IMG/VR virus record: IMGVR_UViG_3300043429_000249
Span: 4,024-68,023 of that record
DNA: 64,000 bases
Direction: 5' to 3' (one strand)
From: a virus
Part shown: piece after piece, positions 1 through 64,000 of the stretch
Layout of the letters: every line of letters starts with the position of its first letter
Numbering within the stretch: position 1 is the first letter of the stretch
The notes under the pieces: model-generated
Told to the model about the DNA's origin: nothing
Seen by the model: only the letters and a program-made list of their open reading frames with translations
Database searches by the model: none
Translations under genes and position numbers: made by a program

Positions 1-42
1 TTGTTCGCGCCGCGCAAGACCAAGGAAAGGCGGGTGCTGTGA
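1..42 (+). CDS. 3' end of a truncated upstream gene (possibly the MoxR-like AAA ATPase partner of the VWA gene)
   Basis: Frame 1 reads LFAPRKTKERRVL* and its TGA overlaps the GTG of the next gene; identity inferred only from the usual AAA-VWA pairing. Confidence 0.3.
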   Translation: MFAPRKTKERRVL

Positions 43-284
43 GAGACCTAATGAACCGGGGGCGGCGGCGTAAAGTGCTGCCCACCTTGAAGGGTGCGAA
101 GGTGGAGTTCGTCGAGTGCAGACCAAGCAAGCGCGATTCCATGAAGTGGATCGTGTGCCTCTACATCAACGGGTGGCCGCATGACATAGGCATGTGGGCC
201 AAGGACGAGTTGGATGTGATGAAGCAAGTGTTAGAGATGCAGCGTGGCGGTGTAGTAAAAGGTGCGTTCGATATATCCAAGTAG
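39..284 (+). CDS. small hypothetical protein, DE(L/M) family
   Basis: 81 aa; C-terminal WAKDELDV motif shared with five other early ORFs. Confidence 0.7.
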   Translation: MRDLMNRGRRRKVLPTLKGAKVEFVECRPSKRDSMKWIVCLYINGWPHDIGMWAKDELDVMKQVLEMQRGGVVKGAFDISK

Positions 285-290
285 GAGCAA

Positions 291-304
291 CCTAACATGT
301 TAGA
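291..304. promoter_or_regulatory. CCTAACATGTTAGG palindrome (13/14 match), contains the ATG of the VWA gene
   Basis: CCTAACATGTTAGA; ATG at 297. Confidence 0.85.
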
Positions 305-1505
305 TCAACGAGACAAAGAAGAGCGCAAGCTAAAGAAGGTCAAGATTGGCCTGATGCGCAACCCGAAGTTCGCCCTGTGGTCGGGTATCATGATGGTCGG
401 CAAGACGGTGCTGGATGATGATATTCCAACCGCCATGACCAACGGTCGGGACGAGCATTATGGCCGCGAGTTCGTCAAGGACTTGCCTGAAAAGCAATTG
501 GCTTTCGTGGTGCTGCACGAGAACATGCACAAGGCACTGCGTCACCTGACGACATGGCGCAAGCTGTATGAGGAGAACCCGCAGCTTGGCAACATGGCTT
601 GCGACTACGTTATTAACCTGATGATCGTCGAGAGCGATCCGCAGGGGCAGTTTGTCGAGATGCCCAAGGACAAGGACGGCAACGTCATGGGCTGTCTGGA
701 CGTTAAGTATAAGGGCATGACCGCCCGCCAAGTGTTCGACCTGCTTAAGCAGGAGCAGGAGGATGGCGGTGGTGGCGGTGGGGGCCAAGGCTTCGACCAG
801 CACGACTGGGATGGGGCCAAGGGTCTGTCCGAAGAAGAGAAGAAGGAACTGGAGCGGGAGATTGACCAAGCCATTCGGCAGGGCATGATCGCGCAGCAGA
901 AGGCAATCGGCCAAGGTGCGGGTAATATGCACCGGGAACTGGGCGAGTTGCTTGAACCGCAGGTGGACTGGCGCGAAGTGTTGCGTGAGTTCGTTAACTC
1001 CATCTGCATGAACAAGGATACGTCATCGTGGCGTAGGGTTAACCGGCGTTTCCTTGGGAATGATACCTACCTGCCTACCATGGTCGGTGAGCGTGTGGGT
1101 TCGCTTGCTATCGGCATTGACACATCGGGTTCCATCAGTGGGCGGGAGATTAACCGTTTCCTGTCGGAGGTGAAGTCAATCGCAGAAGATGTGCATCCCG
1201 AAAAGATCGACCTGATCTACTGGGACAGCGGAGTGGCTGGACATGAAACTTATGATGAGTTCGATATGTCTAACCTTGTTAGTTCAACCAAGCCGAAGGG
1301 CGGGGGCGGCACTGATCCCCGTGCCATGATGAAGTATATGAAGGACAAGCGCATCCAGCCTGAGTGTATCATCATGCTGACTGACGGCGAGATTTATGAT
1401 TGGGGGGATGCGTGGGAAGCCCCTATAATGTGGGTTATCTGTAACGGCTGGCGTAACGGGAGCATCACTGCACCCATCGGCAAGACTGTCCATATCAAAG
1501 AGTAG
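297..1505 (+). CDS. metallopeptidase-like (DUF2201-type) plus VWA domain protein
   Basis: HENMH (HExxH), MIDAS motif DTSGS, GGGT, TDG; strong SD AGGAG. Confidence 0.9.
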   Translation: MLDQRDKEERKLKKVKIGLMRNPKFALWSGIMMVGKTVLDDDIPTAMTNGRDEHYGREFVKDLPEKQLAFVVLHENMHKALRHLTTWRKLYEENPQLGNMACDYVINLMIVESDPQGQFVEMPKDKDGNVMGCLDVKYKGMTARQVFDLLKQEQEDGGGGGGGQGFDQHDWDGAKGLSEEEKKELEREIDQAIRQGMIAQQKAIGQGAGNMHRELGELLEPQVDWREVLREFVNSICMNKDTSSWRRVNRRFLGNDTYLPTMVGERVGSLAIGIDTSGSISGREINRFLSEVKSIAEDVHPEKIDLIYWDSGVAGHETYDEFDMSNLVSSTKPKGGGGTDPRAMMKYMKDKRIQPECIIMLTDGEIYDWGDAWEAPIMWVICNGWRNGSITAPIGKTVHIKE

Positions 1506-1542
1506 TTCTGCGTATTCCTTAACCAAGTAGGAGTTAATCCAA

Positions 1543-1941
1543 ATGCACGAAGTTCAGAAGATTGCGATTACCCGTGCGCTGCGGACGTTGGCTGCGGCGC
1601 AGGAACACATCGAGTTTGCTGCGGAGTTTGACGGGCAGACTTATGGGAACCGTGAGTTGAAGCCCAAGAAGGAACCGAAGCGCAAGACGCATTACCCCTA
1701 CGGCGAAACGCGCAAGCATTACCTGCCCTACTTTGAAAATGTGAAGGTTGGGGACGTTATCGAAATCCCCTTCGATAGGTTCGATCCCGGCATCCTTGCC
1801 AGCAACGTGAGTGCAGCTTGCGTCAATCGGTTCGGTAAGGGTTCGGTTACGGTGCATCAGAACAAGACCACCGGCATGCTGGAGGTTATGATCGAAAACT
1901 TGCCCGAAACGAATGACGCACAGGACGAGTTGTTCGCCTAA
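1543..1941 (+). CDS. hypothetical protein
   Basis: SD AGGAG; its stop codon TAA lies inside the palindrome. Confidence 0.8.
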   Translation: MHEVQKIAITRALRTLAAAQEHIEFAAEFDGQTYGNRELKPKKEPKRKTHYPYGETRKHYLPYFENVKVGDVIEIPFDRFDPGILASNVSAACVNRFGKGSVTVHQNKTTGMLEVMIENLPETNDAQDELFA

Positions 1942-1950
1942 CATGTTAGG
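1937..1950. promoter_or_regulatory. CCTAACATGTTAGG palindrome
   Basis: Perfect 14-mer. Confidence 0.9.
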
Positions 1951-1978
1951 GCTACTTCGGTAGCCCTAACTACTTTAC
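1945..1978 (+). terminator. hairpin / probable intrinsic terminator overlapping the palindrome
   Basis: GTTAGGGCTAC-TTCG-GTAGCCCTAAC then TACTTT; weak U-tract. Confidence 0.6.
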
Positions 1979-2012
1979 ATTAATTATTATAATAACCAAC
2001 GGAGCAAACATC

Positions 2013-2864
2013 ATGGGTATCACATCATCCGCCGTGCTGGTGGAGTTGAACATCAGCGTCTGGACCGCTGACAAGCTGGACAAGACCGAGACACAGCGCC
2101 TGATCGACGACACGGGCGCATCCACTGACGCCGCTAAAGTATACAAAAACCTGATGGCTGGCACGACCCTGCGTAAGCAGATCGCAGACTATGCCGCTGG
2201 CTGTCGTCTATGGCACAACACCAAGACCCTGCCGTGGTCGGACAAGGGGCCGCGCATCCTGCCAACGTCCCTGTTCATGACGTATAAGCAGGAGTTGAAC
2301 GTGCGCCGTGATACGTTCCTTAAGCTGACGGAGGAGTTCCGGGCAGAGTATAACAACCTCATCCGTATCGCAGCGCAGGCACAAGGCAGCATGCACAAGC
2401 CCGAAGACTACCCGCCCATTGACGAGGTGATGAACAAGTTCGGCTTTAAGGTTGTCTTTAGCCCCGTGCCGGAGAGCGGTGACTTCCGTCTGGACATACC
2501 GCAGCAGGAGTTAGACGAGGTGCGGCAGGGTTATGAACAAGCGTTTGATAGCCGACTGGCTGACGCCATGCGCACCCCGTGGGAGCAGCTACACAAGCTA
2601 CTGACCGCCATGTCCGCCAAGCTGACCGAAGGTGACGCCGAGACGAAGCGTCGCTGGCACGATACGTTCCTGACCAATGCGCAGGAACTGTGCGGTATGC
2701 TGACGCACTTGAACATCACGGCTGACCCGAAGCTAGAGGCTGCCCGTAGGCAGCTAGAGGTAGCGTTGATCGGTGCAGACATCGACGACATCAAGGAGAA
2801 CGAAGCGACCCGTGCTGACCTGAAAGCCAAGCTGGATACTATCCTAAAGGGGTATGAGTGGTGA
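2013..2864 (+). CDS. conserved phage hypothetical protein (possibly DUF3150-like)
   Basis: 283 aa, SD GGAG, helical; family assignment tentative. Confidence 0.7.
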   Translation: MGITSSAVLVELNISVWTADKLDKTETQRLIDDTGASTDAAKVYKNLMAGTTLRKQIADYAAGCRLWHNTKTLPWSDKGPRILPTSLFMTYKQELNVRRDTFLKLTEEFRAEYNNLIRIAAQAQGSMHKPEDYPPIDEVMNKFGFKVVFSPVPESGDFRLDIPQQELDEVRQGYEQAFDSRLADAMRTPWEQLHKLLTAMSAKLTEGDAETKRRWHDTFLTNAQELCGMLTHLNITADPKLEAARRQLEVALIGADIDDIKENEATRADLKAKLDTILKGYEW

Positions 2865-3082
2865 CGGAAAAGATTATCGCCGGGGGTTTTGTTACTGACG
2901 TAACCGTAACCTATAGGGGTAGCAGCCCCGGCCCAAATCAGCGCGGCGTTAAGAATTATATGGTGCAAGCGACGGATGCTGATGGCGCTATGCGTCGGTG
3001 GGGGTTCACCGGGGTAGATGAACTGGATGCCTTCACGCACTTTTCCGCATACCTAACCAAAAGAGGAGCGAAGATATTATGA
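2858..3082 (+). CDS. small hypothetical protein, DE(L/M) family
   Basis: FTGVDELDAF motif; coupled to neighbours. Confidence 0.65.
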   Translation: MVTEKIIAGGFVTDVTVTYRGSSPGPNQRGVKNYMVQATDADGAMRRWGFTGVDELDAFTHFSAYLTKRGAKIL

Positions 3083-3297
3083 GCGGCGTCAAGCTGAAAG
3101 AATGGGTGGTGGAGTTCGATCTGGACTTCATCGACCGCACCTTTGTGGTGAAGCATGTCATCGACATAACGGGCAAAGATTATCCGCCGCACAAGATGTA
3201 TCCCTATACGTTTATCGACGCGATGGATGAACTAAGCGCCTTCGGTAGCGCAGCGCGCAGGATCGAGGCTTTAGGGTTTGAATCCCGACGGGCCTAA
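3079..3297 (+). CDS. small hypothetical protein, DE(L/M) family
   Basis: IDAMDELSAF motif; SD GAGGAG; stop codon inside the palindrome. Confidence 0.75.
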   Translation: MSGVKLKEWVVEFDLDFIDRTFVVKHVIDITGKDYPPHKMYPYTFIDAMDELSAFGSAARRIEALGFESRRA

Positions 3298-3306
3298 CAT
3301 GTTAGG
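3293..3306. promoter_or_regulatory. CCTAACATGTTAGG palindrome
   Basis: Perfect; extends to the 16-mer GCCTAACATGTTAGGC. Confidence 0.9.
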
Positions 3307-3329
3307 CTATACGCCAATAGGAGCAAGCT

Positions 3330-4196
3330 ATGTATAACGAACTAGAACACGATCTTATTACGATGGAACTGCCGAACATCGTATATCGGGTGAAGAAGGG
3401 CGATGTCATCCCGATGCAGAGCCATCCGTTCCTTGTGCCGCTTCTTACGAAGCTGGCTAAGGCGCGACCCAAGTGGATGCTGGTTGGCACACAATATGTC
3501 ATGGGCGACAGCGAGGATAAGTTTTCCGCAGTGCGCTTTTCCGTTGTCGAAAACGGCGTGGAACTGGGGCGCATCACTAAGGAATATAACTACGGCACTG
3601 ACAGTAACGCCTTCGGTATCGACAACCAACGCATGTCCGCTAAACGGCAGCGGGGGAACGTCACCATGACCAAGGATGTCACCAAGGCGTTCAAGATCAT
3701 TACCAAAGAGTTCCACGGCAAAACGACCAGTGAGTTGCTTACCGAGGCGCGAGAGGTTACCTACAGTAAGCTGACGCGAGTAGTACATGAGCGTAGCACG
3801 AACTACAGTTCCACTGTCTATGCCGCGCGCACCAGCATGATGAACTACGCGCTGGAAAACTGGGACGCTTACCGATCCTTTGCTACCAATAACGGCGTAT
3901 CAGCCACGACGTTGGACCAGTTCATAGAGCGGAAAGCGGACTGCGAAGAAGCTGAAAAGCTGACAACTAGCTGGGAGGGCGAAACTGGCATATTCGTCGT
4001 GCTTCGCGGTTCGGAGTATATAGTCAAGCAAGGCGATAGCACACGCATCCTGACCAACGACGAGCTGACACCGCACATGAAGCGCTGCATCGGTATGTTT
4101 AAGCTGGCTGATGTCGGGCAATTCATTCCCGGCATGGGCGTCAAGGGTTCAGATACTGCTATGTATATCCTACCAGAGGAGAAGGTTGATGACTGA
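3330..4196 (+). CDS. hypothetical protein
   Basis: 288 aa, SD AGGAG. Confidence 0.8.
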   Translation: MYNELEHDLITMELPNIVYRVKKGDVIPMQSHPFLVPLLTKLAKARPKWMLVGTQYVMGDSEDKFSAVRFSVVENGVELGRITKEYNYGTDSNAFGIDNQRMSAKRQRGNVTMTKDVTKAFKIITKEFHGKTTSELLTEAREVTYSKLTRVVHERSTNYSSTVYAARTSMMNYALENWDAYRSFATNNGVSATTLDQFIERKADCEEAEKLTTSWEGETGIFVVLRGSEYIVKQGDSTRILTNDELTPHMKRCIGMFKLADVGQFIPGMGVKGSDTAMYILPEEKVDD

Positions 4197-4461
4197 CACA
4201 CCACCAGACTGGGTGCTGATCGAAGCTGCGAAGCGCAGTGGCTGGGGCTGCACTATAGAGTGGACACGGGGCGAGTACTCAGCGTTCGGCAATGGCCCCT
4301 TCCGCGCCCTCTGCGACATGATCCAGAAATACGAGCAGCCGCCGGTTGATCGCAAGCTGCTGTGTGCGCGTGAGGCGTGGCGATTGCATGACGAAGAACT
4401 TGATAGCGTGACCATTTCTGTCCGCGCCATTGAACTTTGGATTGAAGGATACGGCGAATGA
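4189..4461 (+). CDS. hypothetical protein (MTD array)
   Basis: Start revised to ATGACTGAC overlapping the upstream stop. Confidence 0.7.
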   Translation: MTDTPPDWVLIEAAKRSGWGCTIEWTRGEYSAFGNGPFRALCDMIQKYEQPPVDRKLLCAREAWRLHDEELDSVTISVRAIELWIEGYGE

Positions 4462-4721
4462 CTGACGACCTGATCGAAGCCGTTGCGCGGGCGATTGGCG
4501 ACAGCGCAGACGAGATGCACGTTAGTCAACTTAGACTTGCTGCTCGCGCAGCCATCCGTACAGCCGCGCCGCTGATCTTGGATATGGCGGCGGATCACCT
4601 AGGAAAACTGGCTTACGAAACGCCGCTTGGTCATGAAAATCTACAGCGCGGTGCATCTACATACAACTGGCTGCGGGAACATGAGCGTCTGATCCGCCAA
4701 CTCAAGGAGCGTTTCCAATGA
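4458..4721 (+). CDS. hypothetical protein (MTD array)
   Basis: ATGA overlap; MTDDLIEAVARAI. Confidence 0.75.
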   Translation: MTDDLIEAVARAIGDSADEMHVSQLRLAARAAIRTAAPLILDMAADHLGKLAYETPLGHENLQRGASTYNWLREHERLIRQLKERFQ

Positions 4722-4975
4722 CTGACGACGACAAGGCGCTGGTGGAGCGGCTGCGTTCTGTTGACGTAAGCTGGTCTGAGACTGGCGAATGGTGCGCAGA
4801 AGCCGCCGACCGCATCGAAGCCCTAAGCGCAGAGATCGAACGGTTGCGTGGGGCGCTGCGTGGTATCGACGAACACTGCCAAACCGGGCTTAACAGCGAA
4901 CACCCACATCATTGGGAAGCAGCGCTGCAAGATGTGATGGACACTGCCCGCGCAGCCTTGGGAGAACAGCAATGA
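4718..4975 (+). CDS. modular coiled-coil protein (MTD array, Ead/Ea22-like architecture)
   Basis: MTDDDKALVERLR...AADRIEAL...ERLRGAL...AALGE. Confidence 0.75.
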   Translation: MTDDDKALVERLRSVDVSWSETGEWCAEAADRIEALSAEIERLRGALRGIDEHCQTGLNSEHPHHWEAALQDVMDTARAALGEQQ

Positions 4976-5235
4976 CTGACCGCTATACCATTACAGAACT
5001 TGTGATGACAAAAGGCACGTCTGCACCCGTCAGGGTTGCTTTGTTGGAAATGGAAAAGAAGATCATCGCCCTTGAGGCAGAGAACGAGCGGCTGCGTGAG
5101 GTGTTGGTTGCAGTAGACGCGGCGATTGTGGACAAAAAGAACCCTTTTGACCGACGTGATTGTATCTCGGAACAGGAGCAAGCCGCACTTCTAATCATCA
5201 GCGCAGCACTGGGAGAGATGGAATGGAGATCGTAA
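4972..5235 (+). CDS. modular coiled-coil protein (MTD array)
   Basis: Start revised to ATGA overlap; AENERLREVL...AALGE. Confidence 0.7.
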   Translation: MTDRYTITELVMTKGTSAPVRVALLEMEKKIIALEAENERLREVLVAVDAAIVDKKNPFDRRDCISEQEQAALLIISAALGEMEWRS

Positions 5236-5447
5236 AGTTTAACCCAAAAGCTGACGAGCGGATGATCAACGCTGCTGGCTGGCTCCGCGAGATTGCGGAT
5301 CGCTGTGAGAAGGGAGAGATTACAGAGATTTTAGTTGTCCTGCACGATGCGGCAGGATCGTATTTCGAAAGCAATGTAGAGTTCACGGATCGTTGGCGGC
5401 TGCTGGGGGCGTTGGAATACGCGAAGGCGGCGGTAAATGAAAGGTAG
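5223..5447 (+). CDS. hypothetical protein
   Basis: MEIVKFNPK..., 74 aa, GGAG upstream. Confidence 0.65.
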   Translation: MEIVKFNPKADERMINAAGWLREIADRCEKGEITEILVVLHDAAGSYFESNVEFTDRWRLLGALEYAKAAVNER

Positions 5448-5464
5448 AAGGGGGAGGAACTGAA

Positions 5465-5887
5465 ATGACTGACAACGACAAGGCGTTGGTGGAAGAATTG
5501 AGATACGGCAACTGGATACTGGAAGACCCATCCGACGGATTAGGTTATCCAAACGATAGTCCTTTGGTAGCCGCCGACCGCATCGAAACGCTTAACGCTA
5601 TGCTGAAAGCCGCAGAGGAAAGTTTGGGCGATCAACTGGCAGCACGAAAAGAGCAAGCCGATGAGATCGTGCGGCTGCGGGAGGCGTTGGGTTTGTTTGA
5701 TGACTTAATCAAGCATCAATATTCTGGGTCACAGGAAGCCATGAGCGACATGACATATGCTGCCCAAAACGCAGCACGGGTTTTGAAGCGTGGCGCGTGG
5801 GCAGCACTGGGAGAGACCGACCATGTATCCGACGAGATGACCAAAGAGGACTACGAAGCGATTTATGGCTGGGGAGGACAGGGATGA
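5465..5887 (+). CDS. modular coiled-coil protein (MTD array), paralog of 4718..4975
   Basis: MTDNDKALVEELR...AADRIETL...RLREAL...AALGE; SD GGAGG. Confidence 0.8.
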   Translation: MTDNDKALVEELRYGNWILEDPSDGLGYPNDSPLVAADRIETLNAMLKAAEESLGDQLAARKEQADEIVRLREALGLFDDLIKHQYSGSQEAMSDMTYAAQNAARVLKRGAWAALGETDHVSDEMTKEDYEAIYGWGGQG

Positions 5888-5976
5888 CTGAACACCTAAT
5901 CGGCATCGCCGTGTGCGCCATCTGGGCATTTGTTGGTTACATGGTTGGTCTTGATGAAGGGATGAAGCGGAAATGA
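5884..5976 (+). CDS. 30-aa single-TM peptide (not in the ORF track)
   Basis: MTEHLIGIAVCAIWAFVGYMVGLDEGMKRK; ATGA overlaps at both ends. Confidence 0.6.
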   Translation: MTEHLIGIAVCAIWAFVGYMVGLDEGMKRK

Positions 5977-6194
5977 CTGACGAACCGAAAAGATACCGAG
6001 GCCAGCGTGGCCCTAACAAGATCAAGAAGGACCGCATGCCAACCATAGCTATCCGGTTGCCGCAAGACGTTATCGACTATTACGGTAGGTCTACTGTGCG
6101 CATGCGTGATGTGTTGGTGGATCATGTGCGCCGCAGTCGGGCAATGGATGAGTTGATCGCCACGTCCGAAGAACTGGGTCTCTACGATACCTAA
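5973..6194 (+). CDS. ribbon-helix-helix / BrnA-antitoxin-like DNA-binding protein
   Basis: RGQRGP...TIAIRLPQDVIDYY pattern. Confidence 0.6.
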   Translation: MTDEPKRYRGQRGPNKIKKDRMPTIAIRLPQDVIDYYGRSTVRMRDVLVDHVRRSRAMDELIATSEELGLYDT

Positions 6195-6208
6195 CCTAAC
6201 ATGTTAGG
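6195..6208. promoter_or_regulatory. CCTAACATGTTAGG palindrome
   Basis: Perfect; directly after the RHH gene stop and before a terminator. Confidence 0.9.
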
Positions 6209-6220
6209 CTCCGTGACTGG

Positions 6221-6250
6221 GGGGTCGGCTAACTCCGGCCCCTCTTTTTT
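6221..6250 (+). terminator. intrinsic terminator at the end of the early operon
   Basis: GGGGTCGG-CTAACT-CCGGCCCC-TCTTTTTT. Confidence 0.8.
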
Positions 6251-6253
6251 CGT

Positions 6254-6281
6254 TTGACACTGTAAACCAAACTATTAAAGT
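6254..6281 (+). promoter_or_regulatory. sigma70-type promoter with TTGACACTGTAAA motif
   Basis: TTGACA-16-TAAAGT; the same 13-mer recurs at 15900. Confidence 0.65.
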
Positions 6282-6306
6282 CATCCCCCGAGCAAGGTGC
6301 AAGACT

Positions 6307-6621
6307 ATGGCAAAAACACCAGAAAAAGTTGTTAAAGATAAAGTCCGTGCCATCTTGGATGCGCATAGTGTGTATTACTTTATGCCCCCGGCCAACGGCT
6401 ATGGCCGCAGCGGCATACCGGATTTTATCTGCTGCGTGAAGGCAGAGCCGCATGGCATTTTCCTTACCATCGAAACTAAAGCGAACGGCAATAAGCCGAC
6501 AGCCCTACAGATTCGTGAGATCGAAACCATCCGCCGCCATAACGGCGTAGCTGTAGTGGTAGACGAGACCAACTACGACATGCTGCCTGACCTGATCCGC
6601 AAGCTACGCGGTGCGTCATGA
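6307..6621 (+). CDS. VRR-NUC nuclease / Holliday junction resolvase-like
   Basis: TPEKVVK...GIPDF...IETKA...PTALQ. Confidence 0.85.
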   Translation: MAKTPEKVVKDKVRAILDAHSVYYFMPPANGYGRSGIPDFICCVKAEPHGIFLTIETKANGNKPTALQIREIETIRRHNGVAVVVDETNYDMLPDLIRKLRGAS

Positions 6622-6899
6622 AGAAGACCATCAAGAACCCGAAGATCATCAGCATCCACAAGAACACCTATGCGTGGATGTCAGACCCGGATGAACAAGA
6701 CCCCGCCCCAAGCTGTAGTGTGCGGATAACCCTCGCTGCGATGCGTTCGCTGCCTAGCTGGGTGCAGTCGCACCTGCACTGGGAATACATCCTCGACAAC
6801 AAGAGCCACTGCGCCCTGATAATCCAAGCCAAGGACGAACTGGAAGCGATGATTAGGTTTAAGCAGCTATGGGCAGGGTTGCCCAAGAGAGGTGCGTGA
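6618..6899 (+). CDS. small protein, DE(L/M) family; close paralog of 63629..63859
   Basis: PKIIS...LPSWVQS...AKDELEAMIRFKQLWA. Confidence 0.75.
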   Translation: MKKTIKNPKIISIHKNTYAWMSDPDEQDPAPSCSVRITLAAMRSLPSWVQSHLHWEYILDNKSHCALIIQAKDELEAMIRFKQLWAGLPKRGA

Positions 6900-7153
6900 T
6901 GGCTATCCCGTTAAAAGATATGCGCGACAGCATGAAGGCCATGCTGGATGACGCACTTAGCGAAGCCTATGGCGCGACCGTGTTCGCTGTCCATGCGGAT
7001 TATTATTTTCCCACCCAAGAGTGGAAGATCGGGAAGATCGAGCCGTGGGATGATACGAAGCACTGGAAGAACCCCGTCGCTCGTAAGGTCGTCGCCATCG
7101 ACGAGATGGATGCCTACAAAAAGTTTATGGAGCATGTGGGAGCATACGAATGA
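6899..7153 (+). CDS. small protein, DE(L/M) family
   Basis: VVAIDEMDAY; start revised to the TGATG overlap. Confidence 0.7.
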   Translation: MAIPLKDMRDSMKAMLDDALSEAYGATVFAVHADYYFPTQEWKIGKIEPWDDTKHWKNPVARKVVAIDEMDAYKKFMEHVGAYE

Positions 7154-7536
7154 ACAAGGGCGTTGAACTGCTACTCAAGCGGATGGACAGCCATCCCGAA
7201 GAGTTCGAAGAACATTATGACTACCGTGAACGTGAAAGCGGTAAGTGGGAACGGCTCCTGAACGATCTGAGCCATCGCATGGAAGTCATCGACCGTGACA
7301 ACGGGCACACTGGTTCGGCGGATGGTATGGTGCGCCTCACCCGTGCGCAGAAGCCGCTGGGCTTCCTGTCCGATGAAGAGGCGCGGATGATCCATGACAA
7401 GCTGATGCAGACACGGGCTAATATGTTCGAGCGTCGCGTCATGGACTTGCTGCTGCGACAGCCGCCAGAAGCGGAAGATATAACGGAACAGGTTTTCACG
7501 ATACCGCGAAGCACCGTGCGGGGAACTGGCTGGTGA
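7150..7536 (+). CDS. hypothetical protein (LLL.RMDSHP.EF family)
   Basis: N-terminus shared with 9923..10444. Confidence 0.75.
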   Translation: MNKGVELLLKRMDSHPEEFEEHYDYRERESGKWERLLNDLSHRMEVIDRDNGHTGSADGMVRLTRAQKPLGFLSDEEARMIHDKLMQTRANMFERRVMDLLLRQPPEAEDITEQVFTIPRSTVRGTGW

Positions 7537-7546
7537 GGGTTCTATC

Positions 7547-7696
7547 ATGACCAAAAGGGAACAAAAGGCCCTGCCTTGGTATGGCGGCAACAAGATACCG
7601 GCCAGCTACTTAGCTAAGTTTATGCCGAAGACCAAGGACGACGACCTGCCGTGGGAACTGCGAGTGTTTTTAAACGACATGGGTGATCGGAAATGA
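7547..7696 (+). CDS. 49-aa hypothetical protein (not in the ORF track)
   Basis: SD GAGGG; MTKREQKALPWYGGNKIP...; fills an operon gap with ATGA coupling. Confidence 0.55.
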   Translation: MTKREQKALPWYGGNKIPASYLAKFMPKTKDDDLPWELRVFLNDMGDRK

Positions 7697-7818
7697 GCGA
7701 CATGAAAGTAAGCGTGGATAACAGCGGCGACTGGCTGATTATCCTCATCGTCCTGTTCTGGGACTTTAACGGTAAGTACGACCTGTACGATGCCATCATG
7801 AACTGGCTTATGAAATGA
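7693..7818 (+). CDS. 41-aa hydrophobic peptide (not in the ORF track)
   Basis: MSDMKVSVDNSGDWLIILIVLFWDF...; stop overlaps the polymerase ATG. Confidence 0.55.
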   Translation: MSDMKVSVDNSGDWLIILIVLFWDFNGKYDLYDAIMNWLMK

Positions 7819-9635
7819 ATATCCTGACCATAGACTTCGAAACCTATTACGACAGCACGTTCAGCCTATCGAAGCTGACCACGGAAGAGTATGTCCGTGA
7901 TGAACTGTTCGAAGTGATCGGCGTTGCTGTGCAGGTTGGCGAGGGCCAGCCGGAATGGATGAGCGGCCCCAAGGCAAAGATTAAGGCGTGGCTGGATCAA
8001 TTCGACTGGGATAACAGCGTAGCTGTAGCCCACAACGCCATGTTCGATATGTCAATTTTGAACTGGCATTTTGACATAAGGCCCAAGCGTATTGCAGATA
8101 CTCTCTCCATGCTGCGCGCACTGGATGGCCCCGATGCGGGGAATAGTCTGGCGAAGGCAGCAGAGCGCTACGGGCTGGGCGTGAAGGGGACGGAGGTTGT
8201 CAACGCCCTTGGTAAGGGGCGCATCGACTTCACGGACGAAGAACTGGAGCGGTATGGGGAATACTGCCGTAACGACGTTGCCCTGACCTACGACCTGTTC
8301 AAGGAGATCGCGCCCCGGCTACCCGTGCTGGAGTTTAAGCTGATCGACCTTACGATCCGTATGTTCACGGAACCGACGCTAATCCTTAATAAGGACGCGC
8401 TCCAAGGCCACTTAGTTACGGTTAAGGATAAAAAGGCCAAGCTGATGGCCGTGGTGGAGACGGACAAGTCCGAGCTGATGTCCAATCCGAAGCTGGCTGC
8501 GTTACTTCAGAGCCTTGGTGTAGTTCCCCCTACCAAGATAAGCCCAACCACGGGCAAGGAGACATGGGCTTTCGGCAAGACCGACGAAGGGTTCAAAGCC
8601 CTGCTGGATCATGGGGACCCCCGTGTTCAAGCCATCGTGGCAGCTAGGCTGGGCGTGAAGTCCACCTTGGAAGAAACGCGCACCGAACGGATGATCGGGA
8701 TCGCAGAGCGCGGCACACTGCCCATCCCCCTACGCTACTATGCGGCCCACACCGGGCGCTGGGGTGGTGACGACAAGGTAAATATGCAGAACCTGCCCCG
8801 TGGCTCCGCCCTTAAGAAGGCGATCCTTGCCCCGGAAGACCATGTGTTTATCGACTGCGACAGTAGCCAGATCGAAGCGCGGACCTTGGCGTGGCTGGCT
8901 GGGCAGGATGATCTTGTCGCTGCGTTCGACGCAGGGGAGGATGTCTATAAGATCATGGCAAGTTCCATCTATGGTGTGCCTATCGCGCAGGTGACGAAGG
9001 ACCAGCGGTTCGTCGGTAAGACCACCATCCTTGGCGCAGGTTACGGCATGGGTGCGGCCAAGTTCCAAGCGCAGTTGAAGGCTATGGGCGTAGAGTTGGA
9101 CCTTGATGAGTGCGTTCGCATCATTCAGGTCTATCGGGAGACTTATCCGAAAATCCCTGCGTTGTGGAAGCAGGGGAACAAAGCCATCGAAGGCATGATG
9201 AACCAGCAGACGACTGACTTTGGTCGTAAGGGTGCGGTGACGGTCAACTTGATGGGAATACGCCTACCTAACGGCCTATACCTTAAGTACCCAAACCTGC
9301 GGGAGCAGGTTGATAAAAAGACGGGTAAGAGCGAGATCGTCTACGACCAGAAGAAGGGCCGTGCCGTGATCCCGAACCGCATCTACGGCGGTAAGCTGAC
9401 AGAAAACGTCTGTCAGGCACTTGCCCGTATCGTAATAGGCGAACAGATGCTGATGGTCGCCCGTAAGCTGCGTGTTGTGATGACGGTGCATGACGCCGTG
9501 GGAGCTATCGCGCACAAGGATACGGCTGAAACGGACCGGGAATATGTTGAACTGTGCATGAGGATCAGGCCCAAATGGGCACCTGACCTACCGTTGAACT
9601 GTGAAAGCAAGGTGGGGGTAAGCTATGGTGGATAA
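7815..9635 (+). CDS. polA: family A DNA polymerase with 3'-5' exonuclease
   Basis: DFET, AHNAMFD, TGRW, NMQNLP, DSSQIEAR, GKTTILGAGYG, TVHD. Confidence 0.95.
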   Translation: MNILTIDFETYYDSTFSLSKLTTEEYVRDELFEVIGVAVQVGEGQPEWMSGPKAKIKAWLDQFDWDNSVAVAHNAMFDMSILNWHFDIRPKRIADTLSMLRALDGPDAGNSLAKAAERYGLGVKGTEVVNALGKGRIDFTDEELERYGEYCRNDVALTYDLFKEIAPRLPVLEFKLIDLTIRMFTEPTLILNKDALQGHLVTVKDKKAKLMAVVETDKSELMSNPKLAALLQSLGVVPPTKISPTTGKETWAFGKTDEGFKALLDHGDPRVQAIVAARLGVKSTLEETRTERMIGIAERGTLPIPLRYYAAHTGRWGGDDKVNMQNLPRGSALKKAILAPEDHVFIDCDSSQIEARTLAWLAGQDDLVAAFDAGEDVYKIMASSIYGVPIAQVTKDQRFVGKTTILGAGYGMGAAKFQAQLKAMGVELDLDECVRIIQVYRETYPKIPALWKQGNKAIEGMMNQQTTDFGRKGAVTVNLMGIRLPNGLYLKYPNLREQVDKKTGKSEIVYDQKKGRAVIPNRIYGGKLTENVCQALARIVIGEQMLMVARKLRVVMTVHDAVGAIAHKDTAETDREYVELCMRIRPKWAPDLPLNCESKVGVSYGG

Positions 9636-9930
9636 GCCGCCTATATGGTGGGTAGATAAGTATACTGACTCTCAATGGGAAGCCTGTCTTAACCGCGCAA
9701 AGGAATACACCGACCTGATGATGGCGCGTAGGACAGAGACGGATGAAAGACAAAAGGCTTGGCACGAACTGCGGGATAGCATGACCAGCGAAGAAGCGGA
9801 CGCATACCTGTTTAACCTAACAAAGTTAGGGATGAGCATTAGGGAGATATCTGAGTCCTTTGGGCTGACCAGCGTGTCGCACCGTATACGTAGGCACAAG
9901 CAACGAATGAAGGAGCAAGCTGATGGATAA
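9625..9930 (+). CDS. hypothetical protein with possible C-terminal HTH
   Basis: LGMSIREISESFG. Confidence 0.6.
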   Translation: MVDKPPIWWVDKYTDSQWEACLNRAKEYTDLMMARRTETDERQKAWHELRDSMTSEEADAYLFNLTKLGMSIREISESFGLTSVSHRIRRHKQRMKEQADG

Positions 9931-10444
9931 TGAAGAGATCGAAGAACCGCAGGAGATGCACCCTGCCGTGCAGTTGCTGCTGGCGCGGATGGACAGCCAC
10001 CCAGATGAGTTTGTCGGTCGTGGCCTTCATCGCTGGGAAAGCGTGTATAGCGACATTAACCACGTCGCTTCGCCCCACGAGAAGAAGGCGATGAAGGCCA
10101 AGCTGCGTGAGATTAAGATGGGTCGCATCCATAAGGAGATCATGGGGCTTCTGCTAAGAGATGCGCCAAACGAGCCGGAAGAGGCGCAAGACGCGGGAGT
10201 CACGCTTGCCCGACAACACCTACAACAGCAGCAGGACTACCAACGCATATCGGCGCAGCTGGCGCAGATGCAGGTAGATGCGCAGGCACGAGCCTTGCAG
10301 CAGTTCCAGAACACGTTTCCGCGCAGCACGGACCTCTGGAACTCATCGTCAATCGGCACCACCATGCCATCCCGATACCCGACACCCGTAGTCGGTAAGG
10401 GATTAGTCGAAACAGCTATGGATACGTTTAGGAACAAAAAATGA
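9923..10444 (+). CDS. hypothetical protein (LLL.RMDSHP.EF family)
   Basis: VQLLLARMDSHPDEF; SD AAGGAG. Confidence 0.75.
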   Translation: MDNEEIEEPQEMHPAVQLLLARMDSHPDEFVGRGLHRWESVYSDINHVASPHEKKAMKAKLREIKMGRIHKEIMGLLLRDAPNEPEEAQDAGVTLARQHLQQQQDYQRISAQLAQMQVDAQARALQQFQNTFPRSTDLWNSSSIGTTMPSRYPTPVVGKGLVETAMDTFRNKK

Positions 10445-11040
10445 CCGAATATCAATTCACGAAAGACTGGTTTGGTTGGGCACCGCCCGTATGGGAGCAG
10501 CTTATTCCACACCTGCCGGGGGAACCGGGCAACCGCACCTTCATTGAGATCGGTTCCTTTGAGGGCCGCAGCATGGTCTGGACCGCTGAAAACATGATGC
10601 AGACGGGAGATGAAATCTTCTGCATCGACACATGGGAAGGCGGCGAGGAACACGGCGATCAAAATATGAGCGAGGTGGAGAAGCGGTTCGACCACAATTC
10701 CGCAATCGTCTACGGCAACCACGACATTTCGATCCTTAAACATAAGGGGACTTCCACCAGCTATCTGGCTAGGTTCATTGAAGGCGGGGAAGCAGCCGAC
10801 TTCATCTACATCGACGGGAGCCACATCGCCAAGGATGTGCTGACCGACGCCTGTATGGCTTGGGCGCTGCTCCGCCCCAAGGGTATGATGGTCTTTGACG
10901 ACTATATGTGGGGCAACCCGCGGGACATCCTGCACCGCCCCAAACCTGCAATCGACGCCTTCTGCAACATTTTCGCGGAAGAAGCGGAGATCGTCCACGT
11001 TGGCTATCAACTGGTCGTACGCAAGAAGGGAGAAGGGTAA
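10441..11040 (+). CDS. class I SAM-dependent methyltransferase (Methyltransf_24-like)
   Basis: IEIGSFEGRS, IDTW, DFIYIDGSH, GMMVFDDY. Confidence 0.9.
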   Translation: MTEYQFTKDWFGWAPPVWEQLIPHLPGEPGNRTFIEIGSFEGRSMVWTAENMMQTGDEIFCIDTWEGGEEHGDQNMSEVEKRFDHNSAIVYGNHDISILKHKGTSTSYLARFIEGGEAADFIYIDGSHIAKDVLTDACMAWALLRPKGMMVFDDYMWGNPRDILHRPKPAIDAFCNIFAEEAEIVHVGYQLVVRKKGEG

Positions 11041-11219
11041 TGGATACTGTGTACATCGTACTGATCGTTGGGTTGGCCGCTATCTCTGGGTTCTTTTTCG
11101 GGATGGCGTACAACTTCAAGGTTGTCGGACAGATCAAACACGAGAACGAGCGGCTCAACCACGAGCTGCATAGACTGACTGACCGCGATGCACGTGGTCG
11201 CTTCAAGGGAGGTAAGTAG
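11040..11219 (+). CDS. small membrane protein
   Basis: N-terminal TM helix, coiled coil, RDARGRF tail. Confidence 0.65.
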   Translation: MDTVYIVLIVGLAAISGFFFGMAYNFKVVGQIKHENERLNHELHRLTDRDARGRFKGGK

Positions 11220-11380
11220 TGGCAAAAGGTAAGGGCAAAGCAAAGACCGCTGTTGGTCAGGTTAAGATCGTTCCCAAGCGGGCACCGTTTCGCAAAACCT
11301 GCACCACCTGTGGTTCAAGCTGGCTGGGCGACCTGATCTACGATTGCGGCCATGACGCCGTGATTGAGCAGGACATCTGA
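11219..11380 (+). CDS. 53-aa basic Cys/His (Zn-binding?) protein (not in the ORF track)
   Basis: GTG start, SD GGAGG; CTTC...CGH. Confidence 0.55.
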   Translation: MAKGKGKAKTAVGQVKIVPKRAPFRKTCTTCGSSWLGDLIYDCGHDAVIEQDI

Positions 11381-11381
11381 C

Positions 11382-11567
11382 ATGCCGTTTGTATCGCGTA
11401 AAAGGGTCGAGTGGACGCCGGAAATGGAGCGGGAGCTTTGGAACCTGTGGACCTACGGCGTCCACAAAAACGAAATCGCTGAGCGCTTAGGTATGAGCGT
11501 AGCGGCAACCGAGCAGCGGTATTACCGCATGAAACGGCAGAAAGCGAAGGAGCAAGCCGGTGAATGA
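11382..11567 (+). CDS. GcrA-like HTH protein
   Basis: WTPEMERELWNLWTYGVHKNEIAERLG resembles the GcrA N-terminal domain. Confidence 0.6.
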   Translation: MPFVSRKRVEWTPEMERELWNLWTYGVHKNEIAERLGMSVAATEQRYYRMKRQKAKEQAGE

Positions 11568-12339
11568 CGAAATCAAGGTAAAACCTGTGGAGACTAAGCG
11601 ACCTAGCATTATGATCGCTACTCCCATGTACGGTGGTATGTGTACGGGGACCTATGTGCAGGGCTTGTTGATGACCATGCAGAAGATGCGTGAGATCGGC
11701 GTCAACGTGGCATGGTGCCAGATCATGAACGAAAGCCTGATTACCCGTGCGCGGAACGATCTGGTGCGCCTCTTTCTTGAGAGTGAGCACGACTACCTTA
11801 TGTTCATCGACGCTGACATTGGGTTCGACGGGGAGGCAGTCGCGCAGCTTATGCTGGCCGACAAGGACGTATGCTGTGGCATCTACCCCAAGAAGGAAGT
11901 GAACTGGGATAGCGTTAAGCGCGCTGCACAGACTAGCCAAGCAGACCTAGAGGACTACGCCGGGGCGTTTGTCTTTAACATGATCGGCGGTGCCCATCAG
12001 GAGACGGACGAGACAGGCTGCATCGAAGTGCGCCATGGCGGCACAGGCTTCATGCTCATCAAGCGGGGGGTGTTCGAGTTTCTGAAACCCTATGTGCCTA
12101 CCTACCGCGTGTCGTCATTTAAAGACGAGAGTGGCGAATACGTAAAACCACTCACCTATGAGTTCTTCGCTACCAGCATCGACAATAGCGGCGCGCTGCT
12201 GTCGGAAGATTATCACTTTTGCGAGCTGTTTCGCAAACATGGCGGACAAATCCATGCCCACCCATTTGTCCGCCTGACCCATACAGGGACCTATATCTTT
12301 GATGGGGACATTTTGAAGAGCGGTGGCAACCTAAAGTAA
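11560..12339 (+). CDS. GT-A fold glycosyltransferase-like protein
   Basis: IATPMYGG, ESLITRARN, FIDAD (DxD), GTGFMLI, SEDYHFC. Confidence 0.85.
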   Translation: MNDEIKVKPVETKRPSIMIATPMYGGMCTGTYVQGLLMTMQKMREIGVNVAWCQIMNESLITRARNDLVRLFLESEHDYLMFIDADIGFDGEAVAQLMLADKDVCCGIYPKKEVNWDSVKRAAQTSQADLEDYAGAFVFNMIGGAHQETDETGCIEVRHGGTGFMLIKRGVFEFLKPYVPTYRVSSFKDESGEYVKPLTYEFFATSIDNSGALLSEDYHFCELFRKHGGQIHAHPFVRLTHTGTYIFDGDILKSGGNLK

Positions 12340-12351
12340 GGAGCAAGTGAA

Positions 12352-12936
12352 ATGGCTAAGAAGAAATTGGGATACGGTGAAAAGGCAGCCCGCATCATGG
12401 AGATGCTTAACCAAGGGGTGCCAGCGAAGCAAATCCGCCGGGAGCTGGGCGTAAGCCCTGCGTATATCTACGCCCTTAAAAAGCAGATGATCCATGCGGA
12501 TACGCTGGAGCTAACCGAAGACATGAAGGAAACGCTGCACGTTATGTCGCAGGGTAAGGGTAAACCCAAGCCGGGGGAGTATCTCGTGGTTGAGGGTATG
12601 GTTAGTCCACAGGCAGCCTCCGGGCTAGTGTCGGCACCGCCGGTTACGGGCGTATCGGACCCCAATAACGTCAACGCTATCCTCAACGAGCGCGGTAAAC
12701 GGTACGGAACTTTCTGGGGGCATGCCCAAATTACCCAAGACCTTAAGGCGGTGATGAGCGAGTTCTGTAGGCAGCGCAATAAGTCTTTTGACGTGGATCA
12801 GCTTGAAGCCCTTGAGATGATCTTCCACAAAATCGGGCGCATCCTAAACGGCGACCCGGACTACGCTGATAGCTGGATTGATATTGCCGGATACGCTAAG
12901 CTGGTGGCTGATCGTCTCGAAGGGAAAGTCCGATAA
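12352..12936 (+). CDS. HTH plus DUF6378-like protein
   Basis: LNERGKRYG...HKIGRILNGDPDYADSWIDIAGY. Confidence 0.75.
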   Translation: MAKKKLGYGEKAARIMEMLNQGVPAKQIRRELGVSPAYIYALKKQMIHADTLELTEDMKETLHVMSQGKGKPKPGEYLVVEGMVSPQAASGLVSAPPVTGVSDPNNVNAILNERGKRYGTFWGHAQITQDLKAVMSEFCRQRNKSFDVDQLEALEMIFHKIGRILNGDPDYADSWIDIAGYAKLVADRLEGKVR

Positions 12937-12937
12937 A

Positions 12938-13609
12938 ATGACAGCGTGGTCGTACAGCAGCATCAAGACCTTTGACCAGTGCCCGAAGAAGTACTTTCAC
13001 CTTAAGGTGGCTAAGGACGTCAAGGACGAGGGTAACGAAGCCTCTATCTATGGCAACGAAGCCCATGAAGCTGCTGAACACTACATCAAGCACGGCACCC
13101 CGATACCGGACAAGTTCAAGATTATGCGGCCAGTCGTAGAGACGCTGGCTAAGTTTCCGGGGGAGAAGCATACGGAGATGAAGCTGGGGGTAAAGAAAAC
13201 CCCGGATGGCTTCAAACCATGCGACTTCTTCGATCCTGACGTCTGGTATCGGGGTATCGTGGACCTGCTGATCGTGGACGGGTGGAACGCCCACATGATC
13301 GACTATAAGACAGGGAAGAACGCCAAATACGCCGACATGAAGCAGCTGGACCTGATGGCAGGTGCGGTATTCGTGCATTTCCCTGACGTGATGCGGATCA
13401 AGTCGGGGCTGGCTTACGTGGTAAGCAACGAGTTCCCGAAGAAGACGCATGTCCGTACTGACTTAGGTATATACATGAACGTGTTCGATACGCAGCTTAC
13501 GCAGCTTGAAGACGCGATGCAGGCTGGGGTGTTTAATCCGAAGAGCGGCCCTTTATGTGGCTGGTGTCCGGTGACTAGCTGCGAGCATCATAGACCAAGG
13601 AGAAGGTAA
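12938..13609 (+). CDS. PD-(D/E)XK exonuclease (Cas4/AddB-like)
   Basis: WSYSS...CP, GIVDL, IDYKTG, QL, C-terminal LCGWCPVTSC. Confidence 0.9.
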   Translation: MTAWSYSSIKTFDQCPKKYFHLKVAKDVKDEGNEASIYGNEAHEAAEHYIKHGTPIPDKFKIMRPVVETLAKFPGEKHTEMKLGVKKTPDGFKPCDFFDPDVWYRGIVDLLIVDGWNAHMIDYKTGKNAKYADMKQLDLMAGAVFVHFPDVMRIKSGLAYVVSNEFPKKTHVRTDLGIYMNVFDTQLTQLEDAMQAGVFNPKSGPLCGWCPVTSCEHHRPRRR

Positions 13610-13842
13610 TGGAGCAACAAGTATCAGACGAGGTGCAAGCAGCGATGAGCCTTAAGCTCATGGAAAACGTGCGCGAGCTTATCCGCGAAGAGATCAGGGC
13701 TGCACTGGAAGACTTTGATTTTATGTCCCGGACACGGGGATATGAAATAACTAACACCGTAATGCGGCACATGAACTGGGGCGACTATAACTTTAAACAG
13801 GCTGTACGACAGGTTGTAGCCGAGCAGATGCACAAGGTCTGA
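13609..13842 (+). CDS. hypothetical protein
   Basis: Coupled ORF with SD. Confidence 0.6.
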   Translation: MEQQVSDEVQAAMSLKLMENVRELIREEIRAALEDFDFMSRTRGYEITNTVMRHMNWGDYNFKQAVRQVVAEQMHKV

Positions 13843-13845
13843 CCG

Positions 13846-14070
13846 GTGATACCGAAGCCCGGTACGATGTTCGCCTTGGCGGTGGATGCACCCAATGCGG
13901 ATATGGTCATCGCTTATCATGGGTGGCTGTATAAGTTCAAATACTGGGACATTAACACAGACCAGATGATCCTGACTTCCGTCGCCACCGGGAATGAGGT
14001 ATATATAGACCTGACGACGTTTAAATTAGGTTACTTTAAGGAACTGGCTGATGCCCATGAAAGTGCGTAA
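13846..14070 (+). CDS. hypothetical protein, probable paralog of 62792..63007
   Basis: GTM...HGWLY...SVATG. Confidence 0.55.
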   Translation: MIPKPGTMFALAVDAPNADMVIAYHGWLYKFKYWDINTDQMILTSVATGNEVYIDLTTFKLGYFKELADAHESA

Positions 14071-14344
14071 CTACCGCCGCGAATACGATGAGTATCAGGG
14101 GCGTCCAGACCAGATCAAGAAGCGCGCACAGCGTAACGCTGCCCGTGCCAAGATGATGAAGGCTGGCAAGGTCCACAAGGGCGACGGCAAGGACGTGGCA
14201 CACGTCAAGGCGATTGACAAAGGCGGTTCCATCAAGGACGGTCTGCGCGTCGAGAGCAAATCGACTAACCGTTCATTTAAACGTGACGCGAAGAGGAACC
14301 TTGTTTCCGAGACGAGCAATCGGGAACGCAAAAGGAAGAAGTAA
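14051..14344 (+). CDS. HNH-like basic protein
   Basis: RNAAR...KGDGKDVAH...NRS. Confidence 0.7.
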   Translation: MPMKVRNYRREYDEYQGRPDQIKKRAQRNAARAKMMKAGKVHKGDGKDVAHVKAIDKGGSIKDGLRVESKSTNRSFKRDAKRNLVSETSNRERKRKK

Positions 14345-15903
14345 TGCAGATTATTGACGATAAGGTGCTAGTCGTCAGGACGCAAAACCCCGATCCGATC
14401 CTAAGCACAATCAAAAAGTCGAAGCTATTGGAGACCCATCAGGGCGTCTCCAAGGTAGCCGTTTACTGGGGGATGAAGGAAGCCCGTGCGCTGGCTGCGT
14501 TGCGTAGCTTTGAGGTCCCATCCCGAATCCTTAAGGACTATGCGTGGACTGGGCGGCTGACGCCGTTTGACCATCAGAAGACCACCGCGTCCTTCCTTAC
14601 GCTTCATGACCGGGCCTTTTGCTTTAACGAGCAGGGTACGGGTAAGACGGCCAGCGTCATCTGGGCAGCGGATTATATGATGCGGCGCAAAGAGGTCAAC
14701 CGCGTCCTCGTTCTTTGCCCCTTGTCTATTATGGACAGCGCGTGGCGACAGGACCTGTTTAAGTTTGCTATGCACCGCTCGTGCAGCGTTGCGCATGGTA
14801 CGGCCAAGCAGCGGGAAAAGATCATTAACGCTGGCTCCGAGTTCGTCGTCATTAACTTTGACGGGCTGGCCGTGGTCGAGGATGCCATCATCAAGGGTGG
14901 CTTTGACCTGATCGTGGTGGACGAAGCAAACGCATATAAGAACCCGCAGACCAACCGCTGGAAGGTGCTGAACCGTATCGTTAACGCACTGAGTCCGCGT
15001 CTATGGATGCTTACTGGTACGCCAGCAGCACAAAGCCCAGTGGATGCGTACGGTCTGGCTAAGCTGGTTAACCCGAACTGCCCGAAATATTTCACCCATT
15101 TCCGCGATAGCGTCATGTACAAGGTGACGCAGTTTAAGTGGGCGACACGACCGAACGCAGAGCAGACGGTGCATAAGGTACTGCAACCCGCTATCCGGTT
15201 CGAAAAGAAAGACTGTCTGGACTTGCCGGAAGTCACACACGTCGAACGGGAAGCGCCGCTCACGGCGCAGCAGATGAAATACTACAAACAGCTCAAGTCC
15301 GAGATGCTGATCGAAGCAGCGGGGGAAGAAGTCAGTGCGGTCAATGCGGCGACTAAGCTGAACAAGCTGCTCCAGATCAGCGGGGGTGCGGTCTATACGG
15401 ATGATGGGTCCGTGCTGGAGTTTGACGTATCCAACCGCCTGAATGCCGTGCTGGAGGTGGTCGAAGAGGCAGCCAACAAGGTGCTGGTCTTTGTGCCGTT
15501 CACGCACACCATCGAGCTACTACGGGAACGTCTGGAGAAGGAGGGTATCTCCTGCGATGTCATTAACGGTAAGGTACCTGTAACCAAGCGCAGCCAGATC
15601 GTCACCCAATTCCAGACCCAAAAACACCCAAATGTACTGCTCATCCAGCCACAGGCAGCGAGCCATGGGCTTACCCTTACGGCGGCAGACACAATTATCT
15701 GGTACGCCCCGGTGACGTCAGTGGAGACCTACCTACAAGCCAATGCCCGGATCAACCGTCCGGGGCAGAAGAACGCGATGACCATCGTGCACATCCGGGG
15801 TAGCGACGTAGAGGCAAAGCTCTACCACATGCTGCAAAGCAACATCGACAACCACCAGAAGATCATCGACCTGTATCGACAAATATTAGGTACTACCCCT
15901 TGA
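14344..15903 (+). CDS. SNF2-family helicase
   Basis: EQGTGKT, VDEA, LTGTP, HGLTLT, QANARINRPGQ. Confidence 0.92.
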   Translation: MQIIDDKVLVVRTQNPDPILSTIKKSKLLETHQGVSKVAVYWGMKEARALAALRSFEVPSRILKDYAWTGRLTPFDHQKTTASFLTLHDRAFCFNEQGTGKTASVIWAADYMMRRKEVNRVLVLCPLSIMDSAWRQDLFKFAMHRSCSVAHGTAKQREKIINAGSEFVVINFDGLAVVEDAIIKGGFDLIVVDEANAYKNPQTNRWKVLNRIVNALSPRLWMLTGTPAAQSPVDAYGLAKLVNPNCPKYFTHFRDSVMYKVTQFKWATRPNAEQTVHKVLQPAIRFEKKDCLDLPEVTHVEREAPLTAQQMKYYKQLKSEMLIEAAGEEVSAVNAATKLNKLLQISGGAVYTDDGSVLEFDVSNRLNAVLEVVEEAANKVLVFVPFTHTIELLRERLEKEGISCDVINGKVPVTKRSQIVTQFQTQKHPNVLLIQPQAASHGLTLTAADTIIWYAPVTSVETYLQANARINRPGQKNAMTIVHIRGSDVEAKLYHMLQSNIDNHQKIIDLYRQILGTTP

Positions 15904-15927
15904 CACTGTAAAATGTTAAGATAATCT
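15900..15927 (+). promoter_or_regulatory. sigma70-type promoter with TTGACACTGTAAA motif
   Basis: TTGACA-16-TAATCT upstream of the replication genes. Confidence 0.6.
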
Positions 15928-15950
15928 GGGTGTCGGTGAAAGGAGCAAAC

Positions 15951-16364
15951 ATGTCAGATGATATTAAAGACCTGCCGGTCGATGAACTCGTGCGCATCTA
16001 CCGCAAAATCCGCAAGGCTGTGGAGGACCGCGAAGAAGCGTTCAAGAACGAGATCAACACGCTGAAAGGGCAGCTGGAGACAGTCGCCTCGACGCTGTTG
16101 GATATATGCAACCAGCAAAACGCTGATAGCATTAAAACGAAGCACGGCACGATTTCCCGCCGGGTGACCCAGCGCTACTGGACTACCGACTGGGGAACTC
16201 TATACGACTTCATCAAGGAAAACGATGCGCCGTTCCTCTTGGAGCAACGTATCCACAACGGGAACATGAAGCAGTTTTTGGATGATAACCCGGAAGCGTT
16301 CCCACCGGGTCTCCAGTGTGACCGTAAATACGCAGTCACCGTACGTAAACCCACGACTAAATGA
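15951..16364 (+). CDS. conserved phage replication-module protein
   Basis: SD AAGGAG; coiled N-terminus; typical position before the SSB. Confidence 0.75.
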   Translation: MSDDIKDLPVDELVRIYRKIRKAVEDREEAFKNEINTLKGQLETVASTLLDICNQQNADSIKTKHGTISRRVTQRYWTTDWGTLYDFIKENDAPFLLEQRIHNGNMKQFLDDNPEAFPPGLQCDRKYAVTVRKPTTK

Positions 16365-16374
16365 GGCACTACCA

Positions 16375-17349
16375 ATGAGCAATCTTACCATTTTTAAACA
16401 ACCCGGTGCAGTTTCCACCGCTACCCGCCGCGGCATGACCGCTTTGGGTCAGTCTCTGGTTCAGCAAAGCACGATGCGCCGCATCGCTACCAACACCAAT
16501 GGCACGTTTAAGCGTATCATTAACGGGGAGCAGATCGGCAACGCCATCCGTGGCGAGTTTAACGCCATCATCGTTGACGTGCTGCCGAAGGTTTCGCGCC
16601 AGTTTTACGCTGGCAAGTACGACCCCAATGCGAAGCCGACGCTGCCTGACTGCTGGTCGAACCTTGGGGATAAGCCGGAAGCCGGTGCGCCTAACCCGCA
16701 GTCCAAAAACTGCGCCGACTGCAAGCAGAACATCAAGGGTTCGGGCGATAACGGTGGTCGCGCCTGCCGCTTCCAGCGCCGCATTGCTATCCTTCTCGAA
16801 GGTGATCCGACCGGTGACGTGTACCAGTTCAACATTCCGGCTAAGTCGCTGTTCGGTAAGGGCACTGGTAACGTGCATCCGTTCGAAAGCTATGTGACCT
16901 ATCTGGCCGGGAACAACGAAAGCCCGGACACGGTTGTCACCAACATCAGTTACGACCTGAACGCTGACAGCATGGAGCTGCTGTTCACGCCGCTTCGCGG
17001 CATCAGTGACGAAGAGTACGAGCTGGTGATCGCGGCGCAGAACGACCCGGAGACCAAGAAGTACATCCAGCTTACCGTTGCGCAAGCAGACGGTGTGACT
17101 GCGAAGCCCGCAGCCAAGGCTGAACCCGCCCCGCAGGTTGTCCGTTCTGACGAGCCGGATGATGAAGAGCCTGCCCCCGCACCCGCACCTGTTGCCGCAG
17201 CAAAGCCCAAGAACCCCTTTGACGCTGACGAAGCGGAAGTCCTTGAAGAACCGGTTAAGCGCACGGTTAAGAAGGAAGAAGCAGCTGTGGAGCCTAAGGC
17301 TGACCTGTCGTCGATTATCGACGCATGGGGCGCAGACGACGAAGGGTAA
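16375..17349 (+). CDS. ssDNA-binding / recombination protein with acidic tail
   Basis: PDCWS, CADC, GRACRF Cys motif; acidic C-terminus ...WGADDEG. Confidence 0.7.
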   Translation: MSNLTIFKQPGAVSTATRRGMTALGQSLVQQSTMRRIATNTNGTFKRIINGEQIGNAIRGEFNAIIVDVLPKVSRQFYAGKYDPNAKPTLPDCWSNLGDKPEAGAPNPQSKNCADCKQNIKGSGDNGGRACRFQRRIAILLEGDPTGDVYQFNIPAKSLFGKGTGNVHPFESYVTYLAGNNESPDTVVTNISYDLNADSMELLFTPLRGISDEEYELVIAAQNDPETKKYIQLTVAQADGVTAKPAAKAEPAPQVVRSDEPDDEEPAPAPAPVAAAKPKNPFDADEAEVLEEPVKRTVKKEEAAVEPKADLSSIIDAWGADDEG

Positions 17350-17353
17350 TACT

Positions 17354-17584
17354 GTGAGCCAAGGTTACAGCCTTAAACTCCGCGACCTTAACCTTAGGGC
17401 ATCCAGCAAACTGCTGGGTGTCCGCCTCGGGCGGGTGTGCATAAAGCACGATATCCCCGCCAGTCTGGTAGCAGAGCGGATGGGTGTATCTCGACAGACG
17501 GTCTATAACTGGTTCCGGGGCGTATCAAATCCCGGAACCAGCCTGACGGCTCGTGTCGAACAGTATATCTCGTCGCTTAACTAA
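17354..17584 (+). CDS. XRE-type HTH protein
   Basis: VAERMGVSRQTVYNWFRG; GTG start. Confidence 0.75.
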   Translation: MSQGYSLKLRDLNLRASSKLLGVRLGRVCIKHDIPASLVAERMGVSRQTVYNWFRGVSNPGTSLTARVEQYISSLN

Positions 17585-17632
17585 GCGGGTTCCATCTAGT
17601 CGAGAAGCAGGCTTCGACCTGCCGGGGGAGCA

Positions 17633-20503
17633 ATGACCACTTTTGACCTCTTAGATGCAGTGCAGCCAGCCGGTGGCTGGTATGCCGTGGTTGGCATCAA
17701 GGGCGTCGATAACACCAAGCAGTACCTTGTCGAGACGCGACAGGAAGTTGACGATATTGCCGCGATGCTGGTGCAGCAGCAGCGTAACGTGTTCTTCGGA
17801 GTAGCGAAGTATAAGGATGGATCAGGGCGCAAGAAGAGCAATGTTCAAGCGCTTAAGTCCTTCTGGCTGGATATCGACTGCGGGCCAACCAAAGCCGTAG
17901 TGAACGAAAAGACGGGGAAACCGGGAGGCTATATAGATCAAACCGCCGGGTTAACCGCACTTAAGAAGTTTTGCGCTCATATCGGCCTGCCCAAGCCGAT
18001 CATCGTCAATTCGGGGCGCGGGTTACACGTATACTGGCCGCTGACACAGGAGATTACGCCTGACCGGTGGGAGCCTGTAGCGCACCGGCTGCGTGACCTG
18101 TGCGTGACCCATGACCTGTACGTAGACCCCGCGGTCTTCGAAACAGCGCGTGTCCTTCGGATACCGTGTACGTACAACTTTAAAGACAATCCAGCTACTA
18201 CCGTATCAGTAATGACGGTAGGTCAACCCGTCTCATACGACGACCTCGTTAAACTACTGGGCGTTAAACCTAAGGCGAAGCTGCCAGCGGCACGGGAGCT
18301 GACCGCGCTGGGTAAGATGTTGCAGGAGTCATCAAGCAAGTCCTTTGCCAAGATCATGCGCCGCAGCGCTAAAGGCGACGGATGCGCGCAACTGCTGGAC
18401 TGCTACCAGAATCGGGACAGTCTGTCGGAGGCACGTTGGTTTGACGCCCTGTCAGTGGCTAAGTTCTGCTCTGACCAAGATAAGGCGATCCATAAGCTGT
18501 CCGAGGGGCACCCAGACTACGATCCCGGCAAGACAGTGCAGAAGATCGCACATATCGAGGGGCCGCATAACTGCGCGACGTTCGACCGGAATAACCCCGG
18601 CCTGTGTGCGTCTTGCCCGCACTTCGGTAAGATCAAAAACCCTATTGTCCTTGGCATGGAAGTTAAAGCTGCCAGCGAAGAGGACTACGCTGCCACAGAG
18701 TACGTTAACCAAGATACCGGTAAGAAGGAGACGGTAGGTATACCGCCGTACCCGAAGCCTTTTTACTGGGGCGAAAACGGAGGTATTTGGAAAAAGCTAG
18801 CCGATCCCGAGGCAGACCCGGTGTTTGTTTATCAGGATCACTTATATGTCGTGAAGCGCATGCACGATCCGGCAGAGGGGAATGTTGTTGTTATGCGGCA
18901 CCACACGCCGCTGGACGGGGTTAAAGAGTTCGTCGTCCCTAACAAACACGTCACTGACAAGACGGAGCTGCGCAAGGTGCTGTCGATGCACGACGTCATG
19001 GTCAGTGCCAAGCAGTATGACATTATTTTTGACTACATCATCACAGCCAACGGGCTGTTGCGAACCAAGGAAAGGGCAGAGCGTATGCGTACGCAGTTCG
19101 GCTGGGCCGACAACGATAGCAAGTTTATCATCGGGGATCAGGAGATCACCGCGCAGGGGAATTACTATAGCCCCCCTTCATCAGTTACGGAGAGCATCGC
19201 GCCACATCTAGCCCCGGCAGGGGACATGAAAAAGTGGCAGGAGGTCTTTAACCTCTATAATACACCGGGGCTGGAAGCCCATGCGTTTGCTGCGCTGACT
19301 GCCTTTGGTGCGCCGCTCCTGCGGTTCACGGGCCAATCGGGTGCAGCCATCAACGTCATTCACCCTAACTCTGGTACCGGCAAGACGACCATCCTCCATA
19401 TGTGTAACAGCGTATGGGGACACCCCCGTGACCTGTGTTCGACGCAGAAGGATACGGACAACGCACGTATCCTGAAACTGGGTATCATGAACAACCTGCC
19501 CTACTGCGTGGACGAAATTACCAACATGTCGGGGATGGCTTTTTCGGACCTGATCTACGCTATGTCGAATGGTAAGGGCAAAGACCGTATGGAAGCCAGT
19601 GGCAATAGGTTGCGGGCTAACACCACCAAATGGCAGACCATCTCCCTGATGTCGTCGAACGCTGCCTTTTACGAAAAGCTACAGGGGCCGAAAAACACCC
19701 CGGACGGCGAAATGATGCGCATGATCGAGTATAAGATCGACTATGCGAATGTGCTTGACGTGAACCACGCGAAGGAAATGTTCGACCACCAACTGCTGGA
19801 AAACTACGGGCATGCCGGGCCGATCTTTGCTGCATGGCTGGTTAATAACAAGGAAGAGGCCGAAGCCACCGTGCGGTCCATTCAGGCAAAGATCGACCGT
19901 GAACTAAAGCTGACGCAGCGGGAACGCTTCTGGTCGGCAGTCGTTGCCGCCAACATTACGGGCGGCCTAATCGCCGTGAAGTACCTTAAGTTGATGAACT
20001 GGGACATGCAGCGCATCTATGAATGGGCGACTAAGATGATCTTGGCCCTACGTGAAGATGTGAAGCCGCCAGCTACAGACGTTGCCAGCATCGTGGGTGA
20101 CTATTTGAACCGGCATATCAATAACGTGCTGGTGGTGGATGACGGCGTAGATCAACGCACGAACATGGCCATGATGCCGAAGATGGAGCCGCGTGGCGAA
20201 CTCCTGATCCGGTTCGAACCTGATACGAAGAAACTGTTTATCGCAGCGAAGCCCTTCAAGCAGGACTGCGTGTCTACGCAGGTGAACTACAAGGAGACGC
20301 TGGAAACCTTGAAGAAGAACGGTGTGTTCGTCGGCACAGGGGTGAAGCGCCTGTCAAAGGGCATGAAGGTTACCACACCCGGCGTCTATTGCCTAATCTT
20401 TGATACAACGGTCGGCGGCTTTATCGACATTAAGGAGCTGGTTGGGGTGGACGACACCGACACACAAAGCGCGGACCAGACGGATGCTGGTGGAGGGAGT
20501 TAA
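17633..20503 (+). CDS. primase (AEP/RepB-like) fused to DUF927 SF3-like helicase
   Basis: WLDID, NSGRGLHVYW, Cys cluster, SGTGKTT Walker A, VDE. Confidence 0.88.
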   Translation: MTTFDLLDAVQPAGGWYAVVGIKGVDNTKQYLVETRQEVDDIAAMLVQQQRNVFFGVAKYKDGSGRKKSNVQALKSFWLDIDCGPTKAVVNEKTGKPGGYIDQTAGLTALKKFCAHIGLPKPIIVNSGRGLHVYWPLTQEITPDRWEPVAHRLRDLCVTHDLYVDPAVFETARVLRIPCTYNFKDNPATTVSVMTVGQPVSYDDLVKLLGVKPKAKLPAARELTALGKMLQESSSKSFAKIMRRSAKGDGCAQLLDCYQNRDSLSEARWFDALSVAKFCSDQDKAIHKLSEGHPDYDPGKTVQKIAHIEGPHNCATFDRNNPGLCASCPHFGKIKNPIVLGMEVKAASEEDYAATEYVNQDTGKKETVGIPPYPKPFYWGENGGIWKKLADPEADPVFVYQDHLYVVKRMHDPAEGNVVVMRHHTPLDGVKEFVVPNKHVTDKTELRKVLSMHDVMVSAKQYDIIFDYIITANGLLRTKERAERMRTQFGWADNDSKFIIGDQEITAQGNYYSPPSSVTESIAPHLAPAGDMKKWQEVFNLYNTPGLEAHAFAALTAFGAPLLRFTGQSGAAINVIHPNSGTGKTTILHMCNSVWGHPRDLCSTQKDTDNARILKLGIMNNLPYCVDEITNMSGMAFSDLIYAMSNGKGKDRMEASGNRLRANTTKWQTISLMSSNAAFYEKLQGPKNTPDGEMMRMIEYKIDYANVLDVNHAKEMFDHQLLENYGHAGPIFAAWLVNNKEEAEATVRSIQAKIDRELKLTQRERFWSAVVAANITGGLIAVKYLKLMNWDMQRIYEWATKMILALREDVKPPATDVASIVGDYLNRHINNVLVVDDGVDQRTNMAMMPKMEPRGELLIRFEPDTKKLFIAAKPFKQDCVSTQVNYKETLETLKKNGVFVGTGVKRLSKGMKVTTPGVYCLIFDTTVGGFIDIKELVGVDDTDTQSADQTDAGGGS

Positions 20504-20678
20504 GTACGATATTAACTGGAAAACCTTCCGACGGGGCACGTCTATCTTCATTCCGTGCCTTAACCCGAAGGAGGCAAAGCGTACCATAACGTGTGTCTGC
20601 GGACGCCTGCGTATCAAGATATTGATGAAAATCGTGATCGAGGATGGGATTAGGGGTTTACGAATTTGGCGTCAGTAG
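20484..20678 (+). CDS. small hypothetical protein
   Basis: MLVEG...GTSIFIPC...GLRIWR. Confidence 0.6.
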   Translation: MLVEGVKYDINWKTFRRGTSIFIPCLNPKEAKRTITCVCGRLRIKILMKIVIEDGIRGLRIWRQ

Positions 20679-20721
20679 GTACTATATACCCGGAAGTTTG
20701 CTCCTTCCTTGGTTAACACCG

Positions 20722-20762
20722 ATGGCCTCCCAGTCTGCACCGCTGGGGGGCCATTTCCTTTT
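20722..20762. terminator. hairpin between the converging arms
   Basis: ATGGCCTCCCAG...CTGGGGGGCCAT followed by TTCCTTTT. Confidence 0.6.
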
Positions 20763-23700
20763 AGCGGCCTTCGTATTTTCGCTTAACTGCGTTGAAGGTG
20801 CGGTTAAACTCCTTATACACCTCGTTCATATCCGCATGATACTCCTCGATGGAGAGGTATTCGTCGTTGCGGTAAGCCTTGCTCATGTCTTTCAGCTGGT
20901 CCTTGGCTAGGGCATAGGCCTCCATGACTTCGGCGTCCGTCTTCACAGGGTACTTGCGTTCGTTGGCCTTAAAATCCCGGTCATCCCCGGTTTCCACCGC
21001 GTCCTTATAGGTCGGGTAAATCTGGTCCATGCCGACCGTATTGCGGTAGAAGTTATTCATCGGTGCATATTCACCGCCCTTACCCGCGATTTTCATCAGC
21101 TCCGGCATTTCACCCGACGCAATATCTGCACCGAAGGCAAACAAGCCGCCGCCGTACTGCTTAGCAAGATACTGATACCATTCCGGCTGCCGCGACAAAC
21201 CTCCAGCCACAGTCGTCGAACCGTTCGACATTGAGTTGACACCCCGGGCAAGCCACTTCCAAGCCTCGTTTGTGTTTTCACGGCCCATCTCGGAGCGCGG
21301 CATAGTCGTATACTTGTTGTCCCGGTAGATGGGGGAACCGAAGAAGCTGACGTTAGCCTCTGCATCGGTCAGCGGCTGTGCCGCATCGGGCAGAATGATG
21401 CTCTTGACCGAAGTCAGGAAGTCCTTGTCTGCCGAACCCTTCACCGGAAGAGCCATATTGCGGAACGCATCCATGGTGGTGACCGCTGCCTCCATAGGGG
21501 TGATGTCACCCTGCATCGCAGCCGCGATTTGTTCGCCAGTGTACTTTGCGAAACCCAGCGAAAAAGCTGTGGGGATAGCAACGTAGTCGTTAGTACCCGA
21601 ACCGTAGTAGACTACGACACGGCTTTGGCGGGTGATATCGTTCACATCGAATATGTTCTTGCGGCCATCCTCGTCATCGTCGTCGCTGCGGAAGGCGTTC
21701 CAAAGCTGGAGCAAAATGCCCAGCTTGATGGCTCCAAGGATCAGCTTCCGCGCATTGCGCGAGGTCATCCCCTGATTGATGAACTTACGCCCACCTTCGA
21801 CACCGGCACTAAAGAAGAAGAACCACGTATCCAGCACAGGTGCCCATTCACCACGACGCGTCAGGTTAAGCGAGGAGTCAAGTGCGAGGAGAGCAGCGCC
21901 TTCCTGACTAATGCCCGCATCCAGCGCAGCCCGGTAGGTAGCGAAGCGGGCCTGCATGTCGATAACCTGCGAGATGGTATCCATGAACTCCAGACCGGAG
22001 TTAGCCATAGCCAGAGCCGCCTTATCGGGACGGCCTTCCTGCATAGCCTTGATGGCTCCCAGTGCCTGATCGAAGGCTTGGATATGGTCCGCAGCGTTCA
22101 TAACCATGGATTGGCCGACAGCACCACCGTCCTTAAGGAACTGGTCGAACAGAAGCGTGGTTTCTTCCATCTCCTGCGTCGTCGATCCGGGCACGAGGGC
22201 GTTAACCGTCTGCGCCAACTTAGACGCAGTTGGGTCCTTACTGGTCATATATGCCCGGGTTACTGCCGCCTGTACCGGGCTGAACATATACTTGGCTGAT
22301 TGCGCAGCGATCTTTTTACCTTCGGCAGCGCCGCCCTTTACACCCTGTGCCGCAAGGTTTGTCAGGATAGCTTCTTGGAAGTCGCGCTGCCATGCAGTGC
22401 CAAGCAGGTAAGTCGGGTTGAACCGGGTCTTAAGCGACTTGATGCCGTTGCTGACATCTTGCACGCCCGGGATATGGACCGTCTTACCGAATACTTTCGT
22501 ATCAGTACCCGTGAAGAACGCACCCAACTCCTTTGGCGTCATATTGGAGAAGGCACGGTACAGCGCATTACCAGCATCGCTGTTTTGGAAGTCAAGGTAG
22601 AAAGTCTCTCCGTCCTTCTTCACCACAAAGGCACGGTCACCGACACGGCTACCGTCAGTAGCACGATCCTTCATCGCGGTTAGGGCTTCACCCGACAACA
22701 TGGTCGCACCCGGTGTCTTCTTTTCGGAGTATACCTTGACTACACCTTCGTGCGTCACCGGGTCTTCCAAAGCGTTGTCCAGAAGCTGCTGCGCCACGCG
22801 GTTGCGTTCGATACGGGCAATGGCATACTGCGCATCCGACATCAGGGTAAAGAGCGGGTTAGCAGGCATCGTCTCACGGCCCTTGGCCGTCAGATATTCA
22901 CGGATGCGAGTGCGGCCACCTTGGCGGCGGAAATCTTCACGCGCTTCCTGCATAGCCTTCGTGGGATCGCCATCTTCGTTCATGTCGCCCTCAAGGGCGA
23001 AACCCTTCATCGGCGTGTAAAACGGCTGCTCCTTGCGGGTACGGGTCCATTCTTCCTGCGAGATCATACCCGCTTTGACGCGCTCCTTGCCCATATAGTC
23101 CACCAGTGCATCGTGCAGCTTGGCGACCTTCTTGAGGTCGGGCAGGAGACCTTCGCGCAGGAAGTGGTCGATGACGGCATCCGCATCAGCGTTAGTCATA
23201 CCAGAACCGTCAGTAATCTGACCTTCGCTCCTTTTAAGGACCATCGCGTTACGATCCTTAGCCGCACGTGCCCACAGGTACATGCCGACATCCTTGGGAT
23301 CGAGACCAAGCTCTTTGATCTTGTCTTCCAACGGGTCGAGGAACCAGCGACGGAGGCTCATCTGGTTGCCGATCTTGCGGCTTTCCAGTAGAGCGAACTT
23401 GTTCGCTACGTTCATGTTATCGGGCAGCGAAGTCACACCATATACCGCAGCAAGCGCACGGGTATAGTCCGTCGCATCCTGATACTTGTAGTTCAGCTTA
23501 CGAAGCGCAGCGGACCCCATACGACGCACACGGCCTTGCAGGTCCGTGGCGAAGCCAACCGTGTCAATCAGCGGACGCTGTGGGCTGGCAGGCTGACCAC
23601 CGGGGATTGGGGGTGCCGGGATGCGTGAATAGAGCGGGCCGATAGACTCATCGACCATATTCTGAAGGGTCTGCGACCCCTTGTCTTCCCGCTGCGCAAA

Positions 23701-26700
23701 CTCACCATTGGCGATGGCTTCCATGACGGCATTTGCATCGCGCAGGTTTTGACTAAAGAAAAAGTCACGGATTGAGTTCAGGAACTTCTGGATGCGGGTG
23801 AAGACGTTCTTCTTGATCGGCAGCCTCTGCCGTTCTTTCATCCATGCACGGAACAGTTCCGCTACACGCTCTTCTTCACGGGTCGCTCTGCTTTCTTTAC
23901 TATAGGCAACGCGCACAACCGACCGAAGGGCGACGTCCTTATTGGCAACGCGCACAAGTGCCTGCCATTCTTGGTCCGTAAAGAAGCCGTGGTCCTTAAG
24001 GTAATGGATAAGCTCATGATACATGACGCCTTCCATTTCCGCCTGATTGCCCATAGCCATGCGGATGATGCTGTCCATGGGGTTATAGCTACCGCCCGCC
24101 TGACCCCCATTAAGGATGTCCTTAACGATGATGTTGATATCATTGAAGCCAAGTTTAGACAGGGCTTCACGTAGCTTGTTCCGTGCTTCCTTAACACTCT
24201 CCGCTTTTTCTTCGTAGGCTGCACGCTCTTCGGGCGTCATTAGCGACCGCATAGCCTGTTCAGCGTAGCGGTCCTTAGCCTTTTCCAGTTCTTCTTGGAT
24301 GCGTTCGGCGGAGGCATTCTTCTGTTCCGCCGCGTTAGTCAGCAACTTGTAAGCCTGTTCGCTGATCTGCGGATCGCGTTCGCCATCTTCATTGTACATG
24401 GCGTTTTCGATATCTTCCAAGACCGCATCATACGGATCAGCCTGCGCCTTCCGCGCACCTTCTTCCTGCTGGGCTAGGAGGATTTCCCGAATGTTGTTTG
24501 CTACTTCATCACGCTGATTTTCGCGCTGATTATCCAGCATTTCATCAAGCGCGGCCATGGCTTCGTCCAGCTTTTCAGCATTGGGGACGTCTTCCAGACG
24601 GGAGTTGATTTCAGCTACATCGTCTTCGTCGATAAGCCCATCTCGCTGATATTGCTTCATGAGCTTGCGAAGTTCTTTCATGTTCTCCGCGTTATATACC
24701 TCTTGGGTAGCATCATCGTACCGTGCGTCATGCTCCTGCATGTCCGGGTGTTCGTCGATTAGGTCTTCGACATCGACTTCCTCTTCCGGCGCAGGCTCTT
24801 CTTCAAACTGCGGCAGCGTGACGTCTTCTTCGACGGCAGGCTCTCCTTCTGCTACCGGCGCTTCTTCGGCTACCGGCGCTTCTTCGGCTACCGGCGCTTC
24901 TTCGGCTACCGGCGCTTCTTCGGCTACCGGCGCGGGTTGTGCAGCAGCTTCGCGTTCAGCCTGACGCTGGCCCGCTTCGGGAATCATGCCCTCGATTTCA
25001 GCCGCGTCACCGCGCAGGATAGCCATCTCCTGTTCGTCCGGCCCCACCCAGCCGTTCTTGTCGGCCAGTTCGATGAAGGCTTTGTACTTGTCGCGGATCG
25101 CGGGGTTATTGGCGATACGGTTGAAGGCCGTTTGGCGTTTGGTGTCTTGTTCCTGTTGCTGCTGCGCTGCTGCTGCCTCTTCAGCATCCAAACGCTTCTG
25201 GTATTCCCCTTCAGGACCGAACACACTTTCGGCAGCTTCAAAACCATAAGCACGGCTGGCTTCTTCACGGGTCATCGGTTCCAAACCGCGCCGTTTAAGG
25301 TCAGCGTTGATCTTATTGATCTTGTTCTTACCCTTGATTGCCGGGTCGTACAGCGTCGGCTCAATGATATTCATGCGGGCAACGGCAAGTTCGTTGTCGC
25401 GCAGTTCATTCACCTGCCCTGCGGTTGTCTCAAGGTCTGACTGCTGCCGCATCCAGTCACGGATAGTCGCGGTTTCTTCTGCGTTCGGCCTAAGGCCGTG
25501 CATGAACATCAGGTTTTCAAACGCACCAAGGTGGTCGGTAACCGGGGCTTGTAGCGTCTGCTGCAACAGGTCCATACGCAGTTCGCGTTCAGCCTGCGCC
25601 TCCTGCGCATTTTGATTGATCTCATCTACTACGCTAGTAGGTATAGGAGGAGTAGCAGTAGTCGTTGTTTGCGCGGGTTGTCCGGGGGCTGGAGCCGTCC
25701 CAGCGGGAGGCGCAGTCATAAAGTCCAAGAACTCGTCATGAACTTTCCGGGCTTCATCCAGCACCAGCATGCGGGCGATCTTGGTCTCTTCCGGCAGCTT
25801 GGCACGGTTCAGGGCACGGGTCTGCCCCTTAAGTAAGGTATCCGCCGCCTCGGTATCACCCGATGCCATCGCGCTCGTCAAACGACGGTTGATGCTGTTG
25901 ATGTATGTATTCAGCCCTTCATCAGGCTGCGTGTTACCCAATGACTGGGCCAGACGTTCGCCAATAGCCTGTCGGGAAAAGGTTTCCGGGATATTCAGGT
26001 TACGAGCAGTTTCATCCTGCACGCGCCGCGCTTCGATATCGGCAATGGGCATACGACGCAGCATGCCCTGCTCGTTACGGACAACTACATTGCCTTCGGC
26101 ATCGGGGGCACCGATAACATCAATGCGCTCACGCACAGTCTGCGTCGGATCATCCTGCTTCGCAGTCGCAATCGTGTAGGATGCGAGTGGAGGCTGGGCA
26201 GCTTGCTCCATAGCCTGTTGGCGGTTCTTTGCCGCGCGTTCGCCAAGGATGTTGGAAACCTCAAAGCCGCCACGGACCGTGGCACCGACGGCGCCGCCAA
26301 GCAGTGCGTTTTCAGTCACGCCTTCCATAGCAGCTTGCTGCGGGTTGTACGCCTGCTGTTCCAGCACGTTCTGTGCGAGCTGCGTGCCACCTTCCTGCAA
26401 CGCCTCCGGCGCAAAGCCTCGACCCACCAGACGGCCAGCCGCGGTAGCATCCAATGACGCAGCCGTACGGGCCAGCGTCTGCTTAACTGTTTCACGTGAA
26501 ACACGCCCTGCGGTCAGGTCGGTAAGGAGGCTATTAATTCGTTGCTGCGTCGCAGTGCGTGCAGCGGGAGGAAGGGCATCCACCATACGCCCTATGGGCA
26601 GCAGTTCAGTCAGTCCAATGGCACCGCCACCGAGCTGCACAAACTTACGTGTTGTCGGGTCAACCTTTTGGCCGGTTTGCTTTTCGAACTCGTCCATCTG

Positions 26701-27456
26701 CTGGCGAGCTTGCGTCGCACCCTGCCCGGTACCAAGGATAGCCTGCGCACCACGGGTGATAAACGGGGCGGCCTTGGTTACTGGAGCCAGACGACGTCCA
26801 GCTACTTCCGTAGCCACAAAAGGAAGGATGCTACCTAACCCGCCGCCAAACGCCTCGATATTGCGCTGGAGGGGGTCAAACTGGGCAGTCTCCGCCTGTT
26901 CCAGACCAAGAGCTTTTACAAGTCCTTTACCTGTAGCTTCCGACCGTTTGGCAAGTTCTTCACCCCGTGCACCACCAATACCCAAGGTACCCGGAGCCTG
27001 AAACAATCCCTCGATGGCACCGCGGGGAATAGAGGCCAGACCACCAGTGATGCGTTCCCCAAGGGTAGGGGCAGCAGCGCGCTTGCCCGCCTTCTGCATG
27101 TACTGGCGTTCTTGACGGATAAGGTCCAGCTTTTCAGCCGTGTCTTCCCGCAGCTTTTGACGCAGTTCCTCACGTGCAGGTGTACCGCCCAAGAACCGAC
27201 GCGCGGACTCCAAGAAGCCGCCAACACCTTCGGGAGCCTTACCCAGCTCCTTTTCACCCTTGGCAGCCCGGGCACGGAGGCGCTTCTCCTCTGCCGCCAA
27301 CTCGGTTTCGCGCTTCGCCACGTCGCTAGGTACGGCACGGGGAGCTTGTGTTCCACGTGAAACGATAGCCTTAAGATCGGCAGCAGTTGCTCCTGCGGGG
27401 GCTTCGATGGTGTACCGCTTGCCCCCAAGCTCATAAATGTATCGTTTCAAGGCCAT
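20761..27456 (-). CDS. giant internal virion / ejection protein (polyvalent-type; zincin HExxH, LPD38-like C-terminus)
   Basis: 2231 aa, last gene of the virion operon; YHELIHY; Gly/Ala-rich N-terminus. Confidence 0.75.
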   Translation of the reverse strand: MALKRYIYELGGKRYTIEAPAGATAADLKAIVSRGTQAPRAVPSDVAKRETELAAEEKRLRARAAKGEKELGKAPEGVGGFLESARRFLGGTPAREELRQKLREDTAEKLDLIRQERQYMQKAGKRAAAPTLGERITGGLASIPRGAIEGLFQAPGTLGIGGARGEELAKRSEATGKGLVKALGLEQAETAQFDPLQRNIEAFGGGLGSILPFVATEVAGRRLAPVTKAAPFITRGAQAILGTGQGATQARQQMDEFEKQTGQKVDPTTRKFVQLGGGAIGLTELLPIGRMVDALPPAARTATQQRINSLLTDLTAGRVSRETVKQTLARTAASLDATAAGRLVGRGFAPEALQEGGTQLAQNVLEQQAYNPQQAAMEGVTENALLGGAVGATVRGGFEVSNILGERAAKNRQQAMEQAAQPPLASYTIATAKQDDPTQTVRERIDVIGAPDAEGNVVVRNEQGMLRRMPIADIEARRVQDETARNLNIPETFSRQAIGERLAQSLGNTQPDEGLNTYINSINRRLTSAMASGDTEAADTLLKGQTRALNRAKLPEETKIARMLVLDEARKVHDEFLDFMTAPPAGTAPAPGQPAQTTTTATPPIPTSVVDEINQNAQEAQAERELRMDLLQQTLQAPVTDHLGAFENLMFMHGLRPNAEETATIRDWMRQQSDLETTAGQVNELRDNELAVARMNIIEPTLYDPAIKGKNKINKINADLKRRGLEPMTREEASRAYGFEAAESVFGPEGEYQKRLDAEEAAAAQQQQEQDTKRQTAFNRIANNPAIRDKYKAFIELADKNGWVGPDEQEMAILRGDAAEIEGMIPEAGQRQAEREAAAQPAPVAEEAPVAEEAPVAEEAPVAEEAPVAEGEPAVEEDVTLPQFEEEPAPEEEVDVEDLIDEHPDMQEHDARYDDATQEVYNAENMKELRKLMKQYQRDGLIDEDDVAEINSRLEDVPNAEKLDEAMAALDEMLDNQRENQRDEVANNIREILLAQQEEGARKAQADPYDAVLEDIENAMYNEDGERDPQISEQAYKLLTNAAEQKNASAERIQEELEKAKDRYAEQAMRSLMTPEERAAYEEKAESVKEARNKLREALSKLGFNDINIIVKDILNGGQAGGSYNPMDSIIRMAMGNQAEMEGVMYHELIHYLKDHGFFTDQEWQALVRVANKDVALRSVVRVAYSKESRATREEERVAELFRAWMKERQRLPIKKNVFTRIQKFLNSIRDFFFSQNLRDANAVMEAIANGEFAQREDKGSQTLQNMVDESIGPLYSRIPAPPIPGGQPASPQRPLIDTVGFATDLQGRVRRMGSAALRKLNYKYQDATDYTRALAAVYGVTSLPDNMNVANKFALLESRKIGNQMSLRRWFLDPLEDKIKELGLDPKDVGMYLWARAAKDRNAMVLKRSEGQITDGSGMTNADADAVIDHFLREGLLPDLKKVAKLHDALVDYMGKERVKAGMISQEEWTRTRKEQPFYTPMKGFALEGDMNEDGDPTKAMQEAREDFRRQGGRTRIREYLTAKGRETMPANPLFTLMSDAQYAIARIERNRVAQQLLDNALEDPVTHEGVVKVYSEKKTPGATMLSGEALTAMKDRATDGSRVGDRAFVVKKDGETFYLDFQNSDAGNALYRAFSNMTPKELGAFFTGTDTKVFGKTVHIPGVQDVSNGIKSLKTRFNPTYLLGTAWQRDFQEAILTNLAAQGVKGGAAEGKKIAAQSAKYMFSPVQAAVTRAYMTSKDPTASKLAQTVNALVPGSTTQEMEETTLLFDQFLKDGGAVGQSMVMNAADHIQAFDQALGAIKAMQEGRPDKAALAMANSGLEFMDTISQVIDMQARFATYRAALDAGISQEGAALLALDSSLNLTRRGEWAPVLDTWFFFFSAGVEGGRKFINQGMTSRNARKLILGAIKLGILLQLWNAFRSDDDDEDGRKNIFDVNDITRQSRVVVYYGSGTNDYVAIPTAFSLGFAKYTGEQIAAAMQGDITPMEAAVTTMDAFRNMALPVKGSADKDFLTSVKSIILPDAAQPLTDAEANVSFFGSPIYRDNKYTTMPRSEMGRENTNEAWKWLARGVNSMSNGSTTVAGGLSRQPEWYQYLAKQYGGGLFAFGADIASGEMPELMKIAGKGGEYAPMNNFYRNTVGMDQIYPTYKDAVETGDDRDFKANERKYPVKTDAEVMEAYALAKDQLKDMSKAYRNDEYLSIEEYHADMNEVYKEFNRTFNAVKRKYEGR
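24851..24932. repeat. 18-bp tandem repeat (APVAEE x ~4.5)
   Basis: GCTACCGGCGCTTCTTCG repeated. Confidence 0.9.
26488..26503. promoter_or_regulatory. parS: parS site (perfect bacterial consensus)
   Basis: TGTTTCACGTGAAACA; in frame as VSRET. Confidence 0.8.
27349..27364. promoter_or_regulatory. parS: parS site (variant)
   Basis: TGTTCCACGTGAAACG; in frame as VSRGT. Confidence 0.7.
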
Positions 27457-27474
27457 GACGTACCTTACTTAATC

Positions 27475-28803
27475 TTAGTCAGATTCGCTAATAATTCTTC
27501 CCTGATCTACGATGGCCTGCGAACTAGTCTTTCTGCGACCTTCAAGCCCGAACTCACGACGGTGGGCTTTTTTAGCGGGGATGTTTGCTTCGCTATATGG
27601 CAGTCCAAGCCTATCAAGATACGCTCTACGCACTGCTTGGGCTGACTGAACCGTAGTAGTCGCGTCCGTTAGCGCATCTTTAACCTTACCCTTAGCGGGC
27701 TTACCTGCACGAACCCAAGCACGCCGTGCCAAAGTCAACTTAGTGGTAGCCTCGTTTTCTTCCTTTTCGAGGCTCTTTATGTCCTTGATCGCCGTAGCTG
27801 TAAGCCGTTTAGGCCCCCCACCACTACCACCATCAGAGCGCAGGCCAGCGCGGTAGTTTTCGCCCGCCTCGTTAGCCTGAAACTTCCGCCAGTCGTAAGC
27901 ACGTTCTTTTTCAGCTTCCTCGCTGCGGAACGTACGGCCCGTCTCTTCTTCGTAGCCCTTAATGCCAAGGCCCTGCATTTCCAGAGCTTGTGTTGCGCGT
28001 TGCGCCGCACGGGTATTCTTACCCTGCTCCAGATCAAGGAGACCTTTCTGGATTTCACGCTCTTCGGCGCGACGGTCACGAGCACGTTCGGTCGCTGCAC
28101 CAAGCGCGGGTACCAACGCAGCGCCGATGTTTTGCAGCGCATACGGAGAGTTACCGGCCATCATACCAAAGCCAGCCTCAGCCATAAGCTGGGCTATATC
28201 CTTGCGCCGCTGATCCTTGCGGTACTCAGGGCTACGCCGACGGAGGTAGTCAGCTTCTGCTTCTTCCTCGTACTTGGTCTGCGGCGCACCAAAGAGCGCA
28301 TCACGGATAGCAAGGTTAGCCAGCGGGTCCTTATAGTTGTAGCCGTAATAGGTATCCGTATCACCACCTTTAGCAAACGCAACCAGACCGCCACCGGCAT
28401 AGCCGTCATCAAAGCCACCGTTACGCGACTCGTCGAACATATCATCCGGCAGAGGTAGCGAGGAAAGTCCGCCGCCAGCTGCGTAAGGAGGAACCATACC
28501 ACCTTCCGCCATACCAAGTCCGGCAGCTTCAGGCGCAGGCATAGTTGCGGCTTGCGGAGTAGCACCAAGACCTTGAGGGGCAACCGGCATCTGCGGCTGC
28601 GGACTTAAGAGTTGTTGCGCAACGGTCTGTTGGGGTACCTGCTCCTGCGCGGCAGCGGCACGCATACGCTTGATATGGTCAGCGGCGGCACTAGCAACGA
28701 GCACACCATACGGACCCAGCGCACCTATAGCAGCTGCTTGTGCGATCCTTGGGATATCGCCACCGAACTGTTCCGCGACTTCCTTATAGTTAAGGTCAAG
28801 CAT
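27475..28803 (-). CDS. internal virion / DNA ejection protein
   Basis: Gln/Ala-rich; four AxGG motifs; position in operon. Confidence 0.7.
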   Translation of the reverse strand: MLDLNYKEVAEQFGGDIPRIAQAAAIGALGPYGVLVASAAADHIKRMRAAAAQEQVPQQTVAQQLLSPQPQMPVAPQGLGATPQAATMPAPEAAGLGMAEGGMVPPYAAGGGLSSLPLPDDMFDESRNGGFDDGYAGGGLVAFAKGGDTDTYYGYNYKDPLANLAIRDALFGAPQTKYEEEAEADYLRRRSPEYRKDQRRKDIAQLMAEAGFGMMAGNSPYALQNIGAALVPALGAATERARDRRAEEREIQKGLLDLEQGKNTRAAQRATQALEMQGLGIKGYEEETGRTFRSEEAEKERAYDWRKFQANEAGENYRAGLRSDGGSGGGPKRLTATAIKDIKSLEKEENEATTKLTLARRAWVRAGKPAKGKVKDALTDATTTVQSAQAVRRAYLDRLGLPYSEANIPAKKAHRREFGLEGRRKTSSQAIVDQGRIISESD

Positions 28804-28806
28804 GTC

Positions 28807-29931
28807 TTAGCCGCCCCTGTACATGTTGTAGAGACCCGCCGCACCCAGACCAGCACCAGCGATCTGGCTGAACGTGGACGGCGAAGGTGCGTACGTTGTA
28901 GACGTCGAAGACGGCGTGACTGGCACACCCCGCAGCAGGCTGCTGTACTGCTGGAGCATTTCCAGAGGATAATCGCGCTGACGCAGGAAGTCCTGATAAG
29001 CCAAGTCAAGCTGACGCTGCTGCATCTCCTGCGGCATGGCCGCCGCCTGCTGCTGTGCACCGAGCCGTGCGAGGTCGGCGTTCTGCTGTGCCTGACCGAT
29101 GTTGGTAAGCGTCTGACCCATCTGACCAGCCTGCGCAAGACCAGCCAGCCCCTGCTGCGCACTGAACTGGCGCGACTGCTCCGCCATGCGCTGCGCTTCG
29201 AGCATAGCCTGCTGATTGGCTAGGGATGCTTGCGTACCATATTGCGCACCAAGACCCTGTGTCTGGAGAGCAGCTTGGAGGTTCTGCGTACCCGCCTGCT
29301 GACGCGCCGCACGATCCCGTTCGAATTGCATCTGGGCGCTTTCGTACGCAGACTGCAAGCCACGGGCCTGAATATCGCCCATCTGCTGACCGAGATTACG
29401 TTCACGCTCCAAGGACGCAAGTAGCTGACGGCTACCACCATAGGACCCCTGACGGGCAGCGCCGAGGTCTTCCGCAAGCTGGCCGCGCTTCGCGCTGTAC
29501 ACGGCTTCCCGCATCTGCGGTTCCAGCGCCTGCTGGATGAACGGCGACATATACTGCGCAGCTTGCGCACCGCCGAACTGCTCCGGGCCTTCCATCTGGA
29601 AATAGTTAAGGCGCGGCCCGCGCACCTGCTGGGCATAGAACTGGCTAGGGTCGTATTGACCCGCCTGTAAGGACCCAAGACCTGCGGCAGTAGCCAGCCC
29701 TGTAGCAGAACCGAACTGATCCGGCGTCTGCATCCCAAGTACGTTCTGCTGGACCCGCTGCTGTTCCGGGGTGTACCCGGCAATACGTTCCTGCCCGTAA
29801 GGAGTGTAGCCCTGCGAAAGCAAAGACTGCCCGCGCTGCATCATAGTCTCAAAATACGGGCGTGCGTATTCCGGGAGGTTAGACTGGGTTACTTCCTGTT
29901 TGACCGGTTGACTGCTACCGCCCTTAGCCAT
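28807..29931 (-). CDS. DNA transfer / pilot-like internal virion protein
   Basis: Start revised to MAKGGSS; Q/G-rich; C-terminal IAGAGLGAAGL. Confidence 0.7.
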   Translation of the reverse strand: MAKGGSSQPVKQEVTQSNLPEYARPYFETMMQRGQSLLSQGYTPYGQERIAGYTPEQQRVQQNVLGMQTPDQFGSATGLATAAGLGSLQAGQYDPSQFYAQQVRGPRLNYFQMEGPEQFGGAQAAQYMSPFIQQALEPQMREAVYSAKRGQLAEDLGAARQGSYGGSRQLLASLERERNLGQQMGDIQARGLQSAYESAQMQFERDRAARQQAGTQNLQAALQTQGLGAQYGTQASLANQQAMLEAQRMAEQSRQFSAQQGLAGLAQAGQMGQTLTNIGQAQQNADLARLGAQQQAAAMPQEMQQRQLDLAYQDFLRQRDYPLEMLQQYSSLLRGVPVTPSSTSTTYAPSPSTFSQIAGAGLGAAGLYNMYRGG

Positions 29932-30364
29932 CTTGACCTCCAAGACCCGTTTCAGCCACGGGCAATTCGAACACCTGCCACAATACACGATAACCGTCAT
30001 CACGGAAAGCACGGGAGAGGCCCGCCCTACCGGATGCCTCGATTACGTCGCATTCATTATCCGCTGCCCAATGCTGGAGCATTTTCAGCATGTCGTCTTT
30101 CCAGCTAAACCCGTCATTCCCCGCAAGGAAAACCAGATCAAGGCACTTTTTACGCGGATACTGCCAAAACCGCGTCACAGTAATCCCAGCAATTTCGTCA
30201 CCGTCTAACACAATCCAGAGCTGGGCTTCCCCGTTTGCCACGACGGCAAAAATATCCTCCGGGTAGTATCGCCCGAACGTATACTCCGCAGCCTTATGCA
30301 GATGCGGAAATACCTTAGGCCACAACCCTTCGATAAACTCGGTCGGGACGAGGGACACCTGCAT
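29924..30364 (-). CDS. conserved phage protein (GNAT-like fold?)
   Basis: QLW...YPRKK...LAG...GRAGL; typical position. Confidence 0.6.
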   Translation of the reverse strand: MQVSLVPTEFIEGLWPKVFPHLHKAAEYTFGRYYPEDIFAVVANGEAQLWIVLDGDEIAGITVTRFWQYPRKKCLDLVFLAGNDGFSWKDDMLKMLQHWAADNECDVIEASGRAGLSRAFRDDGYRVLWQVFELPVAETGLGGQDG

Positions 30365-31833
30365 TAAGCAAGGCCCCGACGTAGTTTAGTGTCTTCGCCT
30401 CGGTCTGCCCTCTTCCGCGCCTTATGAGCCTTATCCATAAGAGCGTATAGCTTATCCGCGCCGCGCTTAGGGTTACCCTTACCAATACGTTTCACAGCAT
30501 GGGCAGGGACAATGACTTCATCACGGGCGACGCGAGCCGGTTGGTCGCTACCGATACGGGCAGGGATACTATCACTTACCCCATCCCCCGGACCATCAAC
30601 CGCTTTACCACCGATCCCACGCAGGATTTCCTTACCAGCGTTGCTGCTACCATTACCGATTTCAGACACCGTGCGAGCGTCGAGCACAAAGGCTCCGTCC
30701 GACAATTCGATTTCGCCACCGTCCGCATAGCCCGTGCTTTGGTCCCCCATAAAGGGTACCCACCGCTGGCCGTAGAGGGGTGTCGTATCTTTCTTTTTAC
30801 CTGTACCCGGCATCAAATAGTTTTGGAGGATCGGCGTGCCCGGCGCAGTTGCCGTGCCCGGCTGCACAAGCTCACCAGTCACATTGCGGATTTCCGGCAC
30901 GTCGACACCGAAATAGTCCCGTTCCTTGGTAGAGGAAAGCAAGTCGGCAGTAGTCGGTGCAAACGTAGCGGTGCGCTGTTGCGCAACGTACGGACCAGCA
31001 TAAGAGTTATCAGGACGCATGGACGAAGGTCCCGCAACACCGGAAGGTGCCATAGCACCGCTGACGCCCTGCATAAGCCCGGAAGCTGCCAGCATGGGAG
31101 CAGCCTTACCGACGATACCGCCGGGGAGACCCGCACGAGCGGTTTGTGCAAAACTACCAAAGAAGCCCGGGTTTGCGGCTTGGTAGGCCCCTGTCGGAAG
31201 TCCAGAAGCTGCGGCAGTCTTAGCGGCATCTGCCGTGATCCCACCAAGCGTTTGGGCTGCGGCGCTCGTGACACCTGCACCCATATTCGCACCGAGGATG
31301 CCTGCTTTGTCGCCCAACAACCCAAACGCATTACCCCCAGCGAGCTTACCCCCCAAACCAGCAGCGCCCGCGAACGAAGCGCCGCCAAAAGCACCAAGAC
31401 CAGCCATGAGGCCCTTCTTAAGCGAGCCAGTAGCAGCGGTGTTGCCTAAACCTACGATACCAGCAGCAAGCGGAGCACCTACACCAGTAGCCGCAAGGGC
31501 TGCACCAAGGATGGTCGGCAGCAGCTTACCGAGGAAGCCAGCCTCCGGGAGGCCCGTATCAGGGTTAATGGTAAGCGAACCGCCATGCGCCATAGCCAGC
31601 CCTTGGAGGCTATTAACCTCGTCCGGCGTCATGTGCACAAGCATGGTATCTTGGCCCCGCCCATGGGACTGAAGCTGCTGGGCTAATGGGTTCGCAAGCA
31701 CAGACAGACCACCCTGCGAAGGGAGACCACCGGACCTGCCGGGTACCTGTTGACCAAGCACAGGAGGATTGCCGACGGTCGCAGGCGCACCGCCAGCTGG
31801 GGTGTATGTCGGAGGAGCAGCCTGAATGTTCAT
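30364..31833 (-). CDS. internal virion protein
   Basis: GRGQDTMLVH, TINPDTGLPE, GPGDGVSDSIPA motifs. Confidence 0.7.
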   Translation of the reverse strand: MNIQAAPPTYTPAGGAPATVGNPPVLGQQVPGRSGGLPSQGGLSVLANPLAQQLQSHGRGQDTMLVHMTPDEVNSLQGLAMAHGGSLTINPDTGLPEAGFLGKLLPTILGAALAATGVGAPLAAGIVGLGNTAATGSLKKGLMAGLGAFGGASFAGAAGLGGKLAGGNAFGLLGDKAGILGANMGAGVTSAAAQTLGGITADAAKTAAASGLPTGAYQAANPGFFGSFAQTARAGLPGGIVGKAAPMLAASGLMQGVSGAMAPSGVAGPSSMRPDNSYAGPYVAQQRTATFAPTTADLLSSTKERDYFGVDVPEIRNVTGELVQPGTATAPGTPILQNYLMPGTGKKKDTTPLYGQRWVPFMGDQSTGYADGGEIELSDGAFVLDARTVSEIGNGSSNAGKEILRGIGGKAVDGPGDGVSDSIPARIGSDQPARVARDEVIVPAHAVKRIGKGNPKRGADKLYALMDKAHKARKRADRGEDTKLRRGLA

Positions 31834-31898
31834 CCCAATTCCCTACCTTGTGCCTACGCTTATAGCGGCAATTTGCTTAAAACCAAAGCCCTTACACA

Positions 31899-32606
31899 TC
31901 ACGCAGCTCTCGATACAAAGAACGCTTCGACAATAGCCGACGGTGTAGCCGGAATAGCCGGTGTTACCCCCGCCGAATAAGTCACGGCAGGGAGATGTTC
32001 CATGACAACACTTGTGCTGGTCGTGCACCACATAACTTCGACCCAGACACCCGCTGCCTCCGCAAACCCGCTGAACGGCGTAACTGCGACCAAGAAGGAC
32101 GGGTCGCCTGTGGATTTCCGAGCAGGGATGGTGAACTTACTATTTGAATTGGGCACATCGACGGTAGTCGTACCGTTATGGTAGCGCAGCCAGATGTCTA
32201 CGGACTGGGCATCGTTAGTTGGGTTTTTAAACGATAAGCTGTACGTCAGCATGTAGATGCCGGGAGCCGAAAAGGTAATCCGTGTATCGTTCGCACCTGT
32301 GATGGAGATGCCATCCGTGAAACTCGTAATCTCAAGTTTCACGGCGTAGGCTTGGTCGATAGCCGCCGCTGTCTGGTCCACGTTGCTTATGAACTGGTTA
32401 TGGGGGAAGTAGACGTCCGTCCCGTTCCCATGCAGATTGCCACCGTAGAAATCATCAGCCGTATAGGCTTGCGCATGGTTCGGCGTGTTGCTGTCCATCT
32501 GGGAGAAGTAGGTTTCCAAGACGCGGATAACCTGCCGCATGTACTGTGCATCCCATTGCGCCGGGGGGTTAGGCAGTGGTGCTGCCTTGAACTTGTCCAT
32601 CGCCAT
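31899..32606 (-). CDS. tail needle/knob-like virion protein
   Basis: Follows the gp10-like gene; beta-rich C-terminus. Confidence 0.55.
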   Translation of the reverse strand: MAMDKFKAAPLPNPPAQWDAQYMRQVIRVLETYFSQMDSNTPNHAQAYTADDFYGGNLHGNGTDVYFPHNQFISNVDQTAAAIDQAYAVKLEITSFTDGISITGANDTRITFSAPGIYMLTYSLSFKNPTNDAQSVDIWLRYHNGTTTVDVPNSNSKFTIPARKSTGDPSFLVAVTPFSGFAEAAGVWVEVMWCTTSTSVVMEHLPAVTYSAGVTPAIPATPSAIVEAFFVSRAA

Positions 32607-34528
32607 TAGCGGGTTCCATCCGGTCGGGCGTCAAGGCGGGGAGCACCGAGTTGCCATTGGACACCAAGATTTTCGGAACGGATTTTGAACGCCATCTGCC
32701 TTGCCCGCGCACGCATAAAGACCTGATCGGTATACCGGCCAACCGAGGTTTCGATGACGCGCTGAGTGTCCGCAGGGTCCGAGCTGAACGCACTTCCGGG
32801 GAAGTTCCGGGGTCGAACTTGAAGGGTAACTTCTGGGCTGTTGGCAGTGGAGTTGTTGAAGTCAACGTCAGGCAGGATGCGTCGGACGAGCATGAACCTA
32901 TCGCCGTCGTCGAGGTCGAAGTCAGAAGATTGGATGTAGCTATCCATCGGTGCGCCATCGTCGTCTAAACCATCCTCATGGTTGTACACATAGCCATTGC
33001 CCGTCGTGACGTTGTTGCCGTCAACGGTGATCGTCGTATTCGCAGCCAGTGGGAACTGGCGCAGCGGAGTATCCAGCCAAGCCGTGCGGTCCACGTAGCC
33101 GTAGTACCAGATGCGCTCCAGATGGTTATAGATCACATAGGCGTTGTTATAATCGCTGTCGGCAGTCGGGTAGAACCACCAGACTTCATTCCACTGCTCG
33201 TTGGTGCCGCAGACGACCTGATCGGACTGATCGAAGTTAATGTTGCTGAAGATGTGGTCGCGCAGGGTGCAGGGGAGCGTTTCGACACGGCCCGTATAGG
33301 CGTAGAACTTATCCTGCCCCATCCAATAGGTGATGTTGGCCGCAGACGCCATGGCGCGGGGAGACGCGACCGAGATGTTATCGGCATATTCCTGCAACCC
33401 GAACACGTCCAACGTGCCGAGGAACTGGAGGGTATAGAGGTTGGTGTCGGTCCAGATCAGGACTTCCTGCCGGGTAGGCATACCGCGCACGATGCGCGAA
33501 CCGCGAGACACACGGAGATCACCAGCCGTGTTGGTCTGGCTTGGTGTCCAGTCCCCCGGCGTATCTTGGTCAGCCCAGCGGATCAGAAGCGGATCGAAGT
33601 CGGCAGCACTTGTCGAGCCAAACGGCACAGCGCCAAGGGCCAGCAGGTGTTTGTCCTGCTGGGATACCAGCAACTGCATAACTTTTACGGGAACCGCGTT
33701 GGGGTCGAACCCTTCGCCGTCGGCATAGTCCTGCAACGTGATGGCATGCGTACCAAGAGCATTGGTAGGATCAGTGGTCGTCCCACGGACCCACCAGTAA
33801 GGTGCCCCATTGCGGATATTCATCGCAAGATCATTGTCAAAGTTATCGAACCACCAGTCCTGTTGGGGGAGGTTAACACCCCCAGCGGTAGCCCCAAGAC
33901 CCCAAGCGTCACGACCCCAAGTACCGGCACCCCAACCTACACCTTGGATGCTGATGGCATTACCCGGTTCGATTTCCACCTGTACGGTATACCCGGAACC
34001 ACTGACCGAGGTGGTGGAGGACGCAGAGGTAGAAGTGGTAAAGGTAAAGCTGTTCGCACCCGTCTTGGTAATCGTACGGACGCCGTTAATCTCCGTGATC
34101 GGGATACCACCAAGAGCCGACACGAACCCAGCAATCTTAACAGGTTCGCCTGTTTGCAGCCATGCAGGTAGAGCAGTTGTCGTGGTGACGGTGACTAGAG
34201 CAACGCCAGTGCTAACCGCAAAGGTATTAGACCCAGCGAGCGCCGTGCCGAACGGGGTGATGTCGTAATAGTAGCCACCGTTTTCGATATAGACCTTCTC
34301 GTTCGTGCCGACCGCAAGCAGGTTGTCGCTATAGGTCGTAATCCAGTTCCACATCTGGCGGCAGACGCCTTCGTAGGTTTCAGGCGTAGCCTTGGCCCAT
34401 CCACCGATCTTTTGTGGATAGCCGGAACGGAACCTGATCTTGTCGCACTCGTACCAGCCGCCCTCGTTGGAGTAATCGGTCTGGTCTCGGTTGACGCCCG
34501 GTTTGAACTGGAGCTTGATGAAGGCCAC
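32606..34528 (-). CDS. tail hub / P22 gp10-like stabilisation protein
   Basis: 640 aa, beta-propeller-like W-rich repeats, ends PDGTR. Confidence 0.75.
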   Translation of the reverse strand: MAFIKLQFKPGVNRDQTDYSNEGGWYECDKIRFRSGYPQKIGGWAKATPETYEGVCRQMWNWITTYSDNLLAVGTNEKVYIENGGYYYDITPFGTALAGSNTFAVSTGVALVTVTTTTALPAWLQTGEPVKIAGFVSALGGIPITEINGVRTITKTGANSFTFTTSTSASSTTSVSGSGYTVQVEIEPGNAISIQGVGWGAGTWGRDAWGLGATAGGVNLPQQDWWFDNFDNDLAMNIRNGAPYWWVRGTTTDPTNALGTHAITLQDYADGEGFDPNAVPVKVMQLLVSQQDKHLLALGAVPFGSTSAADFDPLLIRWADQDTPGDWTPSQTNTAGDLRVSRGSRIVRGMPTRQEVLIWTDTNLYTLQFLGTLDVFGLQEYADNISVASPRAMASAANITYWMGQDKFYAYTGRVETLPCTLRDHIFSNINFDQSDQVVCGTNEQWNEVWWFYPTADSDYNNAYVIYNHLERIWYYGYVDRTAWLDTPLRQFPLAANTTITVDGNNVTTGNGYVYNHEDGLDDDGAPMDSYIQSSDFDLDDGDRFMLVRRILPDVDFNNSTANSPEVTLQVRPRNFPGSAFSSDPADTQRVIETSVGRYTDQVFMRARARQMAFKIRSENLGVQWQLGAPRLDARPDGTR

Positions 34529-34538
34529 TTAGTGCTCC

Positions 34539-35165
34539 TTAGGTATAGGCAAACGAAACTTGGCCACGTGCGCCGCCACCAGATACTGCGCTGCCGTAAT
34601 CTGGGCCACTACCGCCGCCACCGCCACCCGGAGCAGTACCAGCAGTAGCACCAGCCCCACCAGCCCCACCACCCGGCGAGGCGCCAGCACCACCCCAGCT
34701 GCCAAATGTTGGGTCAGAATTAGCAAAACCATTAGAACCTGATGTGTTAGTATCGCCGCCAGTCGCCGTTCCTCCAGCACCACCAGTGGTCGTCGTACCA
34801 CCGGCACCACCATTAGCGGTCATGCTTACAGAGCCACCAGATACAGTACCGGAAACACTAGAGGCGTTACCGTTGAACCCTGTGCCACTGCCGCTGCGAC
34901 CCGCCACGGTTGCGCCAACCGTATAGGTCATTGTGTTGCCACCAGTGACAGCAATAGTTTTAACCGAGCGGGCACCGCCGCCGCCGCCGCCGCCAGCTGT
35001 GGTAGCATTAAAGCCACCTGCGCCGCCACCGCCATAAATAGTAATGACGACCTGCGTGGCCCCCGACGGGACTGTTTCGGTAGCCGCCGTCCCGGTGGTG
35101 TATGTGTTCGTAACAGGAGTGAAACCCGCCGACGCCGCCAAGATTGCCATTTGAATACCACTCAT
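34539..35165 (-). CDS. glycine-rich tail protein
   Basis: GGGG tracts, VPSG, TANGG. Confidence 0.7.
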   Translation of the reverse strand: MSGIQMAILAASAGFTPVTNTYTTGTAATETVPSGATQVVITIYGGGGAGGFNATTAGGGGGGGARSVKTIAVTGGNTMTYTVGATVAGRSGSGTGFNGNASSVSGTVSGGSVSMTANGGAGGTTTTGGAGGTATGGDTNTSGSNGFANSDPTFGSWGGAGASPGGGAGGAGATAGTAPGGGGGGSGPDYGSAVSGGGARGQVSFAYT

Positions 35166-35180
35166 CGGATGGCCCTTACC

Positions 35181-36455
35181 TTATGACTTCATGATGTAGC
35201 AAAGCGCATAGTACGGAGGCAGGTTTGCGTTGGTAGCGCTTGACCCTTCCGTGCTGATACCGACAGAAATACCCGTGGTCGCAGACGACGTCGATCCGTT
35301 TTGAGCGGTGGAGTTAACACCCAACTGCGTCTGCACTGTACCACCGGAGGAAGTTGAACCCGGTAAGTTGTGCGTGTGGCCCGGATCAGTAACGGTAGCA
35401 GTATGGGTGTGGCTGACCAGTGTGGCATTTGCAGAACCGCCCGTCGAACCGACAGCGTAAGTAGACCCCGCACCGACCACGAACCGGTCACGGAGGTCGG
35501 GAGTGCTATTTGTACCGTCGCAGAGTACCCAGCCAGCCGGAATGGAAGCAGCGGAACCAGACCACAGCAAGATAACGCCGGATGGCACTGCACTGATCGC
35601 AACGTCGCCAGACCCAAGCAGAGAGGTACCGTTGACCGTTTTGATATTCGTACCCGAAACGAGCGTAGCCTGCGCACCCAGTGCCGTGCGGGTGTCAGCC
35701 GCACTAAGAGCGGAGACGGTGTTGTCTGCGTTGAACCGGGGGAACGTGACCGCGCTCGGGTTGGTGATCGTAAAGAGATTACCGCCAAGGGTCGTAGCGC
35801 CAAGGTTCGTACGCGCACCCGAAGCAGTGTTAGCCCCCGTGCCGCCATCGGAGATGGCAAGGTCCGTAATACCTGAAATTGACCCGCTGGTGATCGTGAT
35901 ATTGCTGATATTGCCGCCAGTAATCGTCACATCGTTCGCGTTCTGGACAGCCAGTGTACCCAGACCAAGATTTGTCCGTGCACCCGAAGCGGTGTTGGCC
36001 CCAGTGCCACCTTGAGCGGTAGCAAGTGCCGTGCCCAGCGTCAGCGATGTCAGGTGGTTAGTTACGTCTACGACGTTAGTACCATCCGTATAGACCCACA
36101 TGGTCTTACCAGCGGGGACGGTGATACCCGAGCCAGCCGCAGTCTTAACCACGATGCTGTCAGCGCAGTCGTTCTGAACAATATAGGGTTTTTCGATTGA
36201 CGGTACGACAAGGTTACGGGTCGAACCCCCTGTAGTCCCGGTGCAACGCAGACGCACGTTGCGGGCAGTCTGGGATGAGTTGGTGTCCGTCAAAGACAGC
36301 GTGACGTTGCCGCTGGCAAAGGTGACATCAGCCGAGCCGATAATGGCTTCTTCGATGGCGGTGCCAAGGTTAAGGTTCGTCACCGTGCCCCATGTCGTCG
36401 AGTTCTCACCCGTCGTCATAAGCTGGATTTTAAGGGTGCTGTACGTACTAGCCAT
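35181..36455 (-). CDS. tail fibre with collar domain
   Basis: GGTGA..ARTNLG repeats; PSGVILLWSG...PDLRDRF...NLPPYYAL. Confidence 0.85.
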   Translation of the reverse strand: MASTYSTLKIQLMTTGENSTTWGTVTNLNLGTAIEEAIIGSADVTFASGNVTLSLTDTNSSQTARNVRLRCTGTTGGSTRNLVVPSIEKPYIVQNDCADSIVVKTAAGSGITVPAGKTMWVYTDGTNVVDVTNHLTSLTLGTALATAQGGTGANTASGARTNLGLGTLAVQNANDVTITGGNISNITITSGSISGITDLAISDGGTGANTASGARTNLGATTLGGNLFTITNPSAVTFPRFNADNTVSALSAADTRTALGAQATLVSGTNIKTVNGTSLLGSGDVAISAVPSGVILLWSGSAASIPAGWVLCDGTNSTPDLRDRFVVGAGSTYAVGSTGGSANATLVSHTHTATVTDPGHTHNLPGSTSSGGTVQTQLGVNSTAQNGSTSSATTGISVGISTEGSSATNANLPPYYALCYIMKS

Positions 36456-36464
36456 CTTCGTTCC

Positions 36465-39400
36465 TTACGTTGGGATTTCTACCCAAACAACAGTATTGCC
36501 GTCCACTACCTGTACCCAGTTCCCACTTTGGGAATCGTTAATCGTTTGCCAGTTCGGCGTCTGAGTGTCGTCTATACCAGACCATCCAGCACTTTGCGAG
36601 TCATTAACACTCTGCCAGTCCGGTGTCTGGACATCGGTAACTTCCTGCCAGTTCGGTGTCTGAGCGTCGTTAATTGTCGCCCATACGCCAGCCTGTGCGT
36701 CATCGACTGGTACCCACATCGGGACCTGTGCATCGTTGATCGCCTGCCAGTTCGGTGTCTGTGCGTCGTCAACCCCGTTCCAGTTCGCTGTCTGGGCATC
36801 GTTGACAGGAATCCAGTTCGGGTCCTGTGCCGGAGTAATCGGGTTCCACTTGGGGATTTCAACAGTACCGACCTGCCCAGCAGCGGACACACCGAGAACG
36901 GTGAGGATAGCCCTGCCGCTAACAGTAACGGTGCCGACAGACGCCGCAGCCGAAACCCCGGAGACAACGACCATAGTGCCGGTATCAGCAGTGGCCGTAC
37001 CAATCGTACCCGTAGCGGCTACGCCAGTAACCTCAACCTGTTGGCCAATTACAACGTCTACGGTGCCGACGGTACCCGTAGCGGAAACACCTGTGACATC
37101 TACATCTGCACGAGCAGCTGTATCGACGGTACCAACCAGACCATCTGCGGCTACGCCCGTTACGCTGACGTTGGTATTATTCCGAACTTCGACTTCAAGC
37201 CCAGAGAACGGAACAACGGAGAAGCCAGAGAAGCCCAGCAGAGCTGTGTTGTCTACGTTCCCAACGGCCTCGCTGACGTCACCGATCTCCCCAGTGGCGG
37301 AGACACCAACAAGTTCGGTGTTGGCTTTAGCTTCGACCGTAGCAGTACCGACCGAGCCAGTAGCCGATACGCCGGTTACGTAGTATGAAGAGCGAGTCGT
37401 TACATCGCCTACAAAACCATTGGCTTCTACACCGGTAACCGTGAAATTCGTATCGGTGGTTACATCAGCGGTGCCGACAAGGCCGTTGGCCGAAACACCA
37501 GTGACTGAAACGTTAATCCGCTGGGGTGTCTCGACCCCAGAGAAGGGCACGGATGCGAAGGGCGAGAAGCCCAACACCATCGTGTTATCGACGTTCCCGA
37601 CGGCTTCGGTAACGTCACCGATCTCCCCAGTGGCGGAGACACCGGAGACAAACACCGTCTCGACGTTGGTGGTAGCAGTGCCAACAAGACCGCTAGCCGA
37701 AACACCGGTAACTTCGACGTTGGTGTTATTACGAACCGATTCTTCTACGCCCGCAAACGGAACAGCGGAGAAGGGCGAGAAGCCCAACACCATCGTATTA
37801 TCAATGTTGCCGACAGCCTCGGTTACATCTCCGATCTGCCCGGTGCCTACGACGCCTGTGAGTGTGGTGTTGGCTTTAGCTGAGGTATCTACTGTACCGA
37901 CTGCACCAGAAGCAGAGACCCCAGTAACTGCAACCTGCCTGCCGAGCGCGACAAAGACGGAACCAACAAGCCCCGAAGCGGAGACACCAGTTACGAGGAC
38001 GCTGATGCCCGTACCAACCTGAACGGTACCAAGTAGCCCGTTAGCAACCACGCCGGTCAGAGTGGTATTGGCTTTACCAGTTTCGGTGGTGTCCCCGATA
38101 GCACCAGTGGCAGCAACGCCAGTTACGCTTACATTGGTATTATCCCGCTGTTTGGTCTCGACCCCAGAGAAGGGCACGGATGCAAAGGGCGAGAAGCCCA
38201 GCACCATGGTGTTATCAACGTTCCCAACGGCTTCGCTGACATCACCAGTTTGCCCAGTGCCTTCAACACCTGTGGGCGTAGTGTTAGCTTGGCCGGAAGT
38301 AGCTACAGTACCGACGGCACCAGAGGCCGATACGCCAGTGACGTAGTAACCAAAACTGAACGATACCGTGCCAATCGCACCAGTAGCGAAAACGCCGGTT
38401 ACACTGGTACTTGCGCCAATACCGACCTGAACCGTGCCGACTGATCCATTTGCAAAGACGCCGTTGACTTCGGTATTGGCTTTAGCGGAAATAGCGACCG
38501 TGCCGACTGCACCTGTGGCGGATACGCCAGTTACGCTTACATTGGTATTATCCCGCTGTTTGGTTTCAACGCCGGAGAAGGGCACAGCTGCGAAGGGCGA
38601 GAAGCCCAGCACCATTGTGTTATCAACGTTCCCAACGGCTTCGGTAACGTCACCGATTTGTCCGGTGCCTTCAACACCTGTGGGCGTAGTGTTAGCCTTA
38701 GCAGAGATGGTTACGGTACCAACTGCACCAGAGGCCGATACGCCAGTGACGTAGTAGCTAAATCTGAACGCTACAGTGCCAATTGCACCGGTAGCGGAAA
38801 CACCGGTTACGGTTGTGTTGCTGCCAATACCAACCTGAACGGTACCTACTGACCCACTGGCGAAAACACCGCTGACCTCGGTATTGGCCTTGCCTGCGAT
38901 AGCGACCGTACCGACAGTGCCTGTGGCGGATACACCCGTGACGTTGGTGTTAGTATTGTTGCGTTGGCGCTCTTCCACACCGGAGAAGGGCACAGCTGCG
39001 AAGGGCGAGAAGCCCAACACCATGGTGTTATCAACGTTCCCAACGGCTTCGCTGACGTCACCGATCTGCCCAGTGCCTACTACACCCGTTAGCGTAGTGT
39101 TAGCTTTGGCAGCGACGGTTACGGTACCAACTGCACCCGACCCAGAGACGCCAGTGACGTAGTAGGACGAGCGGAAAGTTACCGTGCCAGTAAAGCCGGT
39201 GGCAGTGACACCATTTACGGTTGTGTTGGCCTTGCCCGATACGGCTACAGTACCGACCAACCCTGAAGCAGATACACCCGTAAGAGTGGTGTTAGCTTTA
39301 GCGGAAATAGCGACCGTGCCAACTGCACCGGAAGCAGCTACACCCGTGACGTTGGTATTAGTATTGTTGCGTTGGCGCTCTTCCACACCGGAGAACGGAA

Positions 39401-41798
39401 CCGCTGAGAAGGGCGAGAAGCCCAACACCATGGTGTTGTCGATATTACCGACGGCCTCGGTTACGTCTCCGATTTGCCCGGTGCCCGCTACCCCAGTGGC
39501 GGTGGTGTTAGCTTTGGCAGCGATGGTTACGGTGCCGACTGCACCCGACGCAGATACGCCAGTGACGTAGTAAGCAGACCGGGTAGCTACCGTACCGACT
39601 GCACCTGTGGCCGAAACACCTGTGACGTAGTAGGACGAGCGGAAAGTTACCGTGCCAGTAGAGCCGGTGGCAGTGACACCAGTAACAGCGACGTTGGCTT
39701 TGCCTGTCTCAGTAGTATCCCCGACAGAACCAACAGCCGAAACACCCGTGACGGAGTAGCTAAACCTAAACGATACCGTGCCGACTGCACCAGAAGCCGA
39801 AACACCTGTAAGGGCGGTATTAGCCTTGGCGGCGACAGCTACTGTACCAACTGCACCCGACGCAGATACGCCAGTGACGTAGTAAGCAGACCGGGTAGCT
39901 ACTGTGCCAACTGCCCCGGTGCCGGAAACCCCGGTAACGGCGACATTAGCTTTAGCGACGACCGTCTCGGCACCGATGCTGCCCGTACCTGCGACGCCAG
40001 TTACGGTAGTGTTAGCCTTAGCTACGACCGTCTCGGCACCAATGGTGCCCGTAGCGGAAACGCCCGTTACGCTGACGTTGGTGTTATCTCGCTGTTTGGT
40101 CTCTACACCGGAGAAGGGCACGGATGCGAAGGGCGAAAAGCCCAGCACCATCGTGTTATCGACGTTTCCGACAGCCTCACCGACGTCACCGATTTGCCCG
40201 GTGCCTACCACACCAGTTACACTTACGTTGGCTTTAGCAACGACCGTTTCGGCACCAGTGGTGCCTGTAGCGGACACGCCCGTGAGGGTGGCATTAGCCT
40301 TAGCTACGACCGTCTCGGCACCGGTGGTGCCTGTGGCGGATACGCCTGTAAGGGTGGTATTAGCTTTAGCTACGACCGTCTCGGCACCGGTGGTGCCTGT
40401 AGCGGACACGCCGGTTACGGTGACATTAGCCTTAGCTACGACTGTTTCGGCACCGGTGGTGCCTGTAGCGGCTACACCGGTTACGGCTGTGCGGGTGTTA
40501 AGGTATGCGGTAACCGTACCGACAGACCCAGTGGCCGATACGCCAGTGACGCTAACGGTAGCATTAGTTCTGGCGACTACGGTAACCGTACCGGTGGTGC
40601 CTGTAGCAGATACACCCGTAAGAGTGGTGTTAGCCTTAGCTACGACCGTCTCGGCACCGGTGGTGCCTGTGGCGGATACACCAGTTACGCTGACGTTGGT
40701 GTTATTGCGTGGTGCAACCTCGACGCCGGAGAAGGGTACAGCTGCAAAGGGCGAGAAGCCCAACACCATGGTGTTATCAACGTTCCCGACAGCCTCGGTT
40801 ACATCCCCGATCTGCCCAGTAGCAGAGACACCTGTAGCGGTTACGTTAGCTCTAGCTACGACCGTCTCGGCACCGGTGGTGCCTGTAGCGGATACGCCCG
40901 TGAGGGTGACGTTGGCTTTAGCAACGACCGTCTCGGCACCGGTGGTGCCTGTGGCAGATACACCTGTGAGGGTTGTGTTAGCCTTAGCTACGACCGTCTC
41001 GGCACCAATGGTACCTGTGGCAGAGACACCCGTAAGGGTTGCGTTAGCTTTAGCTACGACCGTCTCGGCACCAATGGTGCCTGTAGCTGAAACCCCGGTT
41101 ACAGCTGTGCTGGTGTTAAGGTATACAGTAACCGTACCAACCGAACCGGTAGCGGAAACGCCGGTAACGGTAACATTAGCCTTAGCTGCGACCGTCTCAG
41201 CACCAATGGTGCCCGTAGCGGAGACACCAGTAACAGTGGTGTTAGCCTTGGCGACTATAGTCTCTGTGCCGATGGACCCAGTAGCGAAAACACCAGTAAG
41301 GGTGACGTTGGCTTTAGCAACGACCGTTTCGGCACCAGTGGTGCCTGTAGCGGACACGCCCGTGAGGGTGGCATTAGCCTTAGCAACGACTGTTTCGGCA
41401 CCGGTGGTGCCTGTGGCGGATACGCCTGTAAGGGTGACGTTAGCCTTAGCTACGACCGTCTCGGCACCAATGGTGCCTGTGGCGGATACGCCTGTAAGGG
41501 TGACGTTAGCCTTGGCGACTATAGTCGCTGTACCAATGGACCCGGTAGCGGACACGCCCGTGGCGTTGACGGAGACAGAGACAGCCCCGGCAGTGATGAC
41601 CTCAACACCAGAAAACGGTACCGCGGAGAAGGGCGAGAAGCCCAACACCATGGTATTATCGACATTACCGACCTGCGTGGTAACAGTGCCGACAGAACCT
41701 GTAGCAGATACGCCAGTAGCGTTAACCGATACCGATACCGATCCACCGGCTTGGAGGTCAGCTGCGGCAGGTAGGAGTGGTTGGTATAACCAACTCAT
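36465..41798 (-). CDS. 1777-aa Thr/Gly/Val-rich repetitive fibre-like virion protein
   Basis: ~22-aa TGVSATG repeats, 10 GFSPF-type modules, 11-aa Trp repeats. Confidence 0.8.
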   Translation of the reverse strand: MSWLYQPLLPAAADLQAGGSVSVSVNATGVSATGSVGTVTTQVGNVDNTMVLGFSPFSAVPFSGVEVITAGAVSVSVNATGVSATGSIGTATIVAKANVTLTGVSATGTIGAETVVAKANVTLTGVSATGTTGAETVVAKANATLTGVSATGTTGAETVVAKANVTLTGVFATGSIGTETIVAKANTTVTGVSATGTIGAETVAAKANVTVTGVSATGSVGTVTVYLNTSTAVTGVSATGTIGAETVVAKANATLTGVSATGTIGAETVVAKANTTLTGVSATGTTGAETVVAKANVTLTGVSATGTTGAETVVARANVTATGVSATGQIGDVTEAVGNVDNTMVLGFSPFAAVPFSGVEVAPRNNTNVSVTGVSATGTTGAETVVAKANTTLTGVSATGTTGTVTVVARTNATVSVTGVSATGSVGTVTAYLNTRTAVTGVAATGTTGAETVVAKANVTVTGVSATGTTGAETVVAKANTTLTGVSATGTTGAETVVAKANATLTGVSATGTTGAETVVAKANVSVTGVVGTGQIGDVGEAVGNVDNTMVLGFSPFASVPFSGVETKQRDNTNVSVTGVSATGTIGAETVVAKANTTVTGVAGTGSIGAETVVAKANVAVTGVSGTGAVGTVATRSAYYVTGVSASGAVGTVAVAAKANTALTGVSASGAVGTVSFRFSYSVTGVSAVGSVGDTTETGKANVAVTGVTATGSTGTVTFRSSYYVTGVSATGAVGTVATRSAYYVTGVSASGAVGTVTIAAKANTTATGVAGTGQIGDVTEAVGNIDNTMVLGFSPFSAVPFSGVEERQRNNTNTNVTGVAASGAVGTVAISAKANTTLTGVSASGLVGTVAVSGKANTTVNGVTATGFTGTVTFRSSYYVTGVSGSGAVGTVTVAAKANTTLTGVVGTGQIGDVSEAVGNVDNTMVLGFSPFAAVPFSGVEERQRNNTNTNVTGVSATGTVGTVAIAGKANTEVSGVFASGSVGTVQVGIGSNTTVTGVSATGAIGTVAFRFSYYVTGVSASGAVGTVTISAKANTTPTGVEGTGQIGDVTEAVGNVDNTMVLGFSPFAAVPFSGVETKQRDNTNVSVTGVSATGAVGTVAISAKANTEVNGVFANGSVGTVQVGIGASTSVTGVFATGAIGTVSFSFGYYVTGVSASGAVGTVATSGQANTTPTGVEGTGQTGDVSEAVGNVDNTMVLGFSPFASVPFSGVETKQRDNTNVSVTGVAATGAIGDTTETGKANTTLTGVVANGLLGTVQVGTGISVLVTGVSASGLVGSVFVALGRQVAVTGVSASGAVGTVDTSAKANTTLTGVVGTGQIGDVTEAVGNIDNTMVLGFSPFSAVPFAGVEESVRNNTNVEVTGVSASGLVGTATTNVETVFVSGVSATGEIGDVTEAVGNVDNTMVLGFSPFASVPFSGVETPQRINVSVTGVSANGLVGTADVTTDTNFTVTGVEANGFVGDVTTRSSYYVTGVSATGSVGTATVEAKANTELVGVSATGEIGDVSEAVGNVDNTALLGFSGFSVVPFSGLEVEVRNNTNVSVTGVAADGLVGTVDTAARADVDVTGVSATGTVGTVDVVIGQQVEVTGVAATGTIGTATADTGTMVVVSGVSAAASVGTVTVSGRAILTVLGVSAAGQVGTVEIPKWNPITPAQDPNWIPVNDAQTANWNGVDDAQTPNWQAINDAQVPMWVPVDDAQAGVWATINDAQTPNWQEVTDVQTPDWQSVNDSQSAGWSGIDDTQTPNWQTINDSQSGNWVQVVDGNTVVWVEIPT

Positions 41799-41802
41799 TT
41801 AT

Positions 41803-42147
41803 TTATCCGACTTTACGGATGGACCAAGAGATCGACCTGTCAGTGCCTGTAATCTTGTCCATGGTGACGTCCCAACCCAACATCAACACAAGAGTCGGGG
41901 TGACGAAGGGGCTTGACTGCGCGCCGTCTAGCACCGCTGTGTAGACATTTAGCTGCGAGCCGCCCGAAGTGACCTTCTCCTTGATTTTAATCTCGTACTC
42001 GTCACCAGCAGCCATGGTCGAGACATCAATAAATACCTGATACACGCCGACGTTTGTTACCGAGGCAAGCGTGGTGGAGCTGTTTACGAGGGAGTACTCG
42101 GTGGTTCCGATGGTCGCGGTACCCGTATAAGCAACTGTAATTGCCAT
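41803..42147 (-). CDS. hypothetical virion protein
   Basis: Beta-rich, coupled ORF. Confidence 0.7.
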   Translation of the reverse strand: MAITVAYTGTATIGTTEYSLVNSSTTLASVTNVGVYQVFIDVSTMAAGDEYEIKIKEKVTSGGSQLNVYTAVLDGAQSSPFVTPTLVLMLGWDVTMDKITGTDRSISWSIRKVG

Positions 42148-42148
42148 C

Positions 42149-43000
42149 TTAACCCCCCAGCCCGTAGGCGATCATGTTCGTGCCGGTCGTTGTGGCGGAC
42201 GATTGCGCCCTACCGTAGATATTTGCGCCCGATGCGACGTTGTTGTACGCGTTCTGAAACGCCGGAATATTGCCGATTGCCTCTGTAGCGGAAGCTGCCC
42301 AGTACTGGTTCTCAAACAGCAGCTTTTTATTCGTCGCGTCCCCAGCAGATATATCCGTATGAAAGATGCCTGAGTTCATCGTGGCGTTATTGATGTTGAA
42401 ACCGCACTGCCACCACCAGTAGCTCTTAGTGGTAGCCGACCCAAGCTGCGTCCACGCTCCCTCGGAAGTAGTGCCAGCGGTAATTGTCGTACCCACCCGG
42501 TTTGTAGCGTCGAACCCAAAAGCATCGACATAGGAACCAACGCGCACGGCGTCAGGTCGTCTCGGTTCACCGTAAAAATACACGCTTACGCGAAAGGTCG
42601 TAGCGCTGTTCGACATAGCCCGAAACGCCACGGTTGATCCTGCTTTGATATACAAAGGAAAGTAGTAGTAAATACCTCCCCCAAACGCGGTATAAGCCAC
42701 AGCATTACCTGCGATCAGGTAGGGGATAACTGACTGGTATGATGTGCCACCTGCGTTATCGACACCCATCTCACATAAGATGTTGCGCGTTGCGGAAGCT
42801 GTATTGCCCGAGTTGAAGCAGATAAAGACCCCGTAGGTATCCTTCGCCATGTTAGCGGCGGTTGCGACCTGCGCCCATGAGCCATAAGTGCCCGCGGTAG
42901 TGCCGGGTGTTATAGTTGTCCCGTACGAAGCAGTGGGCTGCGTCGTCAGGGTATTAGAATAATACCATTGAAAGTCCGGGCCTTGAGGTACGAAGAGCAT
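42149..43000 (-). CDS. hypothetical virion protein with two repeated beta domains
   Basis: GTTIT.GT...G.W.Q occurs twice. Confidence 0.7.
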   Translation of the reverse strand: MLFVPQGPDFQWYYSNTLTTQPTASYGTTITPGTTAGTYGSWAQVATAANMAKDTYGVFICFNSGNTASATRNILCEMGVDNAGGTSYQSVIPYLIAGNAVAYTAFGGGIYYYFPLYIKAGSTVAFRAMSNSATTFRVSVYFYGEPRRPDAVRVGSYVDAFGFDATNRVGTTITAGTTSEGAWTQLGSATTKSYWWWQCGFNINNATMNSGIFHTDISAGDATNKKLLFENQYWAASATEAIGNIPAFQNAYNNVASGANIYGRAQSSATTTGTNMIAYGLGG

Positions 43001-43098
43001 TTATCGTACCTCCCCGGTGTAGGCACCGATGGGGGAGATATTGATTACAACGAGCATAATTCATTCCCCCTACCATGGTGCCTACAAGCCTATAGCAT

Positions 43099-43266
43099 TT
43101 AACGGGCTACCTTGCCAATCGCGCTACGCATACCATAGAGGCCAAAAGCGTTAAGCAGGACGAGAACGTACTCAGGCACCGGGTGCCCAAGAAATTCGGC
43201 AGCGGCTACAGCGGCTACGATGGCAGCGGCGATATAAGTCTTCTTGCCATCAAGGAATGACATCAT
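43099..43266 (-). CDS. holin-like membrane protein
   Basis: GKKTY plus two hydrophobic segments; coupled to the amidase. Confidence 0.6.
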   Translation of the reverse strand: MMSFLDGKKTYIAAAIVAAVAAAEFLGHPVPEYVLVLLNAFGLYGMRSAIGKVAR

Positions 43267-43733
43267 TTCAAATCTCCCGTCTCTTTCAGCCATGCCACCA
43301 CGTCAAAGCTGGGGCACGACTTCTTCCATTCATTGGGTTCGATAACGCCGTCCCCGTCGAGGTCCGGCGACCAGTCACGATGTCCGCGAATGGTGATACC
43401 GGGATACCGCGCCTTATACGTTCGGATGAGCGTTAAGAGCGACTTCTTTTGCGCTTCGGTGCGCGTGTCCATCGGGCGGTTCATCTTTTTGTCCATGCCG
43501 CCGATATAACAGATGCCAATGTTTCCGGTGTTCTTTCCGCCCACGTGTGCGCCTTTTTCGTCGTCACGCAGAGTACGCACGCGATTACCATCAAGTTCAA
43601 CAACCCAATGGTAGCTCGTCTGTCCGAACTTGGCCTTATCCCACGCTGTGATTTGTTCAGCGGAGACATGCCTTCCTTCTGGCGTTGCCGCACAGTGGAT
43701 GGTCAGGTGCTTAACCGGTCCCAGCTTTGCCAT
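43263..43733 (-). CDS. N-acetylmuramoyl-L-alanine amidase (T7-lysozyme-like endolysin)
   Basis: IHCAAT, YHW, GAH, GICYIGG, GHRD, KSCPSF. Confidence 0.92.
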   Translation of the reverse strand: MAKLGPVKHLTIHCAATPEGRHVSAEQITAWDKAKFGQTSYHWVVELDGNRVRTLRDDEKGAHVGGKNTGNIGICYIGGMDKKMNRPMDTRTEAQKKSLLTLIRTYKARYPGITIRGHRDWSPDLDGDGVIEPNEWKKSCPSFDVVAWLKETGDLK

Positions 43734-44110
43734 CACGCCTCCGTAGGAGTACTAGGTTCCTCAGCCGGGGCTTCCACGACAGGTGCAGTCCAAGGCAACG
43801 GAGGAGTTACCGACGGCGGATTAGCCTGATCTTGGATTTGCCGCGCAACCTCAGCCTCGATGTTAGCGATTTTTGTCTCGCCCAGAGCAGCCAATGTCCA
43901 GCTAACGACCTGTGCTTCCGTAAGCTGATCGTACGGCGTGAAGGGGGCACCCTCATCTAAGGCTACGCTGGCAATCCCGTAGGTCCGACCGGTATGCGTA
44001 CCGTCGGTAGCTTCAAGCGTCCAGTGGGTGGTGAACACCACGTCGGTGTTCTCTCCGTGCTGTGGATAACAATCAAGCCGCGTGATCGTCCATGTGTTGG
44101 TAATAGGCAT
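43733..44110 (-). CDS. tail-associated protein / fibre chaperone
   Basis: FTPYDQLTEAQVVSW...PLPW. Confidence 0.6.
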   Translation of the reverse strand: MPITNTWTITRLDCYPQHGENTDVVFTTHWTLEATDGTHTGRTYGIASVALDEGAPFTPYDQLTEAQVVSWTLAALGETKIANIEAEVARQIQDQANPPSVTPPLPWTAPVVEAPAEEPSTPTEA

Positions 44111-44826
44111 TAGCTAACTCCCGCGCCAGAGATGACCCAAACGGTGGACGTCACCTTGAGGACAGTGGCAACGCCGTACTGGGCCAGCGTACGCGAGCCG
44201 GTGTTGGCCGTCCCGGCCTGACGAAGCGTATCGGTAGTGATGCTGATCGTCTGGTTGCTGCCGCTGTTATTAAAGATGGACACCGCCGAACCGATGGGGA
44301 AGGCAACTGAGCCGTTCGCCGGGATGACAACGCCACCAGTCGTGATGCTGATGTGCTTACCCATGTCGGTAAGCGCCAGCGTATAAGCACCGGTCTGCGA
44401 ATTCTGCGGCAGACCTTTATAGCCCACAGCGTCGTCAAGGTTAGGCGAAGTCACATCACCCGAAGACGTCAGCGCGAGTAAGTTGTTACCGATGGTGATG
44501 CTGCTATCGGTATTCAGGAACACAGATCGGCCAGCAGGGTAGGTAACGAAGACGTCCTTAGTGCCAGCCGAAAAGTTAACCAGCGAGCCAGCGTTGCTCG
44601 ACGAAAGCACAGTCGTACGAGATAGCGTCGTACCAGCAGCCGTATAGGTACCGATACCGACTTCCCATTCCGAACCTGCCGTAATGGTGTAGTAAGTGGT
44701 GTTGCCGTTACCGATAGCGGTGCCGAACGAGACGTACCCGATAGGGGCCGTACCGCTGAGGGTAACCGTACCGGTGCCGGTGGTGGTCGTTGTGTCTTTG
44801 ACACGATCTGCAAGTACGAATGCCAT
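44110..44826 (-). CDS. tail fibre-associated protein
   Basis: LADRVKDTTTTTGTG; WEVG; C-terminal WVISG. Confidence 0.75.
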   Translation of the reverse strand: MAFVLADRVKDTTTTTGTGTVTLSGTAPIGYVSFGTAIGNGNTTYYTITAGSEWEVGIGTYTAAGTTLSRTTVLSSSNAGSLVNFSAGTKDVFVTYPAGRSVFLNTDSSITIGNNLLALTSSGDVTSPNLDDAVGYKGLPQNSQTGAYTLALTDMGKHISITTGGVVIPANGSVAFPIGSAVSIFNNSGSNQTISITTDTLRQAGTANTGSRTLAQYGVATVLKVTSTVWVISGAGVS

Positions 44827-44894
44827 CTCGCGTAGTCCCGTATATTATTGGTCCAGAACATGCCCGCCCCACAAGGAGGCGGACTATTGTCCTT

Positions 44895-45368
44895 TTAGGC
44901 GATACGGATGATCGCCGCTGCGTTGGTCGCCGCTGGGAAGATGATGGTGAAATCACCCAACGTCGAAGTACGATCCGAACCGAAGTCCAGAGCGCAGACC
45001 GCAGCATTGGTCAGCGTGGTGTTCGCCGTGCCGTTAGCCGAGGGAGTGTTGTTGTAGATCAGAGCGCCACGAGCCGTGATGTTAGCGTTCGTCCACGTCG
45101 TGTCGGCAAAGTCGGTGAAACCCGTACCCGCAGACGCCGAGGTGTTCGAAGCCGTCACGCCTTGGTTAACCAGCGTGTTGCCACCAGCGGTGTAGTTCGT
45201 GCCCGTCACTTCGCTCGTGGTATTATACGAGGTCGAGTTAGCGTCGATGTTCGACGCCGACGTGAACAGAGCGATCTTGAACGTGTCGCCACCGGTATTA
45301 CGGAAATCGTGTACGGCCAGCATAATCTCGGCCTTAAAGCTGGTGCACATTGCTTGGGTAATCGCCAT
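44895..45368 (-). CDS. conserved virion structural protein
   Basis: MAITQAMCTSFK...ARGALIYN...DFG. Confidence 0.8.
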   Translation of the reverse strand: MAITQAMCTSFKAEIMLAVHDFRNTGGDTFKIALFTSASNIDANSTSYNTTSEVTGTNYTAGGNTLVNQGVTASNTSASAGTGFTDFADTTWTNANITARGALIYNNTPSANGTANTTLTNAAVCALDFGSDRTSTLGDFTIIFPAATNAAAIIRIA

Positions 45369-45380
45369 CTTATGGCCTCC

Positions 45381-45665
45381 TTATGCGTCTAGGATCGGGA
45401 TCAACTCTGGATGACCCGCCTTAATGAACTTATTGACCAGAGTTACGTTATGCGACCGGACTGCCTCGTGCATGTAGAACACAAGCACCTTACGGATGTT
45501 ATCCTTAAAGGCTTCGGCCTGATCGCGGATCGCCGGATGCGTCTGGCTCCCCACATAAATGATTTTGTCGAGAGCGCGCTCAGCGACCTCTTCCGGGGTA
45601 AAGCCACGTCCCTCAGTCGTCATAACCATGACGGGAGCGACTTCACCTGTTGCCAAATTAAGCAT
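45381..45665 (-). CDS. hypothetical protein
   Basis: Coupled ORF in the virion operon. Confidence 0.7.
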   Translation of the reverse strand: MLNLATGEVAPVMVMTTEGRGFTPEEVAERALDKIIYVGSQTHPAIRDQAEAFKDNIRKVLVFYMHEAVRSHNVTLVNKFIKAGHPELIPILDA

Positions 45666-45668
45666 TCA

Positions 45669-46349
45669 TCACCTCACAGGGTAGCGGACTTGCCCGCTAC
45701 GATACATGTCTTGGCGGTTCTTGCCCTCGCCCAGTTGCTTGAGCATAACCATCGCCTCGTCGTACCGACGCTGGTAATTAGCGATAACATCGGCTTCACC
45801 TTTCATAAAGGTATACGCCTCAAGTAGTGAACCGTAAAGCAGTACGCTATCGAAGTTGTCACCGAGCCACGTGGTATTGGCCGTGACGATGGATTCAGGG
45901 TAGTAGAAGTAGTGCAGCTCTACGGCGTAGTTCGCATCGGGCGTTGGACCGAGGATATAAGAGTTTTCATCAAAATAGGCGTAGCAGTAGGGTAAGCCCG
46001 TGTCAGTCGGGTTCGGGAACGCCTGCCGGATGAAGCTAACATCCTTGTTCAACAGATACTCGTAGTTCCCGTCATCGTCGATCACCGCGATGGAGAAGTT
46101 AGCGAGCCAGTCGGAAGGCACCGACAGGTATTTGTTCCCTGACGTGCATGTGCCTGTCACGTTTTTGCGTAGGTCCAGAAGCTGGACCGTATTGAAGATG
46201 CGCTGCTCAGCCTCTTGGATGAACGTGTTAATCTGTTCAGTAGACGTCAACGTAACCGTGCTGGAACCGTCGGAACCAGTCCACGATGTGTTGGGGAAGT
46301 CGTTTTCGACGTATCCCTTGATCGTCTCGAACAGTTGCGCGTAGTTCAT
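45669..46349 (-). CDS. head-tail adaptor-like protein
   Basis: FIQEAEQRI, GPTPD, LLYGSLLEA. Confidence 0.7.
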   Translation of the reverse strand: MNYAQLFETIKGYVENDFPNTSWTGSDGSSTVTLTSTEQINTFIQEAEQRIFNTVQLLDLRKNVTGTCTSGNKYLSVPSDWLANFSIAVIDDDGNYEYLLNKDVSFIRQAFPNPTDTGLPYCYAYFDENSYILGPTPDANYAVELHYFYYPESIVTANTTWLGDNFDSVLLYGSLLEAYTFMKGEADVIANYQRRYDEAMVMLKQLGEGKNRQDMYRSGQVRYPVR

Positions 46350-46489
46350 CAGCCCATCTTCTTGCTGTGCCCAGTACCCTTAGTAGCCGCACCCGTGCCA
46401 CGGGTCTTCTGCGTCTGGGTATTGGCAACCTTGTTCGGGTAGCCGTTGTTGCCCATCGGGGCAGTGTAGGTCTTTGGCATCTTATCCAT
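46349..46489 (-). CDS. small basic virion peptide
   Basis: RGTGAATKG motif; start revised. Confidence 0.55.
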   Translation of the reverse strand: MDKMPKTYTAPMGNNGYPNKVANTQTQKTRGTGAATKGTGHSKKMG

Positions 46490-46610
46490 TTTTGTTGACC
46501 TTCCCCATGTCCTTCTGGACCTTACGGACTTCACGCTTCTGGTTGGCGATCTTCGCCAAGTTGCGTCCCAGCTTCAGCATCTGGTCGTTCGTTTTGCCAC
46601 CCTTAGCCAT
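46482..46610 (-). CDS. 42-aa basic peptide (not in the ORF track)
   Basis: MAKGGKTNDQMLKLGRNLAKIANQK...; SD GGAG. Confidence 0.55.
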   Translation of the reverse strand: MAKGGKTNDQMLKLGRNLAKIANQKREVRKVQKDMGKVNKNG

Positions 46611-46611
46611 C

Positions 46612-47004
46612 TTAGTTCTCCGTCTCGACTGTTACAGTCCCTACGCTTCCTGTTGCTAATAGCGTATTTGGAAGCCCAGATAAACCCAAAGGATTATTTA
46701 GCCCTACGGGGTTCCATCCCCACTGAATAATGCGACTACCATCGCTTGGGTTTCCGTCCACATTAAGCCCTGCTTGGTAGTACGTCGTATCAGGCCGCGG
46801 GTTACGCAACGCCTGAGGATCATCGACGGGGTACATACCCAACTGGAGCTGCGGCTGATCCGGTTCCCAGCATGTGGGGCACACGAGGATATTGACGTTC
46901 TTCGTCTTGATGACGAGCCGTCGAAGCTGCTTGAGCTTATAGCGAAACCCGCAGCGATCACACTGCGAAATTGCCCACTTACCAGAGGCAAACCTGTTCG
47001 GCAC
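46612..47004 (-). CDS. Zn-ribbon-like conserved phage protein
   Basis: CDRCG...CPTC; C-terminal ATGSVGTVTV. Confidence 0.75.
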   Translation of the reverse strand: MPNRFASGKWAISQCDRCGFRYKLKQLRRLVIKTKNVNILVCPTCWEPDQPQLQLGMYPVDDPQALRNPRPDTTYYQAGLNVDGNPSDGSRIIQWGWNPVGLNNPLGLSGLPNTLLATGSVGTVTVETEN

Positions 47005-47013
47005 TTTACCTCC

Positions 47014-47724
47014 TTAGTAGAACATCTGCCGTGGCGCGATGCGCAACGGAGCCTTTTCACGATCCTCATCGCTCGCTTGCTGCCACAACTCCTCATACTC
47101 CGCTTTGAGTAGAGGGGCGCGCTCAAGGGCACCGGGGACCTTTTTCGACAGGTGATACGCCAGACCAGCCACCATGCACGGGAGGAAGCGGAACGGGATG
47201 TCCTGCGTGGTCGTACCGCTCCCGACATCCTGAATACGGCGCAGACGCCAGTAGACGAACGTGTAGTAGTTGGACTGCTCCGGCGCAGGCCAGACATTGA
47301 TCTGCGGGTTAGCTACTCCATCCACCGGATAGTCTGCACCAGATTGGCGGTTAATCCATACCTGAATGGGGCGACCCTGCGCGTTTTTGTTCGGGATCGT
47401 CGAGTATGTGTCTACGCTGATACGGCTAATGTTAATGTCCGTTTGTCCCTGACCGGACTGCGTACGGATCACATGGTCGATGAGGTCAATCGTATCCACT
47501 GGCAGGTCGTAGGTGATCTGTCCCTGCACCATGGCGATCTGCCCCTGCTCGATGGTCCAGAGGTTAATACCCCGGTTCGCCCACTCGATAGTCAGCAGGT
47601 TCAAGCTGCGCCGCGCCGTACGCAGGTCATAGCCAGACCGAAGCTCGGCACCGCAGCGCTCGAACGCTTCCTCAACAAGCTCGTTGAGGTTCAGGTTAAA
47701 TGCCGTGGTGCCACTGGTTGTCAT
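47014..47724 (-). CDS. tail tubular / head-tail connector protein (P22 gp4-like)
   Basis: EEAFERCG...ARRSLNLL...WANRG. Confidence 0.7.
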   Translation of the reverse strand: MTTSGTTAFNLNLNELVEEAFERCGAELRSGYDLRTARRSLNLLTIEWANRGINLWTIEQGQIAMVQGQITYDLPVDTIDLIDHVIRTQSGQGQTDINISRISVDTYSTIPNKNAQGRPIQVWINRQSGADYPVDGVANPQINVWPAPEQSNYYTFVYWRLRRIQDVGSGTTTQDIPFRFLPCMVAGLAYHLSKKVPGALERAPLLKAEYEELWQQASDEDREKAPLRIAPRQMFY

Positions 47725-48116
47725 CTAAATCTCGCTGTCTTCTTGGCGACGGACTTCGGCTGCTTGACGAACTGCTTGCCTGCCTTCGTACCTTCGCGCT
47801 TAGCCTTGGTTGTAGCAGCATATTCAGAAGAAGTCAGCGCCTGACGCGCTTTCTTGGGCAGGTATCGTTCGCCGGTTGCCTTGGGGCCTTGGGTCGAGGG
47901 TTTGCCGGACTTGGTACCCCAGTCTTCCTTGGTCCACTTCGACAGCGACTTCTGGGCTTCCGTCTTAGGGCCGGAGTAGCCGCCCCCAGACTTCTTATAC
48001 CGCTGGGATGCGAGCTGGGCTTTGCGGGCGGACCACTGGCCGGGTTTACCGCCTTTGTCGCTAGCCTTTACAGCGGCAACAATGCGTTTCCACTTACCTT
48101 CGTCCGTCCGCGCCAT
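47721..48116 (-). CDS. basic virion protein (DUF5872-like)
   Basis: GKPGQWSARKAQ, ERYLP. Confidence 0.7.
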   Translation of the reverse strand: MARTDEGKWKRIVAAVKASDKGGKPGQWSARKAQLASQRYKKSGGGYSGPKTEAQKSLSKWTKEDWGTKSGKPSTQGPKATGERYLPKKARQALTSSEYAATTKAKREGTKAGKQFVKQPKSVAKKTARFR

Positions 48117-48128
48117 ACAGATGCACCT

Positions 48129-48278
48129 TTACCGACAGGGTGTGCCATCAGCACGGGGGCACTCATCGACCGAGCCATCAACATCACTGGTAGCGACGGG
48201 CTGCGGCTGCGGGTCCTTAGCCGGTTCAGAGCAAGCTGCGACGGAGACCAAGATGGCTAGAGCAAAAAACTTCTTCAT
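48129..48278 (-). CDS. 49-aa lipoprotein (not in the ORF track)
   Basis: SD AAGGAG; MKKFFALAILVSVAAC lipobox. Confidence 0.7.
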   Translation of the reverse strand: MKKFFALAILVSVAACSEPAKDPQPQPVATSDVDGSVDECPRADGTPCR

Positions 48279-48288
48279 GGTGTTCTCC

Positions 48289-48573
48289 TTACTTCTTGAA
48301 GCCTTTCAGCACCTGTGCAAACCGGGCACGCTGGCCCAACTTACCGGGAGCCTTAGCGGCCTTAGCGAGCTTCTTAGCCGGGATCGGTTCACCCTTTTTG
48401 GCCCCAAGAGCCGAGCGCAGCGCACCCGGCTTCTTGATCGCCTTGCTAATCCACTTCGTGCTGCCACCCTTGGCGTATTCGGTGACGACGTTCGGGTTAT
48501 CCTTGCGGACGACCTTCTTGCCCTTGGGCATCTTCGACGCCTTCATGTCACCCATGCCACGGCAGGCACGCAT
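48289..48573 (-). CDS. small basic (DNA-condensing?) protein
   Basis: YAKGG; WISKAIKKPGALR. Confidence 0.75.
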   Translation of the reverse strand: MRACRGMGDMKASKMPKGKKVVRKDNPNVVTEYAKGGSTKWISKAIKKPGALRSALGAKKGEPIPAKKLAKAAKAPGKLGQRARFAQVLKGFKK

Positions 48574-48899
48574 TACTTAGCGCCTTTGCAGCGGGTCTTG
48601 CCCTTCATGGCAATACCGTCGATGGAGCCGCCCTTGGCGTAGCACTTGCCGCCACCTGCCATCTTCGGCATCATCGCCTTGGTCTTACCCTTCTTGGCAA
48701 TACCATTGGCCGACGAACGGAACGAACCCCCCTTAGCCATCTTCTTCATCGAAGCGCCTTCACCCTTTTCGCCGCGTTGGACGCTATCGGGACGACCCTT
48801 AGCCATGGCTTCACGGTCCTTTTGCATAGACGTGAACATGTCACGAGCCTGCTTGTTGCTGGCTTTCGGGAGTTCTTTTGTACCTTTGTATGCGGGCAT
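48573..48899 (-). CDS. small basic protein with AxGG repeats
   Basis: MAKGG/MAGGG/YAKGG; GIA.KGKT twice; start revised. Confidence 0.7.
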   Translation of the reverse strand: MPAYKGTKELPKASNKQARDMFTSMQKDREAMAKGRPDSVQRGEKGEGASMKKMAKGGSFRSSANGIAKKGKTKAMMPKMAGGGKCYAKGGSIDGIAMKGKTRCKGAK

Positions 48900-48903
48900 G
48901 ACG

Positions 48904-49170
48904 TTAACCTTTCTTTCCGATCTCATCGAGCTTGGCCTCAAGGCGCTCGAAAGCCTTATCAAAACGCTCACCTAACTTATCGACCGTTACGTTCATCTCC
49001 GCACGGGTGACGTGGTCGCGGGCAATCTCTTCGCGCGTCTTATTAAGCAGGATACCGAGGCGATCTACCTCCCCGAACCGGCTGTCGATATGATCTAGCT
49101 TACCCTTCGCCATGAAGCCGATAAGCCCGACGATAGCGCTGAGGATAACGTTCCACACTAACATTTCCAT
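48904..49170 (-). CDS. membrane-anchored coiled-coil protein
   Basis: N-terminal TM segment then heptads. Confidence 0.7.
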   Translation of the reverse strand: MEMLVWNVILSAIVGLIGFMAKGKLDHIDSRFGEVDRLGILLNKTREEIARDHVTRAEMNVTVDKLGERFDKAFERLEAKLDEIGKKG

Positions 49171-49587
49171 TTAGCAGTTCCACGCTTTAAAATACTCGTC
49201 CCATTCCGGCGCATCTTTACTTGCGTACAAGTACTGCGCCGCAAACTCTAACAAGACTGGGTCATCGCGGAAATGCCCAAGACCCCTGTTACAGTGGTTA
49301 CATAACATACCCCGGATCGCCCCGGTACTATGGTCATGGTCTACAACGAGGTTTTCTTCCGAACCGCATATAACACACTCTGTAGTGGAAGCCTTAAGCT
49401 CTTTAAGGTCCTCGTCACTAATTACGTCACGGAACTTACCCCGTGCGATCTCGTTACGGTACGTAGACCGGCAGGAGCGACACCAACTATCAAAACCTGA
49501 CTTAGTACGGTTATGCGGCGGGAAATGTTCCGCGTTGAGCGGTTTATCCGTGCGGCATCGGGTGCAAGTTTTGGTAAGCACGATCAT
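49171..49587 (-). CDS. endonuclease VII-like (His-Me) endonuclease
   Basis: CVICG...VDHDH...RGMLCNHCNRGLG. Confidence 0.85.
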   Translation of the reverse strand: MIVLTKTCTRCRTDKPLNAEHFPPHNRTKSGFDSWCRSCRSTYRNEIARGKFRDVISDEDLKELKASTTECVICGSEENLVVDHDHSTGAIRGMLCNHCNRGLGHFRDDPVLLEFAAQYLYASKDAPEWDEYFKAWNC

Positions 49588-49588
49588 A

Positions 49589-49849
49589 TCAACAATCCCA
49601 CTTTCGCAACGACAGCGCCTTACGGGTCGGGCGCCCCTTTTCGTCCTTCATAGGACCGGGCATACCAGACATTCTGGCGCAGAAGCTCTTCCGACGCGCC
49701 GCAGCTTTGGGTGACTTCTTGGCCTGTTTAGAGGAGACTGGCGGTTTCAGGTTCATCCCCTGCTTCTTCGCAGACGCGCGGCCCTTAGCGTTCAGGCCAC
49801 CCTTAGGGTTTTTACCTTCCTTGCGGGTCCATGCAGGGGATTTAGCCAT
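49589..49849 (-). CDS. small basic protein (DUF6321-like)
   Basis: GGLNAKGR, RRKSFCARM, LRKWDC. Confidence 0.75.
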   Translation of the reverse strand: MAKSPAWTRKEGKNPKGGLNAKGRASAKKQGMNLKPPVSSKQAKKSPKAAARRKSFCARMSGMPGPMKDEKGRPTRKALSLRKWDC

Positions 49850-50022
49850 TAGACAAACCGCCCTTTCGTCTTACCCTTGGTGGCGCAGCCGTCAGCGCGA
49901 GCCGAAGCGGAGCCACCCTTGGCGAGCTTGGTAAGAGGCTTACCCTTATGCTTAGCACGCTCGTGCTTGTGCACAGCGGAGGCGATCATAGCCTTATCCT
50001 GCTTGATGTCTGACTTATCCAT
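49849..50022 (-). CDS. 57-aa basic peptide (not in the ORF track)
   Basis: MDKSDIKQDK...LAKGGSASARADGCATKGKTKG; SD AGGAGG. Confidence 0.65.
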   Translation of the reverse strand: MDKSDIKQDKAMIASAVHKHERAKHKGKPLTKLAKGGSASARADGCATKGKTKGRFV

Positions 50023-50756
50023 TATGCAGCCTCCTTCTTGGGCACGATCATCGGGTAGAGGACGTCGTTGCCGAAATTACCGACGTATTCCTGAACGCCC
50101 ATGTGGCCGAGCGTGATCGACGGATCGACCCACACTTCAAAGCCCGCATCACGGACGCGATCACAGAAGAGAAAGTCTTCCCCGATATAACCTTCCTCGG
50201 TCAACTCGAAGTCGAAGAGGCAGGGGACAACGCGGTCACTACGCTTATCGTAGTATTTCCACTCGGGGTGAAGTTCGGTCAGGGTCACGAATACTTCGCG
50301 CCGGACCAGCATGAAGGCGGTAGCAACGCGCTCAGCGCGGACCAGACCCATGCGATTCATGGTAAGTTCTTGGTTTTCGTCGTAGTCGAGGTTGGCGATG
50401 TACACCTTGTCCTCGCTACGCGTGCGCGGCACTGCGGCGACAATACCCTTCTTGGGGTCCGACCCCCACGCCATAAGGCGCAGGATATCATCCGGTTCGA
50501 AGTTGATGTCGCTGTCTACGAACAGCAGGTAGTCGCATGTGGACTCCAGCATGTCTTGAGCAAGCAGGTTACGCGCACGCGAGACGACGGAGCAGCCACA
50601 GATACTACCGATCTGGATGTCGATCCCGTGCTTTGGTGCGGCCTGCGCAAACCGGGCAAGGGAAATCGCCAGCTTCAAGGAGACCTTGAAGTCGTAGGCG
50701 GGAAGAGCGATGAAGATGCTCTTACCCGCTAGATCGTAGCTCTGTTCGTTCTGCAT
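50022..50756 (-). CDS. GT-A fold glycosyltransferase-like protein in the virion operon
   Basis: ALPAY, SRARN, FVDSD, ATAFML, GEDFLFC. Confidence 0.8.
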   Translation of the reverse strand: MQNEQSYDLAGKSIFIALPAYDFKVSLKLAISLARFAQAAPKHGIDIQIGSICGCSVVSRARNLLAQDMLESTCDYLLFVDSDINFEPDDILRLMAWGSDPKKGIVAAVPRTRSEDKVYIANLDYDENQELTMNRMGLVRAERVATAFMLVRREVFVTLTELHPEWKYYDKRSDRVVPCLFDFELTEEGYIGEDFLFCDRVRDAGFEVWVDPSITLGHMGVQEYVGNFGNDVLYPMIVPKKEAA

Positions 50757-50759
50757 ATA

Positions 50760-51068
50760 TCACCCATAGAAAATGACGGTTGACGCCGTGTTCGTCACAG
50801 TAGCGTACAAACCATTTTCCGCAAGGATGCCCTGATCCGGTACAAGGAAGTACAACGAACCAGCATTCGCAGCCGTGGGGGTGTTGACTGTCAGAAGCGT
50901 GTTGCCACCATTACCATCGGTAATAACCACCGAACCCGCCGAAGCACCGCACACGGCGTAAATAGCCTTGATGCGGGTACGGAAGGTGCAGTCAGCATTG
51001 CTCTGGGTCTTGAAGACACCAGTAGCTGCCAGCGGCTGGGTGGATTTGACGTCAGTTTGCATAGCCAT
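50760..51068 (-). CDS. small virion (decoration-like) protein
   Basis: MQTDVK...IFYG. Confidence 0.7.
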   Translation of the reverse strand: MAMQTDVKSTQPLAATGVFKTQSNADCTFRTRIKAIYAVCGASAGSVVITDGNGGNTLLTVNTPTAANAGSLYFLVPDQGILAENGLYATVTNTASTVIFYG

Positions 51069-51091
51069 AGGAAGGCCCTCCTATTGAGCTA

Positions 51092-51457
51092 TTAGGCTGC
51101 GCCAAAAACGATAACGCTGTAAGTAGCCGCAGCGGGGTCAATCGGGCTTGCGGTGATGTTCGACGCACGGATCGTAACCGTGTCAGTAGCCGACACAAAA
51201 GCGTTGAACACGATGCCCGCAGTCGGAGCAGCGGGGAGACCCAGCATAACTTCGTCGTTCACAGCAGCACCAGTGACCGTGATGGTCAGGTCAGCCTGCG
51301 AAACCGCCGAGATCGACGGGAAGTTCAGCGAAGCTGAAGCAGTGCGGATTTTGGTGATCGAAGCACCGGGGGTAACCGTGCCGGTTGTCGGGTTAACAGT
51401 CGGAACGTTGAAGCCGTTCTGCGAACCTACGGGACCCGAAAAAGTAGTCTGCGCCAT
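51092..51457 (-). CDS. capsid decoration / fibre-like protein
   Basis: MAQTTFSGPVGSQNGF N-terminus. Confidence 0.7.
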   Translation of the reverse strand: MAQTTFSGPVGSQNGFNVPTVNPTTGTVTPGASITKIRTASASLNFPSISAVSQADLTITVTGAAVNDEVMLGLPAAPTAGIVFNAFVSATDTVTIRASNITASPIDPAAATYSVIVFGAA

Positions 51458-51470
51458 AATTTATCTCCGT

Positions 51471-51539
51471 GTAGCAGCACATCCCCACACCGTCTCTGCT
51501 ACGTCTGCTAGGTCAGTCGGTGCGGGTATAATCCCTAGG
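51471..51539 (-). ncRNA. candidate double-pseudoknot cis RNA element
   Basis: Three crossing helices; a G-U pair supports the minus strand. Confidence 0.5.
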
Positions 51540-51557
51540 TGAGTAGGTATATCACTT

Positions 51558-51594
51558 AAAAGAAAAGAGGGGAAGTAGTTTCCCACTCCCCCTC
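51558..51594 (-). terminator. intrinsic terminator after the major capsid gene
   Basis: GC-rich hairpin followed by TTTTCTTTT on the minus strand. Confidence 0.75.
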
Positions 51595-51606
51595 CCCCCT
51601 GTTTCC

Positions 51607-52518
51607 TTAGGCAGCGCCTTCGGAACCGTACATGCCCAGCGGGTCCGACCAGCCGAAGCTGTAACGTTCGCGGGCCTTGTAACGGACGTTGCCCGTATCG
51701 AAGTCACCGTCCATGCTCGTAGCCATCGGCGTACGAACAAAGTGCTTCAGACCATTTGGCACGTCGGTGGTCAGGAACCACGCATCCGTGTCGGTCAAGA
51801 AGTGGTTGACGGCGTAGCCTTCCGGGATCGAGCCGTTCGACTTCAGCGCGTTGATGTCGTTATCGGCAGTCGAAACGCGAAGTTCGGTTTCGAGCAGTCG
51901 AGTAGCAACGAACATCAGGCTCGGCGGAATGACCAACTTCTTCGGCTTAGCTGCAATCAGCAGGCCGCGTTCATCCGTCCACGCAGCGATCTGAATGACA
52001 GCCGCTTCAAGCGACGTTTCGTTCAGGTCCGCAGCAGTGCTGGGGATGTTTGAGTTGGTGCCACCGGAGACCAGCGGGTGCGAAGCCGAGAACAGCGGTT
52101 GACCGTCGCCACCGGGGAAATCGGTGTCGAAGCCGTTGTTCAGGACAGCAGCAGCCTTGGTCTGCTTGGTGTACGCCATGGCGCGGGCCAGAGCCTTCGT
52201 ATAACGCGACGACAGCGAGTCGTAGAGGTTATCTTCGATGGCTTCTTCCGTGAGCGAAAACCCGAGGGCAATCGTTTCATGGTTGTAGCGAGCCGTGAAG
52301 ACTTCCTGCGCGTTATCGTAAGCGATAGCCGAACCTTCGTTCTTAACCGGAGCAGCGGAGAAGCCCGACAGCTTGGTTTCTTCTTCGAACGAACGCTCAG
52401 AAGTCTCCGTTTCGAAGATTTCTTTGTGCTCTTCGCCGTAGCGGGCGTATTCCAGACCGAACAGGGCGTTCAGACCGGGCAGAAGCTCCTTAAGGAGTTG
52501 TGCGCGTGAAATTGCCAT
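51607..52518 (-). CDS. major capsid protein
   Basis: MAISRAQLLKELLPGLNALFG...YKARERYSFG; followed by a terminator. Confidence 0.88.
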   Translation of the reverse strand: MAISRAQLLKELLPGLNALFGLEYARYGEEHKEIFETETSERSFEEETKLSGFSAAPVKNEGSAIAYDNAQEVFTARYNHETIALGFSLTEEAIEDNLYDSLSSRYTKALARAMAYTKQTKAAAVLNNGFDTDFPGGDGQPLFSASHPLVSGGTNSNIPSTAADLNETSLEAAVIQIAAWTDERGLLIAAKPKKLVIPPSLMFVATRLLETELRVSTADNDINALKSNGSIPEGYAVNHFLTDTDAWFLTTDVPNGLKHFVRTPMATSMDGDFDTGNVRYKARERYSFGWSDPLGMYGSEGAA

Positions 52519-52530
52519 TATTCAGTCTCC

Positions 52531-53130
52531 TTACACGCCAGTGGGGTTGAGGTACTGGTGCATACCCTGATTCCACTTGACGATAACTTCGGTGTAAGAA
52601 CCGGGGTTACCAGCCGTTGCGGTTTCAGGAATGACGTCAACGACACGGACCGGCCACGTGGAAGTGGTGTTGGTCGTCGCGCTGACTGCGACCTGCGAGT
52701 TACCGGTGATGGTCGAACCCGAGTTCTGAACCAGAACAGCGTTGTTACCGACCGAAGTGCGGTTGACGTAGCTGATGGTCGTACCCGAAGAAACGACAGC
52801 AACCTTGTACAGAGCATCCGGGTCGTCCTGCACATAGGCAACGACGTCGGAGATGTTCGTGGTACCGGGATAATATTGACGGAACGTCTTGCCGAACACC
52901 GGATCGGTGTACGAGCAGCCGAGGAACACGCCAACGGGAGTAGCAGCGTTCGTGCCGGTGTCCTTGTCCAGAGTACCGCCGCTGTTCAGCTTCACGACGT
53001 CACCGTAGTAGATGGCCGTCGAGGAGTTGGTAGCAATCGGAATCTGGCGAGTGGCACCAGCAAAAACCTGCCCGCCGATCAGATTGATCGGAATCAGCCC
53101 GTAGGGGGCCGAAACAGAAGGATATGCCAT
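52531..53130 (-). CDS. capsid-associated protein
   Basis: APYGL.P, GVFLGC.YTDP, DDPD. Confidence 0.7.
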   Translation of the reverse strand: MAYPSVSAPYGLIPINLIGGQVFAGATRQIPIATNSSTAIYYGDVVKLNSGGTLDKDTGTNAATPVGVFLGCSYTDPVFGKTFRQYYPGTTNISDVVAYVQDDPDALYKVAVVSSGTTISYVNRTSVGNNAVLVQNSGSTITGNSQVAVSATTNTTSTWPVRVVDVIPETATAGNPGSYTEVIVKWNQGMHQYLNPTGV

Positions 53131-53147
53131 GTTAATAAGCTCCTAGC

Positions 53148-53597
53148 TTACCTGCCTTTGCCAAATGATGTCGAAGACTTCTTTTCGCGGAAAAGAGGCA
53201 TCCGAGCATCGCTTTCACGCATGAAGTTGTTGTCCACGGATTCCATCTGGGACTGATTTTTCCGCGCAAAATATTCTTTACGCTGCTTCATCAGTTCATT
53301 TGGTGCCTTGCACAGCAACAGACCTGCGACTTCGATGTTGTCCTTAAAGCGGCTATCCGGGTCTACGAGCATACGAAATTTCGGCTGCTCTTCGATCCGA
53401 ACCGGCTCCCAACCTTCCCGGAGTTTGGCCGAGATATTGCGGGGGTCGGACTGGCCCAAGGTCGTAACGCGAACCCAACGGTATGCGTAGCCGGGTTGCT
53501 TGTCAGGTTCGGGCAGGGTCGAAGCCGGTTGCCAAACCTTCGGGCGCTCTTGTTCTACGCGGGTATCCAGTTCGCGGGTGAGACGTGTTTCTGCCAT
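53148..53597 (-). CDS. conserved head-module protein
   Basis: YRWVR, REGWEPV, GLLLCK. Confidence 0.7.
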   Translation of the reverse strand: MAETRLTRELDTRVEQERPKVWQPASTLPEPDKQPGYAYRWVRVTTLGQSDPRNISAKLREGWEPVRIEEQPKFRMLVDPDSRFKDNIEVAGLLLCKAPNELMKQRKEYFARKNQSQMESVDNNFMRESDARMPLFREKKSSTSFGKGR

Positions 53598-53598
53598 C

Positions 53599-54552
53599 TT
53601 AACGCTCCATCTTCATAAGTTCACGAGCATACTGCTCGGGGGTAAGACCCAGTTTTTTGGCGATTGCCACTTGGGACTGCTTGAGTACGATCTTTTTGGA
53701 GGATGTACTGCGGGAAGCGGGTGCGACTACGTTAGCAGGCTTAGCCTCTGCGCGATCCGGTTTGTCGGTGTTCGCTTTGTCATCCCCGAAATATTCCGGG
53801 AAACGACGGCGCATCGTTGTGTCGATAGCGCTCCAATATTCGTCGGAACCCACAAACTGCGGGCCACGTTCGCGTTCGAGCTTCTGGTGAAGCCCAAGAG
53901 CAGATGCTGTCATCTCCGGGTCCGTACCCCACCACGTATTGCGCTCTTGCCACGCTTGCGTTTTGGCGTCCGGCTGCGGAACAGCTACCTGCTGTTGTGG
54001 TACTTCTACCTCAGTAGGAGTAGGTTGTAAAGTAGGACGGTAGGTAGAGACCTGCTGTAGTTTGTACTGTGCAGCATTCAGCTTCTCCTGCGCTTCCAAA
54101 ACACGGTCGGTGTCGCCAGCTTCGTAAGCATCCCGATAGGCTCGACGTGCTTCGGCCAGCTCCATTTCGGCGTTTTGTTTGACGCTCCCCACAAGGGTTT
54201 CTTCCCCCTGCGCAAGGGTTTGGCGCAGCTGTTCGGCTTCCTGACGATAGCGCTGTGCTGCGGCCAGTGCTTCCTGCTGTTCACGCAGTGCACGTTCCTT
54301 TTCGCGGCGTTCGTCGTGCCACACCTTCTTCATCTGCTTCAGGCGGACCTTAACTTTTTCGGAGTATTCCGTCAGTTCGTCCGCTTCAAGCTCTTCGACA
54401 ATCTCCTTCGGAAGCGGCTCACGGCCACGGTCCTCGGGGGGAGTGTCATCTTCAATGTCGATTTCGGGCTTGCTGCCTTCATCGGAAACAGGGGTGTTGT
54501 CATTTTCGATTTCGAAATCGAAACCGTCGTCGTTAGGCTGCGTAGCCATCAC
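53599..54552 (-). CDS. capsid scaffolding protein
   Basis: Acidic coiled coil; C-terminal AKKLGLTPEQYA. Confidence 0.75.
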   Translation of the reverse strand: MMATQPNDDGFDFEIENDNTPVSDEGSKPEIDIEDDTPPEDRGREPLPKEIVEELEADELTEYSEKVKVRLKQMKKVWHDERREKERALREQQEALAAAQRYRQEAEQLRQTLAQGEETLVGSVKQNAEMELAEARRAYRDAYEAGDTDRVLEAQEKLNAAQYKLQQVSTYRPTLQPTPTEVEVPQQQVAVPQPDAKTQAWQERNTWWGTDPEMTASALGLHQKLERERGPQFVGSDEYWSAIDTTMRRRFPEYFGDDKANTDKPDRAEAKPANVVAPASRSTSSKKIVLKQSQVAIAKKLGLTPEQYARELMKMER

Positions 54553-54582
54553 TCTTCTCCTTTGTACGGGTTACTGCCCGTT

Positions 54583-55023
54583 TCAGCCTCGGCTAATGCC
54601 TCGGGGGTCTTCCACAACAGCTTCAACGCTATCGTCGTTGATAATACGGAACTCGCGGCCATGGATTTTGACGCGGCTACCGGCATGTGGGCGGGTCAAG
54701 ATGAAGTCGCCTTCCTTGCACCACGGGCCACTCGGGAACCGCTTTTCGTCCTTGAACGCGTCCGGGCCGATCTTGATGACGAACAGCACCGGGGTGGTCA
54801 GCTCTTCGAACTTCATCGTTTCGTCGGCCTTGAAGATACCGCCAGCCGTCTTGTCTTCGACTTCGGGGATACCGCACAGAATGCGATAGCCGGACGGGTC
54901 GGGAAGCTGCTTGGCACGATCTTCAATAGGGACTTCGGGTTCTTTGGGGTTAGCCGTAATAGGCTTACCGGCGACATTAACGAGCGCAGGTTTGGCTGCG
55001 CCAATGATCTCAGTCATCGTCAT
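54583..55023 (-). CDS. groES: GroES-like co-chaperonin
   Basis: PSGYRIL, KTAGGI, GPWCKEGD, RIINDD. Confidence 0.85.
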   Translation of the reverse strand: MTMTEIIGAAKPALVNVAGKPITANPKEPEVPIEDRAKQLPDPSGYRILCGIPEVEDKTAGGIFKADETMKFEELTTPVLFVIKIGPDAFKDEKRFPSGPWCKEGDFILTRPHAGSRVKIHGREFRIINDDSVEAVVEDPRGISRG

Positions 55024-55204
55024 GTTCCATACGTTGTGCGGTCTCCTGAAGGATACCGTTTACCACCATCAACCCACGGATAATCCCGCAGGCATACTTG
55101 TACTCGCCATGGTCTTTGGCGGTACCTCGGGCGAGGTCTTCGCTAATCACGTCGATCTCGCCCTGTACCTTGCTTGATAGGTACTGGAGCAGGTCACTAC
55201 TCAT
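55010..55204 (-). CDS. hypothetical protein
   Basis: YKYACGIIRGL; coupled ORF. Confidence 0.7.
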   Translation of the reverse strand: MSSDLLQYLSSKVQGEIDVISEDLARGTAKDHGEYKYACGIIRGLMVVNGILQETAQRMEHDDD

Positions 55205-57690
55205 TCACTCTCCTTAGGTCGCTTGGTTTCAGAAACAGAGGGGTTTGAAGCCATAGAGGCGGCTTCCTTGGCGACCTGCACACCAACGCGCAGGCCTTCA
55301 AGCTCTTGCTGTGCGTCCAACTGAGCCTTGGACGTTGAAATCTTCGCGCCGACCTGAAGACCGGCAATTTCCTTTTGCGCTTCGATGCGCTTGTCTTCCA
55401 GCTCAAGCCGATCCGCTTTTTCGGAGGCTTCGATCTGGAGCTTCTTCTCCTTAAGCTCGACTTCCCGCTGCTTGAGCTGGAGTTCCTGCATCTGCATCTG
55501 AACAATGGGGTCTTGGGCCATTTGTTCGTTCTGCTGCTGTTGCGCTTCGGCTTGGTTCTTCTGGAAGAGCTGCTGACCAGCGGCGGCAACCAGACGCGAA
55601 ATTGCCAGCTCCGTGCTTTCATCCATATCGGTGTCGGGTGCGGGCAACGGCATACCAGCCTGCTCTTCGATCTGGCGACGGTATTCAAACGCCAAGTGTT
55701 CAGCTATGTGCGCCTGCATAGCCGCCATCATAGCCTGTGCGTTCGGATTCTGGCCCATAAGCTGCGCAATCTTGGGGTCATTCATTGCGCTAGTGTGCGC
55801 CACGATATGCGCCTCATGGTCCTGATACAGGAACGCCTTCACCGGCTTACCATTGATGACATCCATATTTTCGCTGACCGGATCACGCGGCTTCATATCG
55901 TCGTCGTCCTTGAGCGGAACGAGCTTTTCAGCGTTCTTGATACCCAAGACCTCAAGCATCTGCCGATGCAGGTAAGGCAAGTCGTACAGCTGCGGCGCAC
56001 CCTGCGCCAACTGCATGACAGCCTGATACTGGACGATCTTCTGCGCCATTGTGGCAGCATTTGGGTCCGAAACGGGGATAACATCGACGCTATCGTAGTC
56101 AGACTTCTTGGCCTTGGCAGACCCTTCTTCCGGCTCGTAGCTATACGTCGCTGGCGTATAGTCAGCGATAATAGCCTTCAGGAGGCGGAACTCCTGCTTC
56201 ATCGAATAGTGGACGCGAGCCTGCACAGCCGACATCACCTTCAGCGTGCGCTCAAGGATCGCCAGCGTGGTCCCCACAGGGGCCTGTGCTGACATGTCGC
56301 TGATCTTCATATCAGCCGCAGAGGCGAAGCGACGGCCTTCCTCTACGATGGTGCCAAGGAGGCTGTAAAGAACTTGGCTCGGCTCCTTATACGGGAGCGG
56401 CATGATGTTATCACGCATCGTGCCCGAAGCCACGTCCACATCACGCCATTCAGCAGGTGCAATCGGCGTGTCGTCGCCCTTTACCCGTAGACCCTTAGTT
56501 TTGAAGCCGCCCGGTAGGTTAGATAGAGTACCAGCATCGACAAGCTGACGAATAAGGCTGGTACCAGACTTAGCAAAAGCACCGATAAGGTGAATAAGGC
56601 CAAAAGCGTAGAAGCCAAAACCCGGAACGTACGCATAATGTACGAAGTGATTGCGCTTTTGCTTCTTGTCGTCATCGGGGTTCCAGTTACGCCGGATCGA
56701 GAGGACGGTCTGCGTAGCTTTTTCAATCGTAACGACGTAGGGCAGGGCAATCCCGTCATCCTCTTTTTCGCGGTAATTGTCGTCGTCGATCACGAGATCG
56801 ACGTGCATTTCCAACAGTTTGTAGCGGTCGTCCGCTTCGGCGCGGAAACCCATCTTCTGGGCAATCGCCTTCTCGATTTCATCAAAGCTGTCAGACGGCT
56901 CGCCAAGGTCGATGTCACGGTAAAACCCAGAGGCTTGGAGCTTATGCAGTTCGTTCGGCGTCTTACGCATAACGTGCGTGACGCGCGGGCTAGTCTCCAG
57001 ACTGCTCGCACCATAGGGAACAACGAGGTCTTCCGCTGGCACGTACATCGCCGTCTGACGACCGAACGATGGGTCAAAATACACCTTCTTGAAGGCATTC
57101 CCGGCCAGACCAAGCCCCCACAGCATCCGCTCATGTTCCGGGCGATATTCGACCATCCGCTCGGTCAGCTGGTAGTTCATATCCTCTTGTACGCGCGAAG
57201 CGGCGTCCCGCTTTTCCGGCGTCTCTTTACCGATGATCTGCGTCCGTACCGGCCCTTGAGCCGGGAACGTCTCCATCATGGTTTCGGCTTGGAACTTAAC
57301 CAGCGCTTCTGACAGCAGCGGATGGTACACACCGCATGCACCGGGCCACGGCTCCGTCCGGTCTTCGACCTTCATCCCCAATAGCTCAAGGCCATCGACA
57401 TAGGTCTGAACCCAGTCCTTGCGGCTGTTAACGTCTTCTTCAAACTCGCCAAGCAGGTCACCGGCAAGCTCGGTCAGCTGACCCTCATCAAGGATATCGG
57501 CAAGATTTTCGCTAAAATCACCGTCACCGACGTCCCGACCCGGCTCGATTTCGATTTCCATGTCACCTGCACGCAGGGTCACCTCTTCCGGGTCTTCGAT
57601 CTCAATCTCCAACGCAGGTTCCATGTTCGCCATGAGGTCTTCGGGGCGAAGCCCCATAGGAGCCGGATTCAAAGCCTTGTCGATTGCCAT
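55201..57690 (-). CDS. portal protein (P22-like, C-terminal coiled-coil barrel)
   Basis: 829 aa directly after TerL; RQLVDAGTLSNLP. Confidence 0.88.
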   Translation of the reverse strand: MAIDKALNPAPMGLRPEDLMANMEPALEIEIEDPEEVTLRAGDMEIEIEPGRDVGDGDFSENLADILDEGQLTELAGDLLGEFEEDVNSRKDWVQTYVDGLELLGMKVEDRTEPWPGACGVYHPLLSEALVKFQAETMMETFPAQGPVRTQIIGKETPEKRDAASRVQEDMNYQLTERMVEYRPEHERMLWGLGLAGNAFKKVYFDPSFGRQTAMYVPAEDLVVPYGASSLETSPRVTHVMRKTPNELHKLQASGFYRDIDLGEPSDSFDEIEKAIAQKMGFRAEADDRYKLLEMHVDLVIDDDNYREKEDDGIALPYVVTIEKATQTVLSIRRNWNPDDDKKQKRNHFVHYAYVPGFGFYAFGLIHLIGAFAKSGTSLIRQLVDAGTLSNLPGGFKTKGLRVKGDDTPIAPAEWRDVDVASGTMRDNIMPLPYKEPSQVLYSLLGTIVEEGRRFASAADMKISDMSAQAPVGTTLAILERTLKVMSAVQARVHYSMKQEFRLLKAIIADYTPATYSYEPEEGSAKAKKSDYDSVDVIPVSDPNAATMAQKIVQYQAVMQLAQGAPQLYDLPYLHRQMLEVLGIKNAEKLVPLKDDDDMKPRDPVSENMDVINGKPVKAFLYQDHEAHIVAHTSAMNDPKIAQLMGQNPNAQAMMAAMQAHIAEHLAFEYRRQIEEQAGMPLPAPDTDMDESTELAISRLVAAAGQQLFQKNQAEAQQQQNEQMAQDPIVQMQMQELQLKQREVELKEKKLQIEASEKADRLELEDKRIEAQKEIAGLQVGAKISTSKAQLDAQQELEGLRVGVQVAKEAASMASNPSVSETKRPKESE

Positions 57691-59234
57691 CAGTAGTATC
57701 CTTGGTTTCTGTGGCTCTTGAAATACTGGATTTCGTCTTCTGCGTCTAGCGCAGTAGTCACATAGCCCCCTTTACGGAACCGCATGAGCGCTAGGGATAC
57801 GCTATCCACGTAATCGTCATGTTCGCCACCGGGGAACGACGCCACTTCGTCAATGACTTCTTCGGCCCACTGAGTAGCAGGTGCCCATACCCGTCCAGAC
57901 GCAAATAAGTCGCTGACAGCATTTAACCGAGAGATTTTGTCGTTGCCCCTCGACGGGGTAAACTCCTGCACCGGAATCCCCATTGCCCTCATCTCGTATA
58001 TCAAAGGCGCACCGGAAGCCTTCTTTTCGATGATTATGCTGTCCGGCTCCCACTCTTTATACTCCTCGATTGCCGTTTTCTTTAGCGTCGGGAACTCCAT
58101 ACGGTCCCGGAACGCGTTCAGGAGTATGATATTGGCTTGGTCGATGCCGTTAGCGTCGGGCTGATAAAACACACCCCACGTCGTGCAGGCGCTGTAGTCA
58201 GCGCGCTGGGTCTTTTCGAACGCCGTATCCCAGCTCTGGAGGATAAAATCACAGTATGGCGGGTCGTCTTTCTCCCACTCCTGCCACCATTCACGCTTCA
58301 CGATGGCTGCGGTGTCAGATGTCGGCGCTTGCTGGTACTGGGCCTGCCATTTGGAGTTGGGAAGCTCCTCTTTAAGGGCCGCAAGCTCCTTTAATGACCA
58401 AAATTCAGGCCAGAGGGGGTTCCCGGACGGGAGGATCGCAGGAAACTCGATCACTTCCCACTCGTCGCCGCCACGTTGTGCTGCCGCCTTCAGCACTTGA
58501 CCGGTCAAGTCGCGCTTTGACCACCGTGTCATGACGACAACGATGGCACCGCCCGGCTGGAGACGCTGCCGCGGCCCCGAGGTGTACCATTCGTACGTCT
58601 TATCGTAGATATCAGGGTTAATTTCGGCCAGCGCCGCTTCCTGTTCGGAGTGCGGGTCGTCGATGATAAGCAGGTCGGCACCCTTACCAGTCACCGCACC
58701 CCCGATACCGATAGCGAAATAGTCGCCCTGCTTCGATGTGTTCCATCGACCAGCCGCTTTGGAGTCAGCGGACAGGGAGAGGTCGGGGAAAATCTGGTGG
58801 TACTGGTCCGTATCTACGAGATTTCGCACCTTACGTCCGAACCCGACCGCAAGTTCAGCGGTGTGGGAGCACTGGATGACCTTTTTGTGAGGGAACTTTC
58901 CCAAGAACCAAGCAGGCAGGAAACAACTTGCGAACTCACTCTTGGTATGTCGCGGAGGCATATTAATAATAAGACGCTTAAGCTCGCCACGAGCAACACG
59001 CTCAAACGCATCAGCCATGATCGCATGGTGCCTGCCTCCGATGAACGTCGGCCAGACCTGCTCAACGAACTTCATGAACCGCGTCTGCGCCAACTGCTGC
59101 TTCTTAAGCTCCTCCAGCTTCGCCAGCTCAGCCAACAACAGCTCCTGATCCGCCAGCGACAGGGCAGGCAGGATTGCCGGGATATCCCGGAGCGAGATGT
59201 TATCAAGCAGGGCGGAAGTTGGGGAAGAGGCCAT
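57690..59234 (-). CDS. terL: terminase large subunit
   Basis: MPPRHTKS, IIDDP, MTRW, SWDTA, HDDYVD. Confidence 0.95.
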   Translation of the reverse strand: MASSPTSALLDNISLRDIPAILPALSLADQELLLAELAKLEELKKQQLAQTRFMKFVEQVWPTFIGGRHHAIMADAFERVARGELKRLIINMPPRHTKSEFASCFLPAWFLGKFPHKKVIQCSHTAELAVGFGRKVRNLVDTDQYHQIFPDLSLSADSKAAGRWNTSKQGDYFAIGIGGAVTGKGADLLIIDDPHSEQEAALAEINPDIYDKTYEWYTSGPRQRLQPGGAIVVVMTRWSKRDLTGQVLKAAAQRGGDEWEVIEFPAILPSGNPLWPEFWSLKELAALKEELPNSKWQAQYQQAPTSDTAAIVKREWWQEWEKDDPPYCDFILQSWDTAFEKTQRADYSACTTWGVFYQPDANGIDQANIILLNAFRDRMEFPTLKKTAIEEYKEWEPDSIIIEKKASGAPLIYEMRAMGIPVQEFTPSRGNDKISRLNAVSDLFASGRVWAPATQWAEEVIDEVASFPGGEHDDYVDSVSLALMRFRKGGYVTTALDAEDEIQYFKSHRNQGYY

Positions 59235-59500
59235 TAATAAATGTCAGGTGCCGTTATGCGGGCAGCGATGAGGTTAATAACCCCCATGCGCTCAGCAATG
59301 TTAAACTTCCCAGCTTGGCTGATCTTATAGGCCAAGCCATCCTCCGTCAGGCTCGCACGTATGACGAACACGTGATCTACCGGCTCGTCGTCAGGCTCAG
59401 GGTTGCGTATCTCCCACAACACCGCTTCCAACGCATCCTTGGGGTCAACGTCCGACATCTTCTCGGCGCGCATGAAGCGGCGATGGGCTAGCTCGCTCAT
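59234..59500 (-). CDS. hypothetical protein
   Basis: Coupled ORF. Confidence 0.65.
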   Translation of the reverse strand: MSELAHRRFMRAEKMSDVDPKDALEAVLWEIRNPEPDDEPVDHVFVIRASLTEDGLAYKISQAGKFNIAERMGVINLIAARITAPDIY

Positions 59501-59820
59501 CAGTCAGTCCACCCTTCGATCTGCGTCTCTTCGTCCTGCGTATCTTCCCGCCCTTCAATCTGCATATCTTCCCACCCCTCGACCTCCATGTCGTGCAGCC
59601 AAGCACCGAGGATGATCTCCAGATGCTTGAAGTTTTCCTCTTTGGTGGTACTTTCTTCGCCTTTTTTGTTGATGACCTTCGTCTCATCCGCCATCCACGC
59701 ATCGAACTGCGCACCTTTGGTGATGCGGATGCTGTCCTCGTCGCCCGCAACAATCAGCGCGGGACCCGCGTCGGGCGCATCTGGCCCAAACCCGTGCAAA
59801 AACACCGTATTAATCTTCAT
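59500..59820 (-). CDS. acidic hypothetical protein
   Basis: Start revised to MKINTV with SD GAGGAG. Confidence 0.6.
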   Translation of the reverse strand: MKINTVFLHGFGPDAPDAGPALIVAGDEDSIRITKGAQFDAWMADETKVINKKGEESTTKEENFKHLEIILGAWLHDMEVEGWEDMQIEGREDTQDEETQIEGWTD

Positions 59821-60436
59821 CAGCTTGCTCCTCTTCCAGATTGTTAACAATCTGGTCCTCCTCGTCGTCCAGCGTCGGGCTGGCGATCCCTAACTCTTCA
59901 TCCAGATTGAGCCTTATGGGGGTTACGTCGATGATATCAGCGTTCAGCAGGCGCTTGACACGCTCCTTAATCGCCTCTTCGAGGCTTTCGGGGTCTTTAT
60001 AGTTGATCGTGATCTCGCTGCGCTCGGTAAACAGACCGATATCGCTGTGCTTGCCCAGCAGCTCCAGCGCCTTCAGTTCGTATTTAATCTCGCCGCAGTC
60101 AGCGATTTCCATCAGCTTAGCGGTAATAGCAGCCCGCGCCTGTGCAGCATCAAAGGCCATCTGTTGCCCGTAGGTACGCAGGAATGCTGACGCAGCCACG
60201 GCAGTGGGCAGGTTTTTAAGGGGTTCTTTCTTTTTGTTCTTAGTCACTGCTTCCAGCAGCGCCTTCTCCCGTTCAAGCGTATCCGGGTCTACTTCCAGTG
60301 GGGCACCAAGCTCTAACAGCAGATCGGCAGTGGCACCGGCCACTTCGACTTCTTCAACGAAGGTAGAGGGTTCTTCGTCGGCCAAGCTAAATGGCACGGG
60401 GTGCTCGTCAGTCGGCTCGATCTTAATAATAGGCAT
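59810..60436 (-). CDS. probable terminase small subunit
   Basis: First gene of the late operon; LKALELLGK motif. Confidence 0.6.
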   Translation of the reverse strand: MPIIKIEPTDEHPVPFSLADEEPSTFVEEVEVAGATADLLLELGAPLEVDPDTLEREKALLEAVTKNKKKEPLKNLPTAVAASAFLRTYGQQMAFDAAQARAAITAKLMEIADCGEIKYELKALELLGKHSDIGLFTERSEITINYKDPESLEEAIKERVKRLLNADIIDVTPIRLNLDEELGIASPTLDDEEDQIVNNLEEEQADED

Positions 60437-60729
60437 GTCGGTGCAGCATCCGGTTTGAGGGAAGCAGAAGGGTTGTATAACAACCTACCCCTAGCGGAGT
60501 AAAGATAAAATAAATGGAGGAAGTAAAGAGGGTGGCGCGACTTCCGTACGAAAGTCTAACAGGCAATGCCTCGGCTGGGACCCCCCGGCCCTAACGCCAC
60601 CCCCATCTACGCCGCGAACAGCGTAGTGCCCCCTATAAAAAGGGGTCCCGGTTAGCGACCCCCGAAACCCCTAAGTTTAAGTTCAATGAAAGGAAACAAT
60701 GTCCATGAGTGTCTGCCTAGGACGAAAAA

Positions 60730-60758
60730 ATACTACCCCGGCACGAGAGGGGTGTCAA
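60730..60758 (-). promoter_or_regulatory. sigma70 promoter for the packaging/virion operon
   Basis: TTGACA-17-TAGTAT on the minus strand. Confidence 0.7.
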
Positions 60759-61108
60759 CGGGTCCCCTTAAGGGGGGTATCTGGAAATATGGGGTGCCAG
60801 CCATTCGGTGGCTAAATGTTAGGGGTACCCCCTTAGGTGTAAGCATTGTAAGGCCTAATTTCCTGTCGTGTTAATTTTTTATGTGCCTGTAACCCGCAGG
60901 AAAGCTGGAATGTAAAGAAAGTGCGGGGGTGATTGACTCGGAAGTGAGTCGTGTAACGTGCAGAACAGTATGTATATAGGAGGAGCGGAGTCCCATCTCA
61001 CGCGCGGGGGGTGCGGGGGCGGTGGGTGCGCGCGGGCGCGGGTTTCATATACCCTAGCCCTGTTTTTCGCCCCATCCCCTAGTTTTTGGCTGTTTTCCGT
61101 GGGTTTTG

Positions 61109-61122
61109 CCTAACATGTTAGG
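61109..61122. promoter_or_regulatory. CCTAACATGTTAGG palindrome
   Basis: Perfect; ~30 bp upstream of an early -35 box. Confidence 0.9.
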
Positions 61123-61150
61123 TATTTTGGCCGCTAGCATACGATTTTTC

Positions 61151-61179
61151 TTGCAATACATGATTAACCCTGCCATAAC
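61151..61179 (+). promoter_or_regulatory. early sigma70 promoter overlapped by a CtrA-like box
   Basis: TTGCAA-17-CATAAC; TTAA-N7-ATAAC at 61164-61179. Confidence 0.55.
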
Positions 61180-61232
61180 CAAATCATCGAGAGCGGATGG
61201 CGCTTTCGACTAACCAAGTAGGAGCATACATC

Positions 61233-61811
61233 ATGGCTAACGCCACAAATACGACCGCCGCCTTTGTCATCATGAATGGCGAAAAGATTGACGTTGACGT
61301 AACAAACGTATCGCTTGACTCAATCATCAACGAGATGGTGGAAGTCACCAAGCGAGAGCATGGCGCACATATCCGTATCGCCGCCAAGCTGAATGACCTG
61401 TTGCCTTTCGCTTGGTATGACGTAGCACCGCAAGAGAAGAGCGACAATGCCACCGCCTTTGCGCCTCACTGGAAGGCCGTTTACGATGGCTTCAAAAAAG
61501 CAGGACATAGCAATCCGTCCGTGCCCGGTAAGCGTATCCGTGACTATGGCCGGAATCTCCGGGCTGGCCTCGCCCCTAATGGCAAGACGATGGCTGATGG
61601 CACGGCGCTGGCCGAAGGCGAAGGCACGGATGGCGAAGGCGCGAATCCGGCCAAGCGGTCGCCCATGTTGCGCAACGTCGAAGAGCTGACCGCGCTTTGG
61701 AAGTTCAACGATAAGTTGGCAGGCGAGGCACCTGCCAAAGTGCAGGCGGCACAAAAGCATATCGTCGCCGCGCTGGCCGCTTTGGGGCTTGACGTTAAGA
61801 CGATCAAATAA
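61233..61811 (+). CDS. first early gene, hypothetical protein
   Basis: SD TAGGAG; flanked by a promoter and a terminator; start revised. Confidence 0.8.
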   Translation: MANATNTTAAFVIMNGEKIDVDVTNVSLDSIINEMVEVTKREHGAHIRIAAKLNDLLPFAWYDVAPQEKSDNATAFAPHWKAVYDGFKKAGHSNPSVPGKRIRDYGRNLRAGLAPNGKTMADGTALAEGEGTDGEGANPAKRSPMLRNVEELTALWKFNDKLAGEAPAKVQAAQKHIVAALAALGLDVKTIK

Positions 61812-61814
61812 CCA

Positions 61815-61828
61815 CCTAACATGTTAGG
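61815..61828. promoter_or_regulatory. CCTAACATGTTAGG palindrome
   Basis: Perfect; between a stop codon and a terminator. Confidence 0.9.
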
Positions 61829-61835
61829 CCAAACG

Positions 61836-61867
61836 GGGTCGGATGGGAAACCATCCGGCCCTTTTTT
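61836..61867 (+). terminator. intrinsic terminator
   Basis: GGGTCGGATGG-GAAA-CCATCCGGCCC-TTTTTT. Confidence 0.85.
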
Positions 61868-61987
61868 GTGCGCGGGTTCTATCACCCCAACTATCATTGG
61901 GGTTCTATCACCAAAAGGGGATGAACGAGCGGGGCGTGAACGCGCGAGTAAGAGCGGCGCGACCTGTTACCTGCCCCGCAGGTAACA

Positions 61988-62001
61988 CCTAACATGTTAG
62001 G
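61988..62001. promoter_or_regulatory. CCTAACATGTTAGG palindrome inside a -35/-10 spacer
   Basis: Perfect 14-mer. Confidence 0.9.
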
Positions 62002-62020
62002 AGTCAAGCACCCAAGCAAC

Positions 62021-62048
62021 AAAAAAGGCCGGGCTGTTCGACCCGACC
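62021..62048 (-). terminator. minus-strand intrinsic terminator between the two repeats
   Basis: GGTCGGG-TCGAACAG-CCCGGCC-TTTTTT. Confidence 0.65.
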
Positions 62049-62508
62049 TGATAACTGCCCCGCAGTTATCACTTTAAGCGCCGCCTGTCAAGCACCGCGG
62101 TGTAAAAAATGTTGTAAGCGTTGTAAGGTGTAATGTAAACTCGTTTTTGGCAGTTTTCCGGGCTTTGTAAAATGTTATGAGATTTTTGAAGTATGAACAG
62201 AAATCCTATAGCGACCCTCTACGCAAGTGCAGCACCCTCCCCCAAACCCTCTACGTAGGTATACTTTTTTTTTCTATTAACATTATAACATTATAACAAT
62301 ACAATACAACAACAACGGAAATCCTAGCTTTTTGCCGCCACCATCCTGTAAACCCATTTCCTAACATCCGTCTTACATTACACCCGATTTCCTTACAGTC
62401 ACCGCTGCGACCATGCGGTATTGCATTGTTAGCTTTTATGTTGTAGGTTTAATTTATGGTGGATGAGTGGCATCCACCTGACCCTGTGCCGGATGGCACG
62501 ACGATTAG

Positions 62509-62522
62509 CCTAACATGTTAGG
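62509..62522. promoter_or_regulatory. CCTAACATGTTAGG palindrome
   Basis: Perfect; just upstream of an RBS. Confidence 0.9.
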
Positions 62523-62536
62523 CAGGAGACAGGACG

Positions 62537-62788
62537 ATGATGACACGTCAAGAGTATAAGGCTCAATGCCTTCGCAACTACAACGCTGGCTACCATGACG
62601 CGATCAATGGCCGCAAACCCGACAACGAAAACTTCTACTACCTGATGGGCCACGAAGAAGGCTGGCCCAAGCGTCTCATCCCGACAGTCATCATGACTGC
62701 CCACGGCCCGATCACCGAACGCTGCACCTTGGAACGCGCTGCCTTTCTTGTTGCATCTAATTCACGCACACCCGGCGGGAGGCGCTAA
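62537..62788 (+). CDS. hypothetical early protein
   Basis: SD AGGAG; YNAGYHDAING. Confidence 0.7.
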   Translation: MMTRQEYKAQCLRNYNAGYHDAINGRKPDNENFYYLMGHEEGWPKRLIPTVIMTAHGPITERCTLERAAFLVASNSRTPGGRR

Positions 62789-62791
62789 GTT

Positions 62792-63007
62792 ATGCCTAAC
62801 ATGTTAGGTAGAGGGACGCTGGTATGGGTGACGCCCAAGGTAAACCCCAACCGCTACGTCGATTTGCATGGTGCGCTGTGGGTAGTGTCGGAAGCGAGCG
62901 TAAGCGACCCAAGCTGGTATTGGTGCAGGTCGCTGGCAACCAACATGCTGTTTGACTGGCACAAGAGCGAGATAGAAGAAGTGAAGGACTGCGCGGATGC
63001 GGTTTAA
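62792..63007 (+). CDS. hypothetical early protein; palindrome at 62795-62808 overlaps its first codons
   Basis: SD GGAGG; resembles 13846..14070. Confidence 0.65.
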   Translation: MPNMLGRGTLVWVTPKVNPNRYVDLHGALWVVSEASVSDPSWYWCRSLATNMLFDWHKSEIEEVKDCADAV

Positions 63008-63212
63008 GAAACGGGCAAAGCCCGCAAAGGTATTGTCGATGCTGCGCGACTTGGAAAAGGCAGACCGTGCCTTGTGCGATGCAGTGCTGAACAACGTGCT
63101 GACCGAAGTGGGGGAACGCCAACTGCGCAACCTGCTGCATTGGGTGCGTGAGTGCCAGAAAGACGCGAAGCGTGAACTAAATATGGAGGAAGCCAATGAC
63201 ACCCGACGATAA
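62997..63212 (+). CDS. hypothetical early protein
   Basis: Overlapping-operon arrangement. Confidence 0.6.
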   Translation: MRFKKRAKPAKVLSMLRDLEKADRALCDAVLNNVLTEVGERQLRNLLHWVRECQKDAKRELNMEEANDTRR

Positions 63213-63384
63213 GAAAGACCTGCGCGACCTGCGCAACGACACCATCGACCCGGAGGACAAGAAGCTATTGCGCAAAACCCTGAATTACATTCAGGCCCTC
63301 GAAGCGAAGCTGCATTCCACGCGCACACTGGCAAGAGCGATCCAGAACGAAGCGCAACTAGGTAAGGGAGCGGACGATGAGTGA
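63196..63384 (+). CDS. hypothetical coiled-coil early protein
   Basis: SD GGAGG. Confidence 0.7.
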   Translation: MTPDDKKDLRDLRNDTIDPEDKKLLRKTLNYIQALEAKLHSTRTLARAIQNEAQLGKGADDE

Positions 63385-63388
63385 TACA

Positions 63389-63402
63389 CCTAACATGTTA
63401 GG
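63389..63402. promoter_or_regulatory. CCTAACATGTTAGG palindrome
   Basis: Perfect; intergenic. Confidence 0.9.
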
Positions 63403-63413
63403 GGGTAAAAAAG

Positions 63414-63632
63414 ATGGATAAGACACGGATGGACGCAATATGCTGCGACTGTGGGGAGATATACCCGACGAAGCGCAAGGAACTGGGCTATCGCACCTGC
63501 CTTGCCTGTGGTGACAGCGCGGCGAAGCAAGTGAAGTGGACCGTGACCATACCCTATTCCAAGGGTGCGTATCAGGTAGTCAGCAACAGAGAAGAATTAA
63601 AAGCAACCAACCCGAAGAGGACAGGCGAATGA
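63414..63632 (+). CDS. C4 zinc-finger protein (DksA/TraR-like finger)
   Basis: CCDCGE...RKELGYRTCLACG. Confidence 0.7.
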   Translation: MDKTRMDAICCDCGEIYPTKRKELGYRTCLACGDSAAKQVKWTVTIPYSKGAYQVVSNREELKATNPKRTGE

Positions 63633-63859
63633 GGGAACCGAAGATCATAAGCGTGAAGGCAATACAGGCGGACCATAGCTTCAAGGTGACAATCACGGCG
63701 CACATGGCGCGCAAGCTGCCTGACTGGGTGCAGAGTAAGGTGCAGCTATTCGAGGGGGAGGATCGCCATGCGTGGACAGTCCTGCGGGCCAAGGACGAAC
63801 TGGAAGCGGTGATTAGGTTTAAGCGGCTATGGGCAGCGTTGACCAAGATAGGAGACTAA
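63629..63859 (+). CDS. small protein, DE(L/M) family; paralog of 6618..6899
   Basis: Start revised to the ATGA overlap; stop codon inside the palindrome. Confidence 0.75.
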   Translation: MREPKIISVKAIQADHSFKVTITAHMARKLPDWVQSKVQLFEGEDRHAWTVLRAKDELEAVIRFKRLWAALTKIGD

Positions 63860-63868
63860 CATGTTAGG
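63855..63868. promoter_or_regulatory. palindrome (13/14) supplying both a TAA stop and an ATG start
   Basis: ACTAACATGTTAGG; ATG 63861 opens a 27-aa ORF ending at 63944. Confidence 0.8.
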
Positions 63869-64000
63869 CAAAGTAAGAGAGTGGGCAGACAAGGCACGGC
63901 GCATCATGTGCGATAGCGAAGGGGAATACTCATGGGAACTGTAGTGATCCGCGAAGAAGGAGCAAATCACATGGAGGCAGAAACACCTGTGAGGGCGGTA

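What the first reader, a model, noticed from the sequence alone, without database searches (positions are those of the whole stretch)
26488..27364. Two host-type parS centromere sites hidden in the giant ejection-protein gene
Seen: perfect TGTTTCACGTGAAACA at 26488 (read as VSRET) and TGTTCCACGTGAAACG at 27349 (VSRGT), about 860 bp apart. Known: this is the widely conserved chromosomal parS bound by ParB, which recruits SMC in several bacteria and contacts PopZ and MipZ in Caulobacter. No ParA/ParB or integrase is visible in the window. One exact 16-mer by chance in 64 kb is already very unlikely, and two close together mimic native parS clusters. Inference: the phage borrows host ParB to position or segregate its DNA (carrier state or polar anchoring), or titrates ParB/MipZ to disturb host segregation and division.
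Basis: partly seen in the sequence, partly recalled or inferred. Interest (0 to 1): 0.8.

Follow-up and report, generated by a model that had tools for sequence, protein, structure and literature searches.

The report
Host-type parS sites in lytic phage
A complete 68-kb phage with no partition genes of its own has two copies of the bacterial chromosome "centromere" word (parS) written into one of its genes, so it most likely borrows the host's ParB protein, a trick already known from Bacillus phage phi29.

Summary
An exact TGTTTCACGTGAAACA lies at 26488-26503 and TGTTCCACGTGAAACG (one outer mismatch, perfect 14-bp core) at 27349-27364. Both sit in the same frame (V-S-R-E/G-T) of a 2231-aa LPD38 polyvalent (probable ejection) protein gene.

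The whole 68,023-bp record has no other site and no ParA, ParB or integrase. Chance is unlikely: about 2e-8 per genome, or about 0.005 over the whole scan. The codons used are rare.

The sites are lineage-specific:
- All 44 alignable homologues would need at least 5 base changes to encode site 1.
- 0 of 34 capsid-close relatives have any parS.

A sister clade supports function. Its representative shares 66% capsid identity with this phage. It keeps an exact parS inside another virion-protein gene, with all 15 specified bases invariant in 18 distinct sequences against about 54% identity in the flanks. All 5 complete genomes there have sites and 0 of 5 have ParB.

Host-type parS on a ParB-less virulent phage is already known from phi29 (five Spo0J sites). 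This scan has also noted it at least 15 times on other DNA.

Verdict: real, probably functional host-ParB loading sites, and a new member of a known kind. The host and the purpose are unknown.

The parts
26488..26503 (.). parS site 1: exact 16-bp palindrome TGTTTCACGTGAAACA, coding V-S-R-E-T (aa 319-323) on the minus strand
   Evidence: Codons TCA (7.6% of Ser) and ACA (13% of Thr) are rare, and P(nucleotides | peptide) is 1.2e-4. The invariant E322 is kept while variable neighbours changed.
27349..27364 (.). parS site 2: TGTTCCACGTGAAACG, one mismatch at outer position 16, perfect 14-bp core, coding V-S-R-G-T (aa 32-36)
   Evidence: GGA is 6.5% of Gly codons, and P(nucleotides | peptide) is 4.5e-5. 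It lies in the hypervariable N-terminal stretch of the protein family.
20761..27456 (-). Carrier gene: 2231-aa polyvalent protein (LPD38 domain at aa 1938-2115, weak metalloprotease match at aa 1079-1163), last gene of the minus-strand virion module and a probable packaged or ejected protein
   Evidence: 46 homologues were found, most of them carrying PF18857. The ejection role is inferred by analogy with phi24B gp47 (passage read).

Best explanation
The two palindromes are genuine loading sites for the host's own chromosomal ParB, written into tolerant stretches of the giant virion-protein gene of a virulent-type podovirus that has no partition genes. Once the phage DNA is in the cell, host ParB-CTP dimers would load at the two sites, close as clamps and spread. 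Each phage genome would then become a partition complex that the host ParA/ParB machinery positions and hands to daughter cells like a chromosome origin. The most likely benefit is survival of a stalled or delayed infection (carrier state). phi29 gains the same benefit when host Spo0J drags its genome into the prespore. Shown: sequence identity to the consensus, improbability by chance, rare codons, absence of a phage ParB, nucleotide-level conservation of such a site in a sister clade, and the phi29 precedent in print. Inferred: that the unknown host has a ParB of this specificity, that it binds, and what the phage gains.
For: One site is exact and the other has a perfect 14-bp core. A chance pair is expected about 2e-8 times per genome.

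The codons are rare and the peptides unexpected: VSRET is expected 0.02 times and VSRGT 0.03 times per proteome. This genome otherwise avoids palindromes strongly, with 14 of 64 hexamer palindromes at 0 copies.

No ParB_N, CbiA/ParA or integrase was found in six frames, and none among the 84 ORFs scanned.

Empirical control in IMG/VR:
- The parS pattern hit at least 119 loci (capped). 83 carry the perfect palindrome and only 5 carry the A or G variants.
- 21 of 119 loci have two or more sites within 2 kb.
- The reversed pattern hit 20 loci in all, 2 of them perfect palindromes and 0 clustered.

ParB_N was found in only 3 of 50 parS-bearing records tested, and in 2 of 17 that are at least 90% complete.

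Sister clade (G028 shares 66% capsid and 50% terminase identity with this phage):
- 23 of 80 loci have an exact parS within 1.2 kb of the terminase gene.
- In 21 of these the site lies in the SLT-domain gene after the terminase.
- All 15 specified bases are identical in 18 distinct sequences. Flank identity is 0.54-0.55 and flank third-position identity is 0.42. Only the degenerate position varies (12 T, 6 C), although that change swaps Ser for Pro.
- 5 of 5 complete genomes have 1-2 sites and 0 of 5 have ParB_N.

Precedent: phi29 has five parS sites used through host Spo0J (passages read). My scan of phi29 finds 4 exact sites, 3 of them inside genes.
Against: The sites are not conserved in this lineage.
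- All 44 alignable homologues of the giant protein need at least 5 base changes to encode site 1.
- 9 of 10 IMG/VR records carrying a homologue have no parS at up to 2 mismatches.
- 0 of 34 capsid-close relatives (86-98% capsid identity) have one.
- 0 of 5 cultured relatives have a site at up to 1 mismatch.

There is therefore no direct sign of purifying selection on these two sites. No DNA of a close relative of this gene could be obtained.

The host is unknown, so a cognate ParB is assumed and not shown. Site 2 deviates at position 16. No binding or phenotype data exist. What a lytic phage of a probably non-sporulating host gains is unknown.
Confidence: 0.6

Rival explanations
1. ParB sink or host takeover. 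The sites bind host ParB, but the benefit is titration. As the phage replicates, hundreds of parS copies pull ParB (and partners such as SMC, or MipZ in alphaproteobacteria) off the chromosome origin, which blocks segregation and division to the phage's benefit.
For: The sequence evidence for ParB binding is the same as above. The integrative element SGI1 carries two parS mimics of its helper plasmid and no ParAB of its own. Its replication raises parS copy number and destabilises the helper (abstract read). Only 1-2 sites per genome occur, at varying places in related phages. This fits a role that does not depend on position.
Against: Nothing here separates titration from partition. The host is unknown, so MipZ or SMC coupling cannot be assessed. 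phi29, the only phage case in print that I found, uses the sites for segregation.
Confidence: 0.17
2. The palindromes are read by some other protein, such as a phage DNA-binding protein or a host factor that is not ParB, and only resemble parS.
For: The phage encodes small HTH proteins (window 11364-11567 and 12352-12936, weak Pfam matches). It clearly uses palindromic words of its own.
Against: The phage's own repeated palindromes are different words that lie between early genes. The match here is to all 16 and to 15 of 16 positions of a consensus used across bacteria. In the sister clade the only variable base is the one that is degenerate in parS. phi29-like phages, the known class, turn up in the same IMG/VR scan: 4 of 5 small records tested carry the protein-primed polymerase family PF03175.
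Confidence: 0.08
3. Chance or neutral by-product. The two words arose without selection and do nothing.
For: They are unique to this phage among all relatives tested. The scan read about 250,000 windows, so single exact sites are expected by chance in some of them (1.3e-4 per genome).
Against: A pair within 1 kb is expected about 0.005 times in the whole scan. At least 5-6 base changes from the nearest homologous peptides all go towards the palindrome and use rare codons. The IMG/VR control shows exact perfect palindromes at 83 or more for parS against 2 for the reversed word.
Confidence: 0.1

Closest known systems
Host-type parS (Spo0J-binding) sites of virulent Bacillus phages phi29 and Nf (Meijer et al. 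2005, as summarised in PMC2731898; passages read)
   Same: A virulent phage without ParA or ParB carries the canonical 16-mer in a few copies, mostly inside protein-coding genes. phi29 has 4 exact sites, 3 of them intragenic. They are read by the host's chromosomal ParB.
   Different: phi29 is a 19-kb protein-primed phage of a spore former and uses the sites with Spo0A boxes for prespore entrapment. This is an unrelated 68-kb podovirus whose cultured relatives infect non-spore-forming aquatic bacteria. Spo0A boxes are not clearly enriched, at 14 against 8.2 expected. Both sites sit 861 bp apart in one gene. Binding is untested.
SGI1 parS mimics of IncC helper plasmids (PMC10954446, abstract read)
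   Same: A mobile element with no ParAB carries two copies of another replicon's parS and uses or jams that replicon's ParB.
   Different: SGI1 is an integrative mobilizable island and not a phage. It mimics a plasmid-type parS and not the chromosomal one. That case is shown experimentally.
Chromosomal parS clusters near oriC (ParABS of most bacteria; recalled knowledge and listings)
   Same: The 16-bp word is identical, it occurs in small clusters, and it is often inside genes.
   Different: Here the word is on a viral genome that has no ParB, ParA or oriC context.
Self-contained ParABS of plasmid prophages such as P1 and N15 (recalled), and phage-encoded orphan ParB/KorB-like systems noted earlier in this scan
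   Same: Centromere-like palindromes occur on a phage genome.
   Different: Those phages encode their own ParB and use their own site words. This phage encodes none and uses the host chromosomal word.

Membership tests
Canonical chromosomal parS site | 16-bp inverted repeat matching TGTTNCACGTGAAACA | tested here: met
   Site 1 has 0 mismatches. Site 2 has 1 mismatch at outer position 16, and its 14-bp core is perfect.
Canonical chromosomal parS site | Specific binding and CTP-dependent loading of a chromosomal ParB | not testable with these tools
   No binding assay is available, and the host and its ParB are unknown.
Canonical chromosomal parS site | Nucleotides conserved beyond what the coded peptide requires | tested here: inconclusive
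   At these two sites no relative keeps the peptide or the word. In the sister clade the test is met, with 15 of 15 specified bases invariant in 18 distinct sequences against flank identity of 0.54.
phi29-type borrowed host parS on a virulent phage | Phage lacks its own ParB and ParA and has no lysogeny genes | tested here: met
   No ParB_N, CbiA or Phage_integrase was found in six frames, and none in the Pfam scan of 84 ORFs over the whole genome.
phi29-type borrowed host parS on a virulent phage | Several host-type sites, commonly inside genes | tested here: met
   There are two sites in one gene. phi29 was scanned for comparison.
phi29-type borrowed host parS on a virulent phage | Spore-forming host and Spo0A boxes that suppress the lytic cycle | tested here: inconclusive
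   The host is unknown. TGTCGAA and its complement occur 14 times against 8.2 expected. Cultured relatives infect non-spore-formers.
Self-encoded phage or plasmid ParABS | A ParB (and usually a ParA) gene next to its own parS | tested here: not met
   No such genes occur anywhere in the 68,023-bp record.

The most novel reading that the evidence does not exclude
Borrowed host parS is not a sporulation trick peculiar to phi29. It is a widespread, selected cis-element of virulent phages of non-sporulating aquatic bacteria. Whole clades of about 60-kb podoviruses keep 1-2 exact sites under nucleotide-level selection with no ParB of their own, and lineages such as this one re-invent them inside virion genes. 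The phages use the host ParB-CTP clamp for something still unknown, such as carrier-state inheritance, positioning of phage DNA, or jamming of host segregation and division.
Probability: 0.45. Interest if true: 0.7.

Novelty: new member of a known kind. Interest (0 to 1): 0.5.

Why it matters
phi29 showed in 2005 that a virulent phage can ride the host's chromosome-partition machinery, but the idea has stayed tied to sporulation. This case is an unrelated phage whose relatives infect non-spore-forming water bacteria, and it carries the same word. A sister clade conserves the word base for base, and more than a hundred ParB-less viral contigs carry it far above a matched control. If ParB binding is confirmed, it would point to a general, unexplored interface between lytic phages and the ParB-CTP/ParA/SMC system. 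It would also give a simple handle, two 16-mers that can be recoded synonymously, to ask what lytic phages gain from it.

Tried and rejected
1. Chance: rejected on the pair statistics and on the IMG/VR reversed-word control.

2. A phage ParB, ParA or integrase in the part outside the window: none found.

3. A repeated protein motif or internal duplication: the flanks of the two sites are unrelated.

4. A conserved peptide that happens to spell parS: homologues have other residues, such as RITQEA, RVTKEV and KLVPEA.

5. The sites as one of the phage's own operator families: the repeated words are different and lie between early genes.

6. DNA of close relatives of the giant gene was sought through several routes.
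- Single-protein and alignment scans of viral contigs found nothing closer than 53% identity.
- Both metagenome scans gave one locus at 49%.
- Genome contigs gave none.
- Capsid-close phages and MAG-binned contigs lack the gene.
- A search for shorter proteins found nothing closer than 51%.

7. Host assignment failed. There are no tRNAs. The DUF2201 protein has no close bacterial relative. Capsid relatives are binned with many unrelated phyla, which I read as mis-binning.

8. Spo0A-box enrichment, as in phi29: not clear.

9. Literature: six searches found no natural host-type parS on a phage other than the phi29 family. The phi29 lead came from earlier notes of this scan, and I then checked it.
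Full report
THE OBSERVATION

The window has TGTTTCACGTGAAACA at 26488-26503 and TGTTCCACGTGAAACG at 27349-27364. The first matches the consensus TGTTNCACGTGAAACA exactly. The second has one mismatch at the outermost position, so both keep a perfect 14-bp core.

Both lie in one minus-strand ORF, 20761..27456, of 2231 aa. They are in the same reading frame, as R-V-S-R-E-T (aa 318-323) and I-V-S-R-G-T (aa 31-36).

The window is bases 4024-68023 of a 68,023-bp virus record that CheckV rates 100% complete. The whole record has no third site at up to one mismatch.

IS IT CHANCE?

A first-order Markov model of this genome expects 1.3e-4 exact sites and 5.3e-3 sites at up to one mismatch. An exact site with a second site within 1 kb is expected about 2e-8 times per genome. 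Multiplied by some 250,000 windows that is still about 0.005.

The codons are unusual for this phage. TCA is 7.6% of Ser codons, GGA 6.5% of Gly and ACA 13% of Thr. The probability of the observed bases given the peptides is 1.2e-4 and 4.5e-5. The peptides themselves are expected 0.02 and 0.03 times in the proteome.

The genome otherwise avoids palindromes strongly. 14 of the 64 six-base palindromes have no copy at all. A perfect 16-base palindrome therefore stands out.

WHAT CARRIES THE SITES

The gene product has an LPD38 domain (PF18857, aa 1938-2115), weak PHROG matches to very large phage proteins and a weak metalloprotease match. It is a "polyvalent" virion protein. A related LPD38 protein, gp47 of phage phi24B, is abundant in virions and was proposed to be an ejection protein (passage read).

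The phage has family A DNA polymerase, a DUF927 primase-helicase, terminase, portal, SU10-type adaptors and a Mu-gpT-like capsid protein. Its nearest cultured relatives are aquatic podoviruses:
- Planktothrix and Synechococcus phages (73% capsid identity).
- Pelagibacter phage HTVC023P.
- Phage DSL-LC04.
- Roseobacter phages CRP-901 and CRP-902.
- Caulobacter phage GB2A.

A Pfam scan of 84 ORFs over the whole genome, including the 4 kb outside the window, found no ParB, no ParA-type ATPase and no integrase. Six-frame searches for ParB_N, CbiA and Phage_integrase also found none.

RELATIVES OF THE GENE

A protein search found 46 homologues of the N-terminal 450 residues, the best at 73% identity.
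- At site 1 none keeps the peptide. The closest read RITQEA and RVTKEV, and most read KLVPEA.
- All 44 alignable homologues would need at least 5 base changes to spell parS.
- The invariant Glu322 is kept in this phage while the variable neighbours changed.
- Site 2 sits in a hypervariable stretch.
- Of the 11 IMG/VR loci with a homologue, I scanned 10 whole records. Nine have no parS at up to two mismatches.
- Five cultured relatives have none at up to one mismatch.

RELATIVES OF THE PHAGE

The capsid protein has at least 599 IMG/VR relatives. Of the best 80 (86-98% identity) I scanned the 34 on contigs of 10 kb or more. 0 of 34 have a parS at up to two mismatches.

The closest genome-wide relative (capsid 97%, DNA polymerase 71%) lacks this giant gene altogether. 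The gene is therefore a swapped cassette.

The two sites are thus a novelty of this lineage. Further attempts to get DNA of closer relatives of the gene failed.

EVIDENCE FROM ELSEWHERE THAT SUCH SITES ARE FUNCTIONAL

- 83 carry the perfect palindrome and 33 the C variant. Only 5 carry the A or G variants.
- 21 of 119 have two or more sites within 2 kb.
- The same word read backwards hit 20 loci in the whole collection. Two are perfect palindromes and none is clustered.

Second, I handed 50 of the parS loci (the longer contigs) to a six-frame ParB_N search. Only 3 of 50 records matched, and 2 of the 17 that are at least 90% complete. Several ParB-less records have many sites. Seven of the 19 other records tested have a Terminase_6C match.

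Four of five small records tested carry the protein-primed polymerase of phi29-like phages. This serves as an internal positive control for the known class.

Third, one of the parS-bearing records, G028 (62,136 bp, terminal repeats, complete), turned out to be a relative of this phage. It shares 66% capsid, 50% terminase, 38% portal and 50-57% adaptor identity. It has two exact intergenic sites, upstream of the terminase gene and downstream of the portal gene.

Among 80 IMG/VR loci with terminases 79-91% identical to G028's (G028's own locus is one of the 80), 23 have an exact parS within 1.2 kb of the terminase gene. In 21 of them the site lies about 430-650 bp past the terminase stop. That is in the linker after the SLT transglycosylase domain of a large virion-type gene.
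- Over 18 distinct sequences, all 15 specified bases are identical.
- The 45-nt flanks are 0.54-0.55 identical, and flank third codon positions 0.42.
- The only base that varies is the one that is degenerate in parS (12 T, 6 C), although that change swaps Ser for Pro.

This is selection on the DNA word and not on the peptide.

Of the 22 longest records of this clade, 12 have a site at up to one mismatch, including 5 of 5 complete ones. 0 of those 5 encode ParB_N.

WHAT IS KNOWN

Earlier notes of this scan pointed me to phi29. I checked the claim. PMC2731898 states that the phi29 genome contains five parS sites for host Spo0J, and that Spo0J is involved in segregating the phage genome into the prespore. 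It cites Meijer et al. 2005 (passages read).

My own scan of phi29 finds four exact TGTTCCACGTGAAACA. Three are inside genes 10, 15 and 17, and one is just after gene 16. A fifth site has three mismatches.

A second analogue is the island SGI1. It carries two mimics of its helper plasmid's parS, has no ParAB, and both stabilises itself and destabilises the helper (abstract read).

Six literature searches found no other natural host-type parS on a phage. Supplements were not seen. This scan has already noted ParB-less phages with host-type parS at least 15 times on other DNA. I did not check those notes.

READING

The sites are real and not chance. They are most likely loading sites for the host's chromosomal ParB. 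I put this at about 0.75 across the partition and titration readings together.

I favour hitch-hiking on the partition machinery (0.6 including the general ParB-loading claim), because that is what the one studied case does. The varying positions of sites in related phages also argue for a role that does not depend on position.

Titration of ParB and its partners is the main rival (0.17). Another reader protein (0.08) and a neutral accident (0.1) remain possible.

Against a strong claim for this phage:
- The two sites are young and unshared.
- The host is unknown. Related contigs are binned with many unrelated phyla.
- Nothing shows binding.

This is a new member of a known kind. The wider pattern, seen most clearly in the sister clade, is the more interesting result.

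Noticed in passing
whole genome (window 1-64000 plus 4 kb upstream): Six-base palindromes are avoided to an extreme degree. 14 of 64 have 0 copies (AAGCTT, AGATCT, ATCGAT, ATGCAT, CGATCG, CGGCCG, CTCGAG, CTGCAG, GAGCTC, GCCGGC, GGATCC, GGGCCC, TCGCGA, TCTAGA), against Markov expectations of 1-30. Several more have one copy, for example GTCGAC at 1 against 28.8. CACGTG is not depleted, at 10 against 11.1. This suggests heavy restriction pressure.
   Followed up: partly
window 291, 1937, 3293, 6195, 61109, 61815, 61988, 62509, 62795, 63389, 63855; genome 40, 285, 1381, 2415: The palindrome CCTAACATGTTAGG (core CTAACATGTTAG, 15 copies, 0 expected) lies between or at the edges of early genes on both sides of the record's ends. 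Several copies are followed by hairpin-plus-T-run sequences or by ribosome-binding sites. It is probably the phage's own early operator or promoter word.
   Followed up: partly
window 63817-63902 and genome 1-86: An 86-bp direct repeat links the left end of the record to a place 98 bp from its right end. IMG/VR classes the record as linear.
   Followed up: partly
window 39016, 39424, 40762: The palindrome AACACCATGGTGTT occurs three times inside the 1777-aa gene (36465-41798, minus strand).
   Followed up: no
L145 (G010:C1:1-16000): A 96-kb record with terminal repeats has a distant homologue of the giant protein. It carries 13 parS sites, 9 of them exact, at 1285-12436 among small early-type genes (HTH, VWA, AAA), several exactly at gene boundaries. 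It has no ParB_N. A 169-kb record (G040) has about 14 such sites, and a 35-kb tailed phage (G029) has three exact sites about 520-590 bp apart.
   Followed up: partly
L301, L317 and 19 more loci: A sister clade of about 60-kb podoviruses keeps an exact parS in the linker after the SLT transglycosylase domain of the gene between terminase and portal. All 15 specified bases are invariant in 18 distinct sequences.
   Followed up: yes
window 20761-28803 against L251-L253 (G061): The closest genome-wide relative (capsid 97%, DNA polymerase 71%, synteny kept) has no homologue of the 2231-aa gene or of the 442-aa gene next to it. The ejection-protein module is exchanged as a cassette.
   Followed up: partly
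L343-L386: Contigs with capsid genes 66-96% identical to this phage's are binned into MAGs of many unrelated phyla (Actinomycetota, Chloroflexota, Bacteroidota, Cyanobacteria, several Proteobacteria, even an archaeon). This is most likely mis-binning of an abundant freshwater and marine phage group.
   Followed up: no

Follow-up and report, generated by a model that had tools for sequence, protein, structure and literature searches.

Repeated palindromes in the early gene block of a family of uncultured phages, tentatively read as DNA operators

Why would a phage repeat one short palindrome through its early genes, at gene ends, over start codons and beside promoters? The question is raised by CCTAACATGTTAGG, which recurs in the window, the 64-kb stretch of DNA analysed here. 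The window covers bases 4024-68023 of a virus record that is 68,023 bp long and has overlapping ends. Positions in the window are marked w and positions in the whole record are marked g. Genes were called with a crude rule, ORF plus Shine-Dalgarno (SD) sequence, and the transcription start sites are predictions.

The window holds nine perfect copies of CCTAACATGTTAGG (w1937, w3293, w6195, w61109, w61815, w61988, w62509, w62795 and w63389) and two copies with one mismatch (w291 and w63855), all of them where a first-pass annotation had placed them. In 100 dinucleotide-preserving shuffles of the window, perfect copies appeared in 0/100, and sites with up to two mismatches, of which the window has 11, averaged 0.15. 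A further copy, listed as a one-nucleotide deletion variant (w60811-60823), lies in the divergent intergenic region and has two differences, a first C changed to G and one base missing, and is a weak look-alike. The interval between 6.2 and 60.8 kb, described as empty, is so for sites with up to two mismatches, but a relaxed 15-bp spacer variant with three central bases, CCTAACAAAGTTAGG, had been missed at w9816-9830; it lies inside an ORF after the DNA polymerase and its status is uncertain. The 4 kb beyond the window hold three further perfect copies (g284, g1380 and g2414). The whole record has 14 unique sites, 12 perfect and two with one mismatch, all within g65132-g10218 across the junction, which is 13.2 kb of ~67.8 kb. 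By a hand estimate, the chance of such clustering is ~1e-8. This stretch is the beginning of the + strand gene arm. The early region had been supposed to be contiguous across the window ends; the record ends overlap and the sites span the junction.

Most of the sites lie at gene junctions, as had been noted, but not all of them. The first early gene, E1 (w61233-61811, + strand, 192 amino acids, homologues in 34 loci), has sites on both flanks. The upstream site (w61109-61122) is 110 nt 5' of the E1 start and 28 nt 5' of a -35-like TTGCAA; the downstream site (w61815-61828), 3 nt past the E1 stop, is separated by 6 nt from a terminator hairpin further downstream (w61835-61862). In the non-coding control region of ~700 bp, site w61988-62001 is directly 3' of a 24-nt hairpin. 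A promoter with this site in its spacer had been proposed, but the promoter scan did not detect it there. The sole sigma70-like promoter predicted on the + strand of the control region is at w62277-62305, and it is overlapped by three direct, half-site-like TAACA pentamers (w62278-62298, + strand) with an 8-bp period. Site w62509-62522 is followed 14 nt downstream by the start codon w62537, with an SD sequence between them, and site w62795-62808 overlaps the initial codons of ORF w62792-63007. Site w63389-63402 lies between a stop codon, 4 nt upstream, and the start of a zinc-ribbon gene, 11 nt downstream (w63414). The one-mismatch site w63855-63868, which is g39 at the overlapping contig end, provides the stop (TAA) of the upstream ORF and, preceded by an SD sequence, the start (central ATG) of the next.

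At the other end of the window, the DUF2201/VWA gene (w297-1505) starts at the central ATG of the one-mismatch site w291-304, with the SD sequence AGGAG 9 nt upstream. The perfect site w1937-1950, whose TAA ends ORF w1543-1941, is followed by a small hairpin; in its syntenic counterpart in L051, one arm is altered. The TAA of the perfect site w3293-3306 ends ORF w3079-3297, 23 nt 5' of the start w3330. The last perfect site (w6195-6208) adjoins the stop of the gene for an RHH-like protein and precedes both a terminator (w6219-6244) and a sigma70-like promoter (w6254-6281); the exact 14-mer is retained at this position in L012, L019, L021, L023, L032 and L049. The motif letters include TAA, ATG and TAG. 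Overall, the TAA is the stop codon of the preceding ORF at three sites (w1937, w3293 and w63855), the central ATG is a start codon at w291, at w63855 and probably at g284, a start codon lies 11-26 nt 3' of the site in five cases, and terminators directly follow two sites (w61815 and w6195). One site away from the junctions is a decayed one-mismatch 13-mer within the DUF2201 gene (w1270-1282), at the position of a family-wide intragenic site; the earlier reading had missed it.

Relatives of the phage show that the actual unit consists of the conserved arms CTAACA and TGTTAG around 0-2 central bases. In IMG/VR, 277 relatives were matched. In five of the five near-complete ones, all 9-19 copies are inside one early block of 9.1-10.9 kb. 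The exact 14-mer is present in 46 IMG/VR stretches, 13 of which are relatives of the phage, and 80 loci found via the ATPase carry 594 one-base-spacer sites, 459 of them unique, where counts from related loci are non-independent. The versions of the motif are clade-specific and both arms change together, as in CTTAAC-N3-4-GTTAAG, GTTAGTG-N3-CACTAAC and TTAGGGA-N2-TCCCTAA. Half-sites are spaced by 0, 1 or 2 bp, mixed inside the single genomes L128, L129 and L130, and by up to 3-4 in the L051 lineage. Some close relatives (L079, L103, L091 and L126) have few or no sites (0-2). Lineage-specific versions of the palindrome are common to a very large family of uncultured phages, and the earlier claim of a real, functional, multi-copy element limited to the early arm is supported. 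Neither the arm-conserved unit with its variable centre nor the very large family that shares it had been remarked on before.

The sites are restricted to the early block, they are conserved in the family at large and they are selected as nucleotide sequence. The intragenic DUF2201 site is full in 27 of 52 distinct sequences from relatives, and in lineages with CTGACA arms the encoded peptide NIVS becomes DICQ, which preserves their own motif; since the site is kept at the expense of amino-acid changes, selection acts on the nucleotides themselves. Both arms are read sequence-specifically. Against 519 unique perfect sites, each single change in the inner arms is seen 0-7 times, and the single variants have no excess of G.U-type (wobble) changes. 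The C to T change at the first position is seen three times and its mirror, G to A, 14 times. There is no orientation signal, A-centred and T-centred sites being nearly balanced (241 vs 192). The flanks of the common one-base-spacer version are not conserved (information content at most 0.4 bits), and two adjacent flank bases of the rarer two-base-spacer versions have 0.5-1.4 bits. Folded as an RNA hairpin, the site of this phage reaches only -2.1 kcal/mol, and the hairpin is present in 8 of 14 local folds.

The relation of the sites to promoters and to translation starts was also followed in the relatives. Of 24 E1 upstream regions, 17 have a site before the -35 of the strong predicted sigma70-like promoter of E1, and the remaining seven have decayed one-mismatch versions of it. 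In L072, L074 and L084, the E1 promoter is between two sites. The distance from the site to the -10 varies continuously, from 51.5 to 68.5 bp, with no fixed helical phase. In the closest one-base-spacer clade, a site precedes the next promoter, 16-17 nt before its TTGACA. The DNA that holds these promoter-upstream sites is probably not transcribed. The TAACA triplet over the promoter is found as the same element in L018, L072 and L073, and L018, L073 and L074 have three to five direct repeats of TGTTAG per 200 bp, compared with ~0.1 expected. A strong sigma70-like promoter within 45 nt downstream is present at only 32 of 558 sites. A called start is overlapped by 62 of 524 sites, compared with 28 of 2620 random positions, and the central ATG opens an ORF of at least 40 codons in 129 of 292 cases, compared with 68 of 584 in other frames.

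Based on these results, we tentatively propose that the palindromes are putative DNA binding sites for a sequence-specific protein of two-fold symmetry that controls the early block. One protein, phage-encoded or recruited from the host, would recognise the half-site CTAACA. The sites mark the first transcription block of 10-13 kb, that of the early genes: they are on either side of the first early promoter, populate the control region that follows E1 and occupy nearly every short gap between early genes. Once occupied, they would switch the entire block together. The protein would act in DNA, not in RNA, presumably as a repressor, and its likeliest action would be a shut-off once it accumulates, with initiation and elongation blocked. 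The excess of sites, their clustering, their conservation, the selection on their nucleotides, the sequence-specific reading of both arms and their clade-specific types favour this operator reading, and so do the promoter-upstream sites, the stand-alone half-sites, the weak RNA hairpin and the missing wobble excess. The overlap with stop and start codons may be a by-product, because a site of 13-14 bp has to be fitted into very short gaps. On the other side, rigid dimeric DNA binders rarely tolerate a spacing of 0-2 bp mixed within genomes; the many overlaps with translation starts, the few nearby promoters and the lack of a fixed phase to the E1 promoter also speak against operators, as does the lack of a co-varying binder.

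The dimeric protein that silences the early arm in the first-pass annotation survives here as the symmetric binder of the best reading, but the three candidates it named gained no support. The RHH-like small protein (w5973-6194, + strand), which has no Pfam match, was found by HMM in 54 of the 65 loci that cover its neighbourhood, site-free ones included, and its beta-strand is constant across motif types. The XRE-type HTH protein (w17354-17584, + strand; Pfam HTH_3, E 4e-6) is in all 10 relatives' records searched, and its recognition helix does not track the motif type. The confident model of E1 (pLDDT 83) shows neither a DNA-binding nor any other known fold; it gave no match to a PDB fold at E at or below 0.001. 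The conserved C4 zinc-ribbon early protein (w63414-63632, + strand, 72 amino acids, homologues in 51 loci) has weak similarity to TraR/DksA-type zinc fingers (six of 24 members, best E 7e-4; PDB TraR E 0.09), and no co-variation with the motif type was found for it. Site-free relatives also carry the RHH-like, XRE and zinc-ribbon proteins.

The sites could instead work in RNA: in the polycistronic early mRNA each would form a small hairpin, with 5-6 pairs in the stem and 3-4 nt in the loop, at which a sequence-specific RNA-binding protein represses translation or an endoribonuclease cuts the early messages. RegA and RegB of phage T4, or a coat-protein operator, are models for such action. We regard this as rather unlikely, though it accounts for several observations. 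Every lineage's version is compatible with a 3-4 nt loop on a stem of 5-7 pairs, which fits a hairpin reader and counts against operators; the loop or spacer varies, even within genomes; lineages differ in their arms by compensatory changes (A-T to G-C, C-G to T-A); and the hybrid sites of L120, CTGACA..TGTTAG, would have a G.U pair on the sense strand. The strong tie to translation starts and SD sequences, the location of all sites within one co-directional gene block and the candidate DNA binders that do not co-vary with the motif point the same way. However, the wobble excess is absent, the hairpin of this phage is marginal, the two orientations are nearly balanced, and the first early promoter has conserved sites upstream of it. 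The pre-terminator sites and the isolated half-site arrays have no obvious role in RNA, and the internal DUF2201 site is far from any start codon. Quite improbable is a use of the palindrome as a crossover point that shuffles early cassettes among related phages. The early block is indeed highly variable, most of its 33 ORFs having no homologue in 138 related loci, and a motif that brings a stop and a start codon would keep swapped junctions expressible. Of 1050 homology breakpoints, 77 (7.3%) are no more than 10 bp from a site, a 3.5-fold enrichment over random positions (2.1%), which agrees weakly with the cassette-boundary idea of the first-pass annotation but is expected of any element located at junctions. 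Moreover, 13-14 bp is short for homologous exchange, and this use leaves unexplained why the motif is palindromic, why an intragenic site persists at the expense of amino acids and why sites flank promoters. The PeSL cassettes of T4-type phages, the model for such linkers, were reportedly described by Arbiol et al. in 2010. PeSLs are composite units of an early promoter and a stem-loop terminator that are implicated in indels (Comeau et al. 2014, PMC4122927). Like the present sites, they are short and conserved and delimit variable early genes in hyperplastic regions. Unlike PeSLs, most of the present sites have no promoter nearby, and few breakpoints fall at them.

Still less probable is that the palindromes, extruded as DNA hairpins, serve an unrecognised phage RNA polymerase, like the three early promoters of coliphage N4. 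The phage shares its ATPase and DUF2201/VWA pair, at ~31% identity, with roughly 77-kb Vibrio phage records, which we take to be N4-like, and the layout of the genome, with an early arm opposite a late arm and a giant virion protein last, resembles that of N4. The N4 hairpins, small inverted repeats of the early region, have a GC-rich loop region and a conserved, asymmetric segment that spans -17 to +1, and the virion RNA polymerase reads them sequence-specifically; stems of 5-7 bp with a 3-nt loop match their published description (Lenneman and Rothman-Denes 2015, PMC4496689). The present phage differs in having 14 symmetric, AT-centred copies with unconserved flanks, which carry no directional information, and many sites contain the start codon of the very gene to be transcribed. 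No RNA polymerase was found in sequence searches of PHROGs, Pfam and PDB; a search of the genome for PF00940 was empty and its control was silent as well. The giant protein resembles the LPD5/LPD38 polyvalent proteins of Stx podophages, not RNA polymerase. Least probable of all is a centromere-like, packaging or ejection-control array. A single cluster of 10-13 kb, as with parS-type sites, beside the divergence region of the late and early arms, would suit it, but the sites follow individual gene junctions and start codons and not a single locus, and an essential signal would not allow relatives with 0-2 sites. No ParB_N domain was found in the genome, which also weakens the centromere suggested earlier, and no integrase or other plasmid-prophage trait was found either, as the first-pass annotation had reported for the integrase.

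Returning to operators, multi-copy palindromic sites across an early region, the conserved inverted repeats (CIRs), are bound by the c repressor in Streptomyces phage phiC31. That phage is temperate with a known repressor, whereas neither lysogeny genes nor a binder were found in the present one. In Cluster A mycobacteriophages (L5, Bxb1), stoperators are asymmetric sites, oriented with transcription and bound by the immunity repressor of temperate phages, and they are thought to silence a block by stopping RNA polymerase (PMC4351075). The present sites share with them the many short copies in the gene gaps of a transcription block, but the term stoperator-like, used in the first-pass annotation, does not apply in its strict sense because these palindromes have no orientation and no sign of lysogeny was seen in the phage. 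Mycobacteriophages of Cluster K have the start-associated sequence (SAS), an asymmetric 13-mer that contains the SD sequence, and the extended SAS (ESAS), whose imperfect 17-bp arms are 4-13 bp apart (Pope et al. 2011, PMC3203893). Like the present motif, these elements are limited to the non-structural half of the genome, associated with translation starts and conserved at homologous genes, and the ESAS is an inverted repeat with a variable spacer and a consensus that differs by subcluster (PMC3203893). The present motif differs in being a single near-perfect palindrome of 13-14 bp, which is next to the SD sequence or covers the start codon and also occurs at promoters, at terminators and within a gene.

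The closest known analogues are the 17-bp dyad-symmetry repeats TGTTCGGNNNCCGAACA of Cluster O mycobacteriophages, for which a dimeric DNA-binding protein was predicted (Cresawn et al. 2015, PMC4351075), and this kind of element has already been seen in other phages. Both elements have invariant inverted arms around a variable centre, and the Cluster O repeats are likewise present in tens of copies per genome, in phages that, like the present one, are not obviously temperate (PMC4351075). Many copies of both are intergenic, some are near the 5' ends of genes or inside genes, and they have no meaningful orientation and are mostly away from promoters. The two elements are unlike in sequence and arm length. 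Those of Cluster O are genome-wide and denser at one end, whereas the present copies are all in one early block, and the spacer of 0-2 within the family and within genomes and the stop and start codons in the motif are particular to the present motif. Few or no repeats are described at indel ends in Cluster O (PMC4351075), whereas breakpoints are modestly enriched at the present motif.

Nine perfect copies of the 14-base palindrome CCTAACATGTTAGG, reported in the first-pass annotation, are present in the window at w1937, w3293, w6195, w61109, w61815, w61988, w62509, w62795 and w63389 (w, window coordinate; g, coordinate on the whole record). The copies matching at 13 of 14 positions, at w291 and w63855, were recovered by a scan allowing up to two mismatches. 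The palindrome did not occur in any of 100 dinucleotide-preserving shuffles of the window, and the 11 window sites found at up to two mismatches compare with a shuffle mean of 0.15. The putative deletion variant at w60811 has two differences and is at most a weak look-alike. Three further perfect copies, g284, g1380 and g2414, lie in the 4 kb beyond the window, so that the genome has 12 perfect and two one-mismatch unique sites. All 14 sites are contained in 13.2 kb of about 67.8 kb, from g65132 over the junction of the record ends to g10218, and the chance probability of such clustering is near 1e-8 by a hand estimate. Confinement of all copies to the early block was found in all six complete genomes examined. 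A 15-bp variant at g3853 falls in the motif of an HNH endonuclease (peptide PNNVRW) and is probably due to chance.

The virus record, of 68,023 bp, is rated complete. Its ends overlap, with g1-86 equal to g67840-67925 and g143-241 equal to g67925-68023. The overlapping ends (window 63840-64000 and g1-241) differ by an indel of 56-57 bp within a small ORF, which starts at the central ATG of the w63855 site and has products of 27 or 46 aa with the same ends. The indel looks like a population variant caught by the assembly. An overlap present in two versions that differ by a short indel indicates that the genome is circular, circularly permuted or terminally redundant. The plus-strand arm runs from about g64700 over the junction to about g24500 and has many small ORFs; it encodes an AAA ATPase (PHROG 1297), a DUF2201/VWA protein, a VRR-NUC nuclease, DNA polymerase A, a helicase and a primase. 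The minus-strand arm encodes the terminase, the portal, structural proteins and two giant proteins of 1777 and 2231 aa. The sites are limited to the first part of the plus-strand arm, in a zone that ends at a strong terminator (w6219-6244), after which come a sigma70-like promoter and the replication genes. No nucleotide match to the region was found among GenBank phages; the closest cultured terminase relatives, at 50-57% identity, are Phage DSL-LC04, the Pelagibacter phages HTVC027P and HTVC023P, and Planktothrix phage Pag-Yong1.

With genes called by a crude rule of ORF plus Shine-Dalgarno sequence (SD), the proposed placement at gene junctions is borne out for most of the 14 sites. One site is located 110 nt upstream of the start of E1, the first early gene (w61233-61811, plus strand, 192 aa), another lies 3 nt past the E1 stop codon and 6 nt ahead of the E1 terminator, and a third is within the non-coding region behind E1. 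Five sites are followed by an SD and, 11-26 nt downstream of the site, by a start codon. At w291, w63855 and probably g284, the start codon is the central ATG of the site itself, with an SD 8-9 nt upstream, while at w1937, w3293 and w63855 the stop codon of the upstream gene is the TAA of the motif. One site abuts the stop codon of the RHH-like gene (w5973-6194), just ahead of the terminator w6219-6244. The motif contains TAA, ATG and TAG, and the genome uses these codons; their overlap with gene starts and stops would result from fitting a site of 13-14 bp into very short gaps.

The region behind E1 (window 61830-62500) comprises roughly 700 bp without convincing ORFs. It has back-to-back terminators at w61835-61862 (plus strand) and w62049-62026 (minus strand), two similar hairpins with a CTGCCCCGCAG core at about w61964-61987 and w62049-62072, a polypyrimidine tract and an AT-rich short-period repeat. 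Parts of it are kept in the related IMG/VR loci L018, L072, L073 and L074. The stretch may serve as a promoter cluster or encode a non-coding RNA; the promoter that had been placed around w61988 was not detected by a promoter scan.

The exact 14-mer was found in 46 IMG/VR stretches, 13 of which are relatives of the phage by tblastx, with a protein identity of about 35-85%; in these 13 the centre varies (AG, CT, CC, AA, TT or three bases) and the arms are constant. A search with the ATPase matched 277 IMG/VR stretches, and 80 loci, windows of at most 21 kb, were analysed from 277 or more relatives. These loci contain 594 CTAACA-N-TGTTAG sites, 459 of them unique (centre A 241, T 192, G 15, C 11), as well as 78 sites with two central bases and 47 copies of CTGACA-NN-TGTCAG. 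From the counts of one- and two-base spacers, the family-wide unit is composed of the arms CTAACA and TGTTAG separated by 0, 1 or 2 bases; the spacer in the present phage is zero. The flanks show no strong conservation: their information content does not exceed 0.4 bits around the common sites with a one-base spacer, and reaches 0.5-1.4 bits in the two bases next to the rarer two-base versions. In five near-complete relatives (61-66 kb), all 9-19 sites are located in one block of 9.1-10.9 kb, with none elsewhere.

The versions of the motif are clade-specific on a quick maximum-likelihood tree of the ATPase, with support of 99 for the two-base-spacer clade and 100 for the mixed CTGACA clade. 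Mixed spacer lengths, mixed arm types and hybrid sites are found within single genomes (L116, L120, L128-L130), and the lineages of L079, L091, L103, L126, L052, L053 and L057 have 0-2 sites, only one of the site-free loci having good upstream coverage. An 80%-identical relative has the version CTTAAC-N3-4-GTTAAG; site-by-site comparison showed that its sites are syntenic, with a C-to-T or G-to-A change in one or both arms. A search with the DUF2201 protein retrieved more distant relatives (43-48% identity), with different palindromes at the like place, just 5' of the SD and start: GTTAGTG-N3-CACTAAC in nine copies and TTAGGGA-N2-TCCCTAA in 6-7 copies. These are the palindromes proper to L054/L056 (about 5800-13900) and L060/L061, respectively. 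Behind each palindrome of L060/L061 comes a repeated leader, ACAAACTGGAGAA.GACA ATG, so that whole 5' leader modules are repeated there.

One site lies inside the DUF2201 gene, about 1 kb from its start. Of 52 distinct sequences from relatives, 27 retain it, with (S/P/A)NIVS as the encoded peptide. The CTGACA lineages have their own motif with two central bases at this place, which changes the peptide to SDICQT, the site-free lineages have yet another peptide, and the present genome has a one-mismatch copy (w1270). Judged from these sequences, the nucleotide motif itself is under selection, the DUF2201 site being kept at an amino-acid cost.

Furthermore, the 519 unique perfect sites occur in 1.29 Mb together with few imperfect ones, each single change in the inner arms being seen 0-7 times. 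On this comparative ground, the sites are read sequence-specifically, beyond mere pairing. Our preferred reading, which we hold tentatively, is that they form an array of operators, bound as DNA by a symmetric, sequence-specific protein that controls the early block. In 24 relatives, the region upstream of E1 has a site 5' of the -35 element of a strong sigma70-like promoter of the form TTGnnn, 17 nt, TGnTATAAT; this site is perfect in 17 of them and decayed in 7. Three lineages have a second site in the E1 leader, so that the promoter is flanked, and the nearest clade with one-base spacers has a TTGACA 16-17 nt downstream of the site that lies at the end of the RHH-like gene. Direct repeats of the half-site TGTTAG are found behind E1 in L018, L073 and L074, at 3-5 per 200 bp compared with about 0.1 expected, and in the present genome three TAACA with an 8-bp period lie over the predicted promoter w62277-62305, an element also present in L018, L072 and L073. 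The RNA hairpin of the present phage's site is marginal: its energy is -2.1 kcal/mol, and 8 of 14 local folds contain it. The sites upstream of promoters, the isolated half-site repeats and the marginal hairpin were all counted in favour of a role at the DNA level.

An operator read as an RNA hairpin is possible, though unlikely. Spacers of 0-2 bases (3-4 in one lineage) are mixed inside single genomes, and a stem of 5-7 pairs closing a loop of 3-4 nt can be drawn for every version. The position of the sites also favours this alternative: 62 of 524 unique sites are on a called start, compared with 28 of 2620 random positions, and 80 further sites are 10-39 nt upstream of one (63 of 2620 random positions), in counts that come from related loci and are thus not independent events. 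The central ATG opens an ORF of at least 40 codons at 129 of 292 ATG-oriented sites, compared with 68 of 584 in other frames, and 69 of these 129 have an SD upstream. A strong sigma70-like promoter (at least 10 of 12 matches; transcription starts are predicted only) lies within 45 nt downstream of only 32 of 558 sites; the mirrored count is 6, and the rate at random positions 0.9%. No fixed helical phase was seen in the spacing between the site and the E1 promoter. However, among the single variants of the 519 sites, sense-strand changes that give G.U pairs were not favoured over their mirror images, and the marginal fold, the sites 5' of the E1 promoter and the half-site repeats speak against RNA as well. 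A likeness of the motif arms to sigma70 -35 and -10 elements was considered by eye and dropped.

Somewhat less likely still is a related proposal, in which the sites are small hairpins, in early mRNA or extruded DNA, that are read by a sequence-specific protein and are not duplex operators. Such a reader would accept stems with a swapped base pair and loops of 3-4 nt. Many early genes have the hairpin over the start codon or immediately 5' of the SD, and hairpins also precede early terminators; with this placement, the protein would stop translation, or cut the messages, of an entire early operon at once. If true, the hairpins would amount to a post-transcriptional switch acting on a whole operon, in a large family of uncultured phages in which each lineage's hairpins evolve in concert.

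A role of the sites as linkers for recombination, the cassette boundaries of the first-pass annotation, is improbable. Internal ends of alignments of at least 80% identity between related loci were counted as breakpoints; 77 of 1050 (7.3%) fall within 10 bp of a site, compared with 2.1% in a random-position control. The support from this is weak, since mosaic joints too are common at gene junctions and the placement of the sites there could by itself give such an enrichment. Hairpin promoters of the N4 type are still more improbable. The idea was raised by the layout of the genome and by the pair of ATPase and DUF2201/VWA protein (the latter w297-1505), which is about 31% identical to a pair in Vibrio phage records of roughly 77 kb that we take to be N4-like. 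The 2231-aa giant virion protein (w20761-27456) carries LPD38, and the resemblance of its C-terminal third is to LPD5/LPD38 polyvalent proteins, found in Stx-converting podophages and in Vibrio phages of 60 kb, rather than to a virion RNA polymerase. The proteins of 402 and 283 aa are not RNA polymerase II subunits, and searches of PHROGs, Pfam and PDB sequences gave no match to RNA polymerase families in the genome; a search for a T7-type polymerase (PF00940) was empty but carries little weight, as its control was silent too. The N4 early promoters, according to an excerpt of their description (PMC4496689), are three directional hairpin sites read by the virion polymerase. The present sites are similar in hairpin geometry, with a 6-bp stem and a 3-nt loop for one-base spacers and a 5-bp stem and a 4-nt loop for the zero-spacer site of this phage (5-7 bp and 3 nt in N4). 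However, the motif has no direction, and conserved directional sequence from -17 to +1 is lacking. On these grounds, N4-type promoters were rejected as the main reading. A centromere-like or entry signal is the least credible of the proposals: no ParB_N (PF02195) match was found in the genome, the control being positive in 10 of 14 genomes.

No binder was singled out among the RHH-like, XRE HTH, zinc-ribbon and E1 proteins, and the three candidates that had been named for this role gained no support. The RHH-like protein has no Pfam match; its HMM matches in 54 of 65 loci covering the neighbourhood, site-free ones included, and its β-strand is the same across motif types. The XRE HTH protein (w17354-17584; Pfam HTH_3, E 4e-6) is present in all 10 relatives' records searched, and its recognition helix does not track the motif type. 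E1 is modelled with confidence as an all-helical protein (pLDDT 83.4), for which Foldseek found no PDB match at E ≤ 0.001, and a profile search of the PDB gave nothing; its atlas neighbours are viral hypothetical clusters only, with a lead to DUF3102 at 0.85. A zinc-ribbon protein of 72 aa is widely conserved, but was rejected: its weak similarity to TraR/DksA-type zinc fingers would point to polymerase binding, not DNA binding, and it is also found in the site-free L079. That leaves a reader that tolerates the variation seen, one encoded in another part of the genome, or one supplied by the host.

The array is a real, functional and family-wide conserved feature, of a known kind whose mechanism is unsolved: dyad repeats of early regions have been described several times (Cluster O, ESAS and the CIRs of phiC31, which are operators), and a mechanism is lacking in lytic-looking phages. 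A general search of the literature on palindromic repeats in phage early genes returned nothing relevant. Among described elements, the dyad repeat of 17 bp in Cluster O mycobacteriophages comes closest. In the excerpt of its description used here (PMC4351075), this repeat is present in more than 30 copies, with invariant arms around a variable centre; many of the copies are intergenic or near gene 5' ends, and most are away from promoters. The phages are not obviously temperate, and a dimeric DNA binder is predicted for a repeat of unknown function. Likewise, the arms CTAACA and TGTTAG are constant in the 519 unique sites while the centre varies, and variants of the inner arms are few. However, the Cluster O sequence, TGTTCGG-N3-CCGAACA, is spread throughout the genome, whereas the present sites have another sequence and are in one early block.

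The comparison with stoperators made in the first-pass annotation holds for the many copies in short gaps, 14 sites in 13.2 kb. However, stoperators, as excerpted in the same source (PMC4351075), are asymmetric, oriented and belong to temperate phages, those of Cluster A being oriented with transcription and bound by the immunity repressor, whereas the present site is a perfect palindrome without orientation (the central base of the 459 unique one-base-spacer sites is A in 241 and T in 192). In keeping with the reported absence of an integrase, no PF00589 tyrosine integrase was found in the complete record, the control being positive in 14 of 14 genomes. The start-associated sequences (SAS) and extended inverted repeats (ESAS) of Cluster K are, in an excerpt of their description (PMC3203893), linked to start codons, located in the non-structural half and subcluster-specific in consensus. 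The present sites are also tied to translation starts in the non-structural half, by crude gene calls. However, the SAS is an asymmetric 13-mer 5' of the start that holds the SD itself, whereas the present motif is palindromic, SD-free and placed 5' of the SD or over the start codon. The PeSLs of T4-type phages are composites of promoter and terminator at indel ends, as far as an excerpt describes them (PMC4122927); the present sites lack this composite structure, as 32 of 558 have a sigma70-like promoter within 45 nt and a few adjoin terminators.

The family provides a rich comparative set, with hundreds of environmental relatives, several motif versions, mixed or transitional genomes and site losses, and the intragenic site kept at an amino-acid cost adds to its value. 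What reads the sites, and whether it does so in DNA or in RNA, is therefore directly testable. In addition, the motif is a practical metagenome marker for the early block of this phage family.

Several other features of the genome were observed. Its ancestry is mosaic, as the ATPase/VWA pair and the giant virion protein point to different phage groups. Ten TGTTAG hexamers lie on the plus strand at window 38282-41245, inside the minus-strand gene w36465-41798 of the 1777-aa protein, for which no PHROG, Pfam or PDB sequence match was found; their spacings are all multiples of 6, which points to an in-frame repeated peptide, and this run is not part of the site system. The adjacent small genes of window 4458-5887 all start with the same codons (MTD...), two of them with the common N-terminus MTD(D/N)DKALVE(R/E)LR. 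They look like a tandem array of paralogues, with no homologue in the 138 related loci searched. Between the ATPase and DUF2201 genes sits the inserted HNH endonuclease gene (g3562-4065, window up to 42), which is not at that place in the 80-88% identical relative L051/L064 and is present in L120 at 65% identity.
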